Assembly: GCA_030697365.1 (NCBI GenBank)
Contig: JAUYQH010000200.1
Span: 4,670-68,669 of the forward strand
DNA from: Novosphingobium sp.
Lineage (GTDB): Bacteria > Pseudomonadota > Alphaproteobacteria > Sphingomonadales > Sphingomonadaceae
Length of the DNA stretch: 64,000 nucleotides
Direction: 5' to 3'
In this document: positions 1-64,000 of the stretch, piece by piece
Position numbering within the stretch: the first letter of the stretch is position 1
Layout of the letters: the number at the start of each line of letters is the position of its first letter
Notes under the pieces: generated by a model
The model's input: only the letters and a program-made list of their open reading frames with translations
Told to the model about the DNA's origin: nothing
Databases searched by the model: none
Made by a program: the position numbers and the translations under genes

Positions 1-30
1 CCGGGAGGAGCTTTTTCATCCTCCACCCTA

Positions 31-136
31 CCCAGTCTTGTCGAGCGAAGTCGAGACACGTTGCGCTAACGTGTCTCGACTGACGACGAAGTCGCCAGTT
101 CATCCTGGGCCTGCCGAAGGGCTCGACAAGACTGGG
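31..136. repeat. Palindromic REP/MITE-like intergenic element
   Basis: Perfect 16-bp inverted ends CCCAGTCTTGTCGAGC (31-46) / GCTCGACAAGACTGGG (121-136); internal 13-bp stem GTCGAGACACGTT (50-62) / AACGTGTCTCGAC (68-80); lies just downstream of folD. Confidence 0.8.
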
Positions 137-142
137 GTTCGG

Positions 143-1033
143 TTAGATTTCCTCGCCTCGAACACCCGCCCGCCGTCGCGCCGCGACCAGGGTGTTGCGC
201 AGGAGGCAGGCGATGGTCATCGGGCCGACCCCACCGGGCACCGGCGTGATCGATCCCGCGACCGCGCTGGCCGAGGCGAAGTCCACATCGCCCACCAGCC
301 GTCCCTTGGCCTCGCCCTCGCCCGGGGGCAGGCGGTTGATCCCCACGTCGATCACGCAGGCGCCGGGCTTGATCCAGCCTCCGGTGACCATTTCCGCGCG
401 CCCGACCGCGGCGATGACGATATCGGCGCGGCGCACGACTTGCGCCAGGTCCCTGGTCCGGCTGTGGGCGATGGTCACCGTGCAGTTTTCTGCGAGCAGC
501 AGCTGCGCCACCGGCTTGCCCACCAGCACCGAGCGGCCGATCACCACCGCCTCCTTGCCGGTCAGGTCGCCGAGCCGGTCCCGGGCCAGCATCAGGCAGC
601 CGAGCGGGGTGCACGGGACCAGCCCGGGCAGCCCCGACGCGAGCCGTCCGGCGCTGAGCGGGGTCAATCCATCGACGTCCTTGTCCGGATCGATCAGATC
701 GATCACCGTCTTTTCGTCGAGCCCCGAAGGGAGCGGAAGCTGGACGAGGATTCCGTCCACCGCGTCATCGGCGTTGAGCTTTGCGACCAGCGCCAGAAGA
801 TCGGCTTGCGCCGTGTCGGCGGGCAGCTTGTGCTCGAAACTGGCCATTCCGGCCTCGAGCGTGGCTTTGCCCTTGGATCGGACATAGACCTGGCTCGCCG
901 GATCCTCGCCGACCAGCACAACCGCGAGGCCTGCCTTGCGCCCCGCCGCCGCCTCGAACGCGCGCGCCTGCTCGCCGACGCGGGCGCGCAAACCGGCGGC
1001 GAAGGCCTTGCCGTCGATGACTGCCGCGGTCAT
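143..1033 (-). CDS. folD: Bifunctional methylenetetrahydrofolate dehydrogenase/cyclohydrolase
   Basis: MTAAVIDGK start (ATG at 1033), [51 protein letters not shown] motifs. Confidence 0.97.
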
Positions 1034-1034
1034 T

Positions 1035-1328
1035 TCAGACCGCTGCAATCGCAACGTTCTTGAGCACGATCATCACGATCTGCAAAAGGATGATCAGCAC
1101 CATAGGCGAGAAGTCGATCGCCCCGGTGGCAGGCATGATCTTGCGAATCGGGCGCAGGATCGGCTCGAGGATCGCGTTGATCGCGGTCCACACCGCATCG
1201 ACGAAACCGTTGTGGCGGTTGACCACGTTGAACGCGAGCAGCAGGCTGAGCACGAACTGGATGATCACCGCGATTACGATCACGTTGATCAGCAGGCTGA
1301 GGATTTCGATCAGGGTATAGAGGAACAC
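1035..1328 (-). CDS. YggT family membrane protein
   Basis: 97 aa, hydrophobic helices with [17 protein letters not shown] motif; stop sits 1 nt before the folD start. Confidence 0.9.
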
Positions 1329-1403
1329 GCGGGCATCCTGATTATGAAACTGGCCGCGGCGATTAGCCGACGCGGGGCGGGTGTATCAACCGGATAATAC
1401 GCG

Positions 1404-2300
1404 TCAGGCGCGGATCAGCGTGCCCGCGCCGCGGCTGGTGAAAATCTCCAGCAGCATCGCGTGCGGCACCCGCCCGTCGAGCACCACCGCTGCCTCGCAC
1501 CCTGCCTCGACCGCGTGGACGCAGGTTTCCAGCTTGGGGATCATGCCCCCGGAGATCGTCCCGTCGGCCTGCAGCTCCGCGATCCGCGCCGGGGTCAGGT
1601 CGGTCAGCAGCGCGCCCTGCTTGTCGAGCACCCCTGAAACATCGGTCAGCAGGAACAGCCGCGCCGCACCCAGCGCCGCGGCGATTGCGCCGGCCATCGT
1701 ATCGGCGTTGATGTTGTAAGTATGCCCGTCCTCGCCCGCGCCGATCGGGGCGATCACCGGGATCATCCCCGCGGCGCAAGTGGTTTCGAGGATCGTGGTA
1801 TCCACCCTGGCCGGCTCGCCGACGAAGCCGAGATCGACCACGCTCTCGATATTGCTGTCGGGGTCCTTGCTGGTGCGGGTCACCTTGCGCGCGGTGACCA
1901 GCCCGGCGTCCTTGCCCGAGATGCCCAGCGCCTTACCCCCGGCGGCGGCGATCCAGCCGACCAGTTCCTTGTTGATCGAGCCCGACAGGACCATCTCGGC
2001 GACAGCTGCGGTTTCCTTGTCGGTCACCCGCAATCCGTCGATGAAGCGGCTCTCAACCCCCAGCTTCTTGAGCATGGCCCCGATCTGCGGGCCACCGCCG
2101 TGGACCACCACCGGGTTGATCCCGACCGCTTTCAGCAGCACCACGTCCTCGGCGAAATCACGCGCCAGTTCGGGATCGCCCATCGCGTGGCCGCCGTATT
2201 TCACCACGAATGTCTTGCCGGCATAGCGCTGGAGATAAGGCAACGCCTCGGTCAGCGTCTCCGCCTTGGCGAGCATCGCGGGATCGAGGGTGTGGGTCAT
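1404..2300 (-). CDS. argB: Acetylglutamate kinase
   Basis: [42 protein letters not shown] motifs. Confidence 0.97.
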
Positions 2301-2980
2301 CAGGCGGGCATCCCGTCAAGCTTGCGACCAAGCACAACCGCGCCCTGGATCACCACGGGCACCACGATCAGGCTCAGCGCCACCTTGGCGATCATTTGCC
2401 CGACCAACAGCGGCCCGATCGGAAACACACCGTAGAACGCGACGGTAATGAAGATCAGCGTATCGACAACTTGGCTCAGCGCCGAGGCGATGGCGCCGCG
2501 AGCCATCAGCCACCATCCGCTGCCGCCCTTTTCCGATCCGCTCAGCGCGCTGAAAACCCGAACGTTGAGCAGGGTCGAAATGCCGTAAGCGAGGATTCCG
2601 GCGCCCATCAGTCGCGGCCCTTGCGACAGCACCATCTGGAACGCATCCAGCCGCGCGCGATCCATGTCGGCCGCGGCAGGCAGCCCCAGCACGAAGCCGA
2701 TCAGCGCCATCGCCAGGATCAGCGGGACGAAGCCGACGATCACCATCCGGTTGGCCATGGCGCGTCCGTGCAACTCGGCCACCGCGCTCGACAAAACGAC
2801 CAGCATCAGGAAGGCGAAAATGCCTGCCTCCACCGCCAGCGGACCGAGCGCGACTTGCTTGTTTCCAAGCACGCCGGCCAGTACCGTCATCCCGCCATAG
2901 ATCAGCGCGAAGACGAACAGCGAACGCGGGATCGAGAGCGCGGTTTGCGCGGGGGTCTGGGTGAGCGGGGGACTATCCAT
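2300..2980 (-). CDS. Queuosine-precursor transporter (VUT/YhhQ family)
   Basis: Six predicted hydrophobic helices; [33 protein letters not shown] motif typical of VUT; TGATG overlap with argB. Confidence 0.85.
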
Positions 2981-3061
2981 CGCGGCCCGATAGCGGGATT
3001 TTGACCGTCCGCCAAATCCCCCCTAACACCCCGCCACAACTGGGGTCGGAGCAACTTCCCG

Positions 3062-4390
3062 ATGCGTGTCTTCTACTCACTGCTCGGTATCGCCCTGATC
3101 CTGCTCGTGGCCTTCGCGCTTTCCAGCAACCGTCGCGCGATCCGCCCGCGGGTGGTCGCTGCGGCGTTTGCGCTGCAGGCCGGGTTCGCCGCGATCGTGC
3201 TCTACTTCCCGCCGGGCAACTATGCGTTGCAAAGCGCGGCGCGCGGGGTCGAGAACCTGCTCGGCTATGCCAAGGCGGGGATCGATTTCCTGTTCGGCCC
3301 GCTCGCCAGCCCCGAGATCGGCGGGACCAGCTTCGCCATCGCCGCGCTGCCCGTGATCATCTTCTTCGCCGCGCTGATCTCGATCCTTTATTATCTGGGG
3401 ATCATGCAGCTGATCATCCGCTGGATCGGCGGCGCGCTGGAGAAGATCACCGGGATCAGCAAAGTCGAAAGCCTGACCGCGGCGGCCAACATCTTCGTCG
3501 GGCAGAGCGAGAGCCCGCTGGTGATCCGCCCCTATCTGGCCGGGCTCAACCAGTCGCAGCTGTTCCTGGTGATGACCGTGGGCATGGCTGGCGTCGCGGG
3601 GACAATCCTGGCGGCTTACGCCAGCATGGGGATCCGTATCGACTATCTCGTCGCCGCCGCGTTTATGAGCGCGCCGGGCGGGATCCTGATGGCCAAACTG
3701 ATCATGCCCGACGAATTGCCCCACCGCGAACCCGACCCCGCAGTCCGCGCTGCGATCGAGGCCGAGATCAACGAAGGGGGCCCGGTAGCAGGTGAGCCCC
3801 TGACCAACCCGCACGATCCCGCGACGATCAGCCCGGTCGAGGTGGAATCCATCGAGGATGGCGAGGAGCGCCCCGCCAACATCATCATGGCCGCCAGCCA
3901 GGGCGCGCAGACCGGCGTGAAACTCGCGGTGGCGGTCGGCGCGATGGTTCTCGCGTTCGTCGCGCTTGTCGCGCTCGCCAACGGAATCCTCGGCGGCGTC
4001 GGCGGCTGGTTCGGCTATCCCGACCTCAGCTTCCAGCAGATCATCGGTTACGTTTTCGCTCCGGTGATGTGGCTGCTCGGTGCCGAAAGCTGGGCCGAGG
4101 CGCTGCGCGCGGGCGGGCTGTTCGGTACCAAGCTGGTGCTCAACGAGTTCGTCGCGTTCATCGACCTGGGCAAGGACGCGGTTCTCTCGCCCCACATGGT
4201 CGCGGTGGTGACGTTTGCCTTGTGCGGTTTTGCCAACTTCAGCTCGATCGCAATCCAGATGGCGGTGACCGGCGGCCTCGCTCCCAACCAGCGCCCGCAT
4301 ATCGCGCGACTCGGGATCAAGGCACTGGTGGCGGGAAGCCTCGCCAACCTGATGAGCGCGGCGCTGGCGGGGTTGTTTTTGTCGCTTTGA
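3062..4390 (+). CDS. Concentrative nucleoside transporter (CNT/NupC family)
   Basis: GIDFLFG, ANIFVGQSESP, TKLVLNEFVAF, FALCGFANFSSIAIQ, LANLMSA motifs. Confidence 0.93.
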   Translation: MRVFYSLLGIALILLVAFALSSNRRAIRPRVVAAAFALQAGFAAIVLYFPPGNYALQSAARGVENLLGYAKAGIDFLFGPLASPEIGGTSFAIAALPVIIFFAALISILYYLGIMQLIIRWIGGALEKITGISKVESLTAAANIFVGQSESPLVIRPYLAGLNQSQLFLVMTVGMAGVAGTILAAYASMGIRIDYLVAAAFMSAPGGILMAKLIMPDELPHREPDPAVRAAIEAEINEGGPVAGEPLTNPHDPATISPVEVESIEDGEERPANIIMAASQGAQTGVKLAVAVGAMVLAFVALVALANGILGGVGGWFGYPDLSFQQIIGYVFAPVMWLLGAESWAEALRAGGLFGTKLVLNEFVAFIDLGKDAVLSPHMVAVVTFALCGFANFSSIAIQMAVTGGLAPNQRPHIARLGIKALVAGSLANLMSAALAGLFLSL

Positions 4391-4399
4391 GCGACGTTG

Positions 4400-4516
4400 C
4401 TCTCTCCCCTTCAGGGGAGAAAGACGCAGACTTGGAGCTTGCTCGCTAGTCGAAGTAGAGAGGGGCAGTTTGCGCACAGCCCCCTCTCCCAACCCTCTCC
4501 CCTGAAGGGGAAAGGG
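4400..4516. repeat. Palindromic intergenic element (CCCTCTCCCC..GGGGAGAGGG class)
   Basis: Ends TCTCCCCTTCAGGGGAGA and CTCTCCCCTGAAGGGGAAAGGG are mutually inverted and each self-complementary; fills the gap between the convergent nupC-like gene and mutS. Confidence 0.8.
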
Positions 4517-7117
4517 CTAAGTGCCCGCCTCGCGCTTCAACCGGTACAACTCCTCGAGCGCTTCCCGCGGACTCAGCGCATCGACGTCGAGCGTCTTCAA
4601 CCGCTCGCGTAACTCATCGCAGACATCCTCCTCGGCCGCCATTGCCGCGGCGAACAGCGGCAGGTCGTCGAGCCCCGCGGCCAGGCCGCCGGTCGCCGCC
4701 CGCCCCTTCTCCAGCTTGTCGAGCACCGCCTTGGCGCGCTTGAGCACCGACGGCGACACACCCGCGAGCCTCGCGACGGCGAGGCCGTAGCTGCGGTCTG
4801 CCGGACCCTCGGCGACTTCATGCAACAGCACCAGATCGCCCTTCCATTCGCGCGCGCGGACGTGGTGGAGGGTGAGCGAATCGCAAGTCTCGGCGAGCCG
4901 GGACAGCTCGTGGTAGTGCGTGGCGAACAGGCAGCGGCAGCGGTTCTGTTCGTGAACCGCCTCCACCACTGCCCACGCCAGCGCCAGCCCGTCGTAGGTC
5001 GAGGTTCCCCGCCCGACCTCGTCGAGGATCACGAACGACTGCTCGGTCGCCTGGGCAAGGATCGCGGCGGTTTCGACCATCTCGACCATGAAGGTCGAGC
5101 GCCCGCGGGCGAGGTTGTCGCTCGCCCCGACCCGGCTGAACAGGCGGTCCACCAGCCCGATGGTGGCGCTAGTCGCGGGGACGAACCCGCCCGCTTGTGC
5201 CAGCACCACGATCAGCGCGTTCTGTCGCAGGAAGGTGCTCTTGCCTCCCATGTTGGGGCCACCGACCAGCCACAGGCGGTCTTCGGACACCAACGTGCAA
5301 TCGTTCGCCACGAACCGCTCGCCCGCTTTGGCCAGCGCGGCTTCGACCACCGGGTGACGACCGCCCTCGATCGCCAGAACGGGTTCGGCAACGATCCGCG
5401 GCAGAACCCAGCGGCCCTCGGCCGCGCGCTCGGCCTGGCCCGCGGAAACGTCGATCCGGGCGAGCGCGGCGGCGGTCCTGGCGATGCCCTCGCGCGATTT
5501 GACGACCTCGCCGACCAGTTCCTCGAAGTGCGCTTCCTCCGCGGCGAGCGAATGTCCCCCGGCCTCGGCGATCCGGCTGGCCTCCTCATGCAGCGCCAGC
5601 GCGTTGAAGCGCACCGCGCCGGCCATCGTCTGGCGATGCGTGAATCCCGAATCCGCCGCCATCAGCCGGTCGGCGTGTTTGGCCGGAACCTCGACGAAAT
5701 AGCCGAGCACGCCGTTGTGGCGAATCTTGAGCGAGGGCGTGCCGGTCTGATCGCGGTACTTCGCCTCGAGCGCGGCGATCGCGCGGCGCGCGTTGCCGCT
5801 GGTCCGGCGCAGTTCGTCGAGCGCGTGGTCGTAACCTTCGGCGATGTAGCCGCCCTGCCCGCGCTCGGTCGGGGGTGCGGGGACCAGCGCGCGACTGAGC
5901 AGATCGACCAGCGCGCCATGCCCGCCCAGCGCCGGGAGCAGCGCGTTCAGCAGCGCGGGCCGATCGTCACGCTTGTCGAGATGATCGCGCACCCGCCGCG
6001 CTTCGCCCAGCCCGTCGCGCAACTGGCCGAGGTCACGCGGAGAGCCGCGCCCCGCCACCACCCTGCCCAAAGCCCGCCCGATGTCGGGAGCAGCGCGCAA
6101 CACGGTGCGCAAGTCGCCGCGCAGCAGCGGATCGTCGTGGAGCCAGCTCACCAGTTCGAGTCGCGCGTTGATCGCGGCCGCGTCGGTCAGCGGAGCGGAC
6201 AGGTCCTCGGCGAGCTGCCGCGCCCCCGCCCCGGTCACGCAGCGATCGATCGCTTCGATCAGGCTGCCCTTGCGCGCGCCGCCCTGAGTAGAGAGGATTT
6301 CGAGGCTGGCCCGGGTCGCCTCGTCCATCGCCAGCGCCGCGTCGCCGCCGCGCACCTGGGGCGGAAGGAGCAGCGGCAATGTGCCACGCCCGACATGGTC
6401 GAGATAGCCGAGCAGGCCCCCCGCGGCGGCGAGCATCGCCCGCCCGAAACTGCCGAACCCGTCGAGCGTCGCGACGCCATGCGTTGCCCGCAAGCGCCGC
6501 TCGCCTGCTTCGCTGGTGAAGTCCGCCGCGCCGCGCGGAATCGCGGCTTCGGGGGCGACGTCCCAGCCCTCGGGCGCAACCAGTTCGCTCGGGCTCAGCC
6601 GCGCCAGTGCCGCGCCCAGCGCCGAGGGCTCGCATTCCTCCAGCTCCATCAGCCCGGTCGAGATGTCGCACGCGGCGATTCCGCAGGTTCCGCGCACTTC
6701 GCACACCGCGGCGAGGACGTTGGCGCGACGCGGTTCGAGCAACGCTTCCTCGGTCAGTGTGCCCGCGGTGACGAAGCGCACGATGTCGCGCGCGACCAGC
6801 GCCTTGCTCCCGCGTGCCTTGCGCGCCTGGTCCGGGCTTTCGGTCTGCTCGGCGATCGCAACCCGCTGGCCCGCCTTGATCAGCCGCGCGAGATAGCCTT
6901 CGGCGGCGTGGACCGGCACCCCGCACATCGGGATCGGCGCGCCGCCGTGTTCGCCGCGGCTGGTCAGCGCGATGTCGAGCACTTGCGCAGCGATTCGGGC
7001 GTCGTCGAAGAACAACTCGAAGAAATCGCCCATGCGGTAGAACAGCAGGCAATCCGCGGCTTCGGCCTTGAGCGCAAGATATTGCGCCATCATGGGGGTT
7101 GCGGCTATGGGGCTCAC
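4517..7117 (-). CDS. mutS: DNA mismatch repair protein MutS
   Basis: TPMMAQY, FYRMGDFFELF, GPNMGGKST Walker A, RGRSTFMVEM, LDEVGRGTST, FATHYHEL. Confidence 0.98.
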   Translation of the reverse strand: MSPIAATPMMAQYLALKAEAADCLLFYRMGDFFELFFDDARIAAQVLDIALTSRGEHGGAPIPMCGVPVHAAEGYLARLIKAGQRVAIAEQTESPDQARKARGSKALVARDIVRFVTAGTLTEEALLEPRRANVLAAVCEVRGTCGIAACDISTGLMELEECEPSALGAALARLSPSELVAPEGWDVAPEAAIPRGAADFTSEAGERRLRATHGVATLDGFGSFGRAMLAAAGGLLGYLDHVGRGTLPLLLPPQVRGGDAALAMDEATRASLEILSTQGGARKGSLIEAIDRCVTGAGARQLAEDLSAPLTDAAAINARLELVSWLHDDPLLRGDLRTVLRAAPDIGRALGRVVAGRGSPRDLGQLRDGLGEARRVRDHLDKRDDRPALLNALLPALGGHGALVDLLSRALVPAPPTERGQGGYIAEGYDHALDELRRTSGNARRAIAALEAKYRDQTGTPSLKIRHNGVLGYFVEVPAKHADRLMAADSGFTHRQTMAGAVRFNALALHEEASRIAEAGGHSLAAEEAHFEELVGEVVKSREGIARTAAALARIDVSAGQAERAAEGRWVLPRIVAEPVLAIEGGRHPVVEAALAKAGERFVANDCTLVSEDRLWLVGGPNMGGKSTFLRQNALIVVLAQAGGFVPATSATIGLVDRLFSRVGASDNLARGRSTFMVEMVETAAILAQATEQSFVILDEVGRGTSTYDGLALAWAVVEAVHEQNRCRCLFATHYHELSRLAETCDSLTLHHVRAREWKGDLVLLHEVAEGPADRSYGLAVARLAGVSPSVLKRAKAVLDKLEKGRAATGGLAAGLDDLPLFAAAMAAEEDVCDELRERLKTLDVDALSPREALEELYRLKREAGT

Positions 7118-7195
7118 GGGCAGCTTGGCGGGTCCGAGTGGGATCGAGCCACCTAGACCAGGCGTCCAGCATTCTCAAATCGGTGACGGGAACTC

Positions 7196-8803
7196 ATGCA
7201 CAGCCGTGAAGCAATGGCGCTGGAAGGCGACGCAGTGACGCTGCCCTGGCTGCGCGCGCCGTGGCTGCTGGCAGCGATTGCGGTGCTGTGCCTGCCTTAC
7301 CTGCTCGTTACGATCCCCCCGCTGATCGACCTGCCCGGGCACCTCGGCGCCGCGGCGATCGAGGCCGCGGAGCCCGGCGGCGCATTGCGCCAGTACTGGC
7401 ACTGGGAATGGGCCTATTCGCTCAACATGGGCGGCGAAGTGCTGATGAAGCTGCTCGCCGACAAGCTCGGCCTCGTCGCCGCGGGCTGGTGGAGCGCGGT
7501 GATCGCGACCGCGCTGTTCGCCGCAGGCTGTGTTGCCGCGATCCGCGCGGTCAACCCGCGGGGTGGATACGGCCTCGGCTGGGCACTGCTGTTCGTGTTC
7601 AGTTACCCGCTGCTGATGGGCTTCATCAATTATGTGCTGGCAACCGGGCTGGCGCTGCTGGTGTTTGCGGCGTGGGTGACGTGGCGCGACAGGCCGGTGA
7701 CCCGGACGGTGTTGCTGCTGCTCGCGCAGCCCGTCCTGCTGACCTGCCACGCGGTGGGCGGGGCGCTGCTGCCGTTGCTGGTCGGCGCTTACGCGCTGGG
7801 CGCAATACTCGACGAGCGCCCCGGCTGGCGCGTCGCTGTGCGCCGGCTGGCGCGCGAGTGCTGGCCGCTGCTCGCCACCTTGGCGACAATGGCGCTGTGG
7901 AAACTCGCCGCGCCCGTGGGCAAGGGAGGGCTCCAGTGGTTCGCGACGCAGAAGCTGCTCGCGTTCCCGTTCGCGTTGCGCGACCAGTCGCAGGCGCTCG
8001 ACATCGCGACGCTGGTTGCCTGCGGGGTGCTGCTGGTCGCCGGGGCCATCATTGGCGCGCGCTGGTCTTGGCGGCAGGGACTGCCCGCGCTGGCGCTCGC
8101 AGTGCTGTTCGCGATCGCCCCGGGCGCGATCGACGGCAGCGCGCTGATCGACGTGCGGCTGCTGCCGGTCGCGATCATGCTGGCGCTGGGCTTGCAGGAC
8201 TGGAGCCGGGTGAGCCTGCCCGTGGCGCGCGGCGTGGCACTGGCGGGGGTCGCGCTGCTCAGCGTGCGGCTGGCGGCAACCGCGCACGGCTTCGCCGCGT
8301 ACGACGCGGACTACAAGACCCAGCTCGCCGCGCTCGACCGGGTCCAGCCGGGGGCCAAGGTGCTCGCGCTGGTCGAGCACAGCTGTCTGCGCGAATCGTG
8401 GCGGACGAGCCGGACCGATCACCTCCCCAGCCTGGCGAGCGTCTATCGCGGGGCCTGGACCAACGACAACTGGGCGGTTCCGGGGCTGCACATGCTCAAG
8501 CCGAAGTTCCGTCCCGGGCCGGGCTATAGCGCCGATCCTTCGACTTTCGTGTGGTCGCCGGGCTGCTCGGGCGGCACATTGCTGCGCGGGGTCGAGCAGG
8601 CGATGCGCAGGGCGCCGCTCGAGAAGGTCGATTACGTCTGGCTGATCGGCACCGGCGAACTGAAGAAGGACGACCAGCGACTCGCCGAAGTCTGGCGCTC
8701 GGGGCGCAGCGTACTCTACGCGGTCAAGGCGCGAACCAACGTGCTGGGCGGGCAGGCGATGGCCAAATCCACGGTGAAAGTCCGCGCGCCTACCAAGGGC
8801 TAA
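7196..8803 (+). CDS. Polytopic membrane protein, possible GT-C-fold glycosyltransferase
   Basis: 535 aa; about 10-12 hydrophobic helices, PPLIDLPGHL in the first loop, soluble C-terminal domain; function not assignable from the sequence alone. Confidence 0.6.
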   Translation: MHSREAMALEGDAVTLPWLRAPWLLAAIAVLCLPYLLVTIPPLIDLPGHLGAAAIEAAEPGGALRQYWHWEWAYSLNMGGEVLMKLLADKLGLVAAGWWSAVIATALFAAGCVAAIRAVNPRGGYGLGWALLFVFSYPLLMGFINYVLATGLALLVFAAWVTWRDRPVTRTVLLLLAQPVLLTCHAVGGALLPLLVGAYALGAILDERPGWRVAVRRLARECWPLLATLATMALWKLAAPVGKGGLQWFATQKLLAFPFALRDQSQALDIATLVACGVLLVAGAIIGARWSWRQGLPALALAVLFAIAPGAIDGSALIDVRLLPVAIMLALGLQDWSRVSLPVARGVALAGVALLSVRLAATAHGFAAYDADYKTQLAALDRVQPGAKVLALVEHSCLRESWRTSRTDHLPSLASVYRGAWTNDNWAVPGLHMLKPKFRPGPGYSADPSTFVWSPGCSGGTLLRGVEQAMRRAPLEKVDYVWLIGTGELKKDDQRLAEVWRSGRSVLYAVKARTNVLGGQAMAKSTVKVRAPTKG

Positions 8804-8880
8804 GAACCACTCCTCACCCCGGTTGCCGCGCGCGCCGTCCCGTCCTAGACCCTGCACTAGCGCGCTACAGGGGGTTTGGG

Positions 8881-11145
<2,265 letters not shown>

Positions 11146-11387
11146 GAGAGCGCCGACCAAGAGAGGCGGCTTGGACCACTTGGACCACAGTCCTGGGTTG
11201 AAAAAAACAGGCCTTCCCCGAGCGCAGTTTCCGGCTCCCCACGACTTGATCGCGGCATTCAGCCGGACCGTCGCGACGGCGGCGAAGCAGGGTGAGGTCA
11301 GCGCTCATCCACCAGCTTAGGCCACAACCGGGGGCGTGTAGGAAAGCGTTTTCGACCGACCCAGTACAGCCACCTTCGCGCCGGGTC

Positions 11388-12476
11388 TTACGCCGCCAAC
11401 CGCGTCAGCCGCGCAGCCCATTCGGCAAGCCATGGGGCAAGGCGAGTCAGCGTGACGAGCAGAGGGGCGGTCGCAGGGTCGGTTCCCGCTCCGGCAAGCG
11501 CGCGCGCCAGCCCGATCGGGCGCCCCAGCCGCCCGGCGAACCAGCGCTGCCAATGCGCCGACCCATCCGCGCCGCCCATTTGCCACGCCTGCGCCGCCGA
11601 GATCCCACTGGCGATGGCGATGCCCATGCCCTCCCCGGCGAGCGAGGGGATCACCCCCGCCTGGTCGCCGAGGCGGAACAGCCTGCTGCGGCCCTCGCGC
11701 ACGCGCCAGCCGTAGGGGACGTTGGCGATCGCATCGATCGCCTCAGCTCCCGAGCGATAGGCCAGCCTGTCGGACAAGGCGGGGCATTCCCCGCCCAGCG
11801 CGGCCAGCAGCGCCTCCGGATCGCCCGTCTCGTTCAGCCGCGAGCGGCGGACCGCCAGGCAGACGTTGGCGCTGCCGTCCTCCTGCAAGGCCACCCCGCA
11901 GTAGCCGCGGTCGAACAGGTGCAGCTCGATGGTATCGCTGACCAGCCGCGTCAGCCCCGGCGCGGCGGCGATCCGCACGCGCAGGCCCAGCGTGGGATCG
12001 CTGCCGCGCGCATCTGCTGGCCGCCCCAAACCGCGGACATCGTGCTTGCCGCTGGCGAGGAACAGCGCGGCGGGGCTGAGGTCGGTGCGATCGTCGAGGC
12101 GGACCGTGTCCCCGATCGCGCGAACTGCCACGCCGCGTTCGATCCTCGCTCCGGCCGTCGCCGCCGCGGCGAGTAGGACCGAATCGAGCTTGCGCCGCGA
12201 GACCGAGCGCGCAGGATGGGGCAGCCGTGCTTCGGCATGCCGCTTCCCGGCGAATAGCCGCACCCGCGTGGTCGGCGCGGGGTTGAGCGCGTCGGCCTCG
12301 ACCCCCAGCCGCGCCAGCGTCTCGAGCGTGCGCCAGCTCAGAAACCCGCCGCACAGCGCATCGCCGGTCTCGCGGCTCCGCTCGATCAGCAACGGCCGCT
12401 CGCCCGCGCGGGCCAGCGCAATCGCCGCCGCCGCGCCCGCGGGCCCGCCGCCGACGATCAGCAGCGGGAGGGTCAC
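11388..12476 (-). CDS. FAD-dependent oxidoreductase (geranylgeranyl reductase/hydroxylase-like)
   Basis: Start GTG at 12476 overlapping the upstream stop (GTGA); GGGPAG, LCGGFLS, GDQAGVIPSLAGEGMGIA motifs. Confidence 0.88.
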   Translation of the reverse strand: MTLPLLIVGGGPAGAAAAIALARAGERPLLIERSRETGDALCGGFLSWRTLETLARLGVEADALNPAPTTRVRLFAGKRHAEARLPHPARSVSRRKLDSVLLAAAATAGARIERGVAVRAIGDTVRLDDRTDLSPAALFLASGKHDVRGLGRPADARGSDPTLGLRVRIAAAPGLTRLVSDTIELHLFDRGYCGVALQEDGSANVCLAVRRSRLNETGDPEALLAALGGECPALSDRLAYRSGAEAIDAIANVPYGWRVREGRSRLFRLGDQAGVIPSLAGEGMGIAIASGISAAQAWQMGGADGSAHWQRWFAGRLGRPIGLARALAGAGTDPATAPLLVTLTRLAPWLAEWAARLTRLAA

Positions 12477-13171
12477 GCCTTGAGCTTCTCGACGCAGAGC
12501 CGGAACGGAAACGCGCGGTACACCCGCGCGCCGCTCACCCCCGCCTCGGCGAGGATCGGCGGCCACTCGGCGGGGCGATAGCTGCGCGCGATCGACAATG
12601 TGCCGTCGAGCCGGACGATCCGGTGCCAGCCGAACACGCGCGCCAGCAGCGGGAATCCGGCGTGGGCGAAGGCGTGGCGGTGGAGGTCGTTGACCAGCCA
12701 GCCGACCTGGGCGTGAGTCTCCATGAAGCGCAGAAAATCGACTAACTGCGCGTGCGTCATGTGGTGCGCGACGAGGCTGGAAATCACGAAGTCCCACGAC
12801 TCTCCCGCCAGTTCGGCGTAGTCGCCGGTGACCCAGCGGATCGCCATGCCCGGCGGGGTGTGCGCCCGCGCCGCCAGCTCGCTGCGCGGGTTGAGATCGA
12901 CCCCGGCGAGTTTGATGTCGTGCCCCCGCCGCGCCGCCCAGCGCGCGATGCGGCGAAGCATATCGCCATCGCCGAAGCCCACGTCGAGTAGGCGGAAAGT
13001 GCGCCGCTCGCGATACTTCAAGGCGCGGTCGAGGAAGTTCAAGGTTGGCCGCGCCGCCATCGTCACGCCATTGACCTTGGCCAGATCGCCGACCACCGCG
13101 GCATAAGTCGCAGCGTCGAGATCGGGTGCGTCCATCAGCTCTTCGGCGATGACGCGTTGCTGGAGTGTCAC
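12473..13171 (-). CDS. Class I SAM-dependent methyltransferase-domain protein
   Basis: LLDVGFGDGD motif I, GVDLN, ISSLVAHH, NDLHR; GTGA-coupled to both neighbours. Confidence 0.88.
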   Translation of the reverse strand: MTLQQRVIAEELMDAPDLDAATYAAVVGDLAKVNGVTMAARPTLNFLDRALKYRERRTFRLLDVGFGDGDMLRRIARWAARRGHDIKLAGVDLNPRSELAARAHTPPGMAIRWVTGDYAELAGESWDFVISSLVAHHMTHAQLVDFLRFMETHAQVGWLVNDLHRHAFAHAGFPLLARVFGWHRIVRLDGTLSIARSYRPAEWPPILAEAGVSGARVYRAFPFRLCVEKLKA

Positions 13172-14190
13172 GGCGCCGACCGGAAGCGAAAACCCTCCGC
13201 GGCGAGTCCCGGCCCGAACGCCAGCGCGACCCCGCGCCTCACCGGCGGCCCCTCGATCAACCGCGCGAGAACGAACATCAGTGTCGCCGACGACATGTTG
13301 CCGACCTCCTCCAGCACGCTGCGCGATACGGCCAGCGCATCTTGCGGCAAATCGAGCCCGCGTTCCACCGCGTCGAGGATCGAACGGCCCCCGGCGTGGA
13401 CCGCCCAGCTATCGACCTCGCCCGGATCGACCCCGCCGGTGGCCGCCAGCGCAAAGTCCGGATCGGCCAGCCCTGCCGCGATCCGCCCCGGCACTTCGCC
13501 CGACAGATGCATCGCGAAGCCGCGGTCGGTGATTTCCCAGCGGATCAGCTCGGCGCTATCAGGCAGCGTGGTGGCAAACGGCGTTTCGAGCGCAAAGCCG
13601 GTCGGCTCCGCGGTGACCAGTGCCGCCGCCGCGCCATCGCCGAACTGGAGCATCGCCAGCAGCGGCTCCATCTCGTGCGCCTCCTGCAAATGCAGCGTCG
13701 ACAGCTCGACCGTGACCACCAGCACCCGTGCCGCGGGGTCCGAGCGGACGATATGGCGCGCGCTGCGCAATGCCGCGACCGCGGCGTAGCAGCCCATGAA
13801 GCCTACGAGCAGCCGCTCGACCGAAGGCGCCAGCCCCATCCGCCCGGCGATGATCTGGTCGATCCCGGGGGCGACGAACCCGGTGCAGCTGGCAACCACT
13901 AAATGCGTGATCTCGCCCGGATCGCCCAAGGCATCGATCGCCTGCATCGCGAGATCGGGTGCGGCGGTGGCGTACAGCTCCATCCGCTCGCCGGTGCCGG
14001 GAAGCGGCGAGTTTGCGTAGAACCCACCCGGATCGACCGGGCTGGCGCCGCCGCTGCCCTCCGTCAGGACCGACCAGCGATGCCCGATCCCCGATCGCGC
14101 CGCCATCCGGTCGAACAGCGGGCGCTGGCGTTTGTCGAGCTGGGTGCGGGCCCAGGCGATGAAGGCATGGTGGATATCATGGCCCGGCAC
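13168..14190 (-). CDS. Type III polyketide synthase (chalcone/stilbene synthase family)
   Basis: Cys-His-Asn triad in GFMGCYAA, VHAGGRSIL, GNMSSATL; also FGDGAAA and AFGPGL. The frame extends upstream (CYLNSVGTAVP) with no ATG/GTG/TTG, so the true start is uncertain (see findings). Confidence 0.93.
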   Translation of the reverse strand: MPGHDIHHAFIAWARTQLDKRQRPLFDRMAARSGIGHRWSVLTEGSGGASPVDPGGFYANSPLPGTGERMELYATAAPDLAMQAIDALGDPGEITHLVVASCTGFVAPGIDQIIAGRMGLAPSVERLLVGFMGCYAAVAALRSARHIVRSDPAARVLVVTVELSTLHLQEAHEMEPLLAMLQFGDGAAAALVTAEPTGFALETPFATTLPDSAELIRWEITDRGFAMHLSGEVPGRIAAGLADPDFALAATGGVDPGEVDSWAVHAGGRSILDAVERGLDLPQDALAVSRSVLEEVGNMSSATLMFVLARLIEGPPVRRGVALAFGPGLAAEGFRFRSAP

Positions 14191-14309
14191 CGCGGTGCCG
14201 ACCGAGTTGAGATAGCAGGACGGGGAGTTTGTGACGGCAATGGCCTAGATGCGGGTTCGAGCGCTATTTGTGCCTCCGCAAGGCGCGGTTCAAGCCCCGG
14301 CCCGCCCCA

Positions 14310-15080
14310 TCAGCCCCAGGCCGTGTAAACGCCGTATCCGCTGGTCAGTGTCAGCACGACGCCGACAAGGATCAGCATGTGCCTGGCGGGGATATGCTTG
14401 GCCGCCCAAGCCCCGAAGGGCGCGGCCAGAACGCCGCCGATCAGCAGGCCGAGTGTGGCTCCGGCAAGATCGGAAACGCCGAGCTGGACGATGAACGCCG
14501 CGGAAATCGCAACGGTCAAAAAAAACTCTACTGTGTTGACGGTGCCCACCACCTTGCGCGGTTCGGCCCCCTGGATCAGGAGGTTCGATGTGACCACCGG
14601 CCCCCACCCGCCGCCGCCCCCGGCATCGAGAAAACCGCCGACGAATCCAAGCGACCGCACGAACTTGACCTTGCGCTTGGCGGGCGCGCCAAAGTTCAGC
14701 CCCCGCCACAACAGAAACAGCCCGACGGCGGTAAGGAACGCCAGCACGAACGGCTTGGCCACCGCCGGATCGATCGAAGTCAGGCCATAGGCACCCAACA
14801 CGCCGCCGATCATCGCCGGCAGAAACAGCTTTAGGAACAACTTCCAGTCGATATTGCCATGCAGCACATGGCTCAACCCCGAGATCGCACCGGTGAAGCA
14901 CTTGACCACGTGGATTTTCGCCGAGGCTTGTGCCGGCGGCATTCCGAGCACGCCCACCAGCAACGCGTTGGAGATCACCCCAAATGCCATTCCCAGCGCG
15001 CCATCGACGAGCTGCGCGGCAAAACCGATGGCGATGAACGGCAGCAGGGCGGAAAGATCGAACGCGCCGAATTCCATCAA
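14310..15080 (-). CDS. Sulfite exporter TauE/SafE family membrane protein
   Basis: VDGALGMAFGV, GGGGGWGPVVT, GTVNTVEFF motifs; multiple TM helices. Confidence 0.88.
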   Translation of the reverse strand: MMEFGAFDLSALLPFIAIGFAAQLVDGALGMAFGVISNALLVGVLGMPPAQASAKIHVVKCFTGAISGLSHVLHGNIDWKLFLKLFLPAMIGGVLGAYGLTSIDPAVAKPFVLAFLTAVGLFLLWRGLNFGAPAKRKVKFVRSLGFVGGFLDAGGGGGWGPVVTSNLLIQGAEPRKVVGTVNTVEFFLTVAISAAFIVQLGVSDLAGATLGLLIGGVLAAPFGAWAAKHIPARHMLILVGVVLTLTSGYGVYTAWG

Positions 15081-15193
15081 TCCGCTCCGTAGCTCTACTG
15101 TGCGAGTAGAGATGCCAGGCAGGCTAGGCGAGCAAGATTAGCACAGGTGCGGCGAAGCGAAACTTCCCCGCGCTGGACCAGAGCGAGCGATCA

Positions 15194-15586
15194 TCAACGA
15201 ACGACGATCTGGGCGCGTTCCCAGGCGAAAGTCGTAATCAGACCGCAGCGGGCGCTCTGGATCGAAACGAGCACCTGATCGCCCTCGCGGTGCCAGCGGA
15301 ACGGCAGGTAATAGCGCGCGAAACCGCCGTCGCCGTCGGCGCGGATCGACCAGTCGAGCGGTTTCATGTCCCCGTTGGAGAGGAAGAACCGCGCGGGCGC
15401 TTCGGTGCCGAGCCCCGAGGCTTCGATGCGAAAGAACCGTCCTTCGCCGGTGACGCTCAGAGCGCAGTCGCCATCTTCCGCTCGAGCCACTTCGGGCCAG
15501 TCCGCATCGATTGGCTTGGCCCCCGCGGTGGCCGGGGGCGTGAGAGCCAGAGCAACGATGATCAGGGCGATTCGAGTTCTGGACAT
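15194..15586 (-). CDS. Secreted hypothetical protein (130 aa)
   Basis: Strong RBS AAGAGGAG before ATG at 15586; signal peptide MSRTRIALIIVALALTPPATA; two Cys; beta-rich. Confidence 0.75.
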   Translation of the reverse strand: MSRTRIALIIVALALTPPATAGAKPIDADWPEVARAEDGDCALSVTGEGRFFRIEASGLGTEAPARFFLSNGDMKPLDWSIRADGDGGFARYYLPFRWHREGDQVLVSIQSARCGLITTFAWERAQIVVR

Positions 15587-15599
15587 GGCCGACTCCTCT

Positions 15600-15615
15600 T
15601 GCGATCGGTATCGCA
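15600..15615. promoter_or_regulatory. CRP-family-like palindrome TGCGA-N6-TCGCA
   Basis: TGCGATCGGTATCGCA, a perfect 6-bp inverted repeat just upstream of the 15586 start; could instead be an RNA hairpin. Confidence 0.3.
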
Positions 15616-15652
15616 TGTCCGGCGCGCCCGCTGCCCCTCGTCCGCCACCGCA

Positions 15653-16381
15653 TCAATTCGGGACAGGCTGGCTCCGGCGATAGCGGAAGTACCACACTTC
15701 GTGGCCCTGCGCGCGGGCCTTGGCCTCGTAGCGCGTCTCGGGCCAGCCACCGGGGCGCTGCTGCCAGCTCTGCGGGCCTTCGGCGAGCCATTCGAAATCC
15801 CCGCGGAAGCGGCGCATGACCATCAGCGCGTGGCGGAGATAGACCGGGTGATCGGTGCCGAAGCGGAACTCGCCACCCGGCTTGAGCTTGCGCACAATCA
15901 GCCGCAGCGGTCCGTCGTTCATCATCCGCCGCTTGGCGTGGCGCGCCTTGGGCCAGGGATCGGGGTGGAGCAGATAGACGAAGCTCAAGCTCGCGTCGGG
16001 CACCCGCGCCAGCACTTCCAGCGCATCGCCGTGATGGATGCGGACGTTGCCGAGCGCCCCCCTCCCGCCAAGACCGTCACGGACATGGACCAGCGCCTGG
16101 GCAACGCCGTTGAGGAACGGCTCGGCGCCGATGAAGCCGTGGTCGGGGAGCAGGTCGGCGCGGAACGCCAAGTGCTCGCCCCCGCCGAAACCGATCTCGA
16201 AGTGGAGCGGGCGATCATAGCCGAACAAGCGCTCTGCGGTGACGGGGCCATCCTCGGGCACCGCGATCCGGGGCAGCAGCGTATCGACCAGGCCCTGCTG
16301 GCCGGCGCGCAACGGCTTGCCCTTGGCGCGGCCATAGAGCCGGTTGATCGTGGTCGGGTCACCCGGTTTGTGCGCGGTCAT
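15653..16381 (-). CDS. trmB: tRNA (guanine-N7)-methyltransferase
   Basis: EIGFGGGEHL, GAEPFLNG, LHPDPWPKARHAKRR, GTDHPVY, TRYEAKA. Confidence 0.96.
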   Translation of the reverse strand: MTAHKPGDPTTINRLYGRAKGKPLRAGQQGLVDTLLPRIAVPEDGPVTAERLFGYDRPLHFEIGFGGGEHLAFRADLLPDHGFIGAEPFLNGVAQALVHVRDGLGGRGALGNVRIHHGDALEVLARVPDASLSFVYLLHPDPWPKARHAKRRMMNDGPLRLIVRKLKPGGEFRFGTDHPVYLRHALMVMRRFRGDFEWLAEGPQSWQQRPGGWPETRYEAKARAQGHEVWYFRYRRSQPVPN

Positions 16382-16427
16382 CGGCGCGCGCTAGAGCGCC
16401 GGGTCGGGTCGTGTAAAGCCGTTCGGG

Positions 16428-16610
16428 TCAGGTCGGGCGCATTCGCTTGAGGATCGCAGCCATCTCGCGCAGCGCCTCGCGCCAGTGCAGGGGCGGTGGC
16501 ATCCGGCGCGGCGAAGCGCGCGGCGCGGCAGAGGCAGGTTCGGTCGGCGAAAGCCACGCCTGTCCGGCGATGAAGTCGATCGCTTCGGGCATTTCCAGGT
16601 AACTGGGCAT
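16428..16610 (-). CDS. Small hypothetical protein (60 aa) downstream of ctrA
   Basis: RBS GGAGAAG before ATG at 16610, GC-rich third positions, Pro/Ala linker between two helical ends. Confidence 0.55.
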   Translation of the reverse strand: MPSYLEMPEAIDFIAGQAWLSPTEPASAAPRASPRRMPPPLHWREALREMAAILKRMRPT

Positions 16611-16732
16611 GAGGCTTCTCCTGAATGGTGGCCCTCCCATTGTGCAGTGCAGCATTAACCCGCGACGATCGCGTTGGTTTCATGAATTCGTGGCGGCTGC
16701 GATTGCCTTTTACGCAATCGAGTGCGTCGAAC

Positions 16733-16765
16733 GAAAAACGGCCCGTCCCTCTCAGGACAGGCCGC
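16733..16765 (-). terminator. Rho-independent terminator after ctrA
   Basis: Minus-strand stem GCGGCCTGTCC / GGACGGGCCGT followed by a U tract. Confidence 0.7.
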
Positions 16766-16795
16766 TTTGGATAGCGCCACTTACGCCAGGTTAAG

Positions 16796-17491
<696 letters not shown>

Positions 17492-17578
17492 GTGGCGGTA
17501 CCCCTGTTCCCATAGCCCCGGTAACAAACCGTCAATCCGTCTTGCCGGCCATTAACCACAGGACTTCTGAAGAGAAAA

Positions 17579-17596
17579 GGTTAATTTGCGGTAAAC
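17579..17596. promoter_or_regulatory. Near-consensus CtrA box in the ctrA promoter
   Basis: GGTTAATTTGCGGTAAAC = TTAA-N7-TAAAC (one mismatch to TTAA-N7-TTAAC); extra half-site TTAACC at 17552-17557. Confidence 0.7.
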
Positions 17597-17638
17597 AACG
17601 GGAATCCAACGAGTCGCGGCGGGATTGCCACAGTGGGC

Positions 17639-18634
17639 TCAAGCTGCCGGGACTCCCAACGTCGCCGCGGCCTCGCGCAGTTGCCTGCTGGTCGCGCCGT
17701 CGTTCCTGAAAGCCGCCAGCGCGTCTTGCAGCGCCAGGGCGGCCTTCCGCTGCTCGCCCAACTGCATCCGGCTGCGCATGAGCATGATCCAGCCTTGCGC
17801 ATTGTTCGGGTTGGCCTTGAGCTTGGCCTCGAGTCCGTCGACCATGCCCTGGACCATCTGGTCCTGCGCGCCTTTGGGCAGCGCGCTGGCGGCCTGGATC
17901 TGGTCGCGGGTCGGGCCGGGGATGCCCGCGGTCGCAACGTCCGGGCCGGTTGTGGTGAAGCCATTGGCGGGGGGTGCAGGGCTGGCCGCGGCGAGCCGCG
18001 CGGCGACCTCGATCCCGTTCTTTTTGCCCACCGCCTGGATCACTTCGCGCACGTCGGCCACCCACGGCGCGTCGGCGGGCGAATCCTTGAGCAGCGCGAA
18101 CCATTCGTCGATCGCCGCCTGGTGCCTGCCGTCGAGATCGAGCCGGACCGCGCGGAAGTAACGCGCGCGCGGCTCCTTGGGGTCGAGCGCCAGCGCGGCG
18201 TCGAACGCGGCTGTCGCGTCGGGCGGAACCCCGTCGCCGTCCCTGCTCGCCAGCACCAGCGCCTCGCCCAACATCGAGAAATATTCGGGGTTCTTCGGAT
18301 CGAGCACGGTCGCGCGCTTCATCGCGGTCGCCGCTTCGGCATAACGTTCGGTCTGGTAATACGACCAGCCAAGCATCCGCCAGCCCTCGGCGTCTTGCGG
18401 ATTGGTCTTGAGCCGCGCCTCGAGCTTGGTGATGACCTCATCCACTGATGGCTGTGCGGCTTCGGCAGATGCGGCGGCGGGCGGTGCCTCGCGGTTGCGC
18501 CAGATCGCAATTCCGCCCGCAACGACCGCGATCGCCGCAGCGGCGGCCAGCGCGATCCGCCCACCGCGCGCCGGGCTGCCTGCGGGACTTGGCGTGATTT
18601 CTGACGGTGCGGCGGTGGTCTCGGTTTCGCTCAC
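17639..18634 (-). CDS. TPR protein, CcmI/CycH/NrfG-like cytochrome c maturation factor
   Basis: GTG at 18634 with RBS GAGGAG; one N-terminal TM helix; LEARLKTNPQDAEGWRMLGWSY and LEAKLKANPNNAQGWIMLMRS repeats typical of CcmI/CycH. Confidence 0.75.
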   Translation of the reverse strand: MSETETTAAPSEITPSPAGSPARGGRIALAAAAAIAVVAGGIAIWRNREAPPAAASAEAAQPSVDEVITKLEARLKTNPQDAEGWRMLGWSYYQTERYAEAATAMKRATVLDPKNPEYFSMLGEALVLASRDGDGVPPDATAAFDAALALDPKEPRARYFRAVRLDLDGRHQAAIDEWFALLKDSPADAPWVADVREVIQAVGKKNGIEVAARLAAASPAPPANGFTTTGPDVATAGIPGPTRDQIQAASALPKGAQDQMVQGMVDGLEAKLKANPNNAQGWIMLMRSRMQLGEQRKAALALQDALAAFRNDGATSRQLREAAATLGVPAA

Positions 18635-18849
18635 GGGGGCCCTCCTCAAAGCAGCGCAACAGCCGCGCGTATCGGGTGCGCGCAAGGCACTGGTCAAGCG
18701 CTTCGCGGCAAACGCCGGGCAAGTCGAAAATAGCGGGTGGAAATCGTAGCTTGTTTCGCTAAGGTCGAGTCAATCGGGGGTCGCAGCAGGCAGATACGGG
18801 GCGTGGGCACGATAGTGCCGCGACCTGTTGCGACGGGGGACGTACACCG

Positions 18850-21426
18850 GTGAGCCAGATCTACAAGGTAGCGATCATCGGGTCGGGGCCGGCGGGGATG
18901 AGCGCCGCGAGCCACGCCGCCAAGCTCGGCCTCAACCACGTCCTGCTCGAAAAGACCGACCACCTTTCCGATACGATCTACAAGTATCAGAAGGGCAAGC
19001 ACGTCATGGCGACGCCCAACCAGCTGATCCTGCGAAGCGACCAGGAATTCGACGCAGGCAAGCGCGAGGACATCCTCGGCAAGTGGAATGACCGGACCAA
19101 GGAACTCAGCGTCAACGTCAAGTTCAACGCCGAGGTCAAATCGATCAAGGGCACCGGCGATGCGATTGCCGGATCGATCCAGAAGATGGTCGCGCGCGCC
19201 CGCGACGGCACCACCACCACCACCGAACTACAGCGCATGGCTCCGCCCTACGAACTCACGCTGACCAGTGGCGAGAAGGTAATCGCCGAGAACGTCATCC
19301 TGGCGATCGGCACGCAGGGCAACCCCAACCTGATGCGCTGCCCCGGCGGTGACTTGCCCCACGTGACCTACCAGCTCGACGATCCCTATGTGGTGGTCGA
19401 TCAGCACATCACCGTGATCGGCACCGGCGACGCGGGGATCGAGAACGCGCGCGGGCTGGTTGAGGACGAGGTCCAGGGCAACGTCGTGACGGTGCTCAAC
19501 CGCGCCCAGAAATCGACCAACGTGCGTGAAAGCTTTGCGACCGCGAAGGAACCCAACGCCAAGGCGCTGGTCGATGACGATGCCGCGGGCCGCCTGACGA
19601 TCATGTACGAGACCGAGACCAAGGAGGTCGAACCCGGCTGGATCGTGCTGGCGACGCGCGACGGCGAGGAACGGATCCGCTGCGACCGGATCATCGCGCG
19701 GATCGGCTCGGCCCCGCCGCGCGGGTTCGTCGAGGGCTGCGGGATCGAGTTCGCCAGCCAGGACCGGCTCGCCTTCCCCACGCTGTCGCCGGTGTTCGAA
19801 TCGACCGCGCCGGGGATTTTCGTGATCGGCGCGCTGGCCGGCTATCCGCTGATCAAGCACTGCATGAACCAGGGCTACGACGCGGTCGAGTTCATCAACG
19901 GCAACACCAGCCTGAAACCTGCCGACCAACCGCTGCTCGACGCCAAGTTCGCGGGATTGCCCGGCAATCGCTCGGTCGAGCAATGGCTCGATTTCCTCAA
20001 GAGCAACGTCACCATCCTCGAAGGCATGACCACGCTGCAGCTGCGTGAGTTCATGCTCGATTCGGATATGCGCGCGTACCGCAAGGGCGAGGTAATCTTC
20101 GAAAAGAACGATCCCGGATCCTCGCTGTTCGCGATCGCAGACGGGCTGGTCCACGTCCAGATCGATCCCACCGACAAGTCCAAGATCGTACCGATCGAGA
20201 AGGGTTCGATCTTCGGCGAAGTCGGGCTGATCTCGGGCCGCCGCCGCGGCGCGACGATCGTCGCCGCCGAGGACACCGTCTGCGTCGAGATAAGCCGCAA
20301 CGCCGCGCTCAAGCTGCAGAGCCAGGTGCCGACCGCCAAGAAGGCGATCGAACGCATCTCGACCGAGCGCCAGCTGCTCCAGATGTTCGGCGCGGGGTTG
20401 AACCCGGCGGACATCAAGGAAGTGGTCGACGACGCCAAGATCATGCAGATCAAGGCCGGCGACACGATCCTGCGCGAGGGCGACGACGGCAAGGAAATCT
20501 TCGTGATCCGGGTCGGCTCGATGATCGTGGAGAAGATGGTCGGCGGCAAGCCGGTGTTCCTCAGCTACCTTCCCGCGGGATCCTACGTCGGGGAAATGGC
20601 GCTGATCGCGGGGGGCCAGCGCACCGCCAGCGTGCGCGCCGCGGTCAAATCCGAAGTCATCAAGATCGACGGCGAGAAATTCGAGGCGGTGCTCAGGACC
20701 AAGCCCGCACTGCTCGAACGCGCGCGCAAGGACATGGACTTGCGCCGGCAGACCAACGCGCTGATCGAATCGAAGAAGGATTCCATATCGAGCGTGGTCG
20801 ATCTGTGGTCGGAACAGGCCGAGTTCCTCGTCGCGCAGGGGCTGGGCGAGGCGACCGACGTGCTGCTGATCGACGAAACGCTCTGCGTCGGCTGCGACAA
20901 CTGTGAAAAGGCCTGCGCCGACAGCCATGAAGGGCTGAGCCGGCTCGACCGCGAGGCGGGCAAGACTTTCGCCCATCTCCATGTGCCGACATCGTGCCGC
21001 CACTGCGAACACCCACACTGCATGGCCGATTGCCCGCCCAACGCGATCCACCGCGGCCCCGACGGCGAGGTGTTCATCAACGACACCTGCATCGGCTGCG
21101 GCAATTGCCAGCGCAACTGCCCATATGGCGTGATCCGGATGGACAAGGTCCCGCCCAAGAAGCCTTCGCTGCTCAACTGGCTGTTCTTCGGAAGCGGCCC
21201 CGGCCCGGGCGAACCGCCTTACAAGTGGTCGAAGAAGAACATGAAGTACACTGGCAATCCGGCGATCGACGAATCGCTCGACCGCAAGAAGGCGGTCAAG
21301 TGCGACATGTGCGCGGGGATCGATGGCGGCCCGGCCTGCGTGCGGGCCTGCCCGACCGGCGCAGCGATCCGCATCGCGCCCGACGAGTTCCTGACCGTCG
21401 CCCGACTCGAAGAGGAGAGCGCGTGA
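18850..21426 (+). CDS. FAD/NAD(P) oxidoreductase fused to two cNMP-binding domains and a 4x[4Fe-4S] ferredoxin domain
   Basis: GSGPAG and GTGDAG Rossmann motifs; FGEVGLISGRRRGAT and VGEMALIAGGQRTAS phosphate-binding cassettes; CVGCDNCEKAC, CRHCEHPHCMADCP, CIGCGNCQRNCP, CDMC..ACVRACP. Confidence 0.9.
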   Translation: MSQIYKVAIIGSGPAGMSAASHAAKLGLNHVLLEKTDHLSDTIYKYQKGKHVMATPNQLILRSDQEFDAGKREDILGKWNDRTKELSVNVKFNAEVKSIKGTGDAIAGSIQKMVARARDGTTTTTELQRMAPPYELTLTSGEKVIAENVILAIGTQGNPNLMRCPGGDLPHVTYQLDDPYVVVDQHITVIGTGDAGIENARGLVEDEVQGNVVTVLNRAQKSTNVRESFATAKEPNAKALVDDDAAGRLTIMYETETKEVEPGWIVLATRDGEERIRCDRIIARIGSAPPRGFVEGCGIEFASQDRLAFPTLSPVFESTAPGIFVIGALAGYPLIKHCMNQGYDAVEFINGNTSLKPADQPLLDAKFAGLPGNRSVEQWLDFLKSNVTILEGMTTLQLREFMLDSDMRAYRKGEVIFEKNDPGSSLFAIADGLVHVQIDPTDKSKIVPIEKGSIFGEVGLISGRRRGATIVAAEDTVCVEISRNAALKLQSQVPTAKKAIERISTERQLLQMFGAGLNPADIKEVVDDAKIMQIKAGDTILREGDDGKEIFVIRVGSMIVEKMVGGKPVFLSYLPAGSYVGEMALIAGGQRTASVRAAVKSEVIKIDGEKFEAVLRTKPALLERARKDMDLRRQTNALIESKKDSISSVVDLWSEQAEFLVAQGLGEATDVLLIDETLCVGCDNCEKACADSHEGLSRLDREAGKTFAHLHVPTSCRHCEHPHCMADCPPNAIHRGPDGEVFINDTCIGCGNCQRNCPYGVIRMDKVPPKKPSLLNWLFFGSGPGPGEPPYKWSKKNMKYTGNPAIDESLDRKKAVKCDMCAGIDGGPACVRACPTGAAIRIAPDEFLTVARLEEESA

Positions 21427-22388
21427 TGGCGACGCTTCCCCACACCCCCGACAAGGGTGACTTCGAGACCGCGGCGACGACCAAATCCTCGACCTCGACC
21501 CGCACCCCCAAGACCGCACCGCGGGTCCGCCGCGACAAGGTCACCAGCCACGACAGCTTCCTCAACTACGGCAACGGCCGCTGGTGGAAGATCGCCATCG
21601 TCATCGCGGTCGTTTCGTTCGCGACCTATTTCCTGATCGACGTCGAGCCGCGTCACAACGGCGGATCGTGGTACGGCTATACGATGGGCACGATCGGCTT
21701 TGCGCTGATCCTCTGGCTGACCCTGCTCGGCGTGCGCAAGCGGGCGATGACTCCGGGACGGTGGAGCCTCAAGGCGTGGACCAGCGCGCACGTTTATCTC
21801 GGGCTCAGCCTGATCGTGATCGGCACGCTCCACACCGGGTTCCAGCTGGGCTGGAACGTTCACACGCTGGCGTGGGCGCTGATGATGCTGGTGATCCTGT
21901 CGGGACTGTTCGGGATCTACGTCTACGCCACGCTGCCCAAGGCGCTGTCGGCCAACCGTTACGACGAGGACGGCGCGATCACCGAGAAGGTGATGATCGA
22001 ACAGATGAAGCAGCTCGATCGCCAGATCCACGATGCCGCACAGCCGCTCGACCCCGAAGCCGCGACCATTGTCGAGCGGAGCCTGGGCGAGAACGTCTTC
22101 GCGGGCAGTTTCTGGCAGCGCGCCCGCAACAGCTATCCCGGTGACCTGACCCGGATCGCGATGGGCGAGCTACGCAAGTTGCGCAACTTCCGGCCGCGAA
22201 CCGACGACGATCCGTTCGAGCGGGTCGAAACGCTTCTGTCCAAGAAGGAGGCCCTGCTCGCGAAATTGCGACGGCACCTCCAGCTCAAGTCGTGGCTCCA
22301 AGCCTGGCTCTATATCCACGTCCCTGCAACCTTCGCGCTGATCGCCGCGCTCTCTGCGCACGTGTTCAGCGTGTTCTTCTACTGGTGA
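21426..22388 (+). CDS. Membrane protein with ferric-reductase-like di-heme b ligands
   Basis: ATG overlaps the upstream TGA (TGATG); His pairs at codons 21789/21831 and 22317/22359, each H-X13-H in a hydrophobic helix. Confidence 0.8.
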   Translation: MATLPHTPDKGDFETAATTKSSTSTRTPKTAPRVRRDKVTSHDSFLNYGNGRWWKIAIVIAVVSFATYFLIDVEPRHNGGSWYGYTMGTIGFALILWLTLLGVRKRAMTPGRWSLKAWTSAHVYLGLSLIVIGTLHTGFQLGWNVHTLAWALMMLVILSGLFGIYVYATLPKALSANRYDEDGAITEKVMIEQMKQLDRQIHDAAQPLDPEAATIVERSLGENVFAGSFWQRARNSYPGDLTRIAMGELRKLRNFRPRTDDDPFERVETLLSKKEALLAKLRRHLQLKSWLQAWLYIHVPATFALIAALSAHVFSVFFYW

Positions 22389-22395
22389 GCGGCGC

Positions 22396-24276
22396 ATGAG
22401 CTTTCTTGTCCGCCAGATCGCACTGAAGGCCAGCGGGGACGAGATCGTCCGCGCAAAAAGGGTCGATGGCGACGAAATGAAGATCGGCCGTGACGGCGCT
22501 TGCGGCCTCCACCTGCCCGATCTTGCGGTCGATCCCGAGCACGCGCTGGTCACCCAGCTTGACGAGACCCACATCGAGATCGAATCGCTGCACGGCCAGC
22601 CGTTCGAAGTCGATGGCCAGTCGGTCCAGCGCAAGGAGCTCGACGTCACGCTCGGCTCCGAACTCAAGTTCGGCAGCCACCGGATCAAGCTGGGGCAAGA
22701 TGCGCGCAGCCGCTTTCCGACGTTTACCGTGCGCCGCGAAGCGCCGCTGTCGCACTCCAACTCGGATCCCGACACCAACGAGGCCTATACGCTCAAGGGA
22801 CTGGTCCCGGGCAAGCGGATGAGCGCCTGGGCGTTCGCCGCGATGGTCCTGCTCGCGTTCCTCGCCTGGCCGATCTGGAGCTATGCCAGCTACAGCGACC
22901 TCGCGCTCAAGAAGGACGCTGCGCGGCCGGCGGGCTATCATGGCGATAAGGCGTGGGAATCGGGCAAGCTCAGCCTCGCGCACCAGGGGCTCGAGAACGA
23001 TTGCCAATCGTGCCACGTCGAGCCGTTCGTGGCGGTGCGCGACAACGCCTGCCAGACCTGCCACACCAAGGTCCACGATCACATCAAGGACACCGCGCGG
23101 TTGGTGGCGGCGCGCGGCGAGCCGGGCGGGTTCGCCTCGTTCACACGGGCGGTGGCGACGACCTTCAACAAGCCCGCGGGGCGCTGTGTCGAATGTCACA
23201 CCGAGCACGAGGGCGCGGGTGATATGGCACCCACGGCGCAGAAGTTCTGCACCGATTGCCATGCCGAGATGAAATCGCGCTTGCCCGACACGAAGCTTCC
23301 CGACGCGGCCGACTTCGGCACCTCGCACCCGCAGCTGCGCCCGACGGTGATCGCCGACACCACCGACGCAGCCAAGCCGAAGCTGCGCCAGATCGTCTGG
23401 TCGCAGGACGCCAAGGAATTCAACGGGCTGAAATTCACCCACGCCCAGCACCTCTCGACGGTCAATGGCGTTGCCCAGATGGTCCGCCGCCGCCCCAACG
23501 AGTTCCCCGACCAGGAAGGGCTCGATTGCGAGAACTGCCACCAGACAGATGCCTCAGGCGTGTGGTTCAAGCCGGTGGTGATGGAGGAATCCTGCCAGAC
23601 CTGCCACAGTCTGACCTTCGACAAGATCGGCGGGACCTTCCGCACACTGCGTCACGGTGAGCCCGAGATGGTCGTCGCCGACTTGCGCGGGTTCTTCGCC
23701 GCGGGCGCGCCGACGCGCCCGATCAACCTCGATTCGATGAGCCGCCGGGTTCCGGGCGATCGCGCCGCGGCCGAGACCGCGGGCGATTACGCACGCGCGG
23801 TGCGGTTCTATCCGACCCAGGCCGGCCAGGCGATCCAGATGCTGTTCAACAAGGGCGGCGCCTGCTTCGACTGCCACAACATCACCCGCACCGGCACCGC
23901 GGCGACTGCGGGCTACAACGTCCAGAACGTGGTCCAGACCCAGCGCTACTACCACAAAGGCTGGTTCACCCACGCCAAACACACCAAGTACGAATGCGTC
24001 GATTGCCACGTGAAGGCCCAGAACACCAACGACGCCACCGACCTTCTGGTCCCCGGGCTCGACGGCAAGGGCGGCTGCCGCGATTGCCACGTCGGCGGGA
24101 CCGGGGCCAAGCTGGCTTCGGCCTCGGTCAAGCAACCGGTGGAATCGCAATGCGCGATGTGCCACGACTATCACCTCGACGACAAAGCACCGTGGATGAC
24201 CCGCTTGCCAGCATCCCGGCGCGCCTCTTACGATCGCCGCCGCAACGCGGGTGCGGGGCAGAACGCCTCCAAGTAG
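22396..24276 (+). CDS. Membrane-anchored decaheme cytochrome c with N-terminal FHA-like domain
   Basis: KIGRDGACGLHLPDLAVDPEH FHA-like motif; TM helix AWAFAAMVLLAFLAWPIW; 10 CXXCH motifs (CQSCH, CQTCH, CVECH, CTDCH, CENCH, CQTCH, CFDCH, CVDCH, CRDCH, CAMCH). Confidence 0.92.
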   Translation: MSFLVRQIALKASGDEIVRAKRVDGDEMKIGRDGACGLHLPDLAVDPEHALVTQLDETHIEIESLHGQPFEVDGQSVQRKELDVTLGSELKFGSHRIKLGQDARSRFPTFTVRREAPLSHSNSDPDTNEAYTLKGLVPGKRMSAWAFAAMVLLAFLAWPIWSYASYSDLALKKDAARPAGYHGDKAWESGKLSLAHQGLENDCQSCHVEPFVAVRDNACQTCHTKVHDHIKDTARLVAARGEPGGFASFTRAVATTFNKPAGRCVECHTEHEGAGDMAPTAQKFCTDCHAEMKSRLPDTKLPDAADFGTSHPQLRPTVIADTTDAAKPKLRQIVWSQDAKEFNGLKFTHAQHLSTVNGVAQMVRRRPNEFPDQEGLDCENCHQTDASGVWFKPVVMEESCQTCHSLTFDKIGGTFRTLRHGEPEMVVADLRGFFAAGAPTRPINLDSMSRRVPGDRAAAETAGDYARAVRFYPTQAGQAIQMLFNKGGACFDCHNITRTGTAATAGYNVQNVVQTQRYYHKGWFTHAKHTKYECVDCHVKAQNTNDATDLLVPGLDGKGGCRDCHVGGTGAKLASASVKQPVESQCAMCHDYHLDDKAPWMTRLPASRRASYDRRRNAGAGQNASK

Positions 24277-24286
24277 AAATAATGAA

Positions 24287-25135
24287 ATGCTGGTCGCACA
24301 GATTACCGATATCCACCTTGGCTTCGAGCCGGACACGCCGGGCGAGTTCAATCGCCAGCGGCTGGATCGTGCGCTAGCTGCGCTGACCGCGCTCGATCCG
24401 CTGCCCGATCTGATGCTGGCAACCGGCGACCTCGTCGATCGCGGCGATGTCGACAGTTATCGCCGCCTGCGCGAGGCGTTTGCCGGGCTGCCCTTCCCCG
24501 TCCACTACGCGCTGGGCAACCACGACGTGCGGCGTAACTTTGCGCAAGTCTTCCCCGAGGCCGCCTTGATCGACGGCTTCCTCCAGTATGTGATCGAGAC
24601 CGGCCCGCTGCGGCTGGTCGTGCTCGATACGCTGCAAGAAGGCCGCCACGGCGGCGCGTTCTGCGAACGGCGCGCGCGGTGGCTGCGCGATACGCTCGAC
24701 GCAGCGCCAGAGCGCAATACGCTGATCGTACAGCATCATCCGCCGGTCGAAACGGGCATCGCGTGGATGAACACCGATCCGGCCGAGCCCTGGGTCCACC
24801 GCCTGGCCGATTGCCTGCGCGGTCGTCCGAACGTGGTCGGGCTGGTTTGCGGACATATCCACCGCGCGATCGTCACCCGTTGGGAGGGCGTCACCGTCGC
24901 CACCTGTCCCTCGACCGCGCCACAAGTCGCGCTCGAACTGCTCCCGATCGACCCCGAGCGCCCCGACGGCCGCCCGCTGATCGTCGCCGATCCTCCCGCT
25001 TATGCGCTGCACTGGTGGAACGGGCGCGAACTGATCACCCACTTCGACACCGCCGAAGACCACGAAGTGCTTGCCAGCTATGACGACGACCTCAAGGACA
25101 TGATCGCCAACATGCTGGCGGAACGTCCGGTTTAG
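24287..25135 (+). CDS. CpdA/Icc-like metallophosphoesterase (putative 3',5'-cyclic nucleotide phosphodiesterase)
   Basis: ATG at 24287, 10 nt after the cytochrome stop; QITDIH, TGDL, GNHD, HHPP, GHIHR metal-binding motifs. Confidence 0.85.
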   Translation: MLVAQITDIHLGFEPDTPGEFNRQRLDRALAALTALDPLPDLMLATGDLVDRGDVDSYRRLREAFAGLPFPVHYALGNHDVRRNFAQVFPEAALIDGFLQYVIETGPLRLVVLDTLQEGRHGGAFCERRARWLRDTLDAAPERNTLIVQHHPPVETGIAWMNTDPAEPWVHRLADCLRGRPNVVGLVCGHIHRAIVTRWEGVTVATCPSTAPQVALELLPIDPERPDGRPLIVADPPAYALHWWNGRELITHFDTAEDHEVLASYDDDLKDMIANMLAERPV

Positions 25136-25217
25136 GGGCGCACCTCCGACCTCCATCTCCGCTCGTGTCGAGCAGCCCCGCGCGGCAGCGATCGTCACGA
25201 AACCCGAAGTAACCGCC

Positions 25218-26588
25218 TTACCGCGAACCCCGCCCCGCGCGAGACAGCGCCAGCATTTGCGCCCCGTCGCGATTGTACAGATCGTCGCGGAACACGATCC
25301 GGCCCTCGTCGGGCGCGGCGGTGAGGTAAGTGATGTAGACGGGCACCGGCTGCTCGAGCGGGACCACCTGTTCGACGGCACCCTTCTTGGGCGCGGGCAT
25401 CTTGCCGTATAGCCAGGTGCCCAGCCGCGACGCGTCCTCGAGCCGCACGCAGCCCGAACTGGCGAAGCGCACCTCTTCCTTGAGCAGCGCCTTGTCGGGG
25501 GTATCGTGGAGGTAGATGCCCTGGTCGTTGGGGAAGTTGAACTTCACCTTGCCCATGAAATTGCCCTTGCCTGGCAGCTGGCGAACGCGCAGCTCCCGGG
25601 TTCCCGCCTCCACAGCCTTCCAGTCGATCCGCGCGGGATTGAGGACCTTGGGCTTGTCGGACCAGTCGCTCAGCGCCTGATACCCCTTAGCCTTCAAGTA
25701 GCCGACGCCGTTTTTGTTGACGTTCCACGCGATGCGGCTGCGGACCAGATCGGGCGGCACGTTCCAATAGGGATTGAGCACCGCGTTGCTCAGCAGCCCC
25801 GCCATCATCGGGGTCGGTTCGGATGGCTTGCCGACCACGACCTTCATCGAATCGACGATCTTTCCGTCCTCGAACATATAGAGCCGCGCGCCCGCTGTAT
25901 CGACCAGCACGTAACGCTTGGCCGGGTTCGCGGGGATCGCGCGGGCGCGTTCGAGGTTGAGCTGAACCAGCTCGGTCCCCTCAAGGCCAAGCTCGCGCGC
26001 GGCCAAGGCATCGCGCAGATCGTTGTAGAACGGATGCATCCACGCCATGTTGTCGACATAGCGTTCAAGCGAGGGCGCCGCGGCAGCCGCGGTCAGCGAC
26101 GCGTTGGCGGTGGGCATGATCGGCGCGAGCAGATTCGACTGGTAGGTCATCCCCGCATCGCGTGGTGCGCGGGTGCCCTGGACGTAGGCGGCGAAAGTCC
26201 TTGAAAACGCCAGCTCGGCCTTGGCCAGATCGTCGGCATCCCCCTTGCGCGCGCGTTTGAGATAGCCACGGAGGCGATCGGCCTGAAGCGCCTTGCGGCT
26301 GAGACCGTCGTAATGGGCGGTCGCGATCAGCTGGTAGAGCGCCTCGGCAGCCTGGTTGGGTGCGTCGCCCTCGATCCACAGCGGGCGATAGCCGCGGGTG
26401 ATGTAGAACGCGCGCAAGGTGGCGTCGGTTTTGGTGTTGGCGTCGAGCGCCGCCATTATCTCGGCCGGCGGGAGGTCCGCATGAGCGAGCGACGGCGCCA
26501 GCATCGCTGCTGCCGCCGCCGTGATCGCCAGTCCCGAAAGGCCGGCCGGGCGTTTACGCCGCCCGGCCAGAGATCCCAGTTTGCGCAT
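25218..26588 (-). CDS. L,D-transpeptidase family protein (YcbB/LdtD-like)
   Basis: Signal-like N-terminus; MKVVVGK, NPYWNVPP, RQLPGKGNFMGKVKF, IYLHDTP...SSGCVRL catalytic His/Cys. Confidence 0.9.
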   Translation of the reverse strand: MRKLGSLAGRRKRPAGLSGLAITAAAAAMLAPSLAHADLPPAEIMAALDANTKTDATLRAFYITRGYRPLWIEGDAPNQAAEALYQLIATAHYDGLSRKALQADRLRGYLKRARKGDADDLAKAELAFSRTFAAYVQGTRAPRDAGMTYQSNLLAPIMPTANASLTAAAAAPSLERYVDNMAWMHPFYNDLRDALAARELGLEGTELVQLNLERARAIPANPAKRYVLVDTAGARLYMFEDGKIVDSMKVVVGKPSEPTPMMAGLLSNAVLNPYWNVPPDLVRSRIAWNVNKNGVGYLKAKGYQALSDWSDKPKVLNPARIDWKAVEAGTRELRVRQLPGKGNFMGKVKFNFPNDQGIYLHDTPDKALLKEEVRFASSGCVRLEDASRLGTWLYGKMPAPKKGAVEQVVPLEQPVPVYITYLTAAPDEGRIVFRDDLYNRDGAQMLALSRAGRGSR

Positions 26589-27164
26589 TTAGCCCCGCTC
26601 GCCCGCGCGATACGAAGTGCTCGACACCGGCTGAACCACCGGGCCGCCTTCGTAATACTGGCCTTCACGGGTGTAGCCGTCAGCGCAGCCATCGTTGTTG
26701 CGATCGGTCCAGATCGCGCCGGCAAGCCCACCGACAGCCGCACCGATCAGCGCGCCTTGGAGCGGGTTGATCCCGCCGACCACCGCGCCGAGGCCCGCGC
26801 CGCCGACCGCACCGACACCGGCGCCGGTCGCCGCGCCGCCCAGCACCGAACGGCACTGGTTGGCGGCCGCCGCGTATTGCGGGCGGCCTTCGTAGTACTG
26901 GCCGTTCTGGACGTAGCCGTCGGAATAGCCGTCGTTATCGCGATCGGCCCAGATCGCGCCGCCGATCCCGCCGACCGCCGCGCCGATCACCGCGCCTTCG
27001 ATCGGCGAAAGACCGCCGACCACAGCGCCGACGCCGGCGCCCGCAGCCGCGCCGATCGCCGCACCGGTGCCGGCGCTGGCCAAGGTATCGTCATTGGCGG
27101 TTGAAGCACAGCCACCAAGCGAAAGCGCGGTGGCGCCGAAAAGCATAATGATAGTCTTGTTCAT
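26589..27164 (-). CDS. Lipoprotein with duplicated glycine-zipper + DxDxDG-like module
   Basis: ATG at 27164 with RBS; lipobox LGGC; two copies of GA..GA..G helices followed by W(A/T)DR(D/N)NDG..DGY...GQYYEG. Confidence 0.8.
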   Translation of the reverse strand: MNKTIIMLFGATALSLGGCASTANDDTLASAGTGAAIGAAAGAGVGAVVGGLSPIEGAVIGAAVGGIGGAIWADRDNDGYSDGYVQNGQYYEGRPQYAAAANQCRSVLGGAATGAGVGAVGGAGLGAVVGGINPLQGALIGAAVGGLAGAIWTDRNNDGCADGYTREGQYYEGGPVVQPVSSTSYRAGERG

Positions 27165-27269
27165 GAGGATTCTCCGCAAGTCCCATTTTAGGAGCGCGAG
27201 AGCGGCGAACAATCCGGACATCGAAACCATGGTGCAACCCGGAAGACTCGTGGCCCTCGTGTGGGGTGT

Positions 27270-27295
27270 AACGAGAGTCAGGCCCATTCCGTTCC
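27270..27295 (-). promoter_or_regulatory. EcfG (sigma-T/RpoE2) general-stress promoter for the glycine-zipper lipoprotein
   Basis: Minus strand GGAAC-N17-CGTT, exact consensus, about 105 nt upstream of the ATG. Confidence 0.7.
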
Positions 27296-27338
27296 CCGCC
27301 CGGTTCCACCGCACGCCGCGTGCTAGGCACCCGTCGGC

Positions 27339-28781
27339 TTATGCAGGCAGGGGATCGCCTTCCCTGATGGGCGAATCGCCGCGCTCTCCGGCATCGAGCA
27401 GGCGTTGGATCGGGCCAGCGAACAGCAGCATCATAACCGCCCCCACAACCGGCATGAGCGCGGTGAGCAGGAAGTACAGCGACGCACCGAGCGGCTCATA
27501 GAACCGGCCGAGATATCCAAGGGCGAAGAACCCCAAAGCACCGGCGAGCGCCGACATCGCGAACATCGTCCCGTTGACCGACGCGGGCGCATACCGCGCG
27601 ATCAGCGCTTTTGAAGGCGGGTCGATCCAGGCGTAGGCGAAGCCGAGCACGAGATAGAACAATAGCCACCCGGCGATCGGCACTTGGGCGAGCGAGGCGA
27701 GCAGTCCGACGATGACGAAGGAAGCGGCGATCATCAGGTTGCCGATGCCGATCTTGCGAATGTCGCCAGGCTCGCGGCCTCGTGCGGCCAGTCGCGTCCA
27801 GACGCGGTTGGCGAACAGCACCCCCAGAATGGTCAGGATACCGTCAGCGGTGAGGATCCAGGTAACCGGCACCTCGAACCCGCCAACCGTGCGATCGACC
27901 GCGGTATCCGCCCACACGACCATGATCCCATAGGCCTGCTGCGCCGCGGCAAACGCCAGGATGCGCGGCATCAGCGTGATCAGGATCGCCCCGATCGTTA
28001 CCCACTGCCCACGGGTCAGCGGATCGCGCTTCTCGCCACGGGTCAGGCGGTCGGGCGGAAAGTGCGGGCGTCCCAGCAGGTAGGTGGCAAGACCCACCAG
28101 CATGCCGATGCCCGCGGCGCCGAAACCCCAGTGCCAGCCGATCCTCTCGCCCATCGTGCCCGCAATCAGCGGAGCGGCCAGTGCGCCGACGTTGAGTGCC
28201 ATCAGATAAATGCCGAAGGCCCGGGTGCGGCGGGTGTCGGTGGGCGAATAGAGCCCGCCGATCTGCGCGGCGAGGTTGGCGATGAAACAGCCCCCGCCCA
28301 GAATCAACAAGAGCAGCGCGAGCAGGAACGCGCTTTCGAGCGCCATCGTCAGGTGCCCCGCGCTCATCAGCAGCGCGCCGATGGTCACGGTCCTGGTCCG
28401 CCCTAGGACGCGGTCCCCCAGCCATGCGCCAATCAACGGAGTTACCAGGATCAGCCCCGAATAGAGTCCGAAGGTTTGCGCGGCGAGCGCCAGGTCGGTC
28501 ATCGGCCCGAACACCGCTTCAAGCACCGAGCGGTAGGTTGCCAGACCGACCACGTTGCCCGAGTTGGCCGGGAGCAGGAGGTACTTGGTCATGTACAGCA
28601 TCAGCAGCGATTGCATCGCGTAGAAGCTGAACCGCTCCCACAGCTCGGTCCCGGCGAGGTAGCCGAGGCCCTTGGGATGACCGAAGAAGGCGTTGTCGGA
28701 CGAAGGCCGCGGGTGGAGTTGGCCCGAAGGATCGGCGATGGTCTGGCCGTCGAGGCCAGTGCCCGTTTCGGTCGTGGTCAT
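27339..28781 (-). CDS. POT/PTR family peptide MFS transporter
   Basis: FFGHPKGL..L..TELWERFSFY (ExxERFxYY-like), GAWLGDRVLG, multiple TM helices; start ATG at 28781. Confidence 0.92.
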   Translation of the reverse strand: MTTTETGTGLDGQTIADPSGQLHPRPSSDNAFFGHPKGLGYLAGTELWERFSFYAMQSLLMLYMTKYLLLPANSGNVVGLATYRSVLEAVFGPMTDLALAAQTFGLYSGLILVTPLIGAWLGDRVLGRTRTVTIGALLMSAGHLTMALESAFLLALLLLILGGGCFIANLAAQIGGLYSPTDTRRTRAFGIYLMALNVGALAAPLIAGTMGERIGWHWGFGAAGIGMLVGLATYLLGRPHFPPDRLTRGEKRDPLTRGQWVTIGAILITLMPRILAFAAAQQAYGIMVVWADTAVDRTVGGFEVPVTWILTADGILTILGVLFANRVWTRLAARGREPGDIRKIGIGNLMIAASFVIVGLLASLAQVPIAGWLLFYLVLGFAYAWIDPPSKALIARYAPASVNGTMFAMSALAGALGFFALGYLGRFYEPLGASLYFLLTALMPVVGAVMMLLFAGPIQRLLDAGERGDSPIREGDPLPA

Positions 28782-28864
28782 CGTGCAGCCGTCCCCCAAA
28801 GACGCTTGCCTGCGCCTGAACGGGGCGGGGTTATCAGCCGGATGATGCGCGGCAAGCGATTTCC

Positions 28865-30373
28865 TCAGCGCACTCCGGCCAACGTCTTCTGCCGTCGCCG
28901 CTGGACCGAGCTGCCCAGCCCGATAGCCTCGCGGTACTTTGCCACCGTTCGCCGCGCCAGGTCGAAGCCCTTGCCGCGCAGGAGTTCGACCAGGGTATCG
29001 TCCGAGAGGATCGCCGCGGCGTCCTCGGCCTCGATCAGTGCCCGGATCTGGGCCTTGACCGTTTCGGCCGAAACCGATCCTTCGCCATCCGCCGAGGCGA
29101 CGCCCGAGGTGAAGAAGTACTTGAGTTCGAAGGTACCTCGATCGCAGTTCAAGTACTTGTTCGAGGTGACCCGGCTGACCGTCGATTCATGCATTTCGAT
29201 CGCCTCGGCGACTGTCCGCAACGTCAACGGCCTTAGTTCGGCGACGCCGCGGCGAAAGAACCCGTCCTGCTGCTTGACCAGTTCGGCGGCGACCTTGAGG
29301 ATCGTCTTCTGGCGCTGGTCGAGCGCCTTCACCAGCCAGTTGGCATCGGCCAGTTTATCACCCAGCCAGCCGCGCGATTCCTTGTCGTCGCAGGTGCGCT
29401 TGAGTTCGACGTAATAGCTGCGGTTCACCACCAGGCGCGGCAGCGTCGCCTGGTTGAGCGCAATGTCCCAGCCCCCGTCGACGCGTCCGCGGACGAGGAT
29501 GTCGGGGATCACCGATTCCGCCGGACCGCTGCCGAAGCGCATTCCCGGCCGCGGATCATAGCTGCGCAGCTCGGCGAGCATGTCGGCGAAATCCTCGTCG
29601 TCGACCCCGCACATCCGCTTGAGCTGCGCGAAGGCGCCCTTGGCGACAAGGTCGAGGTTTTCGATCAGCCGCTTCATGCACGGGTCGTAACGGTCGGCTT
29701 CTATCGCCTGGAGTGCGAGGCACTCGCTGAGGCTGCGCGCGCCGACCCCGGTGGGATCGAGCGACTGGACCACGCGCAACGCATCCTCAACCTCACTGAG
29801 CGGGGCGCCGAGCATCTCGGCAATCTCGCGCAGGGGGGTTTCGAGGTAGCCCGCCTCGTCGAGCTGGTCGATCAGCCAGTGGGCGATGGCTGCCTCGCGC
29901 GGGTCACCTGCCGCGGGGCCGACCTGGGCGTGGAGGTGCTCAGCTAATGTCAGCGAGCCGCCGCCGCGCTCGTCGAGCAAAAGCCCATCCCCTCCGCCGC
30001 TGCTGGTTTCACCCCCGCGTTCGAGTTCGAACGACGATCCCCGCTCGCCGTCGCCGGTGTCACGGTCGCCGTCGAGCGCGGTGGAGTCGATATCGAGCGG
30101 GCGGTCGTCACTGGCGCGGCCCTCGCCGATCAGCTGATCGACCGGCGAGCTTTCGAGATGGGTGCGCCTGGGGTCGAGCGGCTCGGCTTCGAGCACTTCG
30201 CCGGGCGCCGCCGCCTCGGCGACTTCGAGCAAGGGATTGTCCGCCACCGCCTCGGCCACCACAGTCTCGAGTTCGAGGTTCGACAGCGCCAGCAGCTTGA
30301 TCGCCTGCTGGAGCTGGGGGGTCATCACCAGCGACTGAGATTGCCGAAGATCGAGGCGAGGGCCGAGGGCCAT
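28865..30373 (-). CDS. rpoN: RNA polymerase sigma-54 factor
   Basis: QSQSLVMTPQLQQAIKLL, MHESTVSRVT, RpoN box ARRTVAKYRE. Confidence 0.98.
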   Translation of the reverse strand: MALGPRLDLRQSQSLVMTPQLQQAIKLLALSNLELETVVAEAVADNPLLEVAEAAAPGEVLEAEPLDPRRTHLESSPVDQLIGEGRASDDRPLDIDSTALDGDRDTGDGERGSSFELERGGETSSGGGDGLLLDERGGGSLTLAEHLHAQVGPAAGDPREAAIAHWLIDQLDEAGYLETPLREIAEMLGAPLSEVEDALRVVQSLDPTGVGARSLSECLALQAIEADRYDPCMKRLIENLDLVAKGAFAQLKRMCGVDDEDFADMLAELRSYDPRPGMRFGSGPAESVIPDILVRGRVDGGWDIALNQATLPRLVVNRSYYVELKRTCDDKESRGWLGDKLADANWLVKALDQRQKTILKVAAELVKQQDGFFRRGVAELRPLTLRTVAEAIEMHESTVSRVTSNKYLNCDRGTFELKYFFTSGVASADGEGSVSAETVKAQIRALIEAEDAAAILSDDTLVELLRGKGFDLARRTVAKYREAIGLGSSVQRRRQKTLAGVR

Positions 30374-30398
30374 GTTTACGCTACCGTCAGCGAGTGTG

Positions 30399-30475
30399 CT
30401 TCGACAGGCTCACCATGAGCGGGTATTGGGAATCGAGTCACTCCGGAAGGTCCGCTCAGCCTGAGCTTGTCGAAG
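30399..30475. repeat. Palindromic intergenic element (CTTCGACAGGCTCA..TGAGCTTGTCGAAG class)
   Basis: Inverted ends at 30399-30412 / 30462-30475 with inner TGAGCGG/CCGCTCA pair, between lptB and rpoN. Confidence 0.8.
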
Positions 30476-30499
30476 GCCACGCACCGCAGCCCGAATCAC

Positions 30500-31291
30500 T
30501 CACAACGTGAACCCCTCGCCCAGATACAGCCGGCGCACGTTTTCGTCCGCCACCAGCGCCTCGGGCGATCCGGCGAACAGCACCTGCCCGCCGTAGATGA
30601 TGCAGGCGCGATCGACGATGTCGAGCGTTTCGCGCACGTTGTGATCGGTGATCAGCACCCCGATCCCGCGGTTCTTGAGATCGGTGATGAGGTGGCGGAT
30701 GTCGTTGATCGAGAGCGGATCGATCCCGGCGAACGGCTCGTCGAGCAGCATGATCGAGGGATTCGCGGCGAGTGCCCGGGCGATCTCGCAGCGCCGCCGT
30801 TCGCCGCCCGACAGCGCCATGGCCGCGCTGGTCCGCAGCCGGGTCAGCCCGAATTCGTCGAGCAGCCGATCCAGCTCCTGAGCGCGCACAGCCCGGTCGG
30901 GTTCGACCAGCTCGAGCACGCAGTTGATATTCTGCTCAACCGTCATCCCGCGGAAGATCGAGGTTTCCTGCGGCAAATAGCCCAGTCCCAGGATCGCCCG
31001 GCGGTACATCGGCAGCTTGGTGATATCGACCCCGTCTAGCAAGATCCGGCCGCTGTCGGGGCGGACCAGCCCCATGATCGAATAGAAGCAGGTGGTCTTG
31101 CCCGCGCCGTTGGGGCCGAGCAGGCCGAGCACTTCGCCCTTGCCGACCGACAGCGAGATGTCGCTGAGCACCGCCCGCTTGTCATAGCTCTTGGCGATCG
31201 AGACCACTTCGAGTCCGCCCTGCGGCACCGGCGGCGAGGCATCGGCAGCGCGTTGCGCGACGGCCAGATCGGGGTCGTGCAGCGCGTTCAT
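30500..31291 (-). CDS. lptB: LPS export ABC transporter ATP-binding protein
   Basis: GPNGAGKTT, YLPQETSIF, LSGGERRRCEIARAL, LLDEPFAGIDP, ITDHNVRETL; start (31291 or slightly downstream) uncertain. Confidence 0.95.
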   Translation of the reverse strand: MNALHDPDLAVAQRAADASPPVPQGGLEVVSIAKSYDKRAVLSDISLSVGKGEVLGLLGPNGAGKTTCFYSIMGLVRPDSGRILLDGVDITKLPMYRRAILGLGYLPQETSIFRGMTVEQNINCVLELVEPDRAVRAQELDRLLDEFGLTRLRTSAAMALSGGERRRCEIARALAANPSIMLLDEPFAGIDPLSINDIRHLITDLKNRGIGVLITDHNVRETLDIVDRACIIYGGQVLFAGSPEALVADENVRRLYLGEGFTL

Positions 31292-31375
31292 GCGCGGTGG
31301 CTGGCGGTCGAAAATCGCATCGTCGCAGTCCATAGCACGCGCGCCAAGCGGCGAAAGCCCCTGCCATGGCGCGTC

Positions 31376-31391
31376 TGGCAGGATTTATGCA
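31376..31391 (+). promoter_or_regulatory. Candidate sigma-54 promoter
   Basis: TGGCAGGATTTATGCA: GG and GC separated by the required 10 nt, two mismatches to TGGCACG-N4-TTGCW. Confidence 0.45.
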
Positions 31392-31489
31392 TGGCTCATC
31401 GCGCGCCCGATGTTGCAAAATGGTGAATGCGCTTGCTCCCGATGGTCGCAAGGGCGATAGTCGCTGCGGGAAAAGGGTGGAGAAGGGCC

Positions 31490-31876
31490 ATGGTCAAAGC
31501 CGTGCGCAACCATCGGGTCGATGGAGAGTTCGGAGCGCCGCCGCGCCAGCGTGACTGGCGCAAGGCGATGAGCGACAACGTCGCCTATGCACTGCTGGTC
31601 TATACCGGGCTGCAGATTTTCATGACGATCACTGCGATGAAGAAGCTCGCCGAAGGCTCGTCGCTTCCCTATCTCTCGCTGATCATCCTCGTCGCTGCGA
31701 TCATCCCCGCCTGCCGCCGGTTTGAGCGCCGCTGGGATTTGATCGGCGAAAAGAACGCCGCCGACCCCGCGCTGCGCGGCTATTTCCGCCGTGACCAGGC
31801 GTTCCTGTGGCTGCTGGCGATCGGCCTGCCGTTCGTCCTGACCGGGATCATCATCGGAATCGAACGGCTGATCTGA
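31490..31876 (+). CDS. Small hypothetical membrane protein (3 TM)
   Basis: Three hydrophobic helices, typical codon usage; start could be 31427, 31490 or 31568. Confidence 0.75.
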   Translation: MVKAVRNHRVDGEFGAPPRQRDWRKAMSDNVAYALLVYTGLQIFMTITAMKKLAEGSSLPYLSLIILVAAIIPACRRFERRWDLIGEKNAADPALRGYFRRDQAFLWLLAIGLPFVLTGIIIGIERLI

Positions 31877-31964
31877 CCAGCCCCCGGGCTCGTTTGACCC
31901 AACCCGGACCCCCCGCTAGAGGCGGTCGCCCGCCCGCATCCCGCCGGCGCAAGGTCGCGCCCCG

Positions 31965-33311
31965 ATGCTGTCCCCCGAACAAGCGCAAGCCCGCTGCCAG
32001 GCGCTGGTCGAGCGCGCCCGCGCTGCCGGCGCGGATGTCGCCGATGCGCTGTTTTCGGCCAGTTCGTCGCAAAGCGTGCAGGTCCGGCTGGGTGCCTTGG
32101 AAGATGTCGAGCGATCGGAGAGCGAACACGCTTCGTTGCGGGTGTTCGTGGGCCGCGGCACCGCCAGCATCGGTTCGTCCGACCTGTCGGACGCCGCCTT
32201 GGGCGAACTCGCCGAGCGAGCGGTGGCGATGGCCCGCGCTGCGCCCGAGGACAAGTTTGCAGGGCTGGCTCCCGATGAGATGCTGCTGCGCGGCGCTCCG
32301 CCGCAGCTCGATCTGGTCGATCCGCAAGAGTATGCGCCAGCCGAACTGCGCGCCCGCGCCGAAGCGGCGGAGGATGCCGCGCGCGCGGTTGCCGGGGTAA
32401 CCAACAGCGAGGGCGGCAGCGCCAGCCTGGGCGCTTCGGTGGTCGCGCTGGCGACCAGCGCCGGGTTCGCGGGCGGCTATGCGACGACCAGTCACTCGCT
32501 CTCGGCCAGCGTGGTTGCGGGCGAAGGCGCGGGGATGCAGCGCGACTACGCCTGGCGGGTCGCACATCACGCTTCCGACCTGCCCTCAGCCGCGGAGATC
32601 GGGCAGCTTGCGGGAACGCGTGCGGTGGCGCGGCTCGATCCGCAGCCGATGACCAGCGGACCGCGCCCGGTGGTGTTCTCGCCGCGCGTCGGGGGATCGC
32701 TGGTCGGGCACCTGCTCGGTGCGATCAGCGGCGCGGCGATCGCGCGCAAGGCCAGCTTCCTGCTGGGACGCGAGGGTCAGCAGATCTTCGCGCCGGGCAT
32801 CGTCATCCGCGACGACCCGCATCGCAGGCGCGGGGTACGCTCGCGCCCGTTCGACGGCGAGGGCCTGCCCACCGCCGCGCGCGCGCTGGTCGAGGACGGG
32901 AGGATCACCGGCTGGCTGATGGATTCGGCCGCCGCACGCCAGCTCGGCCTTGCTCCCACCGGCCATGCCACGCGCGGCCACGGCGGGGCTCCGGGTGTCA
33001 GCGCGGGCAACGTTACGATCGAGCCGGGCGCGTGCGGCGTCGCCGAGCTGATCGGCGACATCGCCGACGGGGTCTACGTCACCGAACTGATTGGCCAGGG
33101 AGTCAACGGCGTGACGGGTGACTACAGCCGCGGCGCCAGCGGACTGCGCATCGTCAACGGCCAGTTCGCCGGGCCGGTCGCGGGAATCACCATCGCGGGC
33201 AACCTGCTCGCCATGTTCGCGCAGCTCAGCGCGGCGGACGACCTGGAAACCTACCGCGGGATCGACGTGCCGACGCTGCGGGTAGACGGTATGACGGTAG
33301 CGGGGGAGTAA
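31965..33311 (+). CDS. pmbA: PmbA/TldE family metalloprotease subunit
   Basis: EDVERSE, NSEGGSA, RSRPFDGEG, GVNGVTGDYSRGASG, ITIAGNL motifs. Confidence 0.92.
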   Translation: MLSPEQAQARCQALVERARAAGADVADALFSASSSQSVQVRLGALEDVERSESEHASLRVFVGRGTASIGSSDLSDAALGELAERAVAMARAAPEDKFAGLAPDEMLLRGAPPQLDLVDPQEYAPAELRARAEAAEDAARAVAGVTNSEGGSASLGASVVALATSAGFAGGYATTSHSLSASVVAGEGAGMQRDYAWRVAHHASDLPSAAEIGQLAGTRAVARLDPQPMTSGPRPVVFSPRVGGSLVGHLLGAISGAAIARKASFLLGREGQQIFAPGIVIRDDPHRRRGVRSRPFDGEGLPTAARALVEDGRITGWLMDSAAARQLGLAPTGHATRGHGGAPGVSAGNVTIEPGACGVAELIGDIADGVYVTELIGQGVNGVTGDYSRGASGLRIVNGQFAGPVAGITIAGNLLAMFAQLSAADDLETYRGIDVPTLRVDGMTVAGE

Positions 33312-33344
33312 AATCCTCTCCAAGCCTGCTCGGAGAGGACCTGG

Positions 33345-33872
33345 CTATCCCTTCGCCCGTTCGATCGCCTCGATCACAATGCGCCGCGCGTCGTCGGCGT
33401 CGCCCCATTTGCCCACCCGCACCCACTTCTCGGGCTCCAGATCCTTGTAGTGGGTGAAGAAGTGCTCGATTTGCTGGAGCACGATCGAGGGCAGGTCCTG
33501 GCGCTCGCCGATGTCCGAATAATATGGGAAGGTCGTGTCCACCGGCACGCAGATCAGCTTTTCGTCGCCGCCGGCCTCGTCTTCGAGATTGAGCACCCCG
33601 ATCGGCCGCGCGCGGACCACGCAGCCCGGGATGAACGGCGAGCGGGCGATGACCAGCGCGTCGAGCGGGTCGCCGTCAGGCGAAAGCGTGTGCGGCACGA
33701 ACCCATAGTTGGCCGGATAGCGCATCGGGGTGTGGAGAATGCGGTCGACGAACAGCGCGCCCGAAGCCTTGTCGAACTCGTACTTCACCGGCTCGCCGCC
33801 GACGGCGACCTCGATGATCACGTTGAGGCTTTCGGGCGGGCTATCGCCGACGGGGATTTTGGTGATGTCCAT
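33345..33872 (-). CDS. ppa: Inorganic pyrophosphatase (family I)
   Basis: VKYEFDK, YPANYGFVP, DGDPLDAL, DEAGGDEK, IEHFFTHYKDLE. Confidence 0.97.
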   Translation of the reverse strand: MDITKIPVGDSPPESLNVIIEVAVGGEPVKYEFDKASGALFVDRILHTPMRYPANYGFVPHTLSPDGDPLDALVIARSPFIPGCVVRARPIGVLNLEDEAGGDEKLICVPVDTTFPYYSDIGERQDLPSIVLQQIEHFFTHYKDLEPEKWVRVGKWGDADDARRIVIEAIERAKG

Positions 33873-33911
33873 GGCGGCGCCCTTTAGCCCCCATGCTGCA
33901 CTGCGGCAATG

Positions 33912-35852
33912 CTACTTGCGCGCACGCGGGGCCAGCAGGCGGTCGAGTCCTCCGTCGCCGTTGGCAGTCTTTTCCAGCCACGGATAGCGCAAGCCGCCGT
34001 GCCACGCGACCGGCACGGTGCGGAACGCCTCGCCGCGCTTGACGATAAGGCGGAGCGGGTCCTTGCTCCCCTTGGCCGCGGTGATTGCCGATTTTATTTC
34101 GTCCGTCGAGAAGGCGACATCGTTGACCGCGACGATCTGCGTGCCGGTGACCAACCCGGCATCGAACGCCGGGCTGTCCCAGCGCACCGTGGTGACCTTG
34201 CCCTCGCCATCGACGTTGACGCCCAGCGAATAGAACAGGTTGGTGAACTTTCCGTCGGCCATCCGGCCTTCCTCGAACGAATTGGGTTTCTCCTTCCACA
34301 CCAGCCGGTATCCGGCCTGGGTGATCCCGGCGAGCGGCGCTGGCTGGTTCGGGGTCTTGATCCGCGCGGTCAGGAACGTCGCCCAGTCGTGGGGATAAAC
34401 CGCGTTCAACGTGCGCACGACCTCGTCGAAATCGTAGGTCCGCACTCCCCAGTCGCCGTCGCGCCCGCCGAAGAAGACGCGGGCGAAATTGTCCAGACCC
34501 CGCGCCCCGCGCGTGCCCTGGCGGATGAGCTGGTCGGCCTCCAGCCAGACCAGCGCACTTTCGACGTAGTAGTCCTCCGATCGGGCAAGCGACGAGTACG
34601 GCAACGGCCGGCGGCGGTTGATGATCGGATCGTTGGTGGTGTCGTCGACCGCGCGCCACGCGCGCCCCGGCTGTCCCTCGGCATAGTTGGCCGCGGCGTT
34701 GGCGAACATCGCAAGCACCGTGTCTTTCGATTGCACGCCCGATCTCGCCGCCAGGACATAGCCCCAGAACTGGGTCTGGCCTTCATAGACCCAAAGCAGG
34801 CTGTTCTGCATGGGGGTGCGGTAGTCCGGCGTCCACAGGTCGGCCGGTCGGCGGTACTTGCCGTTCCACGAATGGACCAGCTCGTGCGGGATCACGTTGT
34901 GGTCCCAATCCATCTTGTCCCATTCGATCCACGATTTGGGCTCGTACTGGTTTTCGCTCGAGCGATGGTGCTCGAGCCCGATCCCGCCCATCCGGTTGGT
35001 CATCGCCAGCAGGAAATCATAGTGATCGAACGGGCGCGTGCCATACAGAGCCAGCGATTCGTCGATCAGGTTGCGATAGGTCTGCATGTGCTCGGGCTTG
35101 ATCGCCAGAAGCTCGGGCTTGTCGGCGATCGCATCCATCCACACCCCGTGGCCGAGATCGGTGCGGGTCGCATAGCGCCCTGCGAAGATCGGCGAATCGA
35201 CCAGCGTCTCGTAGTCGGTCGCGGCCCAGGTATGGATGCCGCCGCGCGCGGTCTTGCCGTCGAGCGCGGTGAACACGGTCCATCCCTCGGGCGCCTTGAC
35301 CGTGGGCTTGACCCTGATCTGGCGGACGTAGTGCCCGGCCGGATACAGGCTCATCTTCTCCCACTGGAGGTTGAGCATTTCGCGGGTCATCGTGATCCGC
35401 CCCTCGCTTGCCTGAAGCGGCGAGGTGTGGACGAACTTTGCTGTCACCTCGCGCACGGCGTCGGGCAGCGTCACGTGGAAGGCGAAGACGTCGAGCGGGT
35501 CGCGCTTCCACGCCAGCGGCCTGTTTCCAGCGAAAAAGCGGATGTCATTGAGCAGCGCGGCGTTGCCGGAGGGTGCGTGGTTGCCCGGCAGCCACTGCGG
35601 ATGGAGCAGGACCAGATCGCGCGCGCCCGGTTTGACCGGGATCGTCTGGGTCACCCGATAGATGCCGCGGACGACGTCGGTGGCGTCGATGTCGAGTTCG
35701 ATCGTCCCGGGATAGGGGACGTCCTGCGCCGCGGGGATCGAATTGACGATCGGTATCGCCATCGGCGCCGATCGCGGCGCCTGGGCGGTCAGCGGCGAGG
35801 TGGACAGGAACAGGGCGGCGAAGAGCGGTGCGACCGCGAGAGGCTTGTGCAT
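33912..35852 (-). CDS. M61 family glycyl aminopeptidase with C-terminal PDZ domain
   Basis: Signal peptide; GLEHHRS, HELVH zinc motif, [17 protein letters not shown]; PDZ-like SPAFDAGL. Confidence 0.93.
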
Positions 35853-35942
35853 ATCCCCTCAATGCCGGGATGCGGTTTCGGTTGCAACGGCAAGCCAGCG
35901 CCCTTCCCCCAAATCGCCATTCCCGCTAAGCGCCGCGCCAGA

Positions 35943-37166
35943 ATGAGCAAGCCATCCACTCCGCAGGCCATCCGCGGCACCCAGGACATCTTCGGCGCTG
36001 AAGCCGAAGCGTTCCAGCACGTGGTCGAGACGTTCGAACGCGTCCGCAAGCTCTACCGCTTCCGCCGGATCGAGATGCCGGTGTTTGAGAAGACCGAAGT
36101 GTTCAGCCGCTCGATCGGCGAGACCACCGACGTCGTCTCGAAGGAAATGTACAGTTTCGACGATCGCGGCGGCGAGAACCTCACTTTGCGCCCCGAATTC
36201 ACCGCCGGGATCGCGCGCGCCTATCTGACCAACGGCTGGCTGCAGCACGCACCGTTGAAGGTCGCCACCCACGGGCCGCTGTTCCGCTACGAGCGCCCGC
36301 AAAAGGGCCGCTATCGCCAATTCCACCAGCTCGACGCCGAAATCATCGGCGCGGGCGAGCCGCAAGCCGATGTCGAGTTGCTGGCGATGGCCGATCAGCT
36401 GCTCAAGGAATTGGGTATTGCCGACGGAGTGAAGCTCCACCTCAACACGTTGGGCGACGCGGAAAGCCGCGAGGCGTGGCGCGCGGCGCTGGTCGACCAT
36501 TTCGAGTTCCACCGCGGCGAGTTGTCCGAGGACAGCCAAAAGCGCCTGTCCATCAACCCGCTGCGCATCCTCGACAGCAAGGATTCCCGGGATCAGGCAT
36601 TCGTTGGTGGAGCGCCCAAGATCGACGAATTCCTGAGCGGCGAGGCGCAGGACTTCTTCGGCGCGGTCAAGGCCGGTCTCGATGCGGCGGGGGTGAAGTA
36701 CCAACGCGCCGAATCGCTGGTCCGCGGCCTCGACTACTACCGCCACACCGCGTTCGAATTCGTCACCGACCAGCTCGGCGCGCAGGGAACGGTGCTGGGC
36801 GGCGGACGGTACGATGGGCTGATGGAGACGCTCGGCGGCCCGCATACGCCAGCGGTCGGTTGGGCCGCGGGGATCGAGCGGTTGGCGATGCTGGTGGGGG
36901 AGCGGCTTGAGGCGGTCATTGATGTCGTCGTGGTAGTTGAGGATGACGCGCTTCTCGACCGCGGCATTCAGGCAGTATCCGACCTGCGCCGTGCCGGCTT
37001 TTCGTCTGAACTGATTGGGAGCGGGTCTCCGCGGAAACGTTTCGACAAAGCCGCAAAGATGGGCGCGAATTCCATTGCTTCGATCGCCAGCAGGGAAGGC
37101 GTCGTTAAAGTTTCCCTGAAGGCTGAAAACGATATCAGGGCGCGCATAGAAGGCTTTTTTGAGTGA
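35943..37166 (+). CDS. hisS: Histidine--tRNA ligase
   Basis: ATG at 35943; [46 protein letters not shown]; short atypical C-terminus. Confidence 0.97.
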
Positions 37167-37174
37167 TCATCTCC

Positions 37175-37261
37175 GTCGCCCCTGCGCAGGCAGGGGCCTA
37201 TCCAAGCTGGCGGCATTGCACTTCGATGGATTGGATGGACCCCGGCCTTCGCCGGGGTGAC
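37175..37261. repeat. REP/BIME-like element (GTCACCCCGGCGAAGGCCGGGGTCCA class)
   Basis: Two inverted hairpins GTCGCCCCTGCGCAGGCAGGGGCCTATCC and GGATGGACCCCGGCCTTCGCCGGGGTGAC between hisS and prfA. Confidence 0.82.
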
Positions 37262-37287
37262 GGGGTTGGTTGTGGTGAGGTAACGAC

Positions 37288-38358
37288 GTGACGGTATCCG
37301 ACGCACGGCTTGCCCAAATCGCCGAACGGTTCGCGCAGCTTGAGGCGCGGCTGGCTTCCGGGACGCTTGAAGGCACCGAATTCGTTTCCGCGTCGCGCGA
37401 CTATTCCGAACTCGAACCCGTCGCCCGCGCCGCCTCACATGTGCGCGAGATGCGTGGTGAACTCGCCGAACTCAGCGGCATCAGCGATCCTGATCCCGAA
37501 ATGCGTGCGCTTGTCTCTGACGATATCGCCCGGCTCAATGCAGAACTTCCCGCGGCCGAGCAGGCGCTCGCCATCGCCATGCTCCCGCGCGACTCCGCCG
37601 ATGCGCGCCCGGCGATGCTCGAGATCCGCGGCGGGACCGGGGGCGACGAGGCGGCGTTGTTCGCCGCCGACCTGTTCCGGATGTACGAGCGGTTTGCCCA
37701 GGAGCGCGGCTGGAAGGTCGAGGTCATCTCGGCGAACGTCAACGACCTTGGCGGATACAAGGAAATCGTCGCCAACATCGCCGGAACGGGCGTGTTCGCG
37801 ATGCTGAAATACGAATCCGGCGTCCACCGCGTCCAGCGCGTGCCCGTCACCGAAAGCGGCGGACGAATCCATACGTCTGCGGCGACCGTCGCAGTCCTGC
37901 CCGAGCCCGATGAGGTCGATGTCCAGATCGAACCGGGCGACATCAGGATCGACATCTATCGCGCCAGCGGCGCGGGGGGCCAGCACGTCAACACCACCGA
38001 TTCCGCGGTGCGCCTGACCCACCTGCCGACCGGGCTCGTCGTGATCCAGCAGGACCAGCGCAGCCAGCACAAGAACAAGGACAAGGCGATGCAGGTGCTG
38101 CGCACGCGGCTGTACGACTTGCGCCGCGCCGAGGCGCACGGGGCCGAGGCCGAGGCGAGGAAAGCGATGGTCGGATCGGGCGACCGCTCCGAACGCATCC
38201 GCACCTACAACTTCCCCCAAGGCCGGGTGACCGACCACCGGATCGGGCTGACGCTCCACCGCCTGCCCGAGATCCTCGAAGGCCCGGGCTTGAGCGAACT
38301 GGTGGACGCGCTGATCGCCGAGGACCAGGCCAAGCGGCTGGCGGCGATCGGGGAGTGA
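37288..38358 (+). CDS. prfA: Peptide chain release factor 1
   Basis: [19 protein letters not shown] (PxT), [18 protein letters not shown]. Confidence 0.98.
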
Positions 38359-38374
38359 AGTTGTCGTCAGCCCC

Positions 38375-39274
38375 GTGACCGTCGCCCTCGCCCTGCGGGA
38401 AGCCGCGGATGCCCTCGCCGAGGTTTCCGACACCCCCCGTCTCGATGCCGAATTGCTGATGGCGCATGTGCTGGGCGTGTCGCGCCCTGAAATGCTCCTC
38501 TACGCGATGCGTGATCCGGTGCCCGCGGGGATCGCCTCGCTGGTCGTGCGCCGCCTGCGCCACGAGCCGGTTGCCTACATCCTCGGGGTGCAGGAATTTT
38601 ACGGACTCGACCTGATCGTCACCCCCGACGTGCTGATCCCGCGCGGCGACAGCGAGACGCTGGTCGAGGCGGCGCGCGCCGACTTGGCGGAGCGGCCACC
38701 CGAGCGGATTCTCGATCTCGGCACCGGATCAGGCGCATTGCTGCTCGCGGCGCTGTCGCTGTGGCCCGCAGCGCGCGGCGTGGGGATCGATCGATCGCTC
38801 GGTGCGATGGCCGTCGCCGCGGCCAACGCGGGGCGGCTAGGGATGGCGACGCGCGCGCGCATCCTCCACGACGACTGGAACCGCCCCGGCTGGATCGAGG
38901 CGCTTGGCAGGTTCGATCTGATCCTCGCCAACCCGCCCTATGTTGAGGACGTCGCCGCGCTCGCACCGCAAGTGCGCGGGTACGAACCGGCGGGCGCGCT
39001 GTTTTCCGGGATCGACGGCCTCGACGCCTACCGCGTGCTGATCCCCCAGTTACCTTCGCTGCTCGCACCCGATGCACTGGCGGTGGTCGAGATCGGCGCG
39101 ACCCAGGCCGATGCGGTCGGCGCACTGGGCGGGGCTGCGGGCTTGAGTGCCACGCTCCACCGCGATCTGGCCCATCGCCCCCGCGCGCTCGCTCTGAGGA
39201 ATAAGGCCTTCAAGAAAGCGCTTGGCAAACCGGGCGATCCGCATTACCTCGAAGCTAAGCCGGTAGGTGGATGA
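38375..39274 (+). CDS. prmC: Release factor glutamine methyltransferase
   Basis: EPVAYILG, VLIPR, LDLGTGSG, NPPY; follows prfA. Confidence 0.96.
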   Translation: MTVALALREAADALAEVSDTPRLDAELLMAHVLGVSRPEMLLYAMRDPVPAGIASLVVRRLRHEPVAYILGVQEFYGLDLIVTPDVLIPRGDSETLVEAARADLAERPPERILDLGTGSGALLLAALSLWPAARGVGIDRSLGAMAVAAANAGRLGMATRARILHDDWNRPGWIEALGRFDLILANPPYVEDVAALAPQVRGYEPAGALFSGIDGLDAYRVLIPQLPSLLAPDALAVVEIGATQADAVGALGGAAGLSATLHRDLAHRPRALALRNKAFKKALGKPGDPHYLEAKPVGG

Positions 39275-39460
39275 CACGCTCCCGCCCGCCAGGCCCACTC
39301 CACCATTTGCCGCAGCGCAAGGGCCAAGGCCCTGCCCCGCACCGCAGATGAGGGACTTTCGCGAGGTAAGTTGGCCCGATGCCAACGAGTGCGCGTGGGG
39401 TGTTTCGCGACCGGTCCGGCCTGATGCCGCCCGCTTGCCCAGCCAGAGGACAAGGCTGTC

Positions 39461-40285
39461 TTGAACAACAACAACAGCAACCGTAACAACAACAACCGGC
39501 GCCGCGGTCGGGGCAACAACAATCGCCCGCAGGGCGGCGGCCAGCAGCTCAACCGGATCGACAGCCGCGCGCGCGGCAACGCGCCGCAGATGCTCGAGAA
39601 GTATCGCAAGCTGGCGTCTGACGCGCACCTCAACGGCGACCGGGTCCAGGCCGAGTACTATCTTCAGTTCGCCGATCACTATTTCCGGGTGATCGCCGAC
39701 ACCCGCGTTCGCCAGGAAGAGCAGCGCGGAGGGCGTCGCGATGAGAATTCCGGCGAGGGCGGCAACTACGATCAGGGCGACGACGGCGAATTCGGCAACG
39801 AAGGCGATATGCCCGGTTTCGACCAGCCGATGAACTATCGGCGCGAGGAACCGCGCGAGCCCAGAGAGCCCCGCGAGAATCGCGAATCGCGTGAACCTCG
39901 GCAGGATGACGGCAACCGCGAAAGCCGCAGCTACGAGCAGCGCGGACCGCAGCGTCCGCGTCAGCCCGAAGCGCAGCCGGTCGCCGAAGCCGCCCCCGAG
40001 GGGGAGGGCGATTCTCAACCACCGGCCGCCAACCCGTTCACCCGGAACACCCGCGGCCTGCGCCCGCGACGTGATCGCGACGAGCGCCCCGCCGCCGATC
40101 GCAGCAGCGAGGCAGCCGAGCCTTTCGGACTGGATCCGTCGATCCTGCCCCCGGCCATCGCCGAATCGCGCGCTGCGGTTATCGCGAGCGAGGGTGACGA
40201 AGCACCGGCCCCGCGTCGTCGCGGCCGCCCGCGCAAGACCCCGATCGCCGACGGCGGCGAACCGCTCGAGGTGGTGGGCGGCTGA
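39461..40285 (+). CDS. DUF4167 domain protein with long disordered C-terminus
   Basis: IDSRARGNAPQMLEKY..GDRVQAEYYLQFADHYFR core; N/R/G-rich N-terminus; RE(P/N/S) repeats; typical position after prmC. Confidence 0.9.
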   Translation: MNNNNSNRNNNNRRRGRGNNNRPQGGGQQLNRIDSRARGNAPQMLEKYRKLASDAHLNGDRVQAEYYLQFADHYFRVIADTRVRQEEQRGGRRDENSGEGGNYDQGDDGEFGNEGDMPGFDQPMNYRREEPREPREPRENRESREPRQDDGNRESRSYEQRGPQRPRQPEAQPVAEAAPEGEGDSQPPAANPFTRNTRGLRPRRDRDERPAADRSSEAAEPFGLDPSILPPAIAESRAAVIASEGDEAPAPRRRGRPRKTPIADGGEPLEVVGG

Positions 40286-40306
40286 TCCTTCGAGGCACCA
40301 GGTAGC

Positions 40307-41863
40307 GTGCTGCTGCGCCGCCCCCTCCTGATCGCCGCGCTGGCCGGAGTAGCCTCGGCCACCGGCTTTGCGCCGCTGTCGTGGTGGCCGGCTACGCTGG
40401 CCGGGCTCGCGGTGCTGCTCCATCTGATCGCCAATGCCCCCGACTGGAAGCGCGCCGCGCTGATCGGCTGGCTGTTCGGGGTGGGCCACTTCGCTTTCGG
40501 CAACGGCTGGATCGCCACCGCGTTCACCTATCAGGCAGAAATGCCCGCCTGGCTCGGCTGGATCGCGGTGTTCCTGTTGGCGCTATACCTGGCGGTCTAT
40601 CCGATGCTGGCGGCGTTGGGCGCGTGGGCGCTGGCTCGGCGCGGCGGCGGCTGGGCGCTGGTCTTCGCCTTCGCCGGCCTGTGGACGATCACAGAGTGGC
40701 TGCGCAGCTGGGTGTTCACCGGCTTCGTGTGGAACCCGCTGGGGATGGTTGCGCTGGGGCCTTGGTCGCGGCCGGGTCTCGCGCTGATCGCGCCGTGGCT
40801 GGGAACTTATGCGCTGTCGGCGCTGGCGGTTCTGCTGGCGGGATGCTGGTGGCTCGCCGCGCGCGAGACCCGCCTGCCCCGCAAGATCGCGCTTACCGCC
40901 ACGCCGGTCCTCGCGCTGCTCGCGCCCCAGCTCTACGCCCCGCCCGCGGAGCCTGGGCGGATGCCATTCACCCTCGTCCAGCCCAACATCCCGCAAGAAG
41001 AACTCACCGACGCGAGCAAGTACGAGGACCAGTTCCAGCGCACCGCCGGGCTGAGCCTGCCGCGCGAACCGGGGCAGCGGCGGCTGGTGCTGTGGCCGGA
41101 ATCGGGCGTGCCCGACTACCTGCGCCCCGGTTATCCCAAAGCCTTCTACGCGGAGTCGACTTACGCCGCCGACCCCAGGCTCGCGCGCGAGCGGATCGGG
41201 CGGGTGATCGGACCTGGCAGCCTGCTGCTGACCGGCGCGGTAGACCTCGTCGTGCGGGACCGCCGGGTGATCGGGGCGGACAACGCGGTCACCGCGATCG
41301 ACAGCGATGGCCGCATCCGCGCCGGCTATATCAAGGCGCACCTGGTGCCCTATGGCGAGTATCTGCCGATGCGCGGGCTGCTCGAACCGCTCGGCCTGTC
41401 GCGGCTCGTCGCGGGGAGCCTCGACTTCCGCTCGGGCCCCGGCCCGCAGACACTCGACCTGCGCCCGTGGGGCCGGATCGGCATCCAGATCTGCTACGAG
41501 ATCATCTTCTCGGGCCAGGTGGTCGATCGCGCCAATCGCCCCGATTTCCTGTTCAACCCATCAAACGACGGCTGGTTCGGCCGCTTCGGCCCACCCCAGC
41601 ACCTTGCCCAGGCGCGAATGCGCGCGATCGAGGAGGGGCTGCCGATCCTGCGCGCGACCACCAACGGGATCAGCGCTGCGATCGACGCCAACGGCGTTGT
41701 CCGCCAGCAAATTCCGCAGCACCGCGCGGCAAGGATCGACGGCATGGTCCCGCGCGCCCACGCCTCAACCCCCTTCGCCCGCACCGGTAACCTGCTGCCG
41801 CTTGGCTGGGCGATAGTCTTGCTAGCGCTGTCCGCCATTGCCTTGCGCCGCCGCCCTCGCTAG
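40307..41863 (+). CDS. lnt: Apolipoprotein N-acyltransferase
   Basis: TM N-terminal half; VQPNI, WPES, YIKAHLVPYGEY, ICYE, SNDGWFG catalytic motifs. Confidence 0.96.
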   Translation: MLLRRPLLIAALAGVASATGFAPLSWWPATLAGLAVLLHLIANAPDWKRAALIGWLFGVGHFAFGNGWIATAFTYQAEMPAWLGWIAVFLLALYLAVYPMLAALGAWALARRGGGWALVFAFAGLWTITEWLRSWVFTGFVWNPLGMVALGPWSRPGLALIAPWLGTYALSALAVLLAGCWWLAARETRLPRKIALTATPVLALLAPQLYAPPAEPGRMPFTLVQPNIPQEELTDASKYEDQFQRTAGLSLPREPGQRRLVLWPESGVPDYLRPGYPKAFYAESTYAADPRLARERIGRVIGPGSLLLTGAVDLVVRDRRVIGADNAVTAIDSDGRIRAGYIKAHLVPYGEYLPMRGLLEPLGLSRLVAGSLDFRSGPGPQTLDLRPWGRIGIQICYEIIFSGQVVDRANRPDFLFNPSNDGWFGRFGPPQHLAQARMRAIEEGLPILRATTNGISAAIDANGVVRQQIPQHRAARIDGMVPRAHASTPFARTGNLLPLGWAIVLLALSAIALRRRPR

Positions 41864-41876
41864 AGCCGTCCGCCAC

Positions 41877-41896
41877 ACATAAAGCTTTCTTTATAT
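41877..41896. promoter_or_regulatory. SahR-type operator upstream of metK
   Basis: 20-bp palindrome ACATAAAG-CTTT-CTTTATAT, 13 nt before the metK ATG; matches the SahR motif as I recall it. Confidence 0.75.
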
Positions 41897-41909
41897 AACG
41901 GACCTCCCC

Positions 41910-43136
41910 ATGCGCAGCGAATTCCTGTTCACTTCCGAGAGCGTTTCCGAAGGCCATCCGGACAAGGTCGCCGACCAGATTTCGGACGCGATCGTCGATC
42001 TCATGCTGTCCAAGGATCCCGAATCGCGGATCGCCTGCGAGACGATGGCGACCACCCAGAAAGTGGTCCTGGCGGGCGAAATCCGCTGCAAGCCGATGTA
42101 CGACGAAGCACGTTGGCCCGAACACGCCGGCTGGGCGCCGGGTGCGCGCGACGAAATCGAGGAAGTCGTGCGCGGCGTGGTCAAGGCGATCGGCTATGAG
42201 CAGGATGGCTTCCATTGGGCAGGGTTGTCGTTCGAGAACCACCTTCACGGCCAGTCGGCGCACATCGCGCAGGGTGTCGATGCCGGCGCAGACAAGGACG
42301 AGGGCGCTGGCGACCAGGGAATCATGTTCGGATTCGCCTGCGACGAGACCCCGGACCTGATGCCCGCCACGCTCCACTATAGCCACAAGATCCTCGAGCG
42401 GATGGCCGCCGACCGCCACTCAGGCGCCGCGCCGTTCCTCGAGCCCGACGCCAAGAGCCAGGTCACGCTGCGCTTCCGCGAGGGCAAGCCCTCGGCGGCA
42501 ACCGCGATCGTCGTCTCGACCCAGCACGCCAGGGGTTACGACGAGGGCGCCAACGAAGCCGAACTGCACAACTATGTGCGCGGCGTGGTCGCCGACGTGC
42601 TCCCGGCCGAGTTGCTGACCAACGAGACCGTCTATCACATCAACCCCACCGGCAGTTTCGAGATCGGCGGTCCCGATGGCGACGCCGGACTGACCGGGCG
42701 CAAGATCATCGTCGATACTTATGGCGGTGCGGCCCCGCACGGCGGCGGCGCATTCAGCGGCAAGGACCCGACCAAGGTCGACCGTTCCGCCGCGTACATT
42801 GCGCGCTATCTGGCCAAGAACATCGTCGCGGGCGGCTGGGCCAGCCGTTGTACGATCCAGCTCGCCTACGCGATCGGCGTCTCCGCACCGCTGTCACTCT
42901 ATGTCGATACCCACGGAACGGGGACGGTCGGCGACGACCGGCTGGAAGGTGCGATCCAGGGCATCACCAAGCTGGGCGGGCTGACCCCGCGCGGCATCCG
43001 CACCCACCTCGGCCTCAACAAGCCGATCTACGCCAAGACCGCCGCCTACGGCCACTTCGGGCGCAAGCCGGAAGGCGACCTGTTCCCGTGGGAGCGCACC
43101 GATCTGGTCGAGGATCTGAAGGCGGCGCTGGGGTGA
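41910..43136 (+). CDS. metK: S-adenosylmethionine synthetase
   Basis: [54 protein letters not shown]. Confidence 0.98.
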
Positions 43137-43175
43137 ATACGGTCCGTTCAAAGTCGTTGGTTTGAACACCCCCAT

Positions 43176-43252
43176 CGCCCCGCACTTGATGCGGGGGCCC
43201 ATTGCCTTTCCGACGTTCCGAAGAGAAGCGGGCCCGTGTCAAGCACGGGGCG
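43176..43252. repeat. Palindromic intergenic element (CCCCGCACTTGATGCGGGG class)
   Basis: CGCCCCGCACTTGATGCGGGGGCCC and GGGCCCGTGTCAAGCACGGGGCG are inverted relatives; lies downstream of metK. Confidence 0.75.
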
Positions 43253-43358
43253 CCGGTCGTGTTTTTGGTCATTTACTCACCTATTTGGCACATTTCTCTG
43301 TCCTACATCGGTTCGTTTCGCCAATATCCTCGTCTTTGGCGAAAGGCGATTCGATCCC

Positions 43359-43994
43359 GTGCGCACCCTCACCCCCCGCATCCTCGTTGAAATCCTCCAT
43401 CACGAGGGCCTTGCGCGCGAGGCTTATCGGGATTGCGTGGGGGTATGGACCTGGAGCGTCGGGATCACCGATGCGAGCGGCCACCGCGTCGCCCGCTATC
43501 GCGACAACCCGCAGCCGATCGCACGCTGCCTCGAGGTGTTCCTCTGGCTGCTGACCACGCGCTATCTCCCCGCGGTCAACGCCGCGTTCGGCGCGTACGA
43601 GCCGTCCGAACACCAGCTCGCCGCCGCGCTCTCGTTCCACTACAACACCGGGGCGATCGCGCGCGCCTCGTGGCTCAAGCGCTTCCTCGCCGGCGATGCC
43701 GAAGCCGCCCGCAAAGCCATCCTCGACTGGCGCCGCCCCTCCGAAATTCTCCCGCGCCGCCGCAAGGAACGCGACCTGTTCTTCAACGCCAAGTGGTCGG
43801 GTGACGGGATGATGGCGATCTACGAAGTTGCCAAGCCGGGCTACCGGCCGGTGCGACCGAGGCGGGTCGTAGTAGCCGAAGCAGTCACGGGTCTTCTGGC
43901 AAACCCAGCCCCCTTCGCTCCATCCCCGTCCCCGGCGCGATCCGCCGAGCTGGCGAGGTCGGATCGCAACTGGTTCGATCGACTGTTCGACTGA
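43359..43994 (+). CDS. GH24/phage-lysozyme-like muramidase
   Basis: Likely GTG start at 43359; E-X8-D-X5-T triad in HEGLAREAYRDCVGVWT; ALSFHYNTG; no signal peptide. Confidence 0.85.
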   Translation: MRTLTPRILVEILHHEGLAREAYRDCVGVWTWSVGITDASGHRVARYRDNPQPIARCLEVFLWLLTTRYLPAVNAAFGAYEPSEHQLAAALSFHYNTGAIARASWLKRFLAGDAEAARKAILDWRRPSEILPRRRKERDLFFNAKWSGDGMMAIYEVAKPGYRPVRPRRVVVAEAVTGLLANPAPFAPSPSPARSAELARSDRNWFDRLFD

Positions 43995-44662
43995 CCCGCC
44001 GGCGCGTAAGCCCCGGCATCCTCGTCCGGCCACCGTTCCAGCCTTGGCGACCGAGCGTTCAGGAACACCGCGGGCAGTTTCGCCAGCATCAGCGACTTGT
44101 GGATCCAGAAGTCGGTCCAGCGTTCCCGCCATTTGGCGGTGACCCGTCCCTGGCGGGTCAGCCATCCGTGGTAGGGCAGCCAGTGATCGGGCTCGTCCTT
44201 CTCGACGATCCTGAAAATCCTGGTCATCACCGGGTCGGAGCGGATGTGCGGGTTCCGCAGCAGTATCTCGACCTGGCGCATTCCGCGCTGTTCGGTAAGC
44301 AAAATCACCCGGCACAGCTTCTCGAACTGCGCTCCGTCGGCAGCGATGGTCCTGGTATCGAGTTCGTCGATGGTGCAGCCGAACACGCCCTCGATGAAAC
44401 GGTCGATGTGGCCGCAGGTGCGATCGACCTTGAGCGGCATCCGCCCCTGGCGCTCGAACCAGCGCTTGAACATCAGGTAGTGCTTGTACTCGTCGGCGCG
44501 GTGCTTCTCGACCGCGGCGATGAACCCGGCTTCGCCCGGGCAACGCGCGCGAACCGCCTCCAGCACGCGATCCAGTGAAGTGTAGCCGCGGTGCTCGTTG
44601 TAGATGTAGATCGAGGCGAGAACCTCGAGAAAGCGGGCGCGGAAGGCGGCATGAGGCGACAT
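43841..44662 (-). CDS. Ferritin-like di-iron domain protein
   Basis: NEHRGY, ADEYKHY, TEQRG, KDEPDH carboxylate/His motifs; the C-terminal tail overlaps the lysozyme gene. Confidence 0.8.
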   Translation of the reverse strand: MSPHAAFRARFLEVLASIYIYNEHRGYTSLDRVLEAVRARCPGEAGFIAAVEKHRADEYKHYLMFKRWFERQGRMPLKVDRTCGHIDRFIEGVFGCTIDELDTRTIAADGAQFEKLCRVILLTEQRGMRQVEILLRNPHIRSDPVMTRIFRIVEKDEPDHWLPYHGWLTRQGRVTAKWRERWTDFWIHKSLMLAKLPAVFLNARSPRLERWPDEDAGAYAPAGQSNSRSNQLRSDLASSADRAGDGDGAKGAGFARRPVTASATTTRLGRTGR

Positions 44663-44718
44663 TCGCGTGCGTTTTCCTTGCCTGGGGCGCCGCGACGCCC
44701 CTGCAAACGCCTACGCCA

Positions 44719-45855
44719 TCAACCGTCGTCGAGCATCGCGATCAAGGAACCCACGGCATCGGCAAACTCTTCGCGGAACGCCTGAACGACGGCTTTGGCC
44801 GGGCGAACGTCCTCGACGAGGCCGACGCCCTGCCCGACGAAATAGGAAACGAGTTCGCGCGCCTGCTGGTTCCCGCCCGCGGCGGCGCGTTCGATCCGGG
44901 CGAAAGCGGGTTCGGAGACCATCCCCATCAGCGGCATTGGCAAGGCGCCGGGCGAATTTGCGCCATCGTCCCACGCCGCGTGCCACGCGCTGCGCAACTG
45001 TCGCGCGGGCTTGCCCGTCCGGCTGCGCGAGCGGACGGTGTCGCGGCTGCGCGCCGCGACCATCTTGGCGCGGAAGATCTCGCTGGTCTCGGCCTCAGGC
45101 GTCGCCAGCCAGACGCTGCCGGTCCACGCGCCCTGCGCGCCCGCGGCCATCATCGCCGCCATCTGCGCGCCGGTCATGATCCCGCCCGCGGCGAGCACGG
45201 GGGTGTCATGCCCGGCTTGCGCCAGGGCGCGGACTACCTCGGGGATCAGCACCAGCGTCGAAACTTCGCCGCAATGTCCACCTGCCTCGCCCCCCTGAGC
45301 GACGATGATGTCGACCCCCGCCGCGGCCTGGCGAAGCGCGTGCTCCTTGGCCCCGACCAGCGCGGCGACCGGAATCTCCCGGCGCTTCCCTTCGGCGATC
45401 ATGTCGGGCGGAGCGATCCCCAGCGCGTTGGCGATCAGCCGGATCGGATGGCGGAACGCGACTTCCATCTGCGCCCGGCCGGCCTCAGGGGTGATCCCGT
45501 GGCGGCCGCCGGCGACGGTCTCGGAAGCTTCGACCGCGATCCCGTGGCTGCCCAGCAGTTCGGCGGTGAATTGCCGGTGTCCGTCCGATATGTGCGCCGC
45601 GCGCTCGCCCGCGGCCAGCCCGGCGACGCGCGGATCGACCGTTTCGGGGACCAGCACATCGACGCCATAGGGCTTGCCGTCGATATGCGCGTCGATCCAC
45701 TGCAGTTCGAGTTCGAGCTGATCGGGAGTGAACGCGGTCGCCCCGAGTACTCCAAACCCGCCCGCCTTGCTCACCGCCACGACGACATCGCGGCAGTGGC
45801 TGAACGCAAACAGCGGAAATTCGGCGCCGGTAAGGCGGCAGATGGCGTTGTTCAT
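44719..45855 (-). CDS. Nitronate monooxygenase family flavoprotein
   Basis: Start ATG at 45855 overlapping the scoB stop; [34 protein letters not shown]. Confidence 0.88.
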
Positions 45856-46523
45856 GCCGGAACGCCGACTTCGTAGCGCGCGGTGGTCTTGGCAGCCACC
45901 TCGTCCGCGCTCACCCCCGGAGCCAGCTCGATCAGCCGGAACGGGCTGGCGTGATCGGCGCGTTGGAACACGCACAGATCGGTCACGATCATGTCGATCA
46001 CATTGCGCCCGGTCAGCGGCAGGGTGCAGGCGGGGATGAACTTGGGATCGCCGTTCTTGGCGGTGTGTTCCATCACCACGATGATCTTCTTGACCCCGGC
46101 GACAAGGTCCATCGCCCCGCCCATGCCCTTGATCATCTTGCCGGGGATCATCCAGTTGGCGATGTCACCATTCTCGGCCACTTCCATCGCGCCCAGCACC
46201 GTCAGGTCGATGTGCCCGCCGCGGATCATCGCGAAGCTGGCGGCGCTGTCGAAATAGGCGCTGCTCGGCAGTTCGCTGATCGTCTGCTTGCCCGCGTTGA
46301 TCAGGTCGGCATCGACCTCGTCGTCGTAAGGAAACGGCCCGATGCCGAGCATGCCGTTCTCCGACTGGAGCGTGACCTCGACGCCGGGCGGGATATGGTT
46401 GGCGACCAGCGTGGGGATACCGATCCCCAAGTTGACATAGTATCCGTCGCGCAGTTCCTTCGCGGCGCGGGCGGCCATCTCGTCGCGTGTCCAGCCTTTG
46501 GTCAGGCCATCGTGCGTGGTCAT
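45852..46523 (-). CDS. scoB: 3-oxoacid CoA-transferase subunit B
   Basis: [15 protein letters not shown] (catalytic Glu), [18 protein letters not shown]. Confidence 0.93.
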
Positions 46524-46539
46524 GATCGAGAGTCCTTCT

Positions 46540-47382
46540 TCAAAGCGGGGGCGGAACGATAAACCAACCCGCGCCGAGCATGAAATCGAGCGAATCGCCG
46601 CTGCGCGGATCGCGCAAATAGTCGAACAGCTCGTCGAAATCGCCCTTGCGGTCGCCGGCGATGGCGATCACGCAGACGTCCTTGTTGGCTTCGTCGCGCA
46701 GCACCTGCTTGCGATCTTCGCCCGAACGGGCGAGCAGCAACGGGTCGGCCCCTTCCGGATCGAGCCCGCTCAGGCGCAAGACCTCGGCCACTTCGCCGAC
46801 GCGAGCGGCGGGCAGCGCGGTGACCCACACCACGGCCGCCCCCGCCGCGCGAATTTTCGCCAGTCCTTCGGCGAGACCCGGCCGGGCTGAGAGGCCTTGG
46901 CGCGGCGCGAAGAAATCGGTGCCGGCATCGAGATCGATCACCACCGCGGGCACTTTTGCCGCGCAGTCCTGCATCCGGGGCAACTCGAGCTGGGTGCCCC
47001 GTTGCAAAAGCACAGACCGGCCATCCGGACCATCGGCGAAGCGGGCGGCGCGATCGGCGGCGTAGGCGGCAAATCGCTGCCACGGATCGGCCGCGTCGCG
47101 CACCGCATCGGGCGGCGGCAGCGCGGTCAGCGTCGTCAGGACCGCCCCGCTGCCCGCCCCCACCGGCATACCCGCGGTTCGTTCGACCGCCAGCCGGGCG
47201 GACGCGGCAGGCGCCAGAGCGCTGGCCTGCTTGGGTCGCTGGGTCGCCGAACGGATCTTGACGTTGCCCCCTGCAAACATCGCGCTCCCCGCCAGGACCG
47301 GCAGTGCCGCAAAAGCGACGCATCCCGAAATCAGGGGCAACAGCGCCAGTGCGGCGCAAGTTTGCAGGAGCGTCCGGTTCAC
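46540..47382 (-). CDS. Lipoprotein-like protein with degenerate HAD acid-phosphatase domain
   Basis: GTG at 47382 overlapping the scoA stop; lipobox-like ISGC; [15 protein letters not shown] and GWFIVP motifs reminiscent of class C acid phosphatases. Confidence 0.65.
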
Positions 47383-48086
47383 GCCACCTCGCGCTCGCGC
47401 ACCATGCGGAACTCGATCTTCTTGTCGTAAGGCGCGCCGACGATCATCCGCTGGACGTAGACGCCGGGCAGGTGGATGCAGTCGGGGTCGAAGCTGCCAG
47501 TTGGGACCACTTCCTCGACCTCGACCACGCAGACTTTGCCGCAAGTCGCCGCGGGCAGGTTGAAGTTGCGCGCGGTCTTGCGGAACATCAAGTTGCCGCT
47601 TTCGTCGGCCTTCCAAGCCTTGACCAGAGCGAGGTCGGCGAAGATCCCGCGTTCGAGGATGTACTCCTCCCCGTCGAAGGTCTTGGCTTCCTTGCCCTCG
47701 GCGACCAGCGTGCCGACGCCGGTTTTCGTATAGAAGCCCGGAATCCCTGCGCCGCCCGCGCGCATCCGCTCGGCCAATGTGCCTTGCGGACTGAATTCGA
47801 CCTCGAGCTCACCCGCCAGGTACTGGCGCTCGAATTCCTTGTTCTCGCCGACGTAGGACGCGATCATCTTCCTGACCTGCCGGGTGCGCAGCAGCTTGCC
47901 GATACCCTCATTGTCGATCCCGGCGTTGTTGCTGGCGAAAGTCAGATCCTTGACCCCGCTGTCACGCACCGCATCGAGCAGGCGCTCGGGAATTCCGCAC
48001 AGCCCGAACCCGCCGCAGGCGATCGTAAGCCCGTCGCGGAGCAGGCCGTCCAAAGCGGCTGCGGCATCGGGATAGAGCTTGTTCAT
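47379..48086 (-). CDS. scoA: 3-oxoacid CoA-transferase subunit A
   Basis: GGFGLCGIPE, SNNAG, SYVGEN, PQGTLAER, KTARNFN. Confidence 0.94.
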   Translation of the reverse strand: MNKLYPDAAAALDGLLRDGLTIACGGFGLCGIPERLLDAVRDSGVKDLTFASNNAGIDNEGIGKLLRTRQVRKMIASYVGENKEFERQYLAGELEVEFSPQGTLAERMRAGGAGIPGFYTKTGVGTLVAEGKEAKTFDGEEYILERGIFADLALVKAWKADESGNLMFRKTARNFNLPAATCGKVCVVEVEEVVPTGSFDPDCIHLPGVYVQRMIVGAPYDKKIEFRMVREREVA

Positions 48087-48742
48087 GCGGGTCCTCCGGT
48101 GAGATCGAGCGATAGCACGTCAGACAGTTCCTTTAGCGCCTGCGCCTCGCCCGTCACCTTGATCGCGACCATGCCCATGGCCGCGGCGGGTTTGCAGTTG
48201 ATCCCCAGGTCGTCGAGATAGACGCATTGCTGCGGCGTCACGGCCAAGGCCTCGCACATCATCGCGTAGATCCGCGGATCGGGCTTGCGCACCCCAGCCT
48301 TCGCGCTTTCGATCACGTGGTCAAAGCGATCGAAGATCGCGGCGTAGCGCGATTCGCTTTGCGCATCGTTGGCCATGGCCGGGCCGCTGCCGCCGGGCAC
48401 GTTGTTGGTGATACAGCCCAGCTTGAGCCCCGCGGCGCGGATCGCATCGAGCGCGGCGACCATGCCCGGACGGATCGCTCCGGCCAGCACCGCGAGAACG
48501 TCGGCGCCGCGCAATTGGTGGCCAAGAGCCGCAGCTTCGGCAGCAAAACGCGAATCGAACGCGGCACGATCGATCTCGGCGCGTTCGAGCAGCGCCCAGG
48601 CATTGCCGTCGGGATCGGTCGCGTTGATCGTGCGGACCAGATCGTGCGGCAGGCCGCGCATCGCCTCGAGCCGGTTGAACGCCTCGAACGGTGAAGCGGT
48701 AATCACCCCGCCGAAATCGAAAATCGCTGCCGTGATGGTCAT
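48083..48742 (-). CDS. HAD-IA hydrolase (soluble epoxide hydrolase/ACAD10 N-terminal type)
   Basis: Start ATG at 48742; FDFGGV motif I, CITNN, GVRKPDPRIY, YLDDLGIN; ATGA-coupled to scoA. Confidence 0.88.
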   Translation of the reverse strand: MTITAAIFDFGGVITASPFEAFNRLEAMRGLPHDLVRTINATDPDGNAWALLERAEIDRAAFDSRFAAEAAALGHQLRGADVLAVLAGAIRPGMVAALDAIRAAGLKLGCITNNVPGGSGPAMANDAQSESRYAAIFDRFDHVIESAKAGVRKPDPRIYAMMCEALAVTPQQCVYLDDLGINCKPAAAMGMVAIKVTGEAQALKELSDVLSLDLTGGPA

Positions 48743-48791
48743 CGCCCGCGCCCATAGGCAGGTTCCCCGGACAGGACAATCGCCCACGGAT

Positions 48792-48805
48792 TTGACGCGT
48801 GTCAA
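48792..48805. promoter_or_regulatory. FixK/FnrL-type box upstream of the universal stress protein
   Basis: Perfect TTGAC-N4-GTCAA palindrome (TTGACGCGTGTCAA), 52 nt before the ATG at 48858. Confidence 0.78.
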
Positions 48806-48857
48806 TGCGCGGCCGGGCGCCGCGTGTTCCTGGTCCTGCACCATCGGGAGAACCATC

Positions 48858-49640
48858 ATGCGTTCCATCGTCCTGCCCGCCGACCGCAGCCCCGGCTTCA
48901 CCGGGCGTCTCGAAACCGCCCTCGCTATCGCCCGTGCCCAGAACGGCCACGTCACCGTCCAGATCGACACCCCGGTCAGCCAATTCATCGTTTCCGACAT
49001 GTTCGGCGGAGCGATGATCGCGGCCGAGGCGCTGCGCGAGGCCGGTGCGGCCGATTCGCTGCTCGGCGCACGGCTCGATACCAAGCTTGCCGGCGAGGAT
49101 GTGCCGTTCGACATCGAGGAACGCAGCGACGATCCGGTCGATGCGATCTGCGACACCGCGCTGCTGGCCGACGTGATCGTCGCCGACCTCGGCTTCCTCC
49201 GGCTCAGCGAGGTGCTCGTCCGCTCGCCCACCCCGGTGCTGGCACTGCCCCCCTCGCCGAGACCCGCACAGCTGGACGGCGTGGCCGTGGTGGCATGGGA
49301 TGGAAGCAAATCCGCCGCGCGTGCGCTGCGCGCATCGGTCCCGCTACTGCGGAACTTCGCGGTGGTCCATGTGCTCGCCGTGACCCCGCGCAACCGGATC
49401 GAACTGCCTTCGTTCAACGTGCTGCGCTATCTCTCACGCCACGACGTTCACGCCGAATATCGCGAACTGGCGCGCGGGGCCTCGATCGAGGAAACGATGG
49501 AGGCGGAAGTGCAACGGCTCGATGCCGGGCTGGTGGTCATGGGCGCCTACGGACACAGCCGCCTGCGCGAGTTCCTGACCGGCGGAGTGACGCGCTATTT
49601 CGTGACCTCAGCCGACCGCCCGCTGTTCTTGGCGCATTGA
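48858..49640 (+). CDS. Universal stress protein (tandem Usp)
   Basis: RBS GGGAGA; VVAWDGSKSAARAL, LVVMGAYGHSRLREFLTGGVTR. Confidence 0.92.
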   Translation: MRSIVLPADRSPGFTGRLETALAIARAQNGHVTVQIDTPVSQFIVSDMFGGAMIAAEALREAGAADSLLGARLDTKLAGEDVPFDIEERSDDPVDAICDTALLADVIVADLGFLRLSEVLVRSPTPVLALPPSPRPAQLDGVAVVAWDGSKSAARALRASVPLLRNFAVVHVLAVTPRNRIELPSFNVLRYLSRHDVHAEYRELARGASIEETMEAEVQRLDAGLVVMGAYGHSRLREFLTGGVTRYFVTSADRPLFLAH

Positions 49641-49698
49641 GCACGGTGGCAGGTGGGCCGAGCGCCGAGTAGGCTGTGGCTCCGTTGCGGGGCTGGAG

Positions 49699-50160
49699 AT
49701 GGCGATGCGCAATTCGATCGGTGTCTGGGCGGTGGTCTTGCTGTGCGCCTGCGGTGAACGGGGGAGCCAGCAAAGTCCATCCGCCGAAAAGCCGGTAGCA
49801 ACCATCGCCCCTCGTCCCTCGCGTTCGCAAGCTGCCGCACGGGCGAGCGAAATCCCAGCCGGTCTGGCGCTGCCCGCGCGATTTATCGCGCTGGGTACTG
49901 AACCGTTCTGGGCGGCCAAGGTGGATGGCGAAAGGCTAACTTATCTGACCCCGGAAGATCAGGCCGGACAGACCATTTCGTTAACCCGGGTCAGCCGCGG
50001 CGATCTGGTCGAACTGCAAGGGATGCTGGCCGGCGAGCAGCTGACGCTGACGGTGTCGGCGGGCCCATGCAGCGACGGAATGTCGGACACCGTCTATCCG
50101 TTCGAGGTGCGCCGCCGCCTGGGCAACGACGAGCAACGCGGCTGCGCCAAGCCGAACTGA
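49699..50160 (+). CDS. COG3650-type putative lipoprotein
   Basis: Lipobox-like LCAC; ALGTEPFW, CSDGMSD..YP, RGCA motifs. Confidence 0.8.
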   Translation: MAMRNSIGVWAVVLLCACGERGSQQSPSAEKPVATIAPRPSRSQAAARASEIPAGLALPARFIALGTEPFWAAKVDGERLTYLTPEDQAGQTISLTRVSRGDLVELQGMLAGEQLTLTVSAGPCSDGMSDTVYPFEVRRRLGNDEQRGCAKPN

Positions 50161-50382
50161 CCCGTCGGGCGAGGCTAGCGCCGAAAATCAGGAGCGACGT
50201 GCTGCACCGCAGCGATAGCCCCAAAAGGCGAGCGCCCTTTGTCGTTCGTTCGGGAGCAATCGCGATCATTTGCGTTGGAATACCGCCGATCATGCCAATT
50301 CTGCAACCACGATTGCGTTTTTTTCATCTCACGCTTCGCTTTTCGCACTTGCACAAAAAGTGCGTCAGGAGCATATCGATCC

Positions 50383-50446
50383 TGCCTTTCAGGCATCCTC
50401 TCCCAAAAACTTTCAAGGCCCGGACGGCAACGTCCGGGCTTTTTTT
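50383..50446 (+). ncRNA. Candidate trans-acting sRNA with anti-Shine-Dalgarno tract (suhB/MmgR/GsrN-like architecture)
   Basis: Promoter TTGCAC-N17-CATATC (50349-50377); hairpin TGCCT-TTC-AGGCA; unpaired TCCTCTCCCAAAAACTT; terminator GCCCGGACG-GCAA-CGTCCGGGC plus T7. Confidence 0.6.
50418..50446 (+). terminator. Rho-independent terminator
   Basis: 9-bp GC stem, GCAA tetraloop, seven T. Confidence 0.9.
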
Positions 50447-50522
50447 ATCCGCGGTGGGGATCGAGCGCGATGCGGGCAACTAGCTCGGGACGACGGGTGA
50501 GTTAGGGTGATGTCATCAAGCC

Positions 50523-52334
50523 CTAAGCCTTGGCCAGCGCCGTACTCGTCAGGATTTCGGACAAGGTCCGGTTGCGCTCCACCAGTTTGAGGTTGGTCAG
50601 CTCGAGCTCGCGCACGCGGATGGCCTGGAGGTCGAGGCCGACCTGTTGGGTGGCCCAGCCAAGCACTTCGATCTCGTCGGGGCGGTAATCCTCGCCGGTG
50701 GGCTTGGGGCCGAGCAGGACGAAGCCGGCCAGCGCCGCCTGATGCATCATCGGCAGGGCGAGCGCGGCCTCTATCGACGAACCAAGCTCTGCGGGAACCA
50801 CCGCCCCCTGCTCGGCACGCATTGCCGCCAGCGCCGGCTCGTCGGCGTCGATGGTTGCTCCACTGGCGTCGGCGTAGTGCCCCTCCGCCGTCCGCGCATA
50901 GAGCGCCACATTCGCGCCGCCGGTGAAGCGGGCCAGCTCGGCGGCGAAGTTCCCCGCCAGCGCCTCGGGCTTCTCGACATGCGCCGCCGCGCGCACGAAG
51001 CGCCGCAGCGCTTGCTCGTTGAGCTGCCATTGGTGGAAGAACAATCGCTCGATGGCGTGCTCGACCTTATGATGGATGCGGTTGAACAGCAGGTAGAGGC
51101 TGACCGCGATCCCCGCGCTGATATAGACGCTGCCGCCATACCAGACCTTGGGTATCGCCTGCTTGATCGCCCATTCGATCAGCGCGAAGCTGACCAGCAG
51201 CAACACTCCGATCGCGCCGAACACCAGCGTTCGGTTTACCGCGAAGCCTAGGTCGAACAGCTTGTGGCGGAGGACTGCGTAGGCGAGCAGGCCGGGGGCG
51301 ACCACACCCTGCATTGCCGCATTGAAATAAATCAGACTGGCGCTGCTTTCGCCGCCAACAATCGAACCTGTCTGCATCGAGTCCCACGAATTCAACACGG
51401 CAGCAAACAGATAGGCGGACAAAGCAAAGACAATCAGCGCGATGCGATTGCGCTCCGCTGCTGAGCTAACGCGCCACCCCGCGACCAGATAAGCGATGGC
51501 AACCGCTATGCTGATTGACATTAGCGAGGAGGGGTACCCGGCACCGCCAGCCCAAGTCATATGGTAGGTCAGCCAGTATCTATCCCCGCCGTAGATACTC
51601 AGACTGACGAGACACCAGACGATCCAGATATTGAACAGTCGCCAATGCCATCGCGGCAATGCACCGGCCTGCTGTTCGAACATCCGCATCGCAAATGGAA
51701 TGAGCAACGCCGCAATAACAAAGAAAAGAATCAGCAGCCACCACATCGGCGCCGCCAGCCCGAGATCGGTTGCCCAAGGCGGCTGATTCGACCCGCCACG
51801 ACCGACCCCTGTGAGCGCAGCACCCAGCAACATGGCCGTTTGGTTGCCCCAACCGCGCCACAATATGAAGCAACCGACCAGAATCGAGATGATCACCGCA
51901 AGCAGATTTGCTATGCGCAGGCCATTGCTTCGTGCCTGCTCATGGCCAACAGGCAACGGCTCGACCACAATTTGATGCTCTGATCGAACACCGTCGCGAT
52001 CGAGCGTAAAGTTGATTCTGTCTCCGACCTCAGGCCGAATCTGGTAATAATAGGGGAGGTCGGTCCGCACAAAATCGCCATTGCGGATCCCCGCTTTGGC
52101 GACCGGACCATTGGGGTCGACTTCGACCATTCTGCCAAAGCCCGCTGGCGCTTTCGGATCGGGGATCGCTCTGCCGGAATTCAATGCGATTTCGCCAAGC
52201 AATCCGCTGCGATAGGCTGCCATATCGACCAGTGCCGTCATGCGGTTGCCGATCAGCAGCACCAGCAGCGCGATCAGCAGTACTTGCTGCCAGCGCGGCC
52301 AGCTCAGTTTTTCGGTTTCGGCGCGGCCCGTCAT
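50523..52334 (-). CDS. Membrane sensor-like protein: PDZ-like + multi-TM + GAF-like, no output domain
   Basis: VEVDPNGPVAKAGIRNGD PDZ-like motif; about 8 TM helices; ALALPM..LAGFVLLGPKPTGEDYRPDEIEVL GAF-like end, then a short coiled coil and stop. Confidence 0.75.
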   Translation of the reverse strand: MTGRAETEKLSWPRWQQVLLIALLVLLIGNRMTALVDMAAYRSGLLGEIALNSGRAIPDPKAPAGFGRMVEVDPNGPVAKAGIRNGDFVRTDLPYYYQIRPEVGDRINFTLDRDGVRSEHQIVVEPLPVGHEQARSNGLRIANLLAVIISILVGCFILWRGWGNQTAMLLGAALTGVGRGGSNQPPWATDLGLAAPMWWLLILFFVIAALLIPFAMRMFEQQAGALPRWHWRLFNIWIVWCLVSLSIYGGDRYWLTYHMTWAGGAGYPSSLMSISIAVAIAYLVAGWRVSSAAERNRIALIVFALSAYLFAAVLNSWDSMQTGSIVGGESSASLIYFNAAMQGVVAPGLLAYAVLRHKLFDLGFAVNRTLVFGAIGVLLLVSFALIEWAIKQAIPKVWYGGSVYISAGIAVSLYLLFNRIHHKVEHAIERLFFHQWQLNEQALRRFVRAAAHVEKPEALAGNFAAELARFTGGANVALYARTAEGHYADASGATIDADEPALAAMRAEQGAVVPAELGSSIEAALALPMMHQAALAGFVLLGPKPTGEDYRPDEIEVLGWATQQVGLDLQAIRVRELELTNLKLVERNRTLSEILTSTALAKA

Positions 52335-52440
52335 GCCTTCTCCCGTCTGGAGAGCGGTCGCGACACCGGGTTGCAGAGTGACCCGCCGCCGGGAGTGGTG
52401 TCAATTTGCTTTGGCACCGCTTCGGGCTGGGTCCCGAACG

Positions 52441-52465
52441 GGAACGCATCGCTCAAACCCCCGTT
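52441..52465 (+). promoter_or_regulatory. EcfG (sigma-T/RpoE2) general-stress promoter for the Cdc48-like ATPase
   Basis: Exact GGAAC-N16-CGTT, 57 nt before the ATG at 52523. Confidence 0.78.
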
Positions 52466-52522
52466 TGCATTCCCGGTCGCGCGTTCCTAGCTGTTGCCGG
52501 GACGAAACGGACAGGACGAAGC

Positions 52523-54841
52523 ATGGCTGACGCAGCGACCGCGATCGCACCCATTGACAATGGCATCCGGCTTCAGGTCGCGGGCGCGCGGCAGGAGGAG
52601 AGCGGCACCGGCTTTGCCCGGATCAGCCGCGCGACGATGGCGCAGCTCGGGATCACCGAGGGCGACGTGATCGAGATCGAGGGCAAGCGCGCCACCGCGG
52701 CGCGCGCGATCCTGCCGCATCCCGAGGACGAGGGGATCGAGGTGATCCGCCTCGACGGGCTCCAGCGCGCCAACGCCGAAGTCGCCTCGGGCGAGCACGT
52801 GATCGTCCGCAAGGCCGAGGCCAAGCCCGCGCAGCGCGTGGTGTTCGCCCCCGCGCAGCGCGAGCTGCGCCTGCAAGGCCCGGCGCAGGCGCTCAAGCGC
52901 AACTTCTTCCAGCGCCCGTTCGCCACCGGCGATCTCGTCGCCACCGCCGGCCAACAGCAGGTCGATCGCAGCGACATGCCGCCGCAGCTGCGCCAGATGC
53001 TCGACGTCCCCGCGTTCGCGCTGACCCAGATTCGCCTCTCGGTGATCGCCACGGTGCCGCGGGGGATCGTCTACATCGACGAGAACACCGAGGTGGAACT
53101 GCGCGCCGAATACGAGGAGCCGCGCGACAGCCGCGCCGAGCTCAACTATGACGACGTCGGCGGGATCGGCGACACCGTCCGCCAGTTGCGCGAGATGGTC
53201 GAACTGCCGCTGCGCTATCCCGAGCTGTTCCGCCGGCTGGGTGTCGATCCGCCCAAGGGGGTGCTGCTCCACGGCCCGCCGGGAACGGGCAAAACCCGCC
53301 TCGCCAAGGCGGTGGCGAACGAGAGCGACGCCAGCTTCTTCACGATCAACGGTCCCGAGATCATGGGATCGGCCTATGGCGAGAGCGAAAAACGGCTGCG
53401 CGAGGTGTTCGAGGAGGCCAAGCGTTCCTCCCCCGCGATCATCATCATCGACGAGATCGATTCGATCGCCCCCAAACGCGATCAGGTCCACGGAGAGGCC
53501 GAAAAGCGCCTCGTCGCGCAGCTCCTGACGCTGATGGACGGGATCGAATCGCGCGTCAGCCTGGTAGTGATCGCCGCGACGAATCGCCCCAACGCGATCG
53601 ACGAGGCGCTGCGCCGCCCCGGCCGGTTCGACCGCGAGATCGTGATCGGGGTGCCCGACGAGGGAGGGCGCCGCGAGATTCTGGCAATCCACACCCGCGG
53701 CATGCCGCTGGGCGAGGGGGTCGATCTCAAGGAGCTGGCGCGCACCACCCACGGCTTCGTCGGCGCCGATCTCGCCGCGCTGACCCGCGAGGCGGCGATC
53801 GAGGCGGTGCGGCGGATCATGCCCCTGCTCGATCTTGAAGCGCAGACGATCCCGCCCGAAGTGCTCGACGACCTGCGGGTGGAGCGCGAGGACTTCCTCG
53901 ACGCGCTCAAGCGCATCCAGCCGAGTGCGATGCGCGAAGTGATGGTCCAGGTGCCGACTGTGGGTTGGGACGATGTCGGCGGGCTCGACGACGCGCAGGA
54001 GACGCTGCGCGAGGGGATCGAACTGCCAATGAAGCATCCCGAGGCGTTCCACCGCCTGGGTATCCGCCCCGCCAAGGGCTTCCTGCTCTATGGCCCGCCC
54101 GGCACCGGCAAGACGCTGCTCGCCAAGGCGGTGGCCAAGGAAGCCGAGGCCAACTTCATCTCGATCAAATCGTCCGACCTGCTCAGCAAGTGGTTCGGCG
54201 AGAGCGAGCAGCAGATCGCGCGGCTGTTCGCGCGCGCGCGACAGGTCGCGCCGTGCATCGTGTTCATCGACGAGATCGACAGCCTGGTCCCCGCGCGCGG
54301 CAGCAGCGCGGGCGAGCCGCAGGCGACCGCGCGGGTGGTCAACACCATCCTCGCCGAGATGGACGGGCTGGAGGAGCTGCAATCGGTGATCGTGATCGGT
54401 GCGACCAACCGCCCGGCGCTGGTCGATCCGGCGTTGCTCCGGCCGGGCCGGTTCGACGAACTGGTCTATGTCGGCACGCCAAGCGAGGAAGGCCGCGTCC
54501 ATATCCTAAAGATCCACACCGCGGCGATGCCGCTGGCGAGCGATGTCGATCTCGCCAAGGTCGCGGCAGAGACCGCGCGCTTCACCGGAGCCGATCTGGA
54601 AGACGTGGTCCGCCGCGCAGGCCTCAACGCGCTGCGCCGCGCCGGGTCGCAAGTCAGCGAGGTGACCGGCGAGGACTTCCGCGAAGCGCTCTCCGATTCG
54701 CGCGCTACGGTGACCGAGGAGATGGAGAAGGAATACGAGAAGATGAAGGGCGAATTGAAGAAGCGCGCGATGGCCGTCTCGCCGATCGGTTTCATCGCGC
54801 CGGGCATGGTGAGTTCGACAAGGGATGTGAAGCACGGGTGA
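52523..54841 (+). CDS. CDC48/p97/VAT family AAA+ ATPase
   Basis: N-domain (double-psi barrel: ARIS...[10 protein letters not shown]), two AAA modules each with [14 protein letters not shown] and NRP..ID.AL.RPGRFD. Confidence 0.95.
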
Positions 54842-54847
54842 CGCCGG

Positions 54848-56152
54848 TCAGCCCACCGGAAACTCCATTGTCACTTCAACCCCGGTCGGGTGGAAGCTGC
54901 GCTCGATCGTTCCGCCGATTTGCCGCGCCGACCCGGCGATAAGCATGCTGCCGAAACCCTCCTCGGCGGGCGGCGATTCGAGCGCGGCGCCGTCCTCACG
55001 CCAGGTGAGGCGAACCCGCTTGGCATCGCGTTTCCATTCTACCGCCAGCGTGCCCTCGGCAGTGGCCAGAGAGCCGTACTTGACCGCGTTGGTCGCCAGT
55101 TCGTGCAGGACCAGCCCCAGCGGAACCGCCATAGTCGAGCGCAAGGTTACCGGATCGCCGTCTATCCGATAGCGCGAGCCGTCCAGCCGGTAGGGCGCGA
55201 GCGCGGTCTCGATCAGTTCGCGCAGTTCGATCGTCTGCAGCGCGCCGTCGCCCTGGGTCACCTCGTGCGAGCGCAGCAGCGCGTGGAGCCGCTCGGCGAT
55301 CTTGTCGACCGTCGCCTTGGCCGCGGGATCGCCCCTGCCGCTCATCCGGACGATCGCCAGGACCACCGCGAACAGGTTCTTGACCCGGTGGTTTAGCTCG
55401 CGTGCGAGCAAGTCGGCACGGTCGCGCGCCTCGCTCAGGTCCTGTGCGGTGGCGGCCAACGCCTCTGCCCGCGCGCCTCTCACAACCTGCCACAGCCCCA
55501 ACACAAGCGCCCCCAGGATCAGCCCGAGCAGCCCCACGAGCAGCGGTGCCATCCGGCTTTCCAGGCGCAGGGTAATCGCGGCTGCCTGTCGGAGCCGACC
55601 CTCCTCTATCGCCTCCAGCTCACCCGCGGTTGCTCGCAGCTCGGTCATCAAGTCCTGACCTTCGTCGCTGAGCAGGCGCTCCTTGGCGTCGAGAATTTGC
55701 CCGTCGTCGACCAGCGAGACGGTCTCGGCCATTTCCGCGAACTTGGCGTCGGCGAGCTTCTCGACCCGCGCGCGCAGATCGCGCTGGGGCCGATCGGCGA
55801 CGGGATCGAGCAGCGCGTGCAAGCGCCGCATTGCCGCCGGGTACGACGCGGCGCCGAGCTGGTACGGCGCCAGATAGCGCCGGTCGAGCGTGAGGATGTA
55901 ACCGCGCTGTCCGGTCTCGGCATTGACCGTGGCGCTGACGATCTCGCGCAGCGTATCGAGCACATCGCGGGTCTGCGCGGCCTGCACCCGCTCGGCGCGC
56001 TCGGCGCGAACGGTTGAAAATATCAGCCAGGTCGCAGCGAGCAGCGACAGCGCGACCAGCGCGAACAGCGCGAGACTGGCCATCCCCGGCGCGGTACGGC
56101 GCCAGCCTAGGCGCTTGCGCGCAAACAGCTGCTGTTCGGTTTCAGAGTCCAT
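54848..56152 (-). CDS. CHASE3 sensor histidine kinase, HWE family
   Basis: Two TM helices flanking NAETGQRGYIL (CHASE3); ELNHRVKNL H-box, HELATNAVKYG, WRE, GFGS. Confidence 0.92.
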   Translation of the reverse strand: MDSETEQQLFARKRLGWRRTAPGMASLALFALVALSLLAATWLIFSTVRAERAERVQAAQTRDVLDTLREIVSATVNAETGQRGYILTLDRRYLAPYQLGAASYPAAMRRLHALLDPVADRPQRDLRARVEKLADAKFAEMAETVSLVDDGQILDAKERLLSDEGQDLMTELRATAGELEAIEEGRLRQAAAITLRLESRMAPLLVGLLGLILGALVLGLWQVVRGARAEALAATAQDLSEARDRADLLARELNHRVKNLFAVVLAIVRMSGRGDPAAKATVDKIAERLHALLRSHEVTQGDGALQTIELRELIETALAPYRLDGSRYRIDGDPVTLRSTMAVPLGLVLHELATNAVKYGSLATAEGTLAVEWKRDAKRVRLTWREDGAALESPPAEEGFGSMLIAGSARQIGGTIERSFHPTGVEVTMEFPVG

Positions 56153-56202
56153 CGGCCGGGCGACGCTAGGCGACGGCAGGATTGGTCACAAGACGCGCGC
56201 GG

Positions 56203-59043
56203 TCAATGCGCCGCGCCCCAGCTGCGCCCGGTGCCGATCTCGATCCCCAGCGGCACATCGAGCCGTACCGATGGAAGCGCCGCTTCGGCCATGACCCGCT
56301 CGATCACCGGCGAGGCCGCGGCGACATCGGCTTCGGGCAGTTCGAACACGAGTTCGTCGTGGACCTGGAGCAGCATCCGCACATGTCCGAGTCCGGCGTC
56401 GGCCAGCGCGGGCATCATGCGCACCATAGCGCGCTTGATGATGTCGGCGCTGGTCCCCTGGATCGGCGCATTGATCGCGGCGCGTTCGGAGCCGCTGCGC
56501 TCGTTGGGATTGCGCGAGTTGATCCGCGGGAACCAGGTTTTCCGCCCGAACAGCGTTTCCGAATAACCGCGCTCACGCACGTTCTCGAGCGTGGCGACGA
56601 TGTAGCGCTGAATACCGGGGAAGCGTTGGAAGTAGCGGTCGATCATCGCTTGCGCTTCGTCGGCAGTGACCGCGAGCCGCCCTGCGAGGCCCCAGCGCGA
56701 GATGCCGTAGAGGATCGCGAAGTTGATCGTCTTGGCGCGCCCGCGGGTATCGCGGTTGACCTCGCCGAACATCTCCAACGCGGTGCGCGCGTGGATGTCC
56801 TCGCCCGCAGCGAACGCCTCTTTCAATGGCGGCACGTCGGCCATGTGCGCCGCGAGCCGCAGCTCGATCTGCGAATAGTCCGCGGCCAAAAGCACGTTCC
56901 CCGGCTCGGCGACAAAGGCGTCGCGGATCTGGCGGCCGATCTCGGTGCGGATAGGAATGTTCTGCAGGTTCGGATCGGTCGAACTGAGCCGCCCGGTCTG
57001 CGCACCGACCAGGCTATAGCTGGTGTGGACGCGGCCCGTCGCCGGGTTGATCGCCGCTTGCAATGCCTCGGTGTAGGTCGACTTGAGCTTGGACAACTGG
57101 CGCCATTCGAGGACTTTGGTGGGCATCTCGGCCCCCTGCGCGGCCAGCCCTTCGAGGATGCCGACGTCGGTCGAATATTGCCCGCTCTTGCCCTTGCGTC
57201 CGCCCTTGTAGCCCAGTTTGTCGAACAGGATATCGCCTAGCTGCTTGGGGCTGCCGATGGTGAAGCTCTGGCCGGCGAGGCCGTGAATTTCGGTCTCCAA
57301 CGCTGCGATGGCGTACGTGAACTCGGTCGAGAGCCCCGCCAGCCGCTGGGCATCGACCTTAATCCCATGCCGCTCCATCTGCGCGACCACCGGGATCAGC
57401 GGGCGGTCGACTTGCTGGTACACCCGTGTCCCCGCTTCCTCGGCAAGTCGCGGCTTGAGCAGCTTCCACAGCTGCCAGGTGACGTCGGCGTCCTCAGCCG
57501 CGTAACGGGTGGCGCGGTCGAGCGGGACTTCGCCGAAGGGAATCGCCTTCTTGCCCGTGCCGCAGATGTCCTTGAAGGTCAGCGTGGTATGCGCGAGGTG
57601 GCAGGTCGCGAGCTCGTCCATCCCGTGGCCGCCGCCGATCCCGTCCTCGCCGCGCCCCGCGTCGAGATCGAAGCTGATCACCATCGTATCGTCGATCGGC
57701 GCGACGGCGATCCCGTGGCGCGCGAAGATGTTGATATCGTATTTAGCGTTTTGCCCGATCTTGAGCACCGCGTCGCTTTCGAGCAGCGGTTTCAGCCGGG
57801 CGAGCGCCTCTGCCTTGCCGATCTGGAGCGGCTTCTCGGCGAACATGTCCGAGCCGCCGTGGCCGAGCGGGATGTAGCAGGCGTCGTTGGGGCCAAGCGC
57901 GAGGCTGACCCCCGCCAGATCGGCGCGCATCGCGTCTAGCGAGCTGGTCTCGGTATCGAACGCCACGATCCTTGCTGCGAAGGCGCGCGCGATCCACGCA
58001 TCCAGCGCCTCGACAGACTGGACGCATTCGTAGGCGTCGAGATCGACCGCGGGCCATTCGGGCAGCGTCTGGCGGCTGCCCTGCGGCGCGGCGGGTGCGC
58101 CGGCGGTGACCGGCTTGGCAGGATGAAGCTGGGTCGCCGGACCGGGCGCACTGCCACCCACCCCCAACCGTTTAAGCAGGCTGGTGAAGCCGTGTTCGGT
58201 CAGGAACGCGGCGAGCGGATCGGGGGGAATCGCGGTCAGCGCGAATTCCTCGATCGGGATCGGCAGCTCGCAGTCCTCCTTGAGCTGGACGAGCACCCGC
58301 GATAGCCGCGCCATCTCGGCCTGATCGATCAGACTCTGCTGCATCTTCGACGGCTTCATCGTCGGCGCGGCGGCAAGCGCGCTTTCGAGATCGCCATAGT
58401 CCTGGATCAGCTTTGTCGCGGTCTTGGGGCCGATCCCGCGGATGCCCGGCACGTTGTCCACCGCATCGCCCATCAGCGCGAGCACGTCACCGACTTTCTC
58501 GGGGAGCACCCCGAACTTCTCGACCACTTCGGGAATGTCGATGCGCTGGTTCTTCATCGTGTCGAGCATGTCGATGCAACCGCCGCCTTCGGCGCATCTG
58601 CCGACGAGCTGCATGAGATCCTTGTCTGAGCTGACGATGGTCACGTCCCAGCCGCGCAGCGTCGCGGCGCGGGCATAGCTGGCGATCAGGTCATCGGCTT
58701 CGAGGTCGTCCTCTTCGATGCACGGCAGGCTGAACGCGCGGGTTGCGTCGCGAATCAACGGGAACTGGGGGACGAGGTCCTCGGGCGGAGGCGGGCGGTT
58801 GGCCTTGTACTGGTCGTACAGCGCGTTGCGGAAGCTGGTCGAGCCCTTGTCGAGGATTACCGCCAGATGCGTCGGTCCGTCGGCCTTGTTGAGGTCTTCG
58901 GCGAGCCGCCACAGCATCGTGGTGTAGCCATAGACCGCGCCAACCGGGACCCCGTGCGGGTTGGTCAGCGGGGGCAGGCGATGATAGGCCCGGAAGATGT
59001 AGGCGGAGCCATCGACTAGGTAGAGATGCTGGCGATCGGACAT
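56203..59043 (-). CDS. polA: DNA polymerase I
   Basis: LVDGSAYIFRAY, EADDLIA, FDTET, SSTDPNLQNIP, ADYSQIELR, AKTINFAILYG, LLQVHDEL. Confidence 0.98.
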   Translation of the reverse strand: MSDRQHLYLVDGSAYIFRAYHRLPPLTNPHGVPVGAVYGYTTMLWRLAEDLNKADGPTHLAVILDKGSTSFRNALYDQYKANRPPPPEDLVPQFPLIRDATRAFSLPCIEEDDLEADDLIASYARAATLRGWDVTIVSSDKDLMQLVGRCAEGGGCIDMLDTMKNQRIDIPEVVEKFGVLPEKVGDVLALMGDAVDNVPGIRGIGPKTATKLIQDYGDLESALAAAPTMKPSKMQQSLIDQAEMARLSRVLVQLKEDCELPIPIEEFALTAIPPDPLAAFLTEHGFTSLLKRLGVGGSAPGPATQLHPAKPVTAGAPAAPQGSRQTLPEWPAVDLDAYECVQSVEALDAWIARAFAARIVAFDTETSSLDAMRADLAGVSLALGPNDACYIPLGHGGSDMFAEKPLQIGKAEALARLKPLLESDAVLKIGQNAKYDINIFARHGIAVAPIDDTMVISFDLDAGRGEDGIGGGHGMDELATCHLAHTTLTFKDICGTGKKAIPFGEVPLDRATRYAAEDADVTWQLWKLLKPRLAEEAGTRVYQQVDRPLIPVVAQMERHGIKVDAQRLAGLSTEFTYAIAALETEIHGLAGQSFTIGSPKQLGDILFDKLGYKGGRKGKSGQYSTDVGILEGLAAQGAEMPTKVLEWRQLSKLKSTYTEALQAAINPATGRVHTSYSLVGAQTGRLSSTDPNLQNIPIRTEIGRQIRDAFVAEPGNVLLAADYSQIELRLAAHMADVPPLKEAFAAGEDIHARTALEMFGEVNRDTRGRAKTINFAILYGISRWGLAGRLAVTADEAQAMIDRYFQRFPGIQRYIVATLENVRERGYSETLFGRKTWFPRINSRNPNERSGSERAAINAPIQGTSADIIKRAMVRMMPALADAGLGHVRMLLQVHDELVFELPEADVAAASPVIERVMAEAALPSVRLDVPLGIEIGTGRSWGAAH

Positions 59044-59346
59044 GGCGGACGCCTAGCAGCGCGCATTCCGGGCGTCACGTCGGGCGGAGCTAAAGTTCTG
59101 AGAAACCGGCCAGCGCCGCACGCGTTAGCCTGTAGCCGACGTCACATCGCTGCCACAATCGGCGGATATCCTGCATTCTGCGGGCTATTGCGGCGAGCCG
59201 ATGCGCTCGGCGCTTGCAGAGTCGCGCGCAACCCATTATTTGGCGCCGCGAAGTCTGCCTAATGAGTAGACTTTGTGCGGCGGTTCTTGGACAACGGGTC
59301 TCCGCGCGGTCCACTCCATCTATCTGTCCTTTAAGGGAACTCTCGA

Positions 59347-59628
59347 ATGCGCAAACTGATCCTCGCCGCGGTTGTCGGCACTGCCTTCGCTCTCGCCGGC
59401 TGCTCGGAAAAGACCGAGGACGCCGCTGCCACCACCGCCGATGCCGCTGCCTCGGACGCTGCTGCGAACGTCGACGCAATGGCGACTGGCGCTGCCGAAG
59501 CCGCCGAAGAAGCCGCCGATGCGACTGCTGACGCCGCTGCCAAGGCTGGCGCAGTTGCCGAAGGCGCCGCTGCCGGTGCCGAAGCTGCTGCCCAGGGCGA
59601 GACCCCGGCCGAAGCCAAGCAGGACTAA
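59347..59628 (+). CDS. Small Ala/Glu/Asp-rich lipoprotein
   Basis: RBS AAGGGA; lipobox LAGC; highly biased codons; own terminator. Confidence 0.85.
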   Translation: MRKLILAAVVGTAFALAGCSEKTEDAAATTADAAASDAAANVDAMATGAAEAAEEAADATADAAAKAGAVAEGAAAGAEAAAQGETPAEAKQD

Positions 59629-59650
59629 GCCTTACCGGCTTGCCAAAACG

Positions 59651-59682
59651 AAGGGCGCGGCCTTGCGGCCGCGCCCTTTTTT
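59651..59682. terminator. Rho-independent (probably bidirectional) terminator
   Basis: AAGGGCGCGGCC-TTGC-GGCCGCGCCCTT plus T tract. Confidence 0.88.
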
Positions 59683-59720
59683 GTTTGTCCGCGACGTTTC
59701 TGTCCGCGACTAGCGCGAGG

Positions 59721-60689
59721 TTAGCGCCGCGCGGAATAGGTCGGCTGGTATGCGCCCACGATAAATCCGTCGTAGACCGTCCGGGCGACTTGAGCGATCG
59801 TCTGCGCCCGACCCGAATGGCTGCCGGGGCCGGTGACGAACACCGCCAGCGCCACGTTGCGGCCATCGGGCAGACGGATGATTCCGACGTCGCTGGTCTG
59901 GCTCCACAATGTGCCGGTCTTGTGCGCAACCAGCGTTCCCGCGGGAAGCAGCGCCGGGATCCGGGTCTTGCCGGTCAGGCAACGGCTCATCGCGCCGAGC
60001 AGCACCGCCCGGCTCCGCGGGGTCAGCACTTCGCCGCGGTGAAGCTTGCCCAAGAGGCCCACCATTGCCGCGGGGGTCGAGCTATCGCGCTTGTCGAGGC
60101 CCAGCACCGGATCGTTCTTTTCCAGATCGTCGCGCAGCAGCGTGGCGATATCGCGATCGACCCGCTGGCCGGAAATTCCCGCAAGCTGGAGCCAGCGGGT
60201 GACCGCACCCGGGCCACCGACCGCAGCGAGCACCGCGTCGGTGGCCTGGTTGTCGCTCTTGGTGATCATCAGTTCGATCAGGCTTTGCGCGGTCAGGCTC
60301 ATCCCTTCCCGGGTGATGACCCGGCCGTCGGTGCCGGTCCGGCCGGTGCCGATGCGCAGCGGATAAGACGTGTCGAGCCGCAGGCGGCCCTCGTCGACTC
60401 CTTGCAGATAGGCCGCAGCGACCGCGATCTTCATGGTGCTGGCCATAGGGAACGCCTGCTCGGCATTGATCGTCGCCTGGCGCGTTCCGTCGATGTCGGC
60501 GGCGTAGATCCCGATACGCCCACCCGAGTTGGCGACGATCGTGCGCAATTGACTCTCGAGGGCATGGTCGATCGTGACCGAGGGGAAGTCCGCCGGGGGG
60601 GGCTGGATGGTCTGCGCGGGCAGCGGCGTCGCGAACAGCGCCAGAGTGGCGATGGCGATGGAAGCAATCCGGCTCCGTCTCGTGCTCAT
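59721..60689 (-). CDS. Class A beta-lactamase-like serine hydrolase (Glu166 apparently absent)
   Basis: Start ATG at 60689 with signal peptide; FPMASTMK (SxxK), SDN, HKTG; omega loop reads RVDRDIATL. Confidence 0.85.
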   Translation of the reverse strand: MSTRRSRIASIAIATLALFATPLPAQTIQPPPADFPSVTIDHALESQLRTIVANSGGRIGIYAADIDGTRQATINAEQAFPMASTMKIAVAAAYLQGVDEGRLRLDTSYPLRIGTGRTGTDGRVITREGMSLTAQSLIELMITKSDNQATDAVLAAVGGPGAVTRWLQLAGISGQRVDRDIATLLRDDLEKNDPVLGLDKRDSSTPAAMVGLLGKLHRGEVLTPRSRAVLLGAMSRCLTGKTRIPALLPAGTLVAHKTGTLWSQTSDVGIIRLPDGRNVALAVFVTGPGSHSGRAQTIAQVARTVYDGFIVGAYQPTYSARR

Positions 60690-60845
60690 CTTTCCGATCC
60701 CAGTCCCGAAATGAAAATTTGTGACCCAACCTCGCACGATTAAACGCAATCGGGGCAAGGTTCGCAAGCCCGGCAGCAAACGGACTGTCGCCGCAGCAAC
60801 TCCGCTGGGCTGGATATTGCCGCGCGCTTGACTAACGAAGCGTGA

Positions 60846-62186
60846 ATGACTGGATCGAATCAAACCCTTATCGACAGACTTGGCGTCGCGATGACCCGTT
60901 CGGGTCAAGACGGGCTGATTGCCGACCTCGAACGGCTGTCAGGGGGTGCCAGCATGGAGAGCTGGGCGTTCACCTGCGGCAGCGAGGCCTATGTGTTGCG
61001 CCGCGCTCCTTCCGCCGAAGTCATGGACGGGCGACCTCTCGATCATGCCAGCGAAGCAGCGCTGATCCGTGCCGTGCGCGAGGGCGGAGTAATCGCGCCC
61101 GAGGTGATCGCCGAACTGTGGCCCGATGACGGCATCGGCTCCGGCTTCGTCATGCGCCGGATCGCCGGAACGGCGGACCCGCAGGCTGCGTTGGGGTGCC
61201 ACCAGCCAGGGCGGCTGCTGGCCGAACTCGCCGCAACGCTCGCGCGAATCCACAGCGTTCCGCTTGCCAGCTTACCGATTTTGCCCCGGCTCGATCCGGG
61301 CGAGGGAGTCGAAGGCTTGGCCAGACAGTTCGCCGAGCATGGCGGCGACCGGCCGATCATCGCGCTGGGCCTGGCCTGGCTTCGCGCCAATCTGCCCCTT
61401 CCGGTCGCCGCCGGGCCTGTCCACGGCGACTTTCGCCTTGGCAATCTGATGACCCATGACGGAGCGCTCACGGGTGTCCTGGACTGGGAACTCGCCCACC
61501 TTGGCGATTTCCACGAGGACCTGGCCTACGGTTGCATGGCGGTGTGGCGATTCGGCAGCTCCAAGCCGGCCTTCGGGCTGGGCGACCTCGACGCGTTGTT
61601 CGATGCCTACGAGGCCAACGGAGGCCAGCCGGTCGATCGCGCCCGGTTTCGCTTCTGGCTGGCCTATCGCACCGTGTGGTGGGCGCTGGGCTGTCTGGGC
61701 ATGGGCCAGATGTGGCGAGGCGGGGCCGACCGCAGTCTCGAACGCGTGGTCGTCGCCCGCCGCGCCGCCGAACAGGAACTCGACCTCCTGTTGCTGCTCG
61801 AGGACGAGGCGCCCGAATCCGAACGCAACCGCCCGGTGCCGGACCCACGGCCAAGCGTTTCGACCGAATCGGGCGAGCCGAGCGCCGCCGAGATACTTTC
61901 CGCGGTCGGCGAATGGCTGGCGGCGAGCAAGGATCGCTTCACGGGGCGGGATCGCTTCGAGCACGCGGTCGCGCGCAACGCGCTGCGTATCGTCGTCCGC
62001 GAACTGGCGACCACCCCGACCGCGCGTGACAGGGACCTGGCCGGCGCCATCCTCGATGGTTCAGCTTCGCTCGCCACGCCTGGACTGCTCAGCCACCTTC
62101 GGCGCACGGCGCTCGACAAGCTTGCCGCCGACCAGCCCAAGTATCCTTCGCTCGCCATTGCCCGGGAGTCGTGGCAGGCGGACTGA
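60846..62186 (+). CDS. APH-family phosphotransferase fused to a C-terminal LvaB/DUF6285-like helical domain
   Basis: LSGGASME, VLRRAP, VHGDFRLGN, LDWELAHLGD..EDLA; C-terminal AEILSAV..W..VARNAL.IV.REL..DQPKY domain. Confidence 0.85.
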   Translation: MTGSNQTLIDRLGVAMTRSGQDGLIADLERLSGGASMESWAFTCGSEAYVLRRAPSAEVMDGRPLDHASEAALIRAVREGGVIAPEVIAELWPDDGIGSGFVMRRIAGTADPQAALGCHQPGRLLAELAATLARIHSVPLASLPILPRLDPGEGVEGLARQFAEHGGDRPIIALGLAWLRANLPLPVAAGPVHGDFRLGNLMTHDGALTGVLDWELAHLGDFHEDLAYGCMAVWRFGSSKPAFGLGDLDALFDAYEANGGQPVDRARFRFWLAYRTVWWALGCLGMGQMWRGGADRSLERVVVARRAAEQELDLLLLLEDEAPESERNRPVPDPRPSVSTESGEPSAAEILSAVGEWLAASKDRFTGRDRFEHAVARNALRIVVRELATTPTARDRDLAGAILDGSASLATPGLLSHLRRTALDKLAADQPKYPSLAIARESWQAD

Positions 62187-62209
62187 AACCGAACGGGAGA
62201 GAACATCGC

Positions 62210-63502
62210 ATGGACTTCGCCCTGCCCGCCGACCTGGTCGCCTACCTCGCCGAACTCGACGCCTTCATCGAGGCTGAGATCAAACCGCTCGAACAAGCGA
62301 ACGACAACATCCGCTTCTTCGACCACCGCCGCGAATGGGCGCGGACCGATTTCGAGAACGGCGGACTCCCGCGGCACGAGTGGGAAGACCTGCTGCGCCA
62401 GGCTCGACAAAGGGCTGACGCCGCCGGGCACTGGCGTTTTTCCGCACCCAGGAAATACGGCGGCAAGGACGGCGCCAACCTGTGGATGGCGGTGATCCGC
62501 GACCATTTCGCCGCCAAGGGCCTGGGGCTCCACAACGACCTCCAGAACGAGCACTCGATCGTCGGCAACTTCCCGTTCGTGGCGATGTTCGACGAGTTCG
62601 GCGCCGAGGCGCAGAAGCAGGAGTTCATCCTCGGCGGGTTCCAAGGCACACGCCGCGTCGCCTTCGGGTTGACCGAACCCGACCATGGCTCGGACGCCAC
62701 CCACATGGAAACCCGCGCGGTGGCCGAGACCCGCGACGGGGTGGCCGGATGGCGGATCGATGGGGCCAAGATGTGGATCACGGGCATGCATGTGGCCACC
62801 CACGTCGGGCTGTTCGCACGGACCGGCGGCGGGGCGGGGGAAGCAAAGGGCATCACCTGCTTCCTCGTCCCCAACCCGACCCCGGGGCTGACGATCGACG
62901 AGTACCTGTGGACTTTCAACATGCCCACCGACCACGCGCGGTTCTTCCTCGACGATGTGTGGGTACCCGACAGCGCGATCCTGGGCGAGGAAGGCCGCGG
63001 CCTCAGCCTCGCGCAAAGCTTCGTCCATCAGAACCGCATCCGCCAGGCCGCCTCGTCGCTGGGCGCGGCGACGTTCTGCGTCGAGGAGAGCGTGCGCTAC
63101 GCCCGTATTCGGAAACCGTTCGGCGAGGCGCTGGCGCGCAACCAGGCGATCCAGTTCCCGCTGGTCGAGTTGGCGACCCAATGCGAGATGCTCCGCCTGC
63201 TGATCTACAAGACCGCGTGGGAGATGGACAACATGCCCCACAAGGAGGTCGAGCACCGCCTCTCGGACAAGATCAGCATGTGCAACTACTGGGCCAACCG
63301 GCTGGTCTGCGAAGCCGCCGACCGCGCGATGCAGGTCCATGGCGGGATCGGATATTCGCGCCACAAGCCGTTCGAGCACATCTTCCGCCACCACCGCCGC
63401 TACCGCATCACCGAAGGCGCGGAGGAGATCCAGATGCGCAAGGTGGGGGCTTACCTGTTCGGCTATCTCGGGCCGAGGAAGGCGGAATTCGCCAATCTCT
63501 AA
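62210..63502 (+). CDS. Acyl-CoA dehydrogenase family protein
   Basis: ATG at 62210 with RBS GGGAGAG; FGLTEPDHGSDA, GAKMWIT, RKPFG, MQVHGGIG, RITEGAEEIQ. Confidence 0.95.
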   Translation: MDFALPADLVAYLAELDAFIEAEIKPLEQANDNIRFFDHRREWARTDFENGGLPRHEWEDLLRQARQRADAAGHWRFSAPRKYGGKDGANLWMAVIRDHFAAKGLGLHNDLQNEHSIVGNFPFVAMFDEFGAEAQKQEFILGGFQGTRRVAFGLTEPDHGSDATHMETRAVAETRDGVAGWRIDGAKMWITGMHVATHVGLFARTGGGAGEAKGITCFLVPNPTPGLTIDEYLWTFNMPTDHARFFLDDVWVPDSAILGEEGRGLSLAQSFVHQNRIRQAASSLGAATFCVEESVRYARIRKPFGEALARNQAIQFPLVELATQCEMLRLLIYKTAWEMDNMPHKEVEHRLSDKISMCNYWANRLVCEAADRAMQVHGGIGYSRHKPFEHIFRHHRRYRITEGAEEIQMRKVGAYLFGYLGPRKAEFANL

Positions 63503-63504
63503 CC

Positions 63505-63643
63505 CGGCATCCTGAAGCTCCGCTTGTCATCATCGGGATCAGCCCATCGACCAGTTCCGCCTTGGCGTCCCCTCGGACCATCGCCAGGAACTCGCCGATC
63601 CTGACCCCGCGCTATAGGGGGGATCGAGGACGATGTTCGCCAC
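63505..63643 (-). pseudogene. Frameshifted N-terminal remnant resembling a Uma2 (DUF820) endonuclease
   Basis: GTG at 63643 gives VANIVLDPPY; after a 1-nt frame change it reads RGVRIGEFLAMVRGDAKAELVDGLIPMMTSG, matching the Uma2 xEFLx..ELVDG.I.MM opening; then runs into the acyl-CoA dehydrogenase 3' end. Confidence 0.55.
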
Positions 63644-63674
63644 GCCGGCAGTCTAGCCGCCGCTTCAGTTATGA

Positions 63675-63711
63675 AGAAGGGGGGCCGGGGAATCGCTTCC
63701 CCGGCCCCTTA
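63675..63711 (-). terminator. Terminator downstream of groEL
   Basis: Long GC inverted repeat GGGGCCGGGGAA / TTCCCCGGCCCC. Confidence 0.8.
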
Positions 63712-63735
63712 TCTATGGCGAATGGCGGTTGGACC

Positions 63736-64000
63736 CTAGAAGTCCATGCCGCCCATGCCGCCCATGCCGCCGCCGGGCATGCCGCCCATCGCCGGCTTGT
63801 CGTCGGGCCGCTCGCTGATCGCCGCTTCGGTGGTGATCAGCAGGCCGGCGACCGAGGCCGCATCCTGCAGCGCGGTGCGGACGACCTTGGTGGGGTCGAC
63901 CACGCCCGCCGCGGCGAGATCCTCGTAGACGTCGGTCTGGGCGTTGAAGCCCTGGCTCTCGTCGCCCTCGCGCAGCAGGTTGCCACTGATCACCGCGCCG
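63736..64000 (-). CDS. groEL: Chaperonin GroEL, C-terminal part (truncated by the window edge)
   Basis: [27 protein letters not shown] and [11 protein letters not shown] tail. Confidence 0.97.

Follow-up and report, generated by a model that had tools for sequence, protein, structure and literature searches.

A conserved flavo-cNMP-FeS protein, five-TM protein and FHA-decaheme cytochrome in Novosphingobium sp.: a candidate module for transmembrane electron transfer

Introduction

In the Hmc, Tmc and Qrc systems and in CbcL of Geobacter, the redox pools of periplasm and cytoplasm are linked by a membrane cytochrome b together with a periplasmic cytochrome of the multiheme type and an FeS subunit, which is cytoplasmic or periplasmic. 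In none of these four do we know of an FHA-tagged cytochrome or of an NAD(P)H flavoprotein that carries cNMP domains. In the NOX/ferric-reductase superfamily, and likewise in MsrQ-MsrP of E. coli, electrons pass from a cytoplasmic NAD(P)H/flavin site to two stacked bis-His b hemes and then to an outer acceptor (PMC3591440, PMC5676040, PMC12525009).

Two preprints name gene clusters apparently homologous to the one described here, and neither assigns a function. The ptd operon (PtdC/PtdE-PtdF-PtdG) of the marine Alphaproteobacteria UBA11136 encodes a cNMP-binding 4Fe-4S protein, a ferric-reductase-like TM protein and a periplasmic decaheme protein, in that order (bioRxiv 10.1101/2023.11.21.568154). 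The 'NHC' cluster of Ferrigenium straubiae consists of an FHA-nonaheme cytochrome, a five-TM protein and a [4Fe-4S] protein; its authors, who noted no redox motif in the TM protein, suggested that electrons flow inward to quinone in this Fe(II) oxidiser (bioRxiv 10.64898/2026.01.22.701106). The module is a real and widespread system. The original prediction for the present locus knew of no experimental characterisation, which agrees with the literature that we searched.

Here we analyse the locus within a stretch of 64,000 nucleotides from Novosphingobium sp. (GCA_030697365.1 JAUYQH010000200.1:4670-68669), which is called the window. The sequencing runs that contain this sequence are metagenomic DNA runs only.

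Organization of the locus

The features of the locus are summarized in Table 1. The flavoprotein and membrane protein genes share a TGATG overlap (21424-21428), the cytochrome gene follows after a gap of 7 nt (22389-22395), and 10 nt (24277-24286) lie between it and the phosphodiesterase (PDE) gene, all as read from the sequence. From ORF calls, sequence reading and Pfam, the five genes, their junctions and the cofactor motifs were found where the original prediction had placed them. The cytochrome is the only ORF with CxxCH motifs in the 64-kb window. The window had also been described as free of a cyclase, and no Guanylate_cyc domain was found in the approximately 45 window ORFs scanned, with a few short or other ORFs lying outside the scan.

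A putative operon promoter or leader was located by inspection. The block, which is conserved across the divergent intergenic regions of the Novosphingobium group, carries -35/-10-like elements TGGAAA ... GCTAAGGTC, then GGGGTCGCA. It was not detected by a consensus promoter scan, and the 68 intergenic regions searched contained no motif for FNR, CRP, CtrA, Fur, Irr or RpoN.

Table 1. Features of the locus, with positions counted from the first nucleotide of the window
Feature	Position	Strand	Details
TPR ORF	17639-18697	-	divergent
Putative operon promoter/leader (conserved intergenic block)	18728..18785	+	located by inspection
Flavoprotein ORF	18850-21426	+	858 aa
Flavin/NAD(P)H domain	18862..19911	+	residues ~5-354; GSGPAG and GTGDAG motifs
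cNMP-binding domain A	20032..20364	+	residues ~395-505; phosphate-binding cassette FGEVGLISGRRRGAT
cNMP-binding domain B	20407..20751	+	residues ~520-634; phosphate-binding cassette GEMALIAGGQRTAS
Four-[4Fe-4S] ferredoxin domain	20863..21396	+	residues ~672-849; HycB/HydN/NrfC-like
Membrane protein ORF	21426-22388	+	320 aa
Cytochrome ORF	22396-24276	+	626 aa
Cytoplasmic FHA-fold domain of the cytochrome (predicted)	22450..22737	+	residues ~19-114
Single TM anchor of the cytochrome	22819..22875	+	residues 142-160; hydropathy
Periplasmic ten-heme domain (predicted)	22981..24177	+	CxxCH at 203, 219, 264, 285, 378, 400, 490, 534, 561, 586
PDE ORF	24287-25135	+	282 aa

The flavoprotein and its tandem cNMP-binding domains

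The first protein of the trio, which is predicted to be cytoplasmic, consists of a TrxR/YpdA-like NAD(P)H/FAD domain, two cNMP-binding domains and a four-cluster ferredoxin domain, in this order, according to Pfam, NCBIfam and PDB sequence matches. The Pfam matches are Pyr_redox_2/3, two stretches of cNMP_binding and Fer4_11/Fer4_7. It has 5083 homologues, and the family falls into 632 clusters (50% identity, E<1e-30).

In the flavin domain, Pyr_redox_2 spans residues 5-342 and Pyr_redox_3 matches as well. The dinucleotide-motif residues G11/G13/G16 and G191/G193/D194/E198 are invariant among 21 diverse homologues. The nearest solved structures from the PDB sequence matches are a TrxR-named chain and YpdA. 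The NCBIfam scores are far below the cut-offs (YpdA, 109 against 340 bits; TrxR, 40 against 343 bits). The Cys at positions 164, 278, 297 and 338 are those present in residues 1-400 and none is invariant; neither a redox-active CxxC nor a YpdA-type catalytic Cys was found in the domain by a motif and conservation check. We therefore rejected a TrxR/YpdA disulfide reductase. Since the TrxR fold is shared without the disulfide chemistry, the domain is likened to the TrxR-type NAD(P)H:ferredoxin reductases.

The ferredoxin domain contains 16 Cys in four groups of the CxxCxxCxxxC type (residues 679-689, 716-728, 747-757 and 818-834), and all 16 are invariant in the same 21 homologues. The closest solved domain is HycB of formate hydrogenlyase (7z0s_B; residues 672-846, E 5.9e-20). 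The four groups of four Cys together with Fer4_11 fit the pattern of the four-cluster ferredoxin wires HycB, HydN, NrfC and DmsB, in which groups of the CxxCxxCxxxCP type hold four cubane clusters.

Between these two redox domains, where the original prediction had put two cNMP-binding domains, Pfam finds both (PF00027, 121.8 bits against a cut-off of 27.5, in two stretches). Their phosphate-binding cassettes, GE..RGAT in domain A and GE..RTAS in domain B, are of the canonical type Gly-Glu ... Arg-[Ala/Ser/Thr]-Ala. In domain A, G456, E457 and R466 are kept in 81/81 Sphingomonadales sequences and in 93, 91 and 71 of 98 distant sequences, respectively. In domain B, G581 and R591 are kept in 81/81 and E582 in 80/81 Sphingomonadales sequences, and in the distant set G is kept in 84, E in 62 and R in 66 of 98, so that the cassette Glu or Arg is substituted in about one third of the distant sequences. 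Residues 411-624 align to residues 66-275 of PKA RI-alpha, that is, to its CNB-A/B tandem, with E ~1e-17. As in the PKA regulatory subunit, and in the CNB domains of CRP and HCN, the cassettes of both domains are canonical. Unlike in PKA-R, CRP and HCN, the tandem is embedded between two oxidoreductase redox domains, and it is not accompanied by the kinase-inhibitor or DNA-binding output of PKA-R or CRP. Because the phosphate-binding cassettes are conserved, cyclic-nucleotide gating of the module is plausible.

The membrane protein and the decaheme cytochrome

The membrane protein has five hydrophobic helices from hydropathy, with a cytoplasmic loop of about 120 residues between TM4 and TM5 in the predicted topology. 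His122/His136 in TM3 and His298/His312 in TM5 form two pairs, each with a 13-residue spacing on one helix, and the four His are invariant in 138 homologues in total (86 + 52, the latter being 28 + 24). This invariance points to two b hemes, and the protein is a putative di-heme cytochrome b with His122 and His298 as putative ligands of the inner heme and His136 and His312 as those of the outer heme. The ferric-reductase superfamily shows this pattern as well, with parallel TM helices that each bear two His at a distance of 12-13 residues.

Three Pfam families of di-heme cytochromes b match weakly but consistently. The window protein scores 27.6 bits against Ni_hydr_CYTB (PF01292), under the threshold of 30.1, and sub-threshold matches among 15 family members were obtained for Ni_hydr_CYTB in 14, DUF4405 in 6 and Ferric_reduct in 3 (best Ferric_reduct match, E 1.9e-4). 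The comparisons by hhalign with E. coli MsrQ (0.9% probability) and E. coli CybB were not significant, and membership in the prokaryotic cytochrome b561 family (PF01292) is not supported by the sub-threshold Pfam scores and the CybB result. The AF2 model is of low confidence (pLDDT 65), and neither Foldseek with this model nor a PDB profile search gave a match.

The cytochrome has the architecture FHA - TM - decaheme c. It contains exactly 10 CxxCH motifs, all C-terminal to the single TM helix, and ten are likewise present in 78/84 homologues. At least 11 additional His are invariant and available as distal ligands, which is enough for ten hemes. Cytochrome_C7 and Cytochrom_c3_2 are above their Pfam cut-offs and place the protein among the multiheme cytochromes of the c3/c7 class, and in NCBIfam the heme domain matches HmcA weakly (29 bits, with the cut-off at 400). 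In the AF2 model, a long helix (138-170) covers the TM anchor; with the N-terminus inside, this single helix would put the heme domain in the periplasm.

The N-terminal region is all-beta in the AF2 model (pLDDT 80-94 over residues ~25-115), and the top 50 Foldseek matches in the PDB are all FHA domains with a probability of 1.00, which confirms the FHA fold for the modelled region. Pfam FHA and Yop-YscD_cpl match it weakly, the best being the phospho-independent YscD type. Gly31-Arg32 is kept, the Ser of the SxxH motif is replaced by Asp (DPEH), and the Ser is not conserved across the family; the residue set for phosphothreonine binding (Gly-Arg, Ser-x-x-His, Asn) is therefore incomplete. The domain had been overlooked in the original prediction.

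Conservation and distribution of the module

The three redox genes occur together in 77-78/80 Sphingomonadales loci, while the outer flanks are common only to the nearest 9 of the 80. Most distant loci keep the trio as well, with identities of 28-54%, and its gaps have medians of -1 nt and 8 nt across loci. These observations support the trio as a conserved unit, apparently translationally coupled, with cofactor motifs that are strongly constrained even in very distant relatives. The module is near-universal in the retrieved Sphingomonadales loci, and it is also found in Gammaproteobacteria-like and other metagenomic lineages; most of the carriers retrieved are aerobic heterotrophic Sphingomonadales. 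Among the relatives we found short cNMP+FeS forms of ~470-510 aa, flavoproteins with no adjacent membrane subunit (loci L087 and L096/L102/L108/L113) and loci with additional tetra- and deca-heme genes. In several lineages the module adjoins further multiheme or LVIVD-repeat cytochromes. No further cytochrome gene is found among the conserved neighbours of the 80 Sphingomonadales loci.

In a sister module, the flavoprotein is of a Fer4 type with 2 clusters, the membrane protein is a homologue that has the same four His, and the cytochrome carries 18-27 hemes; cNMP domains and FHA are both absent. An N-terminal extension of FHA size is present in at least 26/28 cytochromes that accompany a cNMP-type flavoprotein, compared with 0/13 in the sister type. 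Since the sister module keeps the same three-part logic, both the cNMP and the FHA parts would be a regulatory layer added to an electron-transfer core.

The PDE and TPR genes

From Pfam and NCBIfam, the PDE is a class III Metallophos protein of the CpdA/Rv0805/GpdQ/SpdA family. It carries the metallophosphoesterase motifs of this class (D-x-H, GD, GNH[DE], H, GHxH), and the metal ligands D8/H10, D48, N78-H79-D80, H151 and H192 are found in 71/71 homologues. The original assignment as CpdA-like stands in so far as these motifs are invariant and common to CpdA, Rv0805, SpdA and GpdQ, but similarity at the equivalog level is missed, with 134 against 400 bits for SpdA and 98.7 against 225 bits for CpdA. 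Among the NCBIfam models the best is SpdA, a 2',3'-cNMP PDE, and the nearest solved relatives are GpdQ (E 1e-19) and then Rv0805 (E 1e-16). GpdQ is a promiscuous glycerophosphodiesterase.

The TPR protein matches PF23914 (TPR_CcmH_CycH) with 72.4 bits against a cut-off of 42, which is the domain type of the CcmI/CycH chaperones, and hydropathy gives one TM helix at residues 48-66, so the TPR domain of this single-TM protein is predicted to be periplasmic. Its best NCBIfam match, the NrfG equivalog, stays far below the cut-off (45 against 306 bits), and CcmI models are absent from its NCBIfam matches. A divergent CcmI/NrfG-like gene had been proposed; the orientation and the TPR family hold, but a canonical CcmI was rejected from the absence of a CcmI match and from the one helix, compared with the two-TM CcmI-1 module with its cytoplasmic loop.

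The PDE gene lies 3' of the cytochrome gene in 70/80 Sphingomonadales loci, and the TPR gene lies divergently beside the trio in 76/80; the flavoproteins of this clade are at least 56% identical to that of the window. Neither gene occurs in any distant locus examined. Therefore, the neighbourhood survey bears out the trio and not the five genes as one universal module: judged from gene content, the PDE and TPR genes are Sphingomonadales-specific accessories outside the core, and they are not integral to the mechanism. A cyclase is near the module in only 1/19 distant loci.

Comparison with described systems

Compared with the ptd operon, the flavin domain in the window is fused to the cNMP-FeS protein, while ptd has an FAD/NAD(P) oxidoreductase besides its cNMP-binding protein. 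The ptd core is also accompanied by a pentaheme protein (PtdA), a porin (PtdB) and a tetraheme protein (PtdD); the window has none of the three, and with one CxxCH ORF in 64 kb it is not a Ptd porin-cytochrome operon. It adds the PDE and TPR genes, and the likeness to the Ptd proteins is by description only. Like that of the window, the NHC cytochrome combines an FHA domain in the cytosol with a single TM helix and a multiheme domain in the periplasm, with nine hemes instead of ten. Genes for a five-TM protein and for an FeS protein of the cytosol again lie next to it, and neither a PDE nor a TPR gene has been reported for this cluster. In contrast to the reading of the NHC authors, the four invariant His in the window family argue for two b hemes in the TM protein.

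The logic of NOX and MsrQ is also that proposed for the window, including the two parallel helices with a 13-residue His spacing. The differences are that the flavin module is a separate subunit, that four FeS clusters are interposed, that the membrane protein has five TM helices rather than the six of the NOX/FRE/MsrQ core, and that the acceptor would be a decaheme cytochrome instead of O2, Fe(III) or MsrP. Similarity of the membrane protein to Ferric_reduct and MsrQ in sequence and profile is weak or not significant. The subunit families of Hmc, Tmc, Qrc and CbcL differ from those of the window, which has no NrfD- or HdrD-type subunit, and the weak HmcA match of the heme domain is the only sequence link to these complexes.

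Discussion

We consider it somewhat more probable than its opposite that the trio is a NOX-like, but split, three-subunit module of transmembrane electron transfer, with an outward path from NAD(P)H to the periplasm and a cNMP/FHA switch. The motifs and the helices support the predicted topology, in which the flavin and FeS sites are cytoplasmic, two b hemes lie within the membrane and ten c hemes are periplasmic. We infer cofactor loading, subunit contacts, flow direction, cNMP binding, gating, PDE substrate and the TPR role as follows. NAD(P)H would be oxidised by the cytoplasmic TrxR-type domain, and the electrons would move to the four [4Fe-4S] clusters of the HycB-like C-terminal domain in the same protein. 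They would then cross the membrane via the two bis-His b hemes of the five-TM subunit and reach the ten-heme c-type wire in the periplasm, from which a further acceptor would be served. Outward flow is likely because NAD(P)H is the partner of lowest potential and because the membrane potential favours electron movement from the negative to the positive side. Such an outward device would dissipate energy and therefore needs a switch, which may be the PKA-R-like tandem between flavin and FeS, probably jointly with the FHA domain as a phospho-independent docking module. The class III PDE acquired in Sphingomonadales may end the signal locally, and the divergent TPR protein, which is NrfG/CcmI-2-like, may act as a chaperone of the decaheme apoprotein. 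Of the cofactor wire under cNMP control that had been proposed, the trio, the motif order and the cassettes hold up, but the PDE and TPR protein as universal parts do not.

The further step, an electron valve gated by a second messenger, is possible but less probable than not: cAMP or cGMP on the tandem, with readout by FHA, would open or close the path, and the PDE of the operon would terminate the signal in Sphingomonadales. The main competitor of the switched outward module, which we regard as unlikely, is a constitutive conduit whose cNMP-like domains bind another ligand or act as structural or dimerisation spacers, with unrelated neighbours: a general phosphodiesterase, for example for GpdQ-like phosphodiester scavenging or 2',3'-cNMP turnover, and a general cytochrome-maturation factor, both kept in Sphingomonadales by inherited synteny. 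Bacterial CNB-fold domains can indeed bind heme, 2-oxoglutarate or nothing. The absence of both neighbours from all distant loci, the similarity of the PDE to GpdQ and, below threshold, to SpdA, and the window without a cyclase are consistent with such a conduit. The same holds for the gaps between the cytochrome and PDE genes, with a median of 40 nt and >100 nt in 10/70, since the genes of the trio are spaced more tightly. However, the cassettes are canonical and conserved in 80-81/81 sequences of the very clade that carries the PDE, and the PDE and TPR genes stay attached in 70-76/80 loci despite reshuffled outer flanks.

Inward flow is improbable. Here the decaheme protein would take electrons from periplasmic or outer-membrane donors, such as Fe(II) oxidases or reduced cytochromes, and hand them on, via the b hemes, to the quinone pool or the cytoplasmic FeS-flavoprotein; the lineages with adjoining multiheme or LVIVD-repeat cytochromes would fit this. 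Nevertheless, electrons would move against the membrane potential, NAD(P)+ reduction from c-type hemes is strongly uphill with no coupling subunit present, the conserved NAD(P)H-type dinucleotide motif is typical of donor-side flavoproteins, and most carriers found are aerobic heterotrophs. Quite improbable is a redox sensor, in which the heme/FeS chain reports the periplasmic redox state with little net flux and cNMP and FHA serve as signalling input or output: the density of signalling domains (two CNB, FHA and an operon PDE) is unusual and strict aerobes carry the module with no obvious need for extracellular respiration, but Pfam and NCBIfam show no kinase, DNA-binding, GGDEF or other recognised output domain in any subunit, a four-cluster wire and ten hemes are excessive for sensing, and the sister module keeps the same redox chain without the signalling domains.

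Known bacterial inner-membrane electron routes such as NOX, MsrQ, DsbD, Hmc/Tmc/Qrc and CbcL/CymA are regulated mainly at transcription. If the gated outward path is true, an allosteric second-messenger switch would be placed directly in a transmembrane wire; no earlier case would exist of an electron-transfer chain across a membrane that cyclic nucleotides control directly, and FHA domains would have a new role in bioenergetics. The module has been noticed independently in an alphaproteobacterium of oxygen-deficient zones and in an Fe(II) oxidiser. Once the direction, partner and ligand are defined, they would explain a periplasmic decaheme protein in strictly aerobic heterotrophs, would give a function to many genes that now carry the label 'cyclic nucleotide-binding domain protein' or that of a 'cytochrome c3 family protein', and would provide a compact ligand-switchable conduit for bioelectrochemical engineering.

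Locus and conservation of the five genes

The window has a GC content of ~66%. Its 858-aa flavoprotein shares 95-96% identity with proteins from Novosphingobium sp. Gsoil 351 and from related metagenomic contigs. The sequence is present in metagenomic DNA runs only, and the sole run containing all of it is a groundwater metagenome. ORF calling returned the five genes of the original prediction, and their spacing was borne out when the sequence was read: the stop codon of the flavoprotein gene (TGA, 21424-21426) overlaps the start codon of the membrane protein gene (ATG, 21426-21428), 7 nt precede the cytochrome gene and 10 nt precede the phosphodiesterase (PDE) gene. The TPR gene is divergent from the operon, with a spacer of 152 bp.

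For the neighbourhood survey, the best 80 loci were drawn from contigs of one genome per species; all were from Sphingomonadales, with 60-92% identity. The table below summarizes how many of these loci contain each gene. The absences are mostly due to contigs ending early, and the PDE is missing from ~3 complete loci. The median gaps are -1 nt between flavoprotein and membrane protein, 8 nt between membrane protein and cytochrome, and 40 nt between cytochrome and PDE. The outer neighbours (CtrA, TrmB and L,D-transpeptidase) are common to at most 9/80 loci. Therefore, the five genes move together within Sphingomonadales irrespective of context.

Outside this clade, the co-occurrence anticipated for all five genes was found for three. 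The trio of flavoprotein, membrane protein and cytochrome is kept in 6/7 full-length loci obtained via representative proteins (28-46% identity) and in most full-length loci of the metagenome scan, while the PDE and TPR genes are absent from all distant loci examined in both sets. In the metagenome set these two were seen solely alongside flavoproteins with at least 56% identity to that of the window. The trio is therefore the conserved functional unit, to which the Sphingomonadales clade has added the PDE and the TPR protein.

Table. Coordinates of the module genes, variant loci and other features (80 = best Sphingomonadales loci; Lnnn = further loci surveyed).
Feature	Location	Strand	Remark
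Divergent TPR gene	window 17639-18697	-	76/80 loci
Flavo-cNMP-FeS protein	window 18850-21426	+	80/80 loci
Five-TM membrane protein	window 21426-22388	+	78/80 loci
FHA-decaheme cytochrome	window 22396-24276	+	77/80 loci
PDE	window 24287-25135	+	70/80 loci
CtrA response regulator	window 16796-17527	-	adjoins TPR gene
L,D-transpeptidase	window 25218-26588
Gly-zipper protein	window 26589-27314	-	immediately adjoins L,D-transpeptidase gene
FAD-binding monooxygenase	window 11388-12797	-	adjoins type III polyketide synthase
Type III polyketide synthase (chalcone/stilbene synthase-like)	window 13168-14190	-	pair with monooxygenase, 11388-14190
603-aa ORF	window 50523-52334	-	no Pfam match
Cdc48-like double AAA+ ATPase with CDC48_N domain	window 52406-54841	+	adjoins CHASE3-HWE kinase gene
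CHASE3-HWE histidine kinase	window 54848-56152	-	adjoins Cdc48-like ATPase gene
CHASE2-class III cyclase (Guanylate_cyc)	L118:3362-5587	+	~2.2 kb upstream of trio
HbpS-like gene	L083:15000-16877	-	adjoins trio
HbpS-like gene	L095:13498-15741	+	adjoins trio
HbpS-like gene	L104:15693-17741	+	adjoins trio
Sister module	L127:6581-10435; L143:257-4115; L165:4454-8813		also L132, L139, L141, L167
LVIVD/tetraheme variant	L102:2713-7976; L113:2776-7967; L089:16171-18333		also L096, L108

Several other genes were recorded. The CtrA cell-cycle response regulator (NCBIfam equivalog, 421 bits) was considered as a functional partner of the module and rejected, as it is a neighbour in the closest 9/80 loci only and no CtrA box lies upstream of the operon. 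The Gly-zipper (YMGG-like) domain of the small protein next to the L,D-transpeptidase is duplicated. The polyketide synthase and monooxygenase form a small, putative secondary-metabolite pair. The 603-aa ORF lies inside the 2-kb bin with the lowest GC content in the window (0.61) and may be a foreign or orphan gene. In 4/19 distant loci, HbpS-like (PF03928) proteins of 620-750 aa adjoin the trio; they may serve as a periplasmic partner or heme-related accessory.

Cofactor motifs of the redox subunits

The N-terminal domain of the flavoprotein has a TrxR/YpdA-like two-dinucleotide fold, with matches to Pyr_redox_2/3 (Pfam) and the motifs GSGPAG and GTGDAG; the closest solved chains in the PDB sequence search are a TrxR-named protein and YpdA. 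Neither a CxxC motif nor a conserved cysteine was found in this domain of the window protein and the homologue alignment, and therefore it is not a disulfide reductase. Two cNMP-binding domains follow (Pfam), and the pair aligns with the CNB-A/CNB-B tandem of the PKA regulatory subunit RI-alpha in the PDB sequence search. The C-terminal domain carries 16 Cys arranged as four cluster motifs, with a full-length match to the four-cluster subunit HycB in the same kind of search. All 16 are invariant in 21 homologues, each just 27-64% identical to the window protein. Sequence analysis found neither a signal peptide nor a TM segment, and therefore the flavoprotein is cytoplasmic. It has 5083 homologues in the 90% collection, and the family comprises 632 representative clusters at 50% identity (E<1e-30), among them ~60 full-length clusters and shorter cNMP+FeS forms.

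The membrane protein has five hydrophobic helices, with a loop of ~120 residues joining the fourth and fifth. Helix 3 bears His122/His136 and helix 5 bears His298/His312, separated by 13 residues in each pair. These four His are invariant in 86 homologues of the first locus set and in 28 + 24 homologues of the metagenome scan. Matches to three di-heme cytochrome b families were sub-threshold but consistent (Ni_hydr_CYTB 14/15, DUF4405 6/15 and Ferric_reduct 3/15). No PDB match was found by phmmer, by profile search or, at E<=1e-3, by Foldseek with a mediocre AF2 model as query (pLDDT 65), and hhalign comparisons with E. coli MsrQ and CybB were not significant. A fifth histidine, His146 (window 21861-21863), is situated where TM4 begins on the periplasmic side and is conserved in 86/86 and 28/28 homologues from modules with a cNMP-domain flavoprotein (cNMP type) and in 0/24 from modules lacking the cNMP and FHA domains (sister type).

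The cytochrome is the only ORF with CxxCH motifs in the 64 kb, and all ten lie C-terminal to its single TM helix. The multiheme domain has no PDB sequence match, and its AF2 model is poor (pLDDT <50). Residues 1 to ~115 form a confidently predicted beta-sandwich (AF2 pLDDT 80-94), for which all 50 best structural matches from Foldseek are FHA domains. This domain was overlooked in the original prediction. The Gly-Arg of the FHA fold is conserved and the phosphothreonine-binding Ser is replaced (DPEH). The most likely function of this domain is docking, by which it would tether the cytochrome to either the cytoplasmic subunit or the TM4-TM5 loop. At its N-terminus, the membrane protein has a Ser/Thr/Pro-rich cytoplasmic tail of ~45 residues (window 21426-21590), confined to Novosphingobium-like homologues. 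The tail was rejected as a phospho-target of the FHA domain, given its conservation in close relatives only and the lack of the pThr-binding Ser in that domain.

Modules with and without signalling domains

In many loci, a sister flavoprotein of ~450 aa has the same flavin domain, preceded by a two-cluster Fer4 domain at the N-terminus, and no cNMP domains. It adjoins a membrane protein homologue, with the four His kept in 24/24 cases, and a cytochrome of 18-27 hemes that has only an N-terminal anchor and no FHA-sized extension. Such a cytoplasmic extension is found in at least 26/28 cNMP-type cytochromes, L101 being an exception. As the FeS-flavoprotein/four-His membrane protein/multiheme design recurs with and without signalling domains, this comparison argues for transmembrane electron transfer as the core function of the module, and for the cNMP tandem and FHA domain as a joint regulatory layer.

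In a further variant (L096, L102, L108 and L113), the flavo-cNMP-FeS gene directly follows genes for a c554-like tetraheme protein and a ten-heme LVIVD-repeat protein of ~1270 aa. In these four loci and in L089, a five-TM homologue was not detected near the flavoprotein.

Cyclic nucleotides, accessory proteins and regulation

In Sphingomonadales, the Gly, Glu and Arg of the domain A cassette are each found in 81/81 sequences, and those of domain B in 81/81, 80/81 and 81/81, respectively. Among 98 distant sequences the corresponding counts are 93, 91 and 71 for domain A and 84, 62 and 66 for domain B. The phosphate-binding cassettes are thus canonical and largely kept, which makes nucleotide binding likely in most family members. 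The domain B cassette has the motif RTAS, which fits cAMP as well as cGMP.

In line with the original statement that the window has no cyclase, no cyclase domain was found in the ~45 window ORFs scanned. Cyclases are not enriched among the neighbours in distant loci, where one was found near the trio in 1/19 (L118). This CHASE2-class III adenylate/guanylate cyclase is the lone case among the loci examined.

The PDE is a class III metallophosphodiesterase with every metal-ligand motif invariant in 71 homologues. It scores under the CpdA and SpdA equivalog cut-offs (NCBIfam), and its closest PDB entries are GpdQ, then Rv0805. The TPR protein, with a single TM helix and a TPR domain of the CcmH/CycH type, does not match CcmI models, and NrfG is its closest natural structure. 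The original prediction counted both as module parts. They are linked to it in Sphingomonadales, while no distant locus has either, and no PDE was a recurrent neighbour in the distant loci. Both elements, the PDE reset and CcmI, are thus restricted to one lineage, and the roles proposed for them are tentative.

No FNR/FixK, CRP, CtrA, Fur, Irr or sigma-54 motif was found in 68 TPR-flavoprotein intergenic regions. The consensus promoter/terminator scan gave no hit above chance level and none in the TPR-flavoprotein intergenic region, and no Rfam family matched within 17400-25400. A -35/-10-like block is conserved upstream among Novosphingobium relatives.

Comparison with known systems

The general kind of the module, a transmembrane multiheme/cytochrome b/FeS conduit, is already known, and the Hmc/Tmc/Qrc and CbcL complexes are analogous to it. 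NOX/FRD proteins and the MsrQ system are also functional analogues (PMC3591440, PMC5676040, PMC12525009).

The literature searched for the domain combinations and annotation names contained no experimental study of the module, as originally claimed, but related clusters have already been named in two preprints. The ptdABCDEFG operon encodes an FAD oxidoreductase (PtdC), a cNMP + 4Fe-4S protein (PtdE), a ferric-reductase-like TM protein (PtdF) and a decaheme (PtdG), together with a pentaheme, a porin and a tetraheme, and was proposed to form a porin-cytochrome complex of unknown function (bioRxiv 10.1101/2023.11.21.568154). The extra-cytochrome loci L096, L102, L108 and L113 recall this description. 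In the Ferrigenium straubiae cluster, genes for a five-TM protein and a [4Fe-4S] protein accompany that for an FHA-nonaheme cytochrome. The authors of that study called the FHA-multiheme fusion novel and recognized no redox motif in its TM partner (bioRxiv 10.64898/2026.01.22.701106). Judged by architecture, both clusters appear homologous to the window trio. Neither preprint contains biochemistry, the four invariant His, the FHA/cNMP co-variation or the Sphingomonadales five-gene form with PDE.

Proposed mechanism

The module is real and its architecture is striking, and the electron wire originally proposed is well supported by the comparative evidence. The data are read most economically as a split, NOX-like conduit, in which electrons would pass from NAD(P)H through FAD to the four [4Fe-4S] clusters, then to an inner b heme (His122/His298) and an outer b heme (His136/His312), and finally through the ten c hemes to a periplasmic acceptor. 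From cofactor loading onward, these are steps that we infer. Outward flow would be favoured by both redox potential and membrane potential. Gating of the conduit by cNMP is plausible and in keeping with the sequence conservation. Without a gate, outward flow would dissipate both reducing power and proton-motive force, which provides a rationale for an allosteric switch inside the donor subunit.

Follow-up and report, generated by a model that had tools for sequence, protein, structure and literature searches.

A conserved Novosphingobium operon as a probable cyclic-nucleotide-controlled route for NAD(P)H electrons to the periplasm

In a 64-kb stretch of Novosphingobium DNA (the whole stretch analyzed, called the window below) gene A encodes a flavoprotein, two cNMP-binding domains (CNB-A and CNB-B) and a four-cluster iron-sulfur domain in a single polypeptide. 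The question raised by this locus is where such a protein obtains its electrons, where it sends them, and what cyclic nucleotides would have to do with the transfer. Judged from the loci compared, gene A belongs to a widely conserved, uncharacterized four-gene operon, A-B-C-D. On sequence evidence its products probably carry electrons of NAD(P)H out into the periplasm, with cyclic nucleotides controlling the transfer.

Table 1 Features of the locus. Positions are those of the window.
Feature	Positions	Strand	Basis
Gene T, membrane-anchored TPR protein of CcmH/CycH/NrfG type, divergent upstream of A	17639..18697	-	
Gene A, flavo-FeS protein, predicted cytoplasmic	18850..21426	+	ORF, translation, Pfam, NCBIfam, AF2 model
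YpdA/TrxR-fold FAD + NAD(P)H module, residues ~1-350	18850..19899	+	Pfam, alignment, Foldseek
FAD motif GSGPAG, residues 11-16	18880-18897	+	motif location
Second Rossmann motif GTGDAG, residues 191-196	19420-19437	+	motif location
VLNR, residues 215-218, with Arg218	19492-19503	+	motif location
cNMP-binding domain A, residues ~390-513	20017..20388	+	Pfam, PDB profile match, conservation
CNB-A phosphate-binding cassette FGEVGLISGRRRGATIVA, residues 455-472	20212-20265	+	motif location
cNMP-binding domain B, residues ~514-641	20389..20772	+	Pfam, PDB profile match, conservation
CNB-B phosphate-binding cassette VGEMALIAGGQRTASVRA, residues 580-597	20587-20640	+	motif location
HycB/DmsB/NrfC-type four-cluster ferredoxin domain, residues ~668-850	20851..21399	+	Pfam, NCBIfam, PDB match, conservation
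Cys group I CxxCxxCxxxC, residues 679-689	20884-20916	+	motif location
Cys group II CxxCx4CxxxC, residues 716-728	20995-21033	+	motif location
Cys group III CxxCxxCxxxC, residues 747-757	21088-21120	+	motif location
Conserved hydrophobic insert SLLNWLFFGSG between Cys groups III and IV	21166-21198	+	
Cys group IV CxxCx8CxxxC, residues 818-834	21301-21351	+	motif location
Gene B, 320-aa 5-TM protein, putative di-haem cytochrome b	21426..22388	+	ORF, TM, Pfam, His conservation
Gene B His122/His136 pair	21786-21833	+	conservation
Gene B His298/His312 pair	22314-22361	+	conservation
Gene C, 626 aa, FHA-like domain, TM segment and decahaem cytochrome c	22396..24276	+	ORF, TM, motifs
Gene C 10 CXXCH, periplasmic decahaem part	23002-24165	+	motif location
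Gene D, 282-aa class III metallophosphoesterase-type cyclic-nucleotide phosphodiesterase, SpdA/CpdA-like	24287..25135	+	motifs, Pfam, NCBIfam

Modules of the gene A protein

The ORF call and translation give a protein of 858 residues with a GTG start, and by codon-position GC the gene has a GC3 of 0.88, typical for real genes in this window (66% GC). An earlier note on this DNA had described four modules, and Pfam, motif positions and conservation confirm them, in the order flavoprotein, CNB-A, CNB-B and 4x[4Fe-4S]; the motifs that it quoted (both Rossmann motifs, VLNR, MRCPGGDLPHV, the two cassettes and the FeS cysteines) were each located in gene A. Pfam assigns residues 1-342 to Pyr_redox_2/3 and residues 674-840 to 4Fe-4S dicluster families, and the AF2 model has a pLDDT of 83.8 and a pTM of 0.75. 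Signal peptide, Tat motif and TM segment are all absent from the sequence, in keeping with the note's view that the protein lacks a signal peptide, and the FAD beta-alpha-beta fold already begins at residue 5. Among 40 full-length homologues, with identities as low as 28%, the 16 FeS cysteines, the GxGxxG motif and the GD..E in the second Rossmann fold never vary, and because of this invariance the motif pattern is far beyond chance. A close orthologue (85% identity) is encoded by the cultured strain Novosphingobium aromaticivorans DSM 12444, which is genetically tractable.

The flavoprotein module has the two-Rossmann FAD/NAD(P)H fold. In Foldseek comparisons residues 1-350 were closest to Bdr/YpdA (TM ~0.8; 7a76/7a7b) and many thioredoxin reductases (TrxRs) were also matched, with TrxR-like FNRs of the YumC type (3ab1, 3lzw, 6gar and 2zbw) falling below YpdA at TM 0.5-0.67. 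Where YumC-type FNRs have a C-terminal FAD-stacking aromatic residue, the gene A polypeptide runs on into CNB-A. Just five cysteines lie outside the FeS domain (164, 278, 297, 338 and 478) and none of them forms a CxxC; nor was a CxxC found in the TrxR-equivalent stretch (residues ~150-200) of the 40-sequence alignment or of the 80 genomic loci. The assignment as a TrxB-fold reductase without CxxC is thus borne out. However, the placement of the missing motif at MRCPGGDLPHV (residues 162-172) is not, as alignment to YpdA/TrxR puts the TrxB CxxC a few residues downstream, near HVTYQLDD. A low-Mr thioredoxin reductase (TrxB) is ruled out by the lack of CxxC, TIGR01292 matching residues 5-38 alone, and a YpdA/Bdr equivalog by replacement of the GGGPCG cysteine with Ala15, TIGR04018 giving 109.3 bits against a cutoff of 339.9. 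Since a redox cysteine is lacking and that of YpdA is Ala15, the sequence implies that the flavin module must pass its electrons directly to another cofactor. YpdA/Bdr and the YumC-type FNRs share with gene A the two Rossmann motifs and, as in NADPH-dependent Bdr, an arginine after beta-2, whereas in gene A the YpdA cysteine is alanine and a ferredoxin-like acceptor is fused in cis through the two CNB domains. The arginine (Arg218) is near-invariant in the 40 homologues and aligns with the arginine of NADPH-dependent Bdr; it lends weak support to the preference for NADPH proposed earlier and is the one feature that does so.

PF00027 matched two stretches of gene A with 121.8 bits (cutoff 27.5) and both phosphate-binding cassettes (PBCs) are intact. 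Residues ~411-624 align to the tandem CNBs of PKA RI-alpha and PKG (E about 1e-17 to 1e-18), and as in the CNB-A/CNB-B pairs of those proteins the gene A cassettes keep Gly-Glu and Arg. Unlike CNBs that regulate a kinase, channel or transcription factor, those of gene A lie inside a putative redox enzyme. Both cassettes are kept across 80 loci (39-92% identity). In distant full-length homologues (<40% identity) the PBC arginine is often gone and therefore not every member of the superfamily would bind cNMP. The proposal that the Thr of RTA in CNB-B favors cGMP fails on conservation, the position being T, S, N, M, A or Y among orthologues, and RTA is present also in HCN2, which prefers cAMP. 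As the residue following the PBC-2 arginine is variable, selectivity between cAMP and cGMP cannot be deduced from it. That nucleotide binding would set the FAD-to-FeS distance is a reasonable analogy to the hinge motions of PKA-R.

The C-terminal domain has the 16-Cys four-group pattern (Fer4_11, 45.4 against a cutoff of 26.2) and its structural and profile relatives are HycB, ArrB and NrfC; HycB (PDB 7z0s_B) matched residues 672-846 with E = 5.9e-20. The HMMs matched by gene A included DmsB, NrfC, FDH-beta and HybA. The characterized FeS equivalogs are ruled out, all scoring far under cutoff (e.g. HydN 61.5 vs 260 and DmsB 56 vs 214), and no molybdoenzyme or hydrogenase gene adjoins gene A. 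The insert between Cys groups III and IV is a candidate docking element.

Genes B, C and D and the conservation of the operon

Gene A heads a tight operon in which its stop codon overlaps the start of gene B (TGATG), with gaps of 7 nt between B and C and 10 nt between C and D. Of 80 GTDB species loci, about 65 have the order A-B-C; they span the Alpha-, Beta- and Gammaproteobacteria, the Acidobacteriota and the Binatia, carriers including Sphingomonadales, Gallionella, Methylotenera, Woeseiaceae, Steroidobacteraceae, Ca. Sulfotelmatobacter and Binatia. Loci that break this order still tie gene A to multihaem cytochromes, with decahaem and tetrahaem genes immediately upstream. Magnetococcus sp. 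YQC-9 has a natural A-B fusion followed by a gene C homologue. A short-form gene A lacking the flavoprotein is accompanied by a cytochrome c and by a gene B homologue, recognized by profile with E = 8e-28, and at a second short-form locus a ferredoxin and a Pyr_redox_2 flavoprotein of ferredoxin-reductase type are encoded separately. In many other genomes the cluster also holds a porin-like barrel and extra multihaem proteins.

The earlier note expected a DmsB/NrfC-type subunit to dock on a membrane cytochrome b, and the next gene, coupled to gene A, fits that expectation. Gene B encodes four histidines (His122, His136, His298 and His312) that are 98-100% conserved in 68 homologues; the members of each pair are 14 residues apart and the pairs lie on parallel TM helices. 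An additional invariant histidine, His146, lies with Asn144 near the periplasmic end of TM4. The match to PF01292 (cytochrome b561/HyaC; E = 2.9e-6) scored 27.6 bits and so fell short of the gathering cutoff (30.1), and 19 of 26 diverse homologues matched the family weakly at E <= 0.01. UniRef names some homologues 'Ferric reductase like transmembrane component'; gene B gave no match to Pfam Ferric_reduct, its weak match being PF01292. Foldseek with the AF2 model of gene B (weak, pLDDT 68) gave no significant structural match. Because the Pfam score is below cutoff, the model weak and a Foldseek match absent, it is from histidine conservation alone that we infer haem b binding, and gene B is probably a di-haem cytochrome b.

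The gene C protein has an N-terminal cytoplasmic FHA-like domain (residues ~1-105) without the conserved phospho-binding Ser and a single TM segment (residues 142-164), and the CXXCH count is exactly 10 in all 53 homologues compared. Gene T, a candidate apocytochrome-c maturation chaperone, is kept beside gene A in 32 loci. The 64-kb window contains no further multihaem gene.

Gene D carries all of the motifs DxH, GD, GNHD, HH and GHIH and has a Metallophos score of 65 bits. Its best NCBIfam match was SpdA (134 vs a cutoff of 400), a model named 2',3'-cyclic nucleotide phosphodiesterase, with CpdA at 98.7 vs 225, and it falls below every equivalog cutoff. Its motifs point, at the family level only, to a class III phosphodiesterase, the substrate of which may be 3',5' or 2',3'. 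A class III phosphodiesterase directly follows gene C in 30 loci, a CHASE2 class III cyclase occurs in six loci of the gene A family, and an Apyc1-like MBL phosphodiesterase adjoins one short-form homologue. FecR-like signaling genes also lie near some loci. No cyclase gene was found within the 64-kb window. The recurrence of these three unrelated cNMP enzymes beside the family, together with the cassettes conserved in 80 loci, gives comparative support to the cyclic-nucleotide control suggested in the earlier note.

Two related clusters have been mentioned in bioinformatic work with their function given as unknown: PtdE-PtdF-PtdG of the 'ptdABCDEFG' cluster (bioRxiv 10.1101/2023.11.21.568154) and the 'NHC' cluster of Ferrigenium straubiae (bioRxiv 10.64898/2026.01.22.701106). 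Compared by their descriptions, both have the order of A, B and C: first a 4Fe-4S protein that binds cNMP, then a 'ferric-reductase-like' protein of ~5 TM segments, and last a deca/nonahaem cytochrome that is anchored in the membrane and has its FHA domain in the cytoplasm. However, PtdE was described as having only two 4Fe-4S clusters, its flavoprotein (PtdC) being separate (bioRxiv 10.1101/2023.11.21.568154), whereas gene A has a fused flavoprotein and four clusters, and the Novosphingobium operon lacks the PtdA-D genes and has the phosphodiesterase gene D in addition. The Ferrigenium authors reported no redox motif in the TM protein (bioRxiv 10.64898/2026.01.22.701106), whereas gene B has its four invariant histidines and similarity to PF01292.

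A proposed electron path and its alternatives

We think it fairly probable, from sequence and synteny, that A, B and C form an inner-membrane complex of three subunits, that gene A supplies the one through which electrons enter from the cytoplasm, and that with the co-transcribed phosphodiesterase the whole makes up a cNMP-gated conduit. What the sequences show directly is the domain make-up, the invariant ligands of the cofactors, the layout of the operon and the conserved neighborhood with B, C, D and cNMP enzymes; the cofactors of gene B, the assembly of the complex, the outward flow, NAD(P)H as donor and the cNMP gate are deduced from these. In this scheme NAD(P)H would reduce the FAD of the cysteine-less YpdA/TrxR-fold module and electrons would then travel along the four [4Fe-4S] clusters of the DmsB/HycB-type domain, which would dock at the cytoplasmic face of the gene B protein. 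There two bis-His haems b would be stacked across the membrane, the cytoplasmic one held by His122/His298 and the periplasmic one by His136/His312. The ten c-haems of gene C would take up the electrons in the periplasm and deliver them to a periplasmic or outer-membrane acceptor, and in other lineages this last step may make use of a porin-like barrel, a lipoprotein resembling HbpS, an LVIVD decahaem protein of ~1300 aa and a c554-like tetrahaem protein. The PKA-R-like tandem CNBs between the flavin and FeS modules would make the flux cyclic-nucleotide dependent, with the nucleotide level set locally by phosphodiesterase D and, in some genomes, by nearby CHASE2 cyclases. The membrane potential favors electrons that leave the cytoplasm for the periplasm, its positive side, and typical b and c haems have higher potentials than NAD(P)H (-320 mV); since both factors favor outward and disfavor reverse flow, the direction is predicted to be outward. 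Such a path dissipates energy and therefore its own second-messenger switch would make sense if the model is true. A more specific version is a quinone-independent wire (one FAD, four [4Fe-4S], two haem b and ten haem c) switched allosterically by cNMP with the phosphodiesterase as off-switch, which would be the first second-messenger-gated electron-transfer enzyme. This version we advance tentatively, as possible rather than probable.

The alternative that survives best, although we consider it unlikely, is that gene B has a quinone site, such that A plus B would be a regulated NAD(P)H:quinone oxidoreductase and B plus C a quinol:multihaem-cytochrome oxidoreductase. Quinone sites are present in NarI, FdnI and CbcB, and HyaC and FdnI, characterized members of the PF01292 family to which gene B is distantly related, are quinone-reactive di-haem cytochromes b. 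The invariant residues His146 and Asn144 of TM4 could also belong to such a site, and the Ferrigenium preprint weighs quinone reduction via the homologous module (bioRxiv 10.64898/2026.01.22.701106). However, a quinone-site motif was not found in gene B, the model of which is too poor to define a pocket, and gene B is invariably paired with a cytoplasmic FeS protein and a periplasmic cytochrome, for which a through-conduit is the simplest explanation.

Less plausible again is a redox sensor in which the chain reports periplasmic redox state inward, the CNB and FHA-like domains being outputs or scaffolds and the ligand possibly not a 3',5'-cNMP. The degenerate PBCs of distant homologues, the FHA-like domain without its phospho-binding Ser, the closeness of gene D to a model named for 2',3' substrates, and the CHASE2 and FecR-like signaling genes near some loci could all be read in this way. 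However, CNB domains are classically ligand-sensing inputs rather than outputs, the cofactor complement seems much more wiring than known redox sensors have, and the porin-like and extra multihaem proteins found in the clusters of many genomes are typical of electron conduits.

Inward flow, in which the decahaem protein would gather electrons from donors in the periplasm or outside the cell (e.g. from Fe(II) via outer-membrane cytochromes) and pass them through the flavin to NAD(P)H as a reverse-transport shortcut of lithoautotrophs, seems very unlikely. Homologues do occur in the Fe(II)-oxidizer lineage Gallionella, and in Methylotenera, and the Ferrigenium preprint sets the homologous cluster within Fe(II) oxidation (bioRxiv 10.64898/2026.01.22.701106). 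However, by established bioenergetics this flow would run uphill in redox and against the membrane potential in a module having no ion-translocating subunit, carriers are mostly aerobic heterotrophs such as Sphingomonadales and Caulobacteraceae, and the Ferrigenium cluster was expressed in all conditions tested, heterotrophic growth included (bioRxiv 10.64898/2026.01.22.701106). We give least credence to a stand-alone soluble cNMP-regulated NADPH:acceptor reductase with FeS clusters donating to soluble partners and functionally unrelated neighbors, a reading close to the note's NADPH-preferring reductase: gene A has no TM segment and its best single-domain relatives (YpdA, TrxR-like FNR and HycB) use soluble partners or modules, but A-B translational coupling, A-B-C synteny across phyla, the A-B fusion protein, and short-form homologues that still adjoin a multihaem cytochrome c (one with a confirmed B homologue) indicate one subunit of a conserved A-B-C(-D) module.

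Relation to known systems and significance

The proposed conduit resembles NarH-NarI and FdnH-FdnI in having a 16-Cys four-[4Fe-4S] subunit, cytoplasmic in NarGHI, beside a putative di-haem b membrane protein. It differs from them in lacking a molybdopterin catalytic subunit and Tat signal, the partner being a fused NAD(P)H flavoprotein. Moreover, gene B has five TM segments, both His pairs 14 apart on two helices and a decahaem cytochrome c on the periplasmic side, whereas the haem ligands of FdnI/NarI are spread over three helices. The NADPH oxidase/ferric reductase (FRD) superfamily and MsrQ-Fre follow the same logic, from NAD(P)H through flavin and two bis-His haems b to an outside acceptor, and in FRD proteins, much as in gene B, two parallel helices each carry histidines spaced by 13-14 residues. 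However, the gene A flavoprotein has a TrxR fold rather than an FNR fold, four FeS clusters and two CNBs are intercalated, and the output would be a decahaem cytochrome, not O2, Fe(III) or MsrP. CymA, CbcBA, ImcH and NetBCD are likewise inner-membrane modules that feed a periplasmic multihaem cytochrome. They draw on the quinol pool, whereas A-B-C would be fed from NAD(P)H through a flavo-FeS input of its own in the cytoplasm, which also carries putative nucleotide-sensing domains.

If the model is true, it would give a function to the "PtdEFG" and "NHC" clusters that appear in omics of oxygen-deficient zones and Fe(II) oxidizers and would fill a gap in a family of porin-cytochrome clusters, for which the entry point at the inner membrane is missing. 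No longer confined to transcription, kinases or channels, cyclic nucleotides would here, for the first time, directly control a chain of electron transfer. Many common aerobic or microaerobic Proteobacteria (Sphingomonadales, Caulobacteraceae, Lysobacterales, Steroidobacteraceae, Burkholderiales, Gallionellaceae and others) would then be able to send cytoplasmic reducing power directly to periplasmic multihaem cytochromes, bypassing the quinone pool.

Modules of the flavo-iron-sulfur protein A

The earlier note had described A as a reductase of thioredoxin reductase (TrxR) fold lacking CxxC, joined to two cyclic nucleotide-binding (CNB) domains and to a domain with 16 iron-sulfur cysteines, all without a signal peptide. 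Pfam recovered this four-module composition: residues 1-342 matched Pyr_redox_2/Pyr_redox_3, two stretches matched cNMP_binding at 121.8 bits (cutoff 27.5), and residues 674-840 matched several dicluster families of the 4Fe-4S type. Every motif that had been quoted was present, at the residues listed in the table. The top NCBIfam matches, all far under their equivalog cutoffs, were the YpdA family at the N-terminus and HydN, DmsB, ArrB, NrfC, FDH-beta and HybA at the C-terminus. None of the five cysteines outside the iron-sulfur domain (164, 278, 297, 338 and 478) makes a CxxC, and A contains no signal sequence, as the note had said, and no transmembrane (TM) segment or Tat sequence. The 16 iron-sulfur cysteines form four groups between residues 679 and 834. 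When 40 full-length homologues were aligned, down to 28% identity, these cysteines were invariant, and so were GxGxxG of the FAD motif and, in the second Rossmann motif, GD..E; Arg218 was conserved in >90%. The pattern is thus not one of chance, and the codon-position GC of the gene (GC3 0.88, GC2 0.43) is like that of the genuine genes of this 66% GC window.

Features of the A-D operon, its divergent neighbor and the motifs of protein A
Feature	Position	Strand	Description
Gene A	18850-21426	+	GTG start, 858 aa
GSGPAG	A residues 11-16		FAD motif
MRCPGGDLPHV	A residues 162-172		
GTGDAG	A residues 191-196		Second Rossmann motif
VLNR	A residues 215-218		
PBC-1	A residues 455-472		Phosphate-binding cassette, FGEVGLISGRRRGATIVA
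PBC-2	A residues 580-597		Phosphate-binding cassette, VGEMALIAGGQRTASVRA
FeS Cys group I	A residues 679-689		CxxCxxCxxxC
FeS Cys group II	A residues 716-728		CxxCx4CxxxC
FeS Cys group III	A residues 747-757		CxxCxxCxxxC
FeS Cys group IV	A residues 818-834		CxxCx8CxxxC
Gene B	21426-22388		320 aa; five hydrophobic helices
Gene C	22396-24276		FHA-like domain, one TM helix (142-164), ten CXXCH; starts 7 nt after B
FHA-like domain of C	22396-22710	+	Cytoplasmic
Gene D	24287-25135	+	Metallophosphoesterase; starts 10 nt past the C stop
TPR protein	17639-18697	-	CcmH/CycH/NrfG type, membrane-anchored; divergent, upstream of A

An AlphaFold2 model of A built from the 40-homologue alignment was confident (mean pLDDT 83.8, pTM 0.75) except for an insert at about residues 103-133 and a loop at about 780-810 between cysteine groups III and IV. 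When the model was compared with the PDB using Foldseek, the nearest folds to residues 1-350 were those of the bacillithiol-disulfide reductase Bdr/YpdA (7a76, 7a7b; TM-score about 0.8), followed by TrxR-like ferredoxin-NADP+ reductases, and the middle of the protein resembled the tandem CNB-A/B domains of PKA R-subunits and PKG. Foldseek found no PDB structure having the complete architecture. A sequence search of the PDB was concordant, with HycB the best match to residues 672-846 (7z0s_B, E = 5.9e-20).

Residue-level alignment placed Ala15 of A (GSGPAG) opposite the cysteine of the Bdr GGGPCG motif. A disulfide reductase of either the TrxR or the YpdA type is ruled out because the catalytic cysteines are missing; thiol-disulfide chemistry being excluded, the electrons of the flavin must go to another cofactor. 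The VTVLNR segment of A aligns with VTVLYR of the NADPH-dependent Bdr, and NADPH is a plausible donor.

Two further segments of A were observed. The flavoprotein module has an insert rich in Thr (…ARARDGTTTTTELQRMAPP…; window 19156-19248, residues ~103-133, pLDDT <50), which is clade-specific and is missing or unaligned in distant homologues. The hydrophobic stretch SLLNWLFFGSG (window 21166-21198, residues 773-783; family consensus PxLLxxLLFG) is conserved and lies in the long loop separating cysteine groups III and IV, where it may serve as an amphipathic docking element, contacting the membrane or B.

Gene order and the membrane subunits

The operon in which A lies went unnoticed in the earlier note. 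The TGA stop of A overlaps the ATG of B (TGATG), a putative di-heme cytochrome b, which is followed by C, an FHA-like and decaheme cytochrome c protein, and by the predicted phosphodiesterase D. An ORF of 335 aa at 24374-25381 (-) was rejected as a conserved neighbor, as it is an out-of-frame shadow of D. Scanning of 18500-25500 for sigma-70 promoters and intrinsic terminators did no better than chance.

The nearest relatives of A are Novosphingobium orthologues (96% identity in N. sp. Gsoil 351, 85% in N. aromaticivorans DSM 12444), which carry no annotation beyond 'cyclic nucleotide-binding domain-containing protein' or 'oxidoreductase'. When 1.84 billion cluster representatives were searched exhaustively with HMMER, the family came to 632 clusters at E <= 1e-30, comprising the four-module form (~790-880 aa), traceable to about 30% identity, and a short form (~450-510 aa) that consists only of the two CNB domains and the iron-sulfur domain. 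A scan of GTDB species genomes gave 80 loci, found in Sphingomonadales, Caulobacteraceae, Rhizobiales, Rhodospirillaceae, Lysobacterales, Steroidobacteraceae, Woeseiaceae and Chromatiales, in the Burkholderiales (Usitatibacter, Limnobacter, Methylotenera and Gallionella), and in Ca. Sulfotelmatobacter, Binatia and one Thermoflexus-labelled MAG.

The order A-B-C is kept in about 65 of the 80 loci, the remainder being mostly truncated contigs, and A quite probably belongs, as a subunit, to an A-B-C complex; a rival reading is of a stand-alone soluble enzyme. About nine complete loci have neither B nor C (L049, L050, L056-L059, L066, L067 and L071). There A is directly downstream of an LVIVD decaheme protein of ~1270-1620 aa, mostly with a ~450-aa tetraheme protein between, and the sub-clade order is HbpS-like lipoprotein, porin-like barrel, LVIVD decaheme, tetraheme and, last, A. 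Taken together, the two kinds of locus tie A near-universally to multiheme cytochromes c. Unbiased clustering of all ORFs around the loci found these families as neighbors in beta, gamma and some alpha lineages (an HbpS/GlcG-like lipoprotein of ~665 aa, a porin-like barrel of ~614 aa, an LVIVD-repeat decaheme protein of ~1300 aa and a c554-like tetraheme protein).

In a Magnetococcus sp. YQC-9 MAG, A and B are fused in one protein of 1110 aa (MEO5345780.1, L083 7001-10333; B part E = 6e-91), with a C homologue next. As the fusion is a singleton, its Rosetta-stone support is only modest, and, known from one contig, it may have arisen artefactually, through sequencing or gene calling, at the overlapping stop and start. 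The short forms agree with this picture: one has downstream of it a B homologue (profile E = 8e-28) with the same two His pairs and then a small cytochrome c.

In B, His122, His136, His146, His298 and His312 were 98-100% conserved among 68 homologues. The pairs 122/136, on helix 3, and 298/312, on the last helix, are each spaced by 14 residues on helices that run in one direction, and a cytoplasmic helical insert of about 120 aa lies between helices 4 and 5. Positive charges (RVRRDK ahead of the first TM helix and a conserved RKR behind the second) indicate by the positive-inside distribution that helices 3 and 5 share an inside-to-outside course, which would place His122 and His298 near the cytoplasm and His136 and His312 near the periplasm. 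This arrangement would match the geometry of two stacked bis-His hemes. B scored 27.6 bits against PF01292 (prokaryotic cytochrome b561/HyaC), slightly below the 30.1 cutoff, and 19 of 26 diverse homologues matched that family independently; some UniRef entries are labelled 'ferric reductase like transmembrane component'. Binding of heme b by B is a prediction, albeit a well-motivated one. An AlphaFold2 model of B from a shallow alignment (pLDDT 68) gave no Foldseek match in the PDB below E = 0.1, and phmmer found no PDB sequence matching B or C.

The number of CXXCH motifs is ten, without exception, in the 53 complete C homologues. The Gly-Arg and the His of the FHA-like domain are kept in these 53 proteins and the phospho-binding Ser is not conserved (Asp in the window protein), making classical phosphothreonine recognition doubtful. 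By analogy to YscD, the domain may have a structural or docking role rather than that of a phospho-reader. The divergent TPR gene precedes A in 32 loci; its product is of an apocytochrome-chaperone type and may be dedicated to the maturation of C.

Elsewhere in the window the genes are those of an ordinary core chromosome (MutS, MaeB, RpoN, PolA, MetK, Lnt). C is the sole multiheme gene within the 64 kb, where no homologues of the cyclase, porin-like, HbpS-like, LVIVD-decaheme or tetraheme neighbors were found. Unrelated to A-D is an 811-aa CDC48-like double-AAA ATPase (CDC48_N, CDC48_2) at 52406-54841 (+). Two long, high-GC3 ORFs, 7196-8803 (+) and 8551-11145 (+), overlap by ~250 nt; the latter encodes a MaeB-type malic enzyme/PTA fusion, and the true start of that ORF probably lies downstream of the one assigned mechanically. 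The source of the window is a groundwater metagenome, and the window sequence was present in DNA runs only. Three soil RNA-type runs gave short contigs only, 90-95% identical and scattered across A-D, which is weak evidence that relatives of A-D are transcribed and uninformative on operon structure.

Links to cyclic nucleotides

Across the 80 loci (39-92% identity), PBC-1 reads FGE[VLMI][GSA]L[ILV]SGR[RKP]R[GSTN..] and PBC-2 reads GE[MV].L....R, the Gly-Glu and Arg being retained essentially always; below 40% identity, among the remotest full-length representatives, the cassettes are decayed. The residue following the PBC-2 Arg is T, S, N, M, A or Y, and hence the suggestion that the Thr of the RTA sequence favors cGMP found no support.

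D carries all class III phosphodiesterase motifs. It follows C directly in 30 loci, all alphaproteobacterial, and SpdA (7e-39) and CpdA (4e-28) match it best, both under the equivalog cutoffs. SpdA is by NCBIfam model name a 2',3'-cNMP phosphodiesterase, and with D nearest to that type, a 3',5' nature of the nucleotide is only an assumption. A CHASE2 class III nucleotide cyclase lies near A in six loci (L020, L034, L051, L064, L065 and L071). Around another short form lie a separately encoded flavoprotein (Pyr_redox_2/Reductase_C), a c554-type multiheme protein and a small ferredoxin; this locus also has an Apyc1-like cyclic-nucleotide phosphodiesterase of MBL fold and the beginning of a CHASE2 protein. 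CHASE2 cyclases, accompanied by FecR-like proteins, and the Apyc1-like phosphodiesterase were observed beside family members in unrelated lineages (the six loci just named, and L082 2571-3332 and 7879-8682).

Three non-homologous enzymes of cyclic nucleotide metabolism thus recur near the A family (class III phosphodiesterase, CHASE2 cyclase and Apyc1-like phosphodiesterase), and no other evidence at hand speaks as strongly for a cyclic nucleotide being sensed by the CNB domains of A.

A proposed electron path and its relation to known systems

In the model that we consider moderately likely overall for A-B-C-D, NAD(P)H would reduce the FAD of A (residues 1-350), from which electrons would pass to the four [4Fe-4S] clusters (residues 668-850), then to the cytoplasmic and the periplasmic heme b of B, and on through the ten hemes c of C to a periplasmic or outer-membrane acceptor. 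What goes beyond sequence, predicted fold and synteny in this model we infer. Of the points along the path NAD(P)H is the most reducing, and the membrane potential favors electron movement to the positive side of the membrane; hence flow would be outward. Such a path would dissipate both reducing power and membrane potential, which makes tight post-translational control sensible. The tandem PKA-R-like CNB domains would sit between donor and wire, with the operon bringing its own phosphodiesterase, and gating could be by a shift of the iron-sulfur domain relative to the flavin, as the earlier note proposed, by control of the docking of A on B, or by other means. On the direction and gating of flow we regard the odds as evenly balanced.

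Rival readings of the module are that it is a quinone hub in place of a through-wire or that A-B-C is a redox sensor. A further rival, inward flow reducing NAD(P)+, would be opposed by the redox order and by the membrane potential, and the module is without an ion-translocating subunit.

The outward wire would share with NarH-NarI/FdnH-FdnI a four-cluster subunit on a di-heme b anchor, with NADPH oxidase/ferric reductases and MsrQ-Fre a transmembrane heme b wire driven by NAD(P)H, and with CymA/CbcBA-type systems the feeding of periplasmic multiheme cytochromes, but A-B-C belongs to none of these.

A search of the literature for experiments on the A fusion or its cluster turned up two preprints only and no experimental work. 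The module corresponds to PtdE-PtdF-PtdG of the 'ptd' cluster of oxygen-deficient-zone Alphaproteobacteria, described in 2024 (bioRxiv 10.1101/2023.11.21.568154), and the 'NHC' cluster of Ferrigenium straubiae, described in 2026 (bioRxiv 10.64898/2026.01.22.701106); in both its function is given as unknown. New relative to the preprints are the fused YpdA-fold flavoprotein, the presence of four clusters rather than two, the invariant pattern of putative heme ligands and PF01292 affinity of B, and the recurring linkage to cyclic nucleotide phosphodiesterases and cyclases. A-B-C, a probable modular iron-sulfur/cytochrome b/multiheme c membrane complex with an unprecedented, putatively second-messenger-binding insert, is a real, widespread and uncharacterised system.

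Follow-up and report, generated by a model that had tools for sequence, protein, structure and literature searches.

Genes at the locus

The window, by which we mean the whole 64-kb stretch of Novosphingobium DNA that was analysed, carries a compact operon of four genes centred on a multihaem cytochrome, with a divergent gene upstream. Its features are as follows.

17639..18697, minus strand: CcmI/CycH-like TPR protein (cytochrome c maturation), divergent from the operon (TPR_CcmH_CycH, 72.4 bits)
18850..21426, plus strand: cytoplasmic FAD/cNMP/FeS protein of 858 aa (Pfam domains, motif reading)
21426..22388, plus strand: five-TM membrane protein of 320 aa, candidate dihaem b relay (hydropathy, invariant His)
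22396..22740, plus strand: FHA-fold domain, cytoplasmic, aa 1-115 of the cytochrome (Pfam, profiles, AlphaFold, Foldseek)
22741..22887, plus strand: linker, juxtamembrane motif and TM helix of the cytochrome (pLDDT, conservation, hydropathy)
22888..24276, plus strand: decahaem c domain of the cytochrome, periplasmic (ten CXXCH, ten extra His, Pfam Cytochrome_C7 and Cytochrom_c3_2)
24287..25135, plus strand: class III (CpdA/SpdA-like) cyclic-nucleotide phosphodiesterase (Pfam, NCBIfam, motifs)

The open reading frame at 22396-24276 is a genuine gene with a GC3 of 0.86, and its product of 626 residues contains the CXXCH motif ten times (at aa 203, 219, 264, 285, 378, 400, 490, 534, 561 and 586). 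The motif is absent from every other stop-to-stop frame of at least 60 aa in the six frames of the 64 kb, which excludes a chance origin of the ten; both a false gene call and fortuitous motifs are rejected as the source of this reading frame. Hydropathy displays one hydrophobic segment, at aa 142-164, preceded by the conserved pair K140-R141, and the protein has type II topology, its FHA fold in the cytoplasm, its one helix through the membrane and its ten c-haem sites in the periplasm. The periplasmic location of the haem domain is inferred from that lone segment and from the cytoplasmic domain at the N-terminus. Between the two lies a linker (aa 117-140) with pLDDT below 50, overlapping a conserved juxtamembrane motif, L133...K140-R141-x-x-A144-W145, in which R141 is retained by 120 of 125 family members and W145 by 112.

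All ten CXXCH motifs are invariant across 85 diverse members of the family, as are ten further histidines (H196, 229, 271, 311, 349, 352, 420, 526, 529 and 593), which could act as distal ligands, consistent with bis-His haems devoted to electron transfer. Exactly ten motifs are present in 131 of 149 representatives. With Pfam Cytochrome_C7 at 54 bits and Cytochrom_c3_2 at 51.4 bits, both above cut-off, the protein classes as a multihaem cytochrome c built of c3/c7-type modules. The haem domain alone, used as a single sequence against the PDB, found no match below E 0.3, and a family profile aligned locally with 64 residues of the MtrA chain of 6R2Q. The first reading of this gene, made from the letters alone, had proposed an FHA-like N-terminus, one TM helix and ten CXXCH motifs, with no MtrB-like porin adjacent; the profiles, the AlphaFold and Foldseek results, hydropathy and the motif count bear out the former, and the latter holds as well, since no porin was recognised in a Pfam scan of about 30 of the 37 called ORFs of the window, and the 64 kb have no cytochrome gene but this one. 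Nor does the window contain a gene for a periplasmic or outer-membrane acceptor.

Immediately upstream, the start ATG of the five-TM gene overlaps the stop of the 18850-21426 gene (TGATG). Downstream, the phosphodiesterase probably starts at the ATG at 24287, 11 nt past the cytochrome stop. It scores 64.9 bits with Pfam Metallophos and 133.9 and 100.8 bits with the NCBIfam models SpdA and CpdA, each under its equivalog cut-off, and it possesses the metallophosphoesterase motifs D-x-H, GD, GNHD and GHIH, by which it would be a class III cNMP phosphodiesterase with a cNMP as its predicted substrate. The divergent CcmI-like product also matches the NCBIfam NrfG-like model. Scans of the operon and of the divergent intergenic region for promoters, terminators and inverted repeats gave nothing over background. 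In a close Sphingobium relative, sense-strand reads from two stranded RNA-seq runs span all four genes without a break, at a depth that is low in this one data set.

Partners of the cytochrome

The 858-residue protein is composite. A TrxR-like FAD/NAD(P)H domain devoid of CxxC (about aa 1-375) is followed by two cNMP-binding domains (about aa 376-655), then by a ferredoxin-like domain (aa 679-834) with four Cys4 motifs totalling 16 cysteines. Pfam recovers Pyr_redox_3/2, cNMP_binding twice (121.8 bits) and Fer4 families, and the phosphate-binding cassettes FGE...R(G/T)A(T/S) were found by reading the sequence. There is no TM segment, and the N-terminus leads directly into the FAD-binding GxGxxG, so that, read by eye, the protein appears to have no signal peptide.

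The 320-residue protein has five hydrophobic segments by hydropathy and two H-x13-H pairs, H122/H136 in TM3 and H298/H312 in TM5, with a helical cytoplasmic loop of about 120 residues between TM4 and TM5. All four histidines are invariant in 82 diverse sequences and also in 26 sphingomonads, and so is H146, found with N144 where TM4 meets the periplasm. The four are arranged as in dihaem b cytochromes, which makes the protein a candidate member of that class; this assignment of haem b derives solely from the spacing of the histidines and from a sub-threshold match to Pfam Ni_hydr_CYTB (25.7 against 30.1 bits). The protein has more than 6,242 homologues. A profile search of the PDB found no sequence relative. 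Its AlphaFold model (pLDDT 69) gave no Foldseek match below E 0.6, and no Pfam Ferric_reduct match was found that would place it in the NOX/ferric reductase family or fold. With no relative in the PDB and a model of moderate confidence, the fold neither shows nor excludes membership of the NOX/FRD or FdnI families.

A family-wide degenerate FHA domain

Taken alone, the N-terminal domain of the cytochrome falls just under the Pfam FHA cut-off (PF00498, 19.3 against 20.7 bits) and scores 23.7 bits with Yop-YscD_cpl, where the cut-off is 33.2. Some relatives exceed the FHA cut-off (33 bits in P0371, for example), a profile of the sphingomonad domain matches Rad53 FHA1 at E 1e-4, and one made from 85 diverse members matches GarA (E 9e-9) and OdhI (1e-7). 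Modelled by AF2, aa 1-140 form an 11-stranded beta-sandwich, with a pLDDT of 80 overall and above 90 across much of aa 21-110; searched by Foldseek against the PDB, the model retrieved FHA domains as all of its top 50 matches, with probability 1.00 and TM scores up to 0.71.

Residues were put in correspondence by alignment to Rad53 FHA1, where G31-R32 equals G69-R70, D46 equals Ser85, P47 equals Asn86, H49 equals His88, G67 equals Thr106 and Q68 equals Asn107. Among 125 diverse members G31 is universal, R32 is kept in 123 and H49 in 106; a Ser at the phosphothreonine-binding Ser position is present in only 18, and an Asn at the Asn position in 8. The FHA domain of the window lacks both residues that, in a canonical phosphothreonine reader, touch the phosphothreonine and its peptide, the Ser of S-x-x-H and the Asn of N-G. 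The alignment agrees with the earlier note, which had read G-R as kept, VDPEH in place of S-x-x-H, and no NG. That reading stands but for a minor point, as a second (V)D/N-G turn, a structural one at D73-G74, is still there.

The degeneracy of the phosphothreonine site is a property of the family, and this loss of Ser and Asn makes a phosphate-independent role the better bet, much as the earlier note had favoured for a cytoplasmic FHA fold degenerate at its phosphothreonine-contacting residues. The invariant Arg32, joined outside the sphingomonads by Arg44, might yet contact a ligand that is anionic or phosphorylated. What the domain docks onto is another matter. The FHA domain is kept in all of 79 diverse metagenomic homologues, including about 15 loci where it and the TM protein are retained and no flavo/cNMP/FeS gene adjoins, and G31-R32 is invariant in loci of both kinds. 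The proposal that the domain docks specifically onto the 18850-21426 product is somewhat weakened by these 15 or so loci; the constant partner of the FHA-decahaem protein, and the one whose gene always precedes its own, is the five-TM protein, not the cNMP-FeS enzyme.

Conservation and distribution

Surveys of loci were keyed on alignments of the TM protein, which are more conserved than those of the decahaem protein. In Sphingomonadales the gene order is flavo/cNMP/FeS, five-TM four-His protein, FHA-decahaem cytochrome, class III phosphodiesterase, the genes being present in that order in 78, 80, 78 and 70 of the best 80 loci. All 80 keep the order wherever the contig extends, and each shortfall that was checked corresponds to a contig end. 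The flavo/cNMP/FeS gene lies directly 5' of the TM gene in the same 78 of 80 sphingomonad loci and in most metagenomic ones, and in sphingomonads it shows the highest conservation among the four genes (63-91% identity); the phosphodiesterase lies 3' of the cytochrome gene in 70 of 80. The divergent CcmI is likewise kept in 70 of the 80, and Ccm genes also adjoin distant members of the family. The five-TM partner is carried by at least 599 species-representative genomes, and operon-bearing loci include those of cultured Novosphingobium, Sphingobium, Blastomonas and Sphingomonas isolates. A decahaem protein had at first seemed unexpected in a sphingomonad; the order kept in the best 80 loci and the breadth of the partner's distribution remove that surprise.

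The family extends to Gallionellaceae, Granulosicoccaceae, marine lineages in which ptd operons have been reported, and many metagenomic lineages. In the 79 diverse metagenomic loci the TM protein and the FHA-decahaem protein are paired, and most of these pairs are preceded by the fused flavo/cNMP/FeS gene; a member of only 30% identity (L081) has the same trio. The loci where that gene is not adjacent imply that an input from NAD(P)H is not universal, or that it is encoded elsewhere. Four metagenomic loci (L142, L119, L127 and L128) combine the trio with penta- and tetrahaem genes, those of L142 lying upstream together with a Pfam-less ORF of 553 aa, and a second large ten-haem ORF lies downstream in 32 metagenomic loci. 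This EET-like context was counted toward an outward direction of electron flow. One variant (P0306) has a PilZ-FHA-decahaem architecture; with the phosphodiesterase of the operon, its PilZ domain forms a second-messenger theme.

Comparison with known systems

This family of proteins has been noticed earlier and flagged without a function (bioRxiv 10.1101/2023.11.21.568154; bioRxiv 10.64898/2026.01.22.701106; PMC10734462), and searches of the literature on sphingomonad multihaem cytochromes and EET, and on HbpS with multihaem proteins, gave nothing further on it. The ptdABCDEFG operon comprises an FAD/NAD(P) oxidoreductase, a cNMP-binding 4Fe-4S protein, a 'ferric reductase-like' TM protein and a decahaem protein, PtdG, described as periplasmic with no mention of an FHA domain (bioRxiv 10.1101/2023.11.21.568154). 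Compared by published description only, PtdC/PtdE-PtdF-PtdG and the window form a matching set of parts. In the window, however, flavin and cNMP/FeS modules are fused in one protein of 858 aa, and in place of the pentahaem, porin and tetrahaem genes a phosphodiesterase follows; the four metagenomic loci listed above resemble ptd in that penta- and tetrahaem genes accompany the trio of the window. The Ferrigenium straubiae nonahaem cluster, 'NHC', has among its neighbours a [4Fe-4S] protein and a five-TM protein that matches nothing in databases (bioRxiv 10.64898/2026.01.22.701106), and cluster 403 of Gallionellaceae is a 'Forkhead-associated protein, 10 CXXCH' (mSystems 2023, PMC10734462). By description, both resemble the window protein, with an FHA domain in the cytosol, a multihaem domain in the periplasm and one TM helix. 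NHC differs in its nine reported haems, in its neighbours nirK and SHP, in its proposed role, the uptake of Fe(II)-derived electrons to quinone, and in that no phosphodiesterase is described. The window thus displays, again by description, the Ptd/NHC-type layout of a one-TM multihaem protein beside five-TM and cNMP/4Fe-4S proteins.

More distant systems share one or another of these parts. Geobacter CbcL/Cbc and Desulfovibrio Hmc/Tmc/Nhc also wire a periplasmic multihaem cytochrome c to a membrane b cytochrome, Hmc and Tmc with a cytoplasmic FeS protein in the transmembrane wire, but they exchange electrons with quinones or with cytoplasmic enzymes of sulphate reduction, and none has a flavin/NAD(P)H module or cNMP or FHA domains; as for HmcA itself, NF045713 gives 29.1 bits where the cut-off is 400. 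In NOX/FRE and Fre-MsrQ, as in the scheme that we propose below, electrons from NAD(P)H and flavin in the cytoplasm enter two bis-His haems b (H-x13-H), stacked through the membrane, that deliver to an outside acceptor. NOX/FRE proteins have six TM helices where the window protein has five, and the window differs further in its interposed FeS wire, its separate flavoprotein polypeptide and its decahaem acceptor.

MtrA, DmsE, PioA and MtoA are, like the cytochrome, wires of c7/c3-like modules with ten c haems of bis-His ligation. Those proteins are soluble and inserted into a porin, whereas ours is anchored in the inner membrane without an adjacent porin; it matches no MtrA/DmsE/PioA family model and is sub-threshold with an MtrC/F domain (23.2 against 30 bits). 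Membership of the NapC/NirT/CymA quinol dehydrogenases, in which an N-terminal TM helix leads straight into a tetrahaem NNT domain, was likewise rejected, as PF03264 gave no match at E<=0.01, the TM helix comes after 140 residues of FHA region, and the haems number ten. YscD, PrgH and EscD, of the inner-membrane ring of type III secretion systems, offer the same order of N-terminal cytoplasmic FHA-like domain, single TM helix and periplasmic domain, the latter being unrelated and part of a different cellular machine. YscD-type domains have lost the phosphothreonine-binding residues and have an established role in protein docking; the decahaem FHA domain differs from them, and from other phospho-independent FHA domains, in its strict retention of the Gly-Arg pair.

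A proposed gated transmembrane electron wire and its alternatives

The reading that we favour, tentatively and at somewhat less than an even chance, is that three of the proteins form a transmembrane complex for electron transfer, with the cytochrome at its periplasmic end; this would be a wire fed by NAD(P)H and gated by a cNMP, the phosphodiesterase being the fourth product of the operon. Electrons would pass from NAD(P)H to FAD, then through four [4Fe-4S] clusters and, across the membrane, two haems b to the ten haems c of the periplasm, bypassing the quinone pool. The outward direction is a thermodynamic argument: NAD(P)H is the point of lowest potential, and electrons that move outward follow the membrane potential. 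Because such a path wastes reducing power as well as proton-motive force, it should be gated, and its on or off state may be set by the two cNMP domains placed between the flavin and FeS modules, along with the co-encoded phosphodiesterase. The FHA domain would act at the cytoplasmic face as a phosphorylation-independent clamp, an assembly or regulatory interface, its likeliest partners being the large cytoplasmic loop of the five-TM protein and, where present, the flavo-FeS enzyme.

Among the alternatives, the one that survives best, while still unlikely, is that the five-TM protein is a quinol dehydrogenase of the type of FdnI, NarI or the b-domain of CbcL, linking the quinone pool to periplasmic acceptors through the decahaem protein as CymA, CbcL and ImcH do, with the flavo/cNMP/FeS protein as an optional second input or a regulator. 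The TM protein and the FHA-decahaem protein do form the invariant core, seen in the 15 or so loci where the flavo-FeS gene is not adjacent; the weak similarity to Ni_hydr_CYTB is of cytochrome b561/FdnI type, H146 and N144 could form part of a quinol site, and a link to quinone has been proposed by the Ferrigenium authors (bioRxiv 10.64898/2026.01.22.701106). Yet no quinone-site motif was identified, the sphingomonad flavo-FeS gene is both translationally coupled to the TM gene and the best conserved of the four, and mere regulation hardly accounts for an FeS wire of four clusters set on a membrane b cytochrome.

It is distinctly less probable that the system is a transmembrane redox sensor and no path for bulk electrons, the decahaem domain sensing the periplasmic redox state and the FHA domain relaying it to the cNMP-binding protein and the phosphodiesterase. 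An operon unusually full of signalling domains (FHA, two cNMP, a phosphodiesterase, PilZ in the variant), the low RNA depth in one data set and a window without a gene for a terminal acceptor would suit a sensor. Sensors use far fewer cofactors, however, than a flavin, four FeS clusters and ten bis-His haems, and the linkage to more multihaem genes in other lineages indicates electron transport.

An inward flow, in which electrons from Fe(II) or reduced humics would enter via the decahaem protein and reach the quinone pool or cytoplasmic FeS and flavin acceptors, seems very improbable here, even if it has been suggested for the Ferrigenium nonahaem homologue (bioRxiv 10.64898/2026.01.22.701106), members occur in Fe(II)-oxidising Gallionellaceae, and the cluster is expressed under all conditions tested. 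Reduction of NAD(P)+ from c-type haems would be uphill and would run counter to the membrane potential; sphingomonads live as organoheterotrophs and have no evident use for it, and the window has no outer-membrane uptake module.

Least probable of all is a canonical FHA domain through which a Ser/Thr kinase encoded elsewhere would control the complex by phosphorylation, perhaps of the Thr/Ser-rich N-terminal tail of the TM protein: the Gly-Arg pair is invariant (123-125 of 125), the canonical Ser occurs in 18 of 125 members, and the Novosphingobium TM protein has a conserved ETAATT..STST tail recalling the ETTS of GarA, an autoinhibitory motif, but Asp46 would repel a phosphate, most of the family lacks the Ser and the Asn, many sphingomonads lack the Thr-rich tail, and a motif scan of the 64 kb, weak evidence in itself, found no Hanks-kinase catalytic loop.

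Implications for sphingomonads and for the family

Multihaem cytochromes are usually tied to anaerobic metal respirers, yet a large order of aerobic bacteria associated with soil, water and plants has conserved this decahaem operon. As the operon is compact, with only four genes, and as cultured isolates are among the loci that carry it, the NAD(P)H-fed wire should be directly testable. If true, it would supply the missing inner-membrane module of the ptd and NHC clusters and assign a definite function to an FHA domain that works without phosphorylation. The wire would further represent a rare case of a respiratory-type complex directly controlled by a second messenger, and a bacterial counterpart, made from different parts, of the transmembrane electron export of NADPH-oxidase type. 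A more specific version, which we offer as a possibility that would more probably fail than hold, is that sphingomonads and other aerobic heterotrophs of their kind own a switchable, quinone-independent wire of 17 cofactors, carrying low-potential electrons of NAD(P)H out to the periplasm, gated by a cNMP at the flavo-FeS subunit and reset by the phosphodiesterase, in which the phosphate-blind FHA domain would be a mechanical coupler, engaging and disengaging the cytoplasmic donor with the membrane relay. Such a device would be a second-messenger-controlled respiratory 'valve', of a kind not previously described.

A decahaem cytochrome with a cytoplasmic N-domain

The open reading frame 22396-24276 of the plus strand is a genuine gene (626 aa, GC3 0.86) whose product has ten CXXCH motifs spread over aa 203-590. 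As CXXCH is absent from every other stop-to-stop frame of at least 60 aa across the 64-kb window, this cluster is not a matter of chance. Hydropathy places a single transmembrane (TM) segment at aa 142-164, K140-R141 standing just before it. An N-terminal signal peptide is absent, because the chain opens directly with strand one of a folded domain. Attachment of c-type haem is a periplasmic process, as established for Ccm biology, and from this we infer that the N-domain can lie nowhere but in the cytoplasm. The cytochrome has its nearest homologues in Novosphingobium (86% identity; nearest named relative Novosphingobium sp. Gsoil 351, 85% protein identity for the cytochrome), and database entries of homologues are annotated only as 'cytochrome c3 family protein'. 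The groundwater metagenome run X1 matched the contig of the window completely, over all sampled words.

None of the ten CXXCH varies across 30 sphingomonad homologues or across 85 diverse members, and exactly ten are found in 131 of 149 cluster representatives, the remainder being mostly fragments. Ten further histidines are invariant (H196, 229, 271, 311, 349, 352, 420, 526, 529 and 593). They provide every haem with a candidate distal ligand, an arrangement consistent with an electron-transfer wire that is bis-His throughout and lacks an open catalytic haem. Pfam Cytochrome_C7 and Cytochrom_c3_2 are above cut-off, and the haem domain is, by these matches, composed of c7/c3-like modules. Profile matches were to 3OUQ (fragment of a 'cytochrome c family protein' from Geobacter), to local stretches of the MtrA chain of 6R2Q, to the 16-haem cytochrome and to ACIII subunit A. 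The protein lies outside the named families, with zero match to NapC/NirT, a sub-threshold match to the MtrC/F domain and an HmcA score of 29 bits (cut-off 400).

A degenerate FHA domain

Alone, the window protein remains below the Pfam cut-offs both for FHA (19.3 bits, cut-off 20.7) and for Yop-YscD_cpl (23.7, cut-off 33.2). Several relatives clear the FHA cut-off unaided, an N-domain profile of 17 sphingomonad sequences matches Rad53 FHA1 (E 1e-4) and, at about 1e-3, GarA/OdhI, and a profile from 85 diverse family members matches GarA at E 9e-9. AlphaFold predicts a sandwich of 11 strands for aa 1-140 (pLDDT 80, disorder confined to aa 117 onward), and the 50 best Foldseek matches of this model in the PDB are all FHA domains. 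The evidence for an FHA fold is therefore strong, and the succession of FHA domain, TM segment and ten CXXCH described in the earlier note is borne out. YscD-type proteins share the FHA-TM-periplasmic topology, without the cytochrome belonging to them.

Residue equivalences between the window FHA domain and Rad53 FHA1, from the HMMER alignment
G31-R32: G69-R70
D46: Ser85
P47: Asn86
H49: His88
G67: Thr106
Q68: Asn107

Of the five residues that contact the phosphopeptide, the Arg alone is retained, and an acidic residue (D46) occupies the phosphate-binding Ser position. Among 125 diverse full-length members, Gly-Arg is near-invariant (Gly 125/125, Arg 123/125) and 106 retain His49; at the Ser position Ala, Ser, Gly, Arg, Pro and Leu all occur, just 18 members having Ser itself, and just 8 have Asn at the Asn position. 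Degeneracy of the phosphothreonine site is, by these counts, a family trait. Alignment and family counts agree, confirming what had been read from the motif, namely that Gly-Arg is kept, while the Ser of S-x-x-H and the Asn of N-G are lost; to this we add that the second, structural (V)N/D-G turn is still present (D73-G74). In one representative, the homologue P0306, a PilZ (c-di-GMP-binding) domain is fused ahead of the FHA-TM-decahaem protein.

Operon partners

The cytochrome gene is the third of four closely packed plus-strand genes.

Features of the operon (window coordinates, strand)
17639-18697, minus: CcmI/CycH-like cytochrome c maturation gene, upstream of and divergent from the operon
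18850-21426, plus: first gene, flavo/cNMP/FeS protein, 858 aa, no TM segment
21426-22388, plus: second gene, TM protein, 320 aa, five TM helices, helical cytoplasmic loop of about 120 aa
22396-24276, plus: third gene, FHA-decahaem cytochrome
ATG at 24287, 11 nt past the cytochrome stop, plus: fourth gene, class III metallophosphoesterase with all catalytic motifs

The 858-aa protein combines an FAD/NAD(P)H domain that resembles thioredoxin reductase, retaining the two GxGxxG and lacking the redox-active CxxC (the ferredoxin-NADP-reductase-like subtype), two cNMP-binding domains with intact phosphate-binding cassettes, and sixteen cysteines forming four [4Fe-4S]-type motifs, in the same pattern as in four-cluster proteins of the DmsB/HybA/NrfC type. 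Its stop is overlapped by the ATG of the TM protein (TGATG). The latter has two histidine pairs, each spaced H-x13-H (H122/H136 in TM3, H298/H312 in TM5), a pattern typical of the ligands in dihaem b cytochromes that span the membrane (bc1 cytochrome b, NOX/FRE and FdnI among them); H122, H136, H146, H298 and H312 are invariant in 26 sphingomonads and 82 diverse sequences. Its Ni_hydr_CYTB match is sub-threshold, and a PDB relative was found neither by sequence nor by fold. Beyond the presumed haem ligands, H146 and N144 (window 21858-21863), at the periplasmic end of TM4, are present in 82/82 sequences and may form a quinol site or contact the first c haem. The cytoplasmic N-terminal tail (aa 1-45, window 21426-21560) is Thr/Ser-rich and conserved in Novosphingobium-like sequences, and is deleted in Blastomonas, Sphingorhabdus and others; it is reminiscent of the ETTS motif that, once phosphorylated, is bound by GarA's own FHA domain. 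The top matches of the fourth-gene product are the cNMP phosphodiesterases SpdA and CpdA.

In two stranded RNA-seq runs (X33/X34) from a close relative of Sphingobium fuliginis (locus L079, 5000-13500), sense-strand coverage is unbroken over all four genes, at a depth of about 3-60, and the covered strand switches at ccmI, which fits one polycistronic transcript. Depth peaks where the first gene begins, at its 5' end, and ends of molecules cluster near 6495.

The remainder of the window is chromosomal housekeeping (MutS, malic enzyme, RpoN, LptB, PmbA, PolA). Neither a second cytochrome gene nor a Hanks-kinase catalytic-loop motif was found in the 64 kb, and the missing neighbouring porin, already remarked upon, holds: there are zero porins among the window ORFs scanned. 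Also encoded in this bacterial chromosomal setting are a CDC48/p97-like ATPase of 811 aa, a double-AAA protein that has CDC48 N-terminal domains (52406-54841, plus), and a chalcone/stilbene synthase-like type III polyketide synthase of 340 aa adjoining a SAM-dependent methyltransferase (12473-14190, minus).

Distribution

More than 1,000 homologues were scored for the cytochrome and more than 6,000 for the TM protein. Species-representative genomes that encode the motif of the latter number at least 599. When the 50%-identity representatives were searched exhaustively, 2,113 cytochrome clusters were found, of which 416 reach E<=1e-30; most alignments start at residue 1 and therefore include the FHA domain. 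In the best 80 loci, all from Sphingomonadales and spanning at least 10 named genera, the order flavo/cNMP/FeS protein, TM protein, FHA-decahaem protein, phosphodiesterase is kept (78/80, 80/80, 78/80 and 70/80, respectively), every checked missing gene coincides with a contig end, and a divergent ccmI is present in 70. A decahaem protein is therefore a normal feature of aerobic Sphingomonadales. The earlier note, which had judged it unexpected there, was right about the degenerate FHA fold on the cytoplasmic side and not about this surprise.

A second scan, seeded with the 30%-identical member L081, returned 80 diverse metagenomic loci, in which the TM gene is always followed by the ten-haem FHA protein (FHA detected in 79/79). 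The fused flavo/cNMP/FeS gene lies immediately upstream of the pair in most; in about 15, ccm genes stand in its place. CcmI, CcmB or CcmF flank the pair in L096, L097, L116, L136, L138, L140 and L154, and the association with Ccm genes is conserved across lineages. Whether the flavo-FeS neighbour is there or not makes no difference to the invariance of G31-R32 and the remaining FHA hallmarks.

In lineages other than the sphingomonads, three further genes commonly lie 3' of the pair, namely a 160-aa ORF, a triple HbpS-like (haem-binding/degrading) protein of about 650 aa (48 loci) and a second ten-CXXCH protein of 950-1,600 aa, nearly Pfam-less (32 loci), a module missing from the window. It was noted in L082, L085, L087, L088, L096, L097, L100, L104, L113, L114, L116, L124, L131, L136, L138, L140, L152, L154 (for example 11514-13475 and 13695-18275) and L157. 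Penta- and tetrahaem genes join the pair in L142, L119, L127 and L128. In L142 (256-6555), a pentahaem ORF, a 553-aa Pfam-less ORF and two tetrahaem ORFs lie immediately upstream of the flavo/cNMP/FeS, TM and FHA-decahaem trio, matching the published ptd operon; the 553-aa ORF, at the position of the porin in that description, is a candidate porin.

A proposed electron path and its rivals

The architecture of the three-protein set is close to certain. Their predicted cofactor sites would align from cytoplasm to periplasm, and the genes are translationally coupled and conserved together. Electrons would pass from NAD(P)H to FAD, four [4Fe-4S] clusters, two haems b and ten haems c. We favour this outward direction, as no point of the path is more reducing than NAD(P)H and the membrane potential helps electrons on their way out, whereas reduction of NAD(P)+ by c haems would be doubly uphill. 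Such a path would skip the quinone pool and dissipate energy, which would explain why second-messenger components are found around it, with two cNMP domains placed between the flavin and the FeS modules, a cNMP phosphodiesterase transcribed along with them and, in a variant, PilZ. The FHA domain, phosphate-blind by its sequence, its Arg invariant, and always paired with the TM protein, would most plausibly clamp or regulate the cytoplasmic face of the complex, namely the large loop of the TM protein and, in loci that have it, the FeS subunit. Conservation of the juxtamembrane motif (R141, W145) suggests that the cytochrome helix packs tightly against the TM protein. The FHA domain may dock onto the cNMP-FeS enzyme, as first proposed, an idea weakened by the persistence of the domain in loci without an adjacent cNMP-FeS gene.

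We hold this model of an outward, NAD(P)H-driven, second-messenger-gated complex with an FHA clamp tentatively, at slightly less than even chances. A conduit linked to quinol, to which the flavo-FeS protein would be an accessory, is supported by the loci that lack the flavo-FeS gene, and we consider it unlikely, though the most serious competitor. A transmembrane redox sensor is more doubtful again. Inward electron uptake, as proposed for Ferrigenium, is very improbable; that this FHA domain should still be a canonical phosphothreonine reader is, if anything, less probable still.

The outward model resembles known systems in its principle, that of Hmc/Tmc/Cbc-type transmembrane complexes and of the NAD(P)H-driven export of the NOX/Fre-MsrQ type, without membership in either. 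The family itself has been noticed three times in the literature, and in no case was its function studied: as 'Forkhead-associated protein, 10 CXXCH' in a Gallionellaceae pangenome table (PMC10734462), probably as PtdG of marine Alphaproteobacteria, encoded with PtdC/E/F in their ptd operon (10.1101/2023.11.21.568154), and probably as the FHA-bearing nonahaem 'NHC' of Ferrigenium, whose authors state that FHA domains were previously unreported together with multihaem cytochromes (10.64898/2026.01.22.701106). What is new is that this family, already flagged and uncharacterised, would belong to a multihaem complex for transmembrane electron transfer whose regulatory equipment has no precedent.
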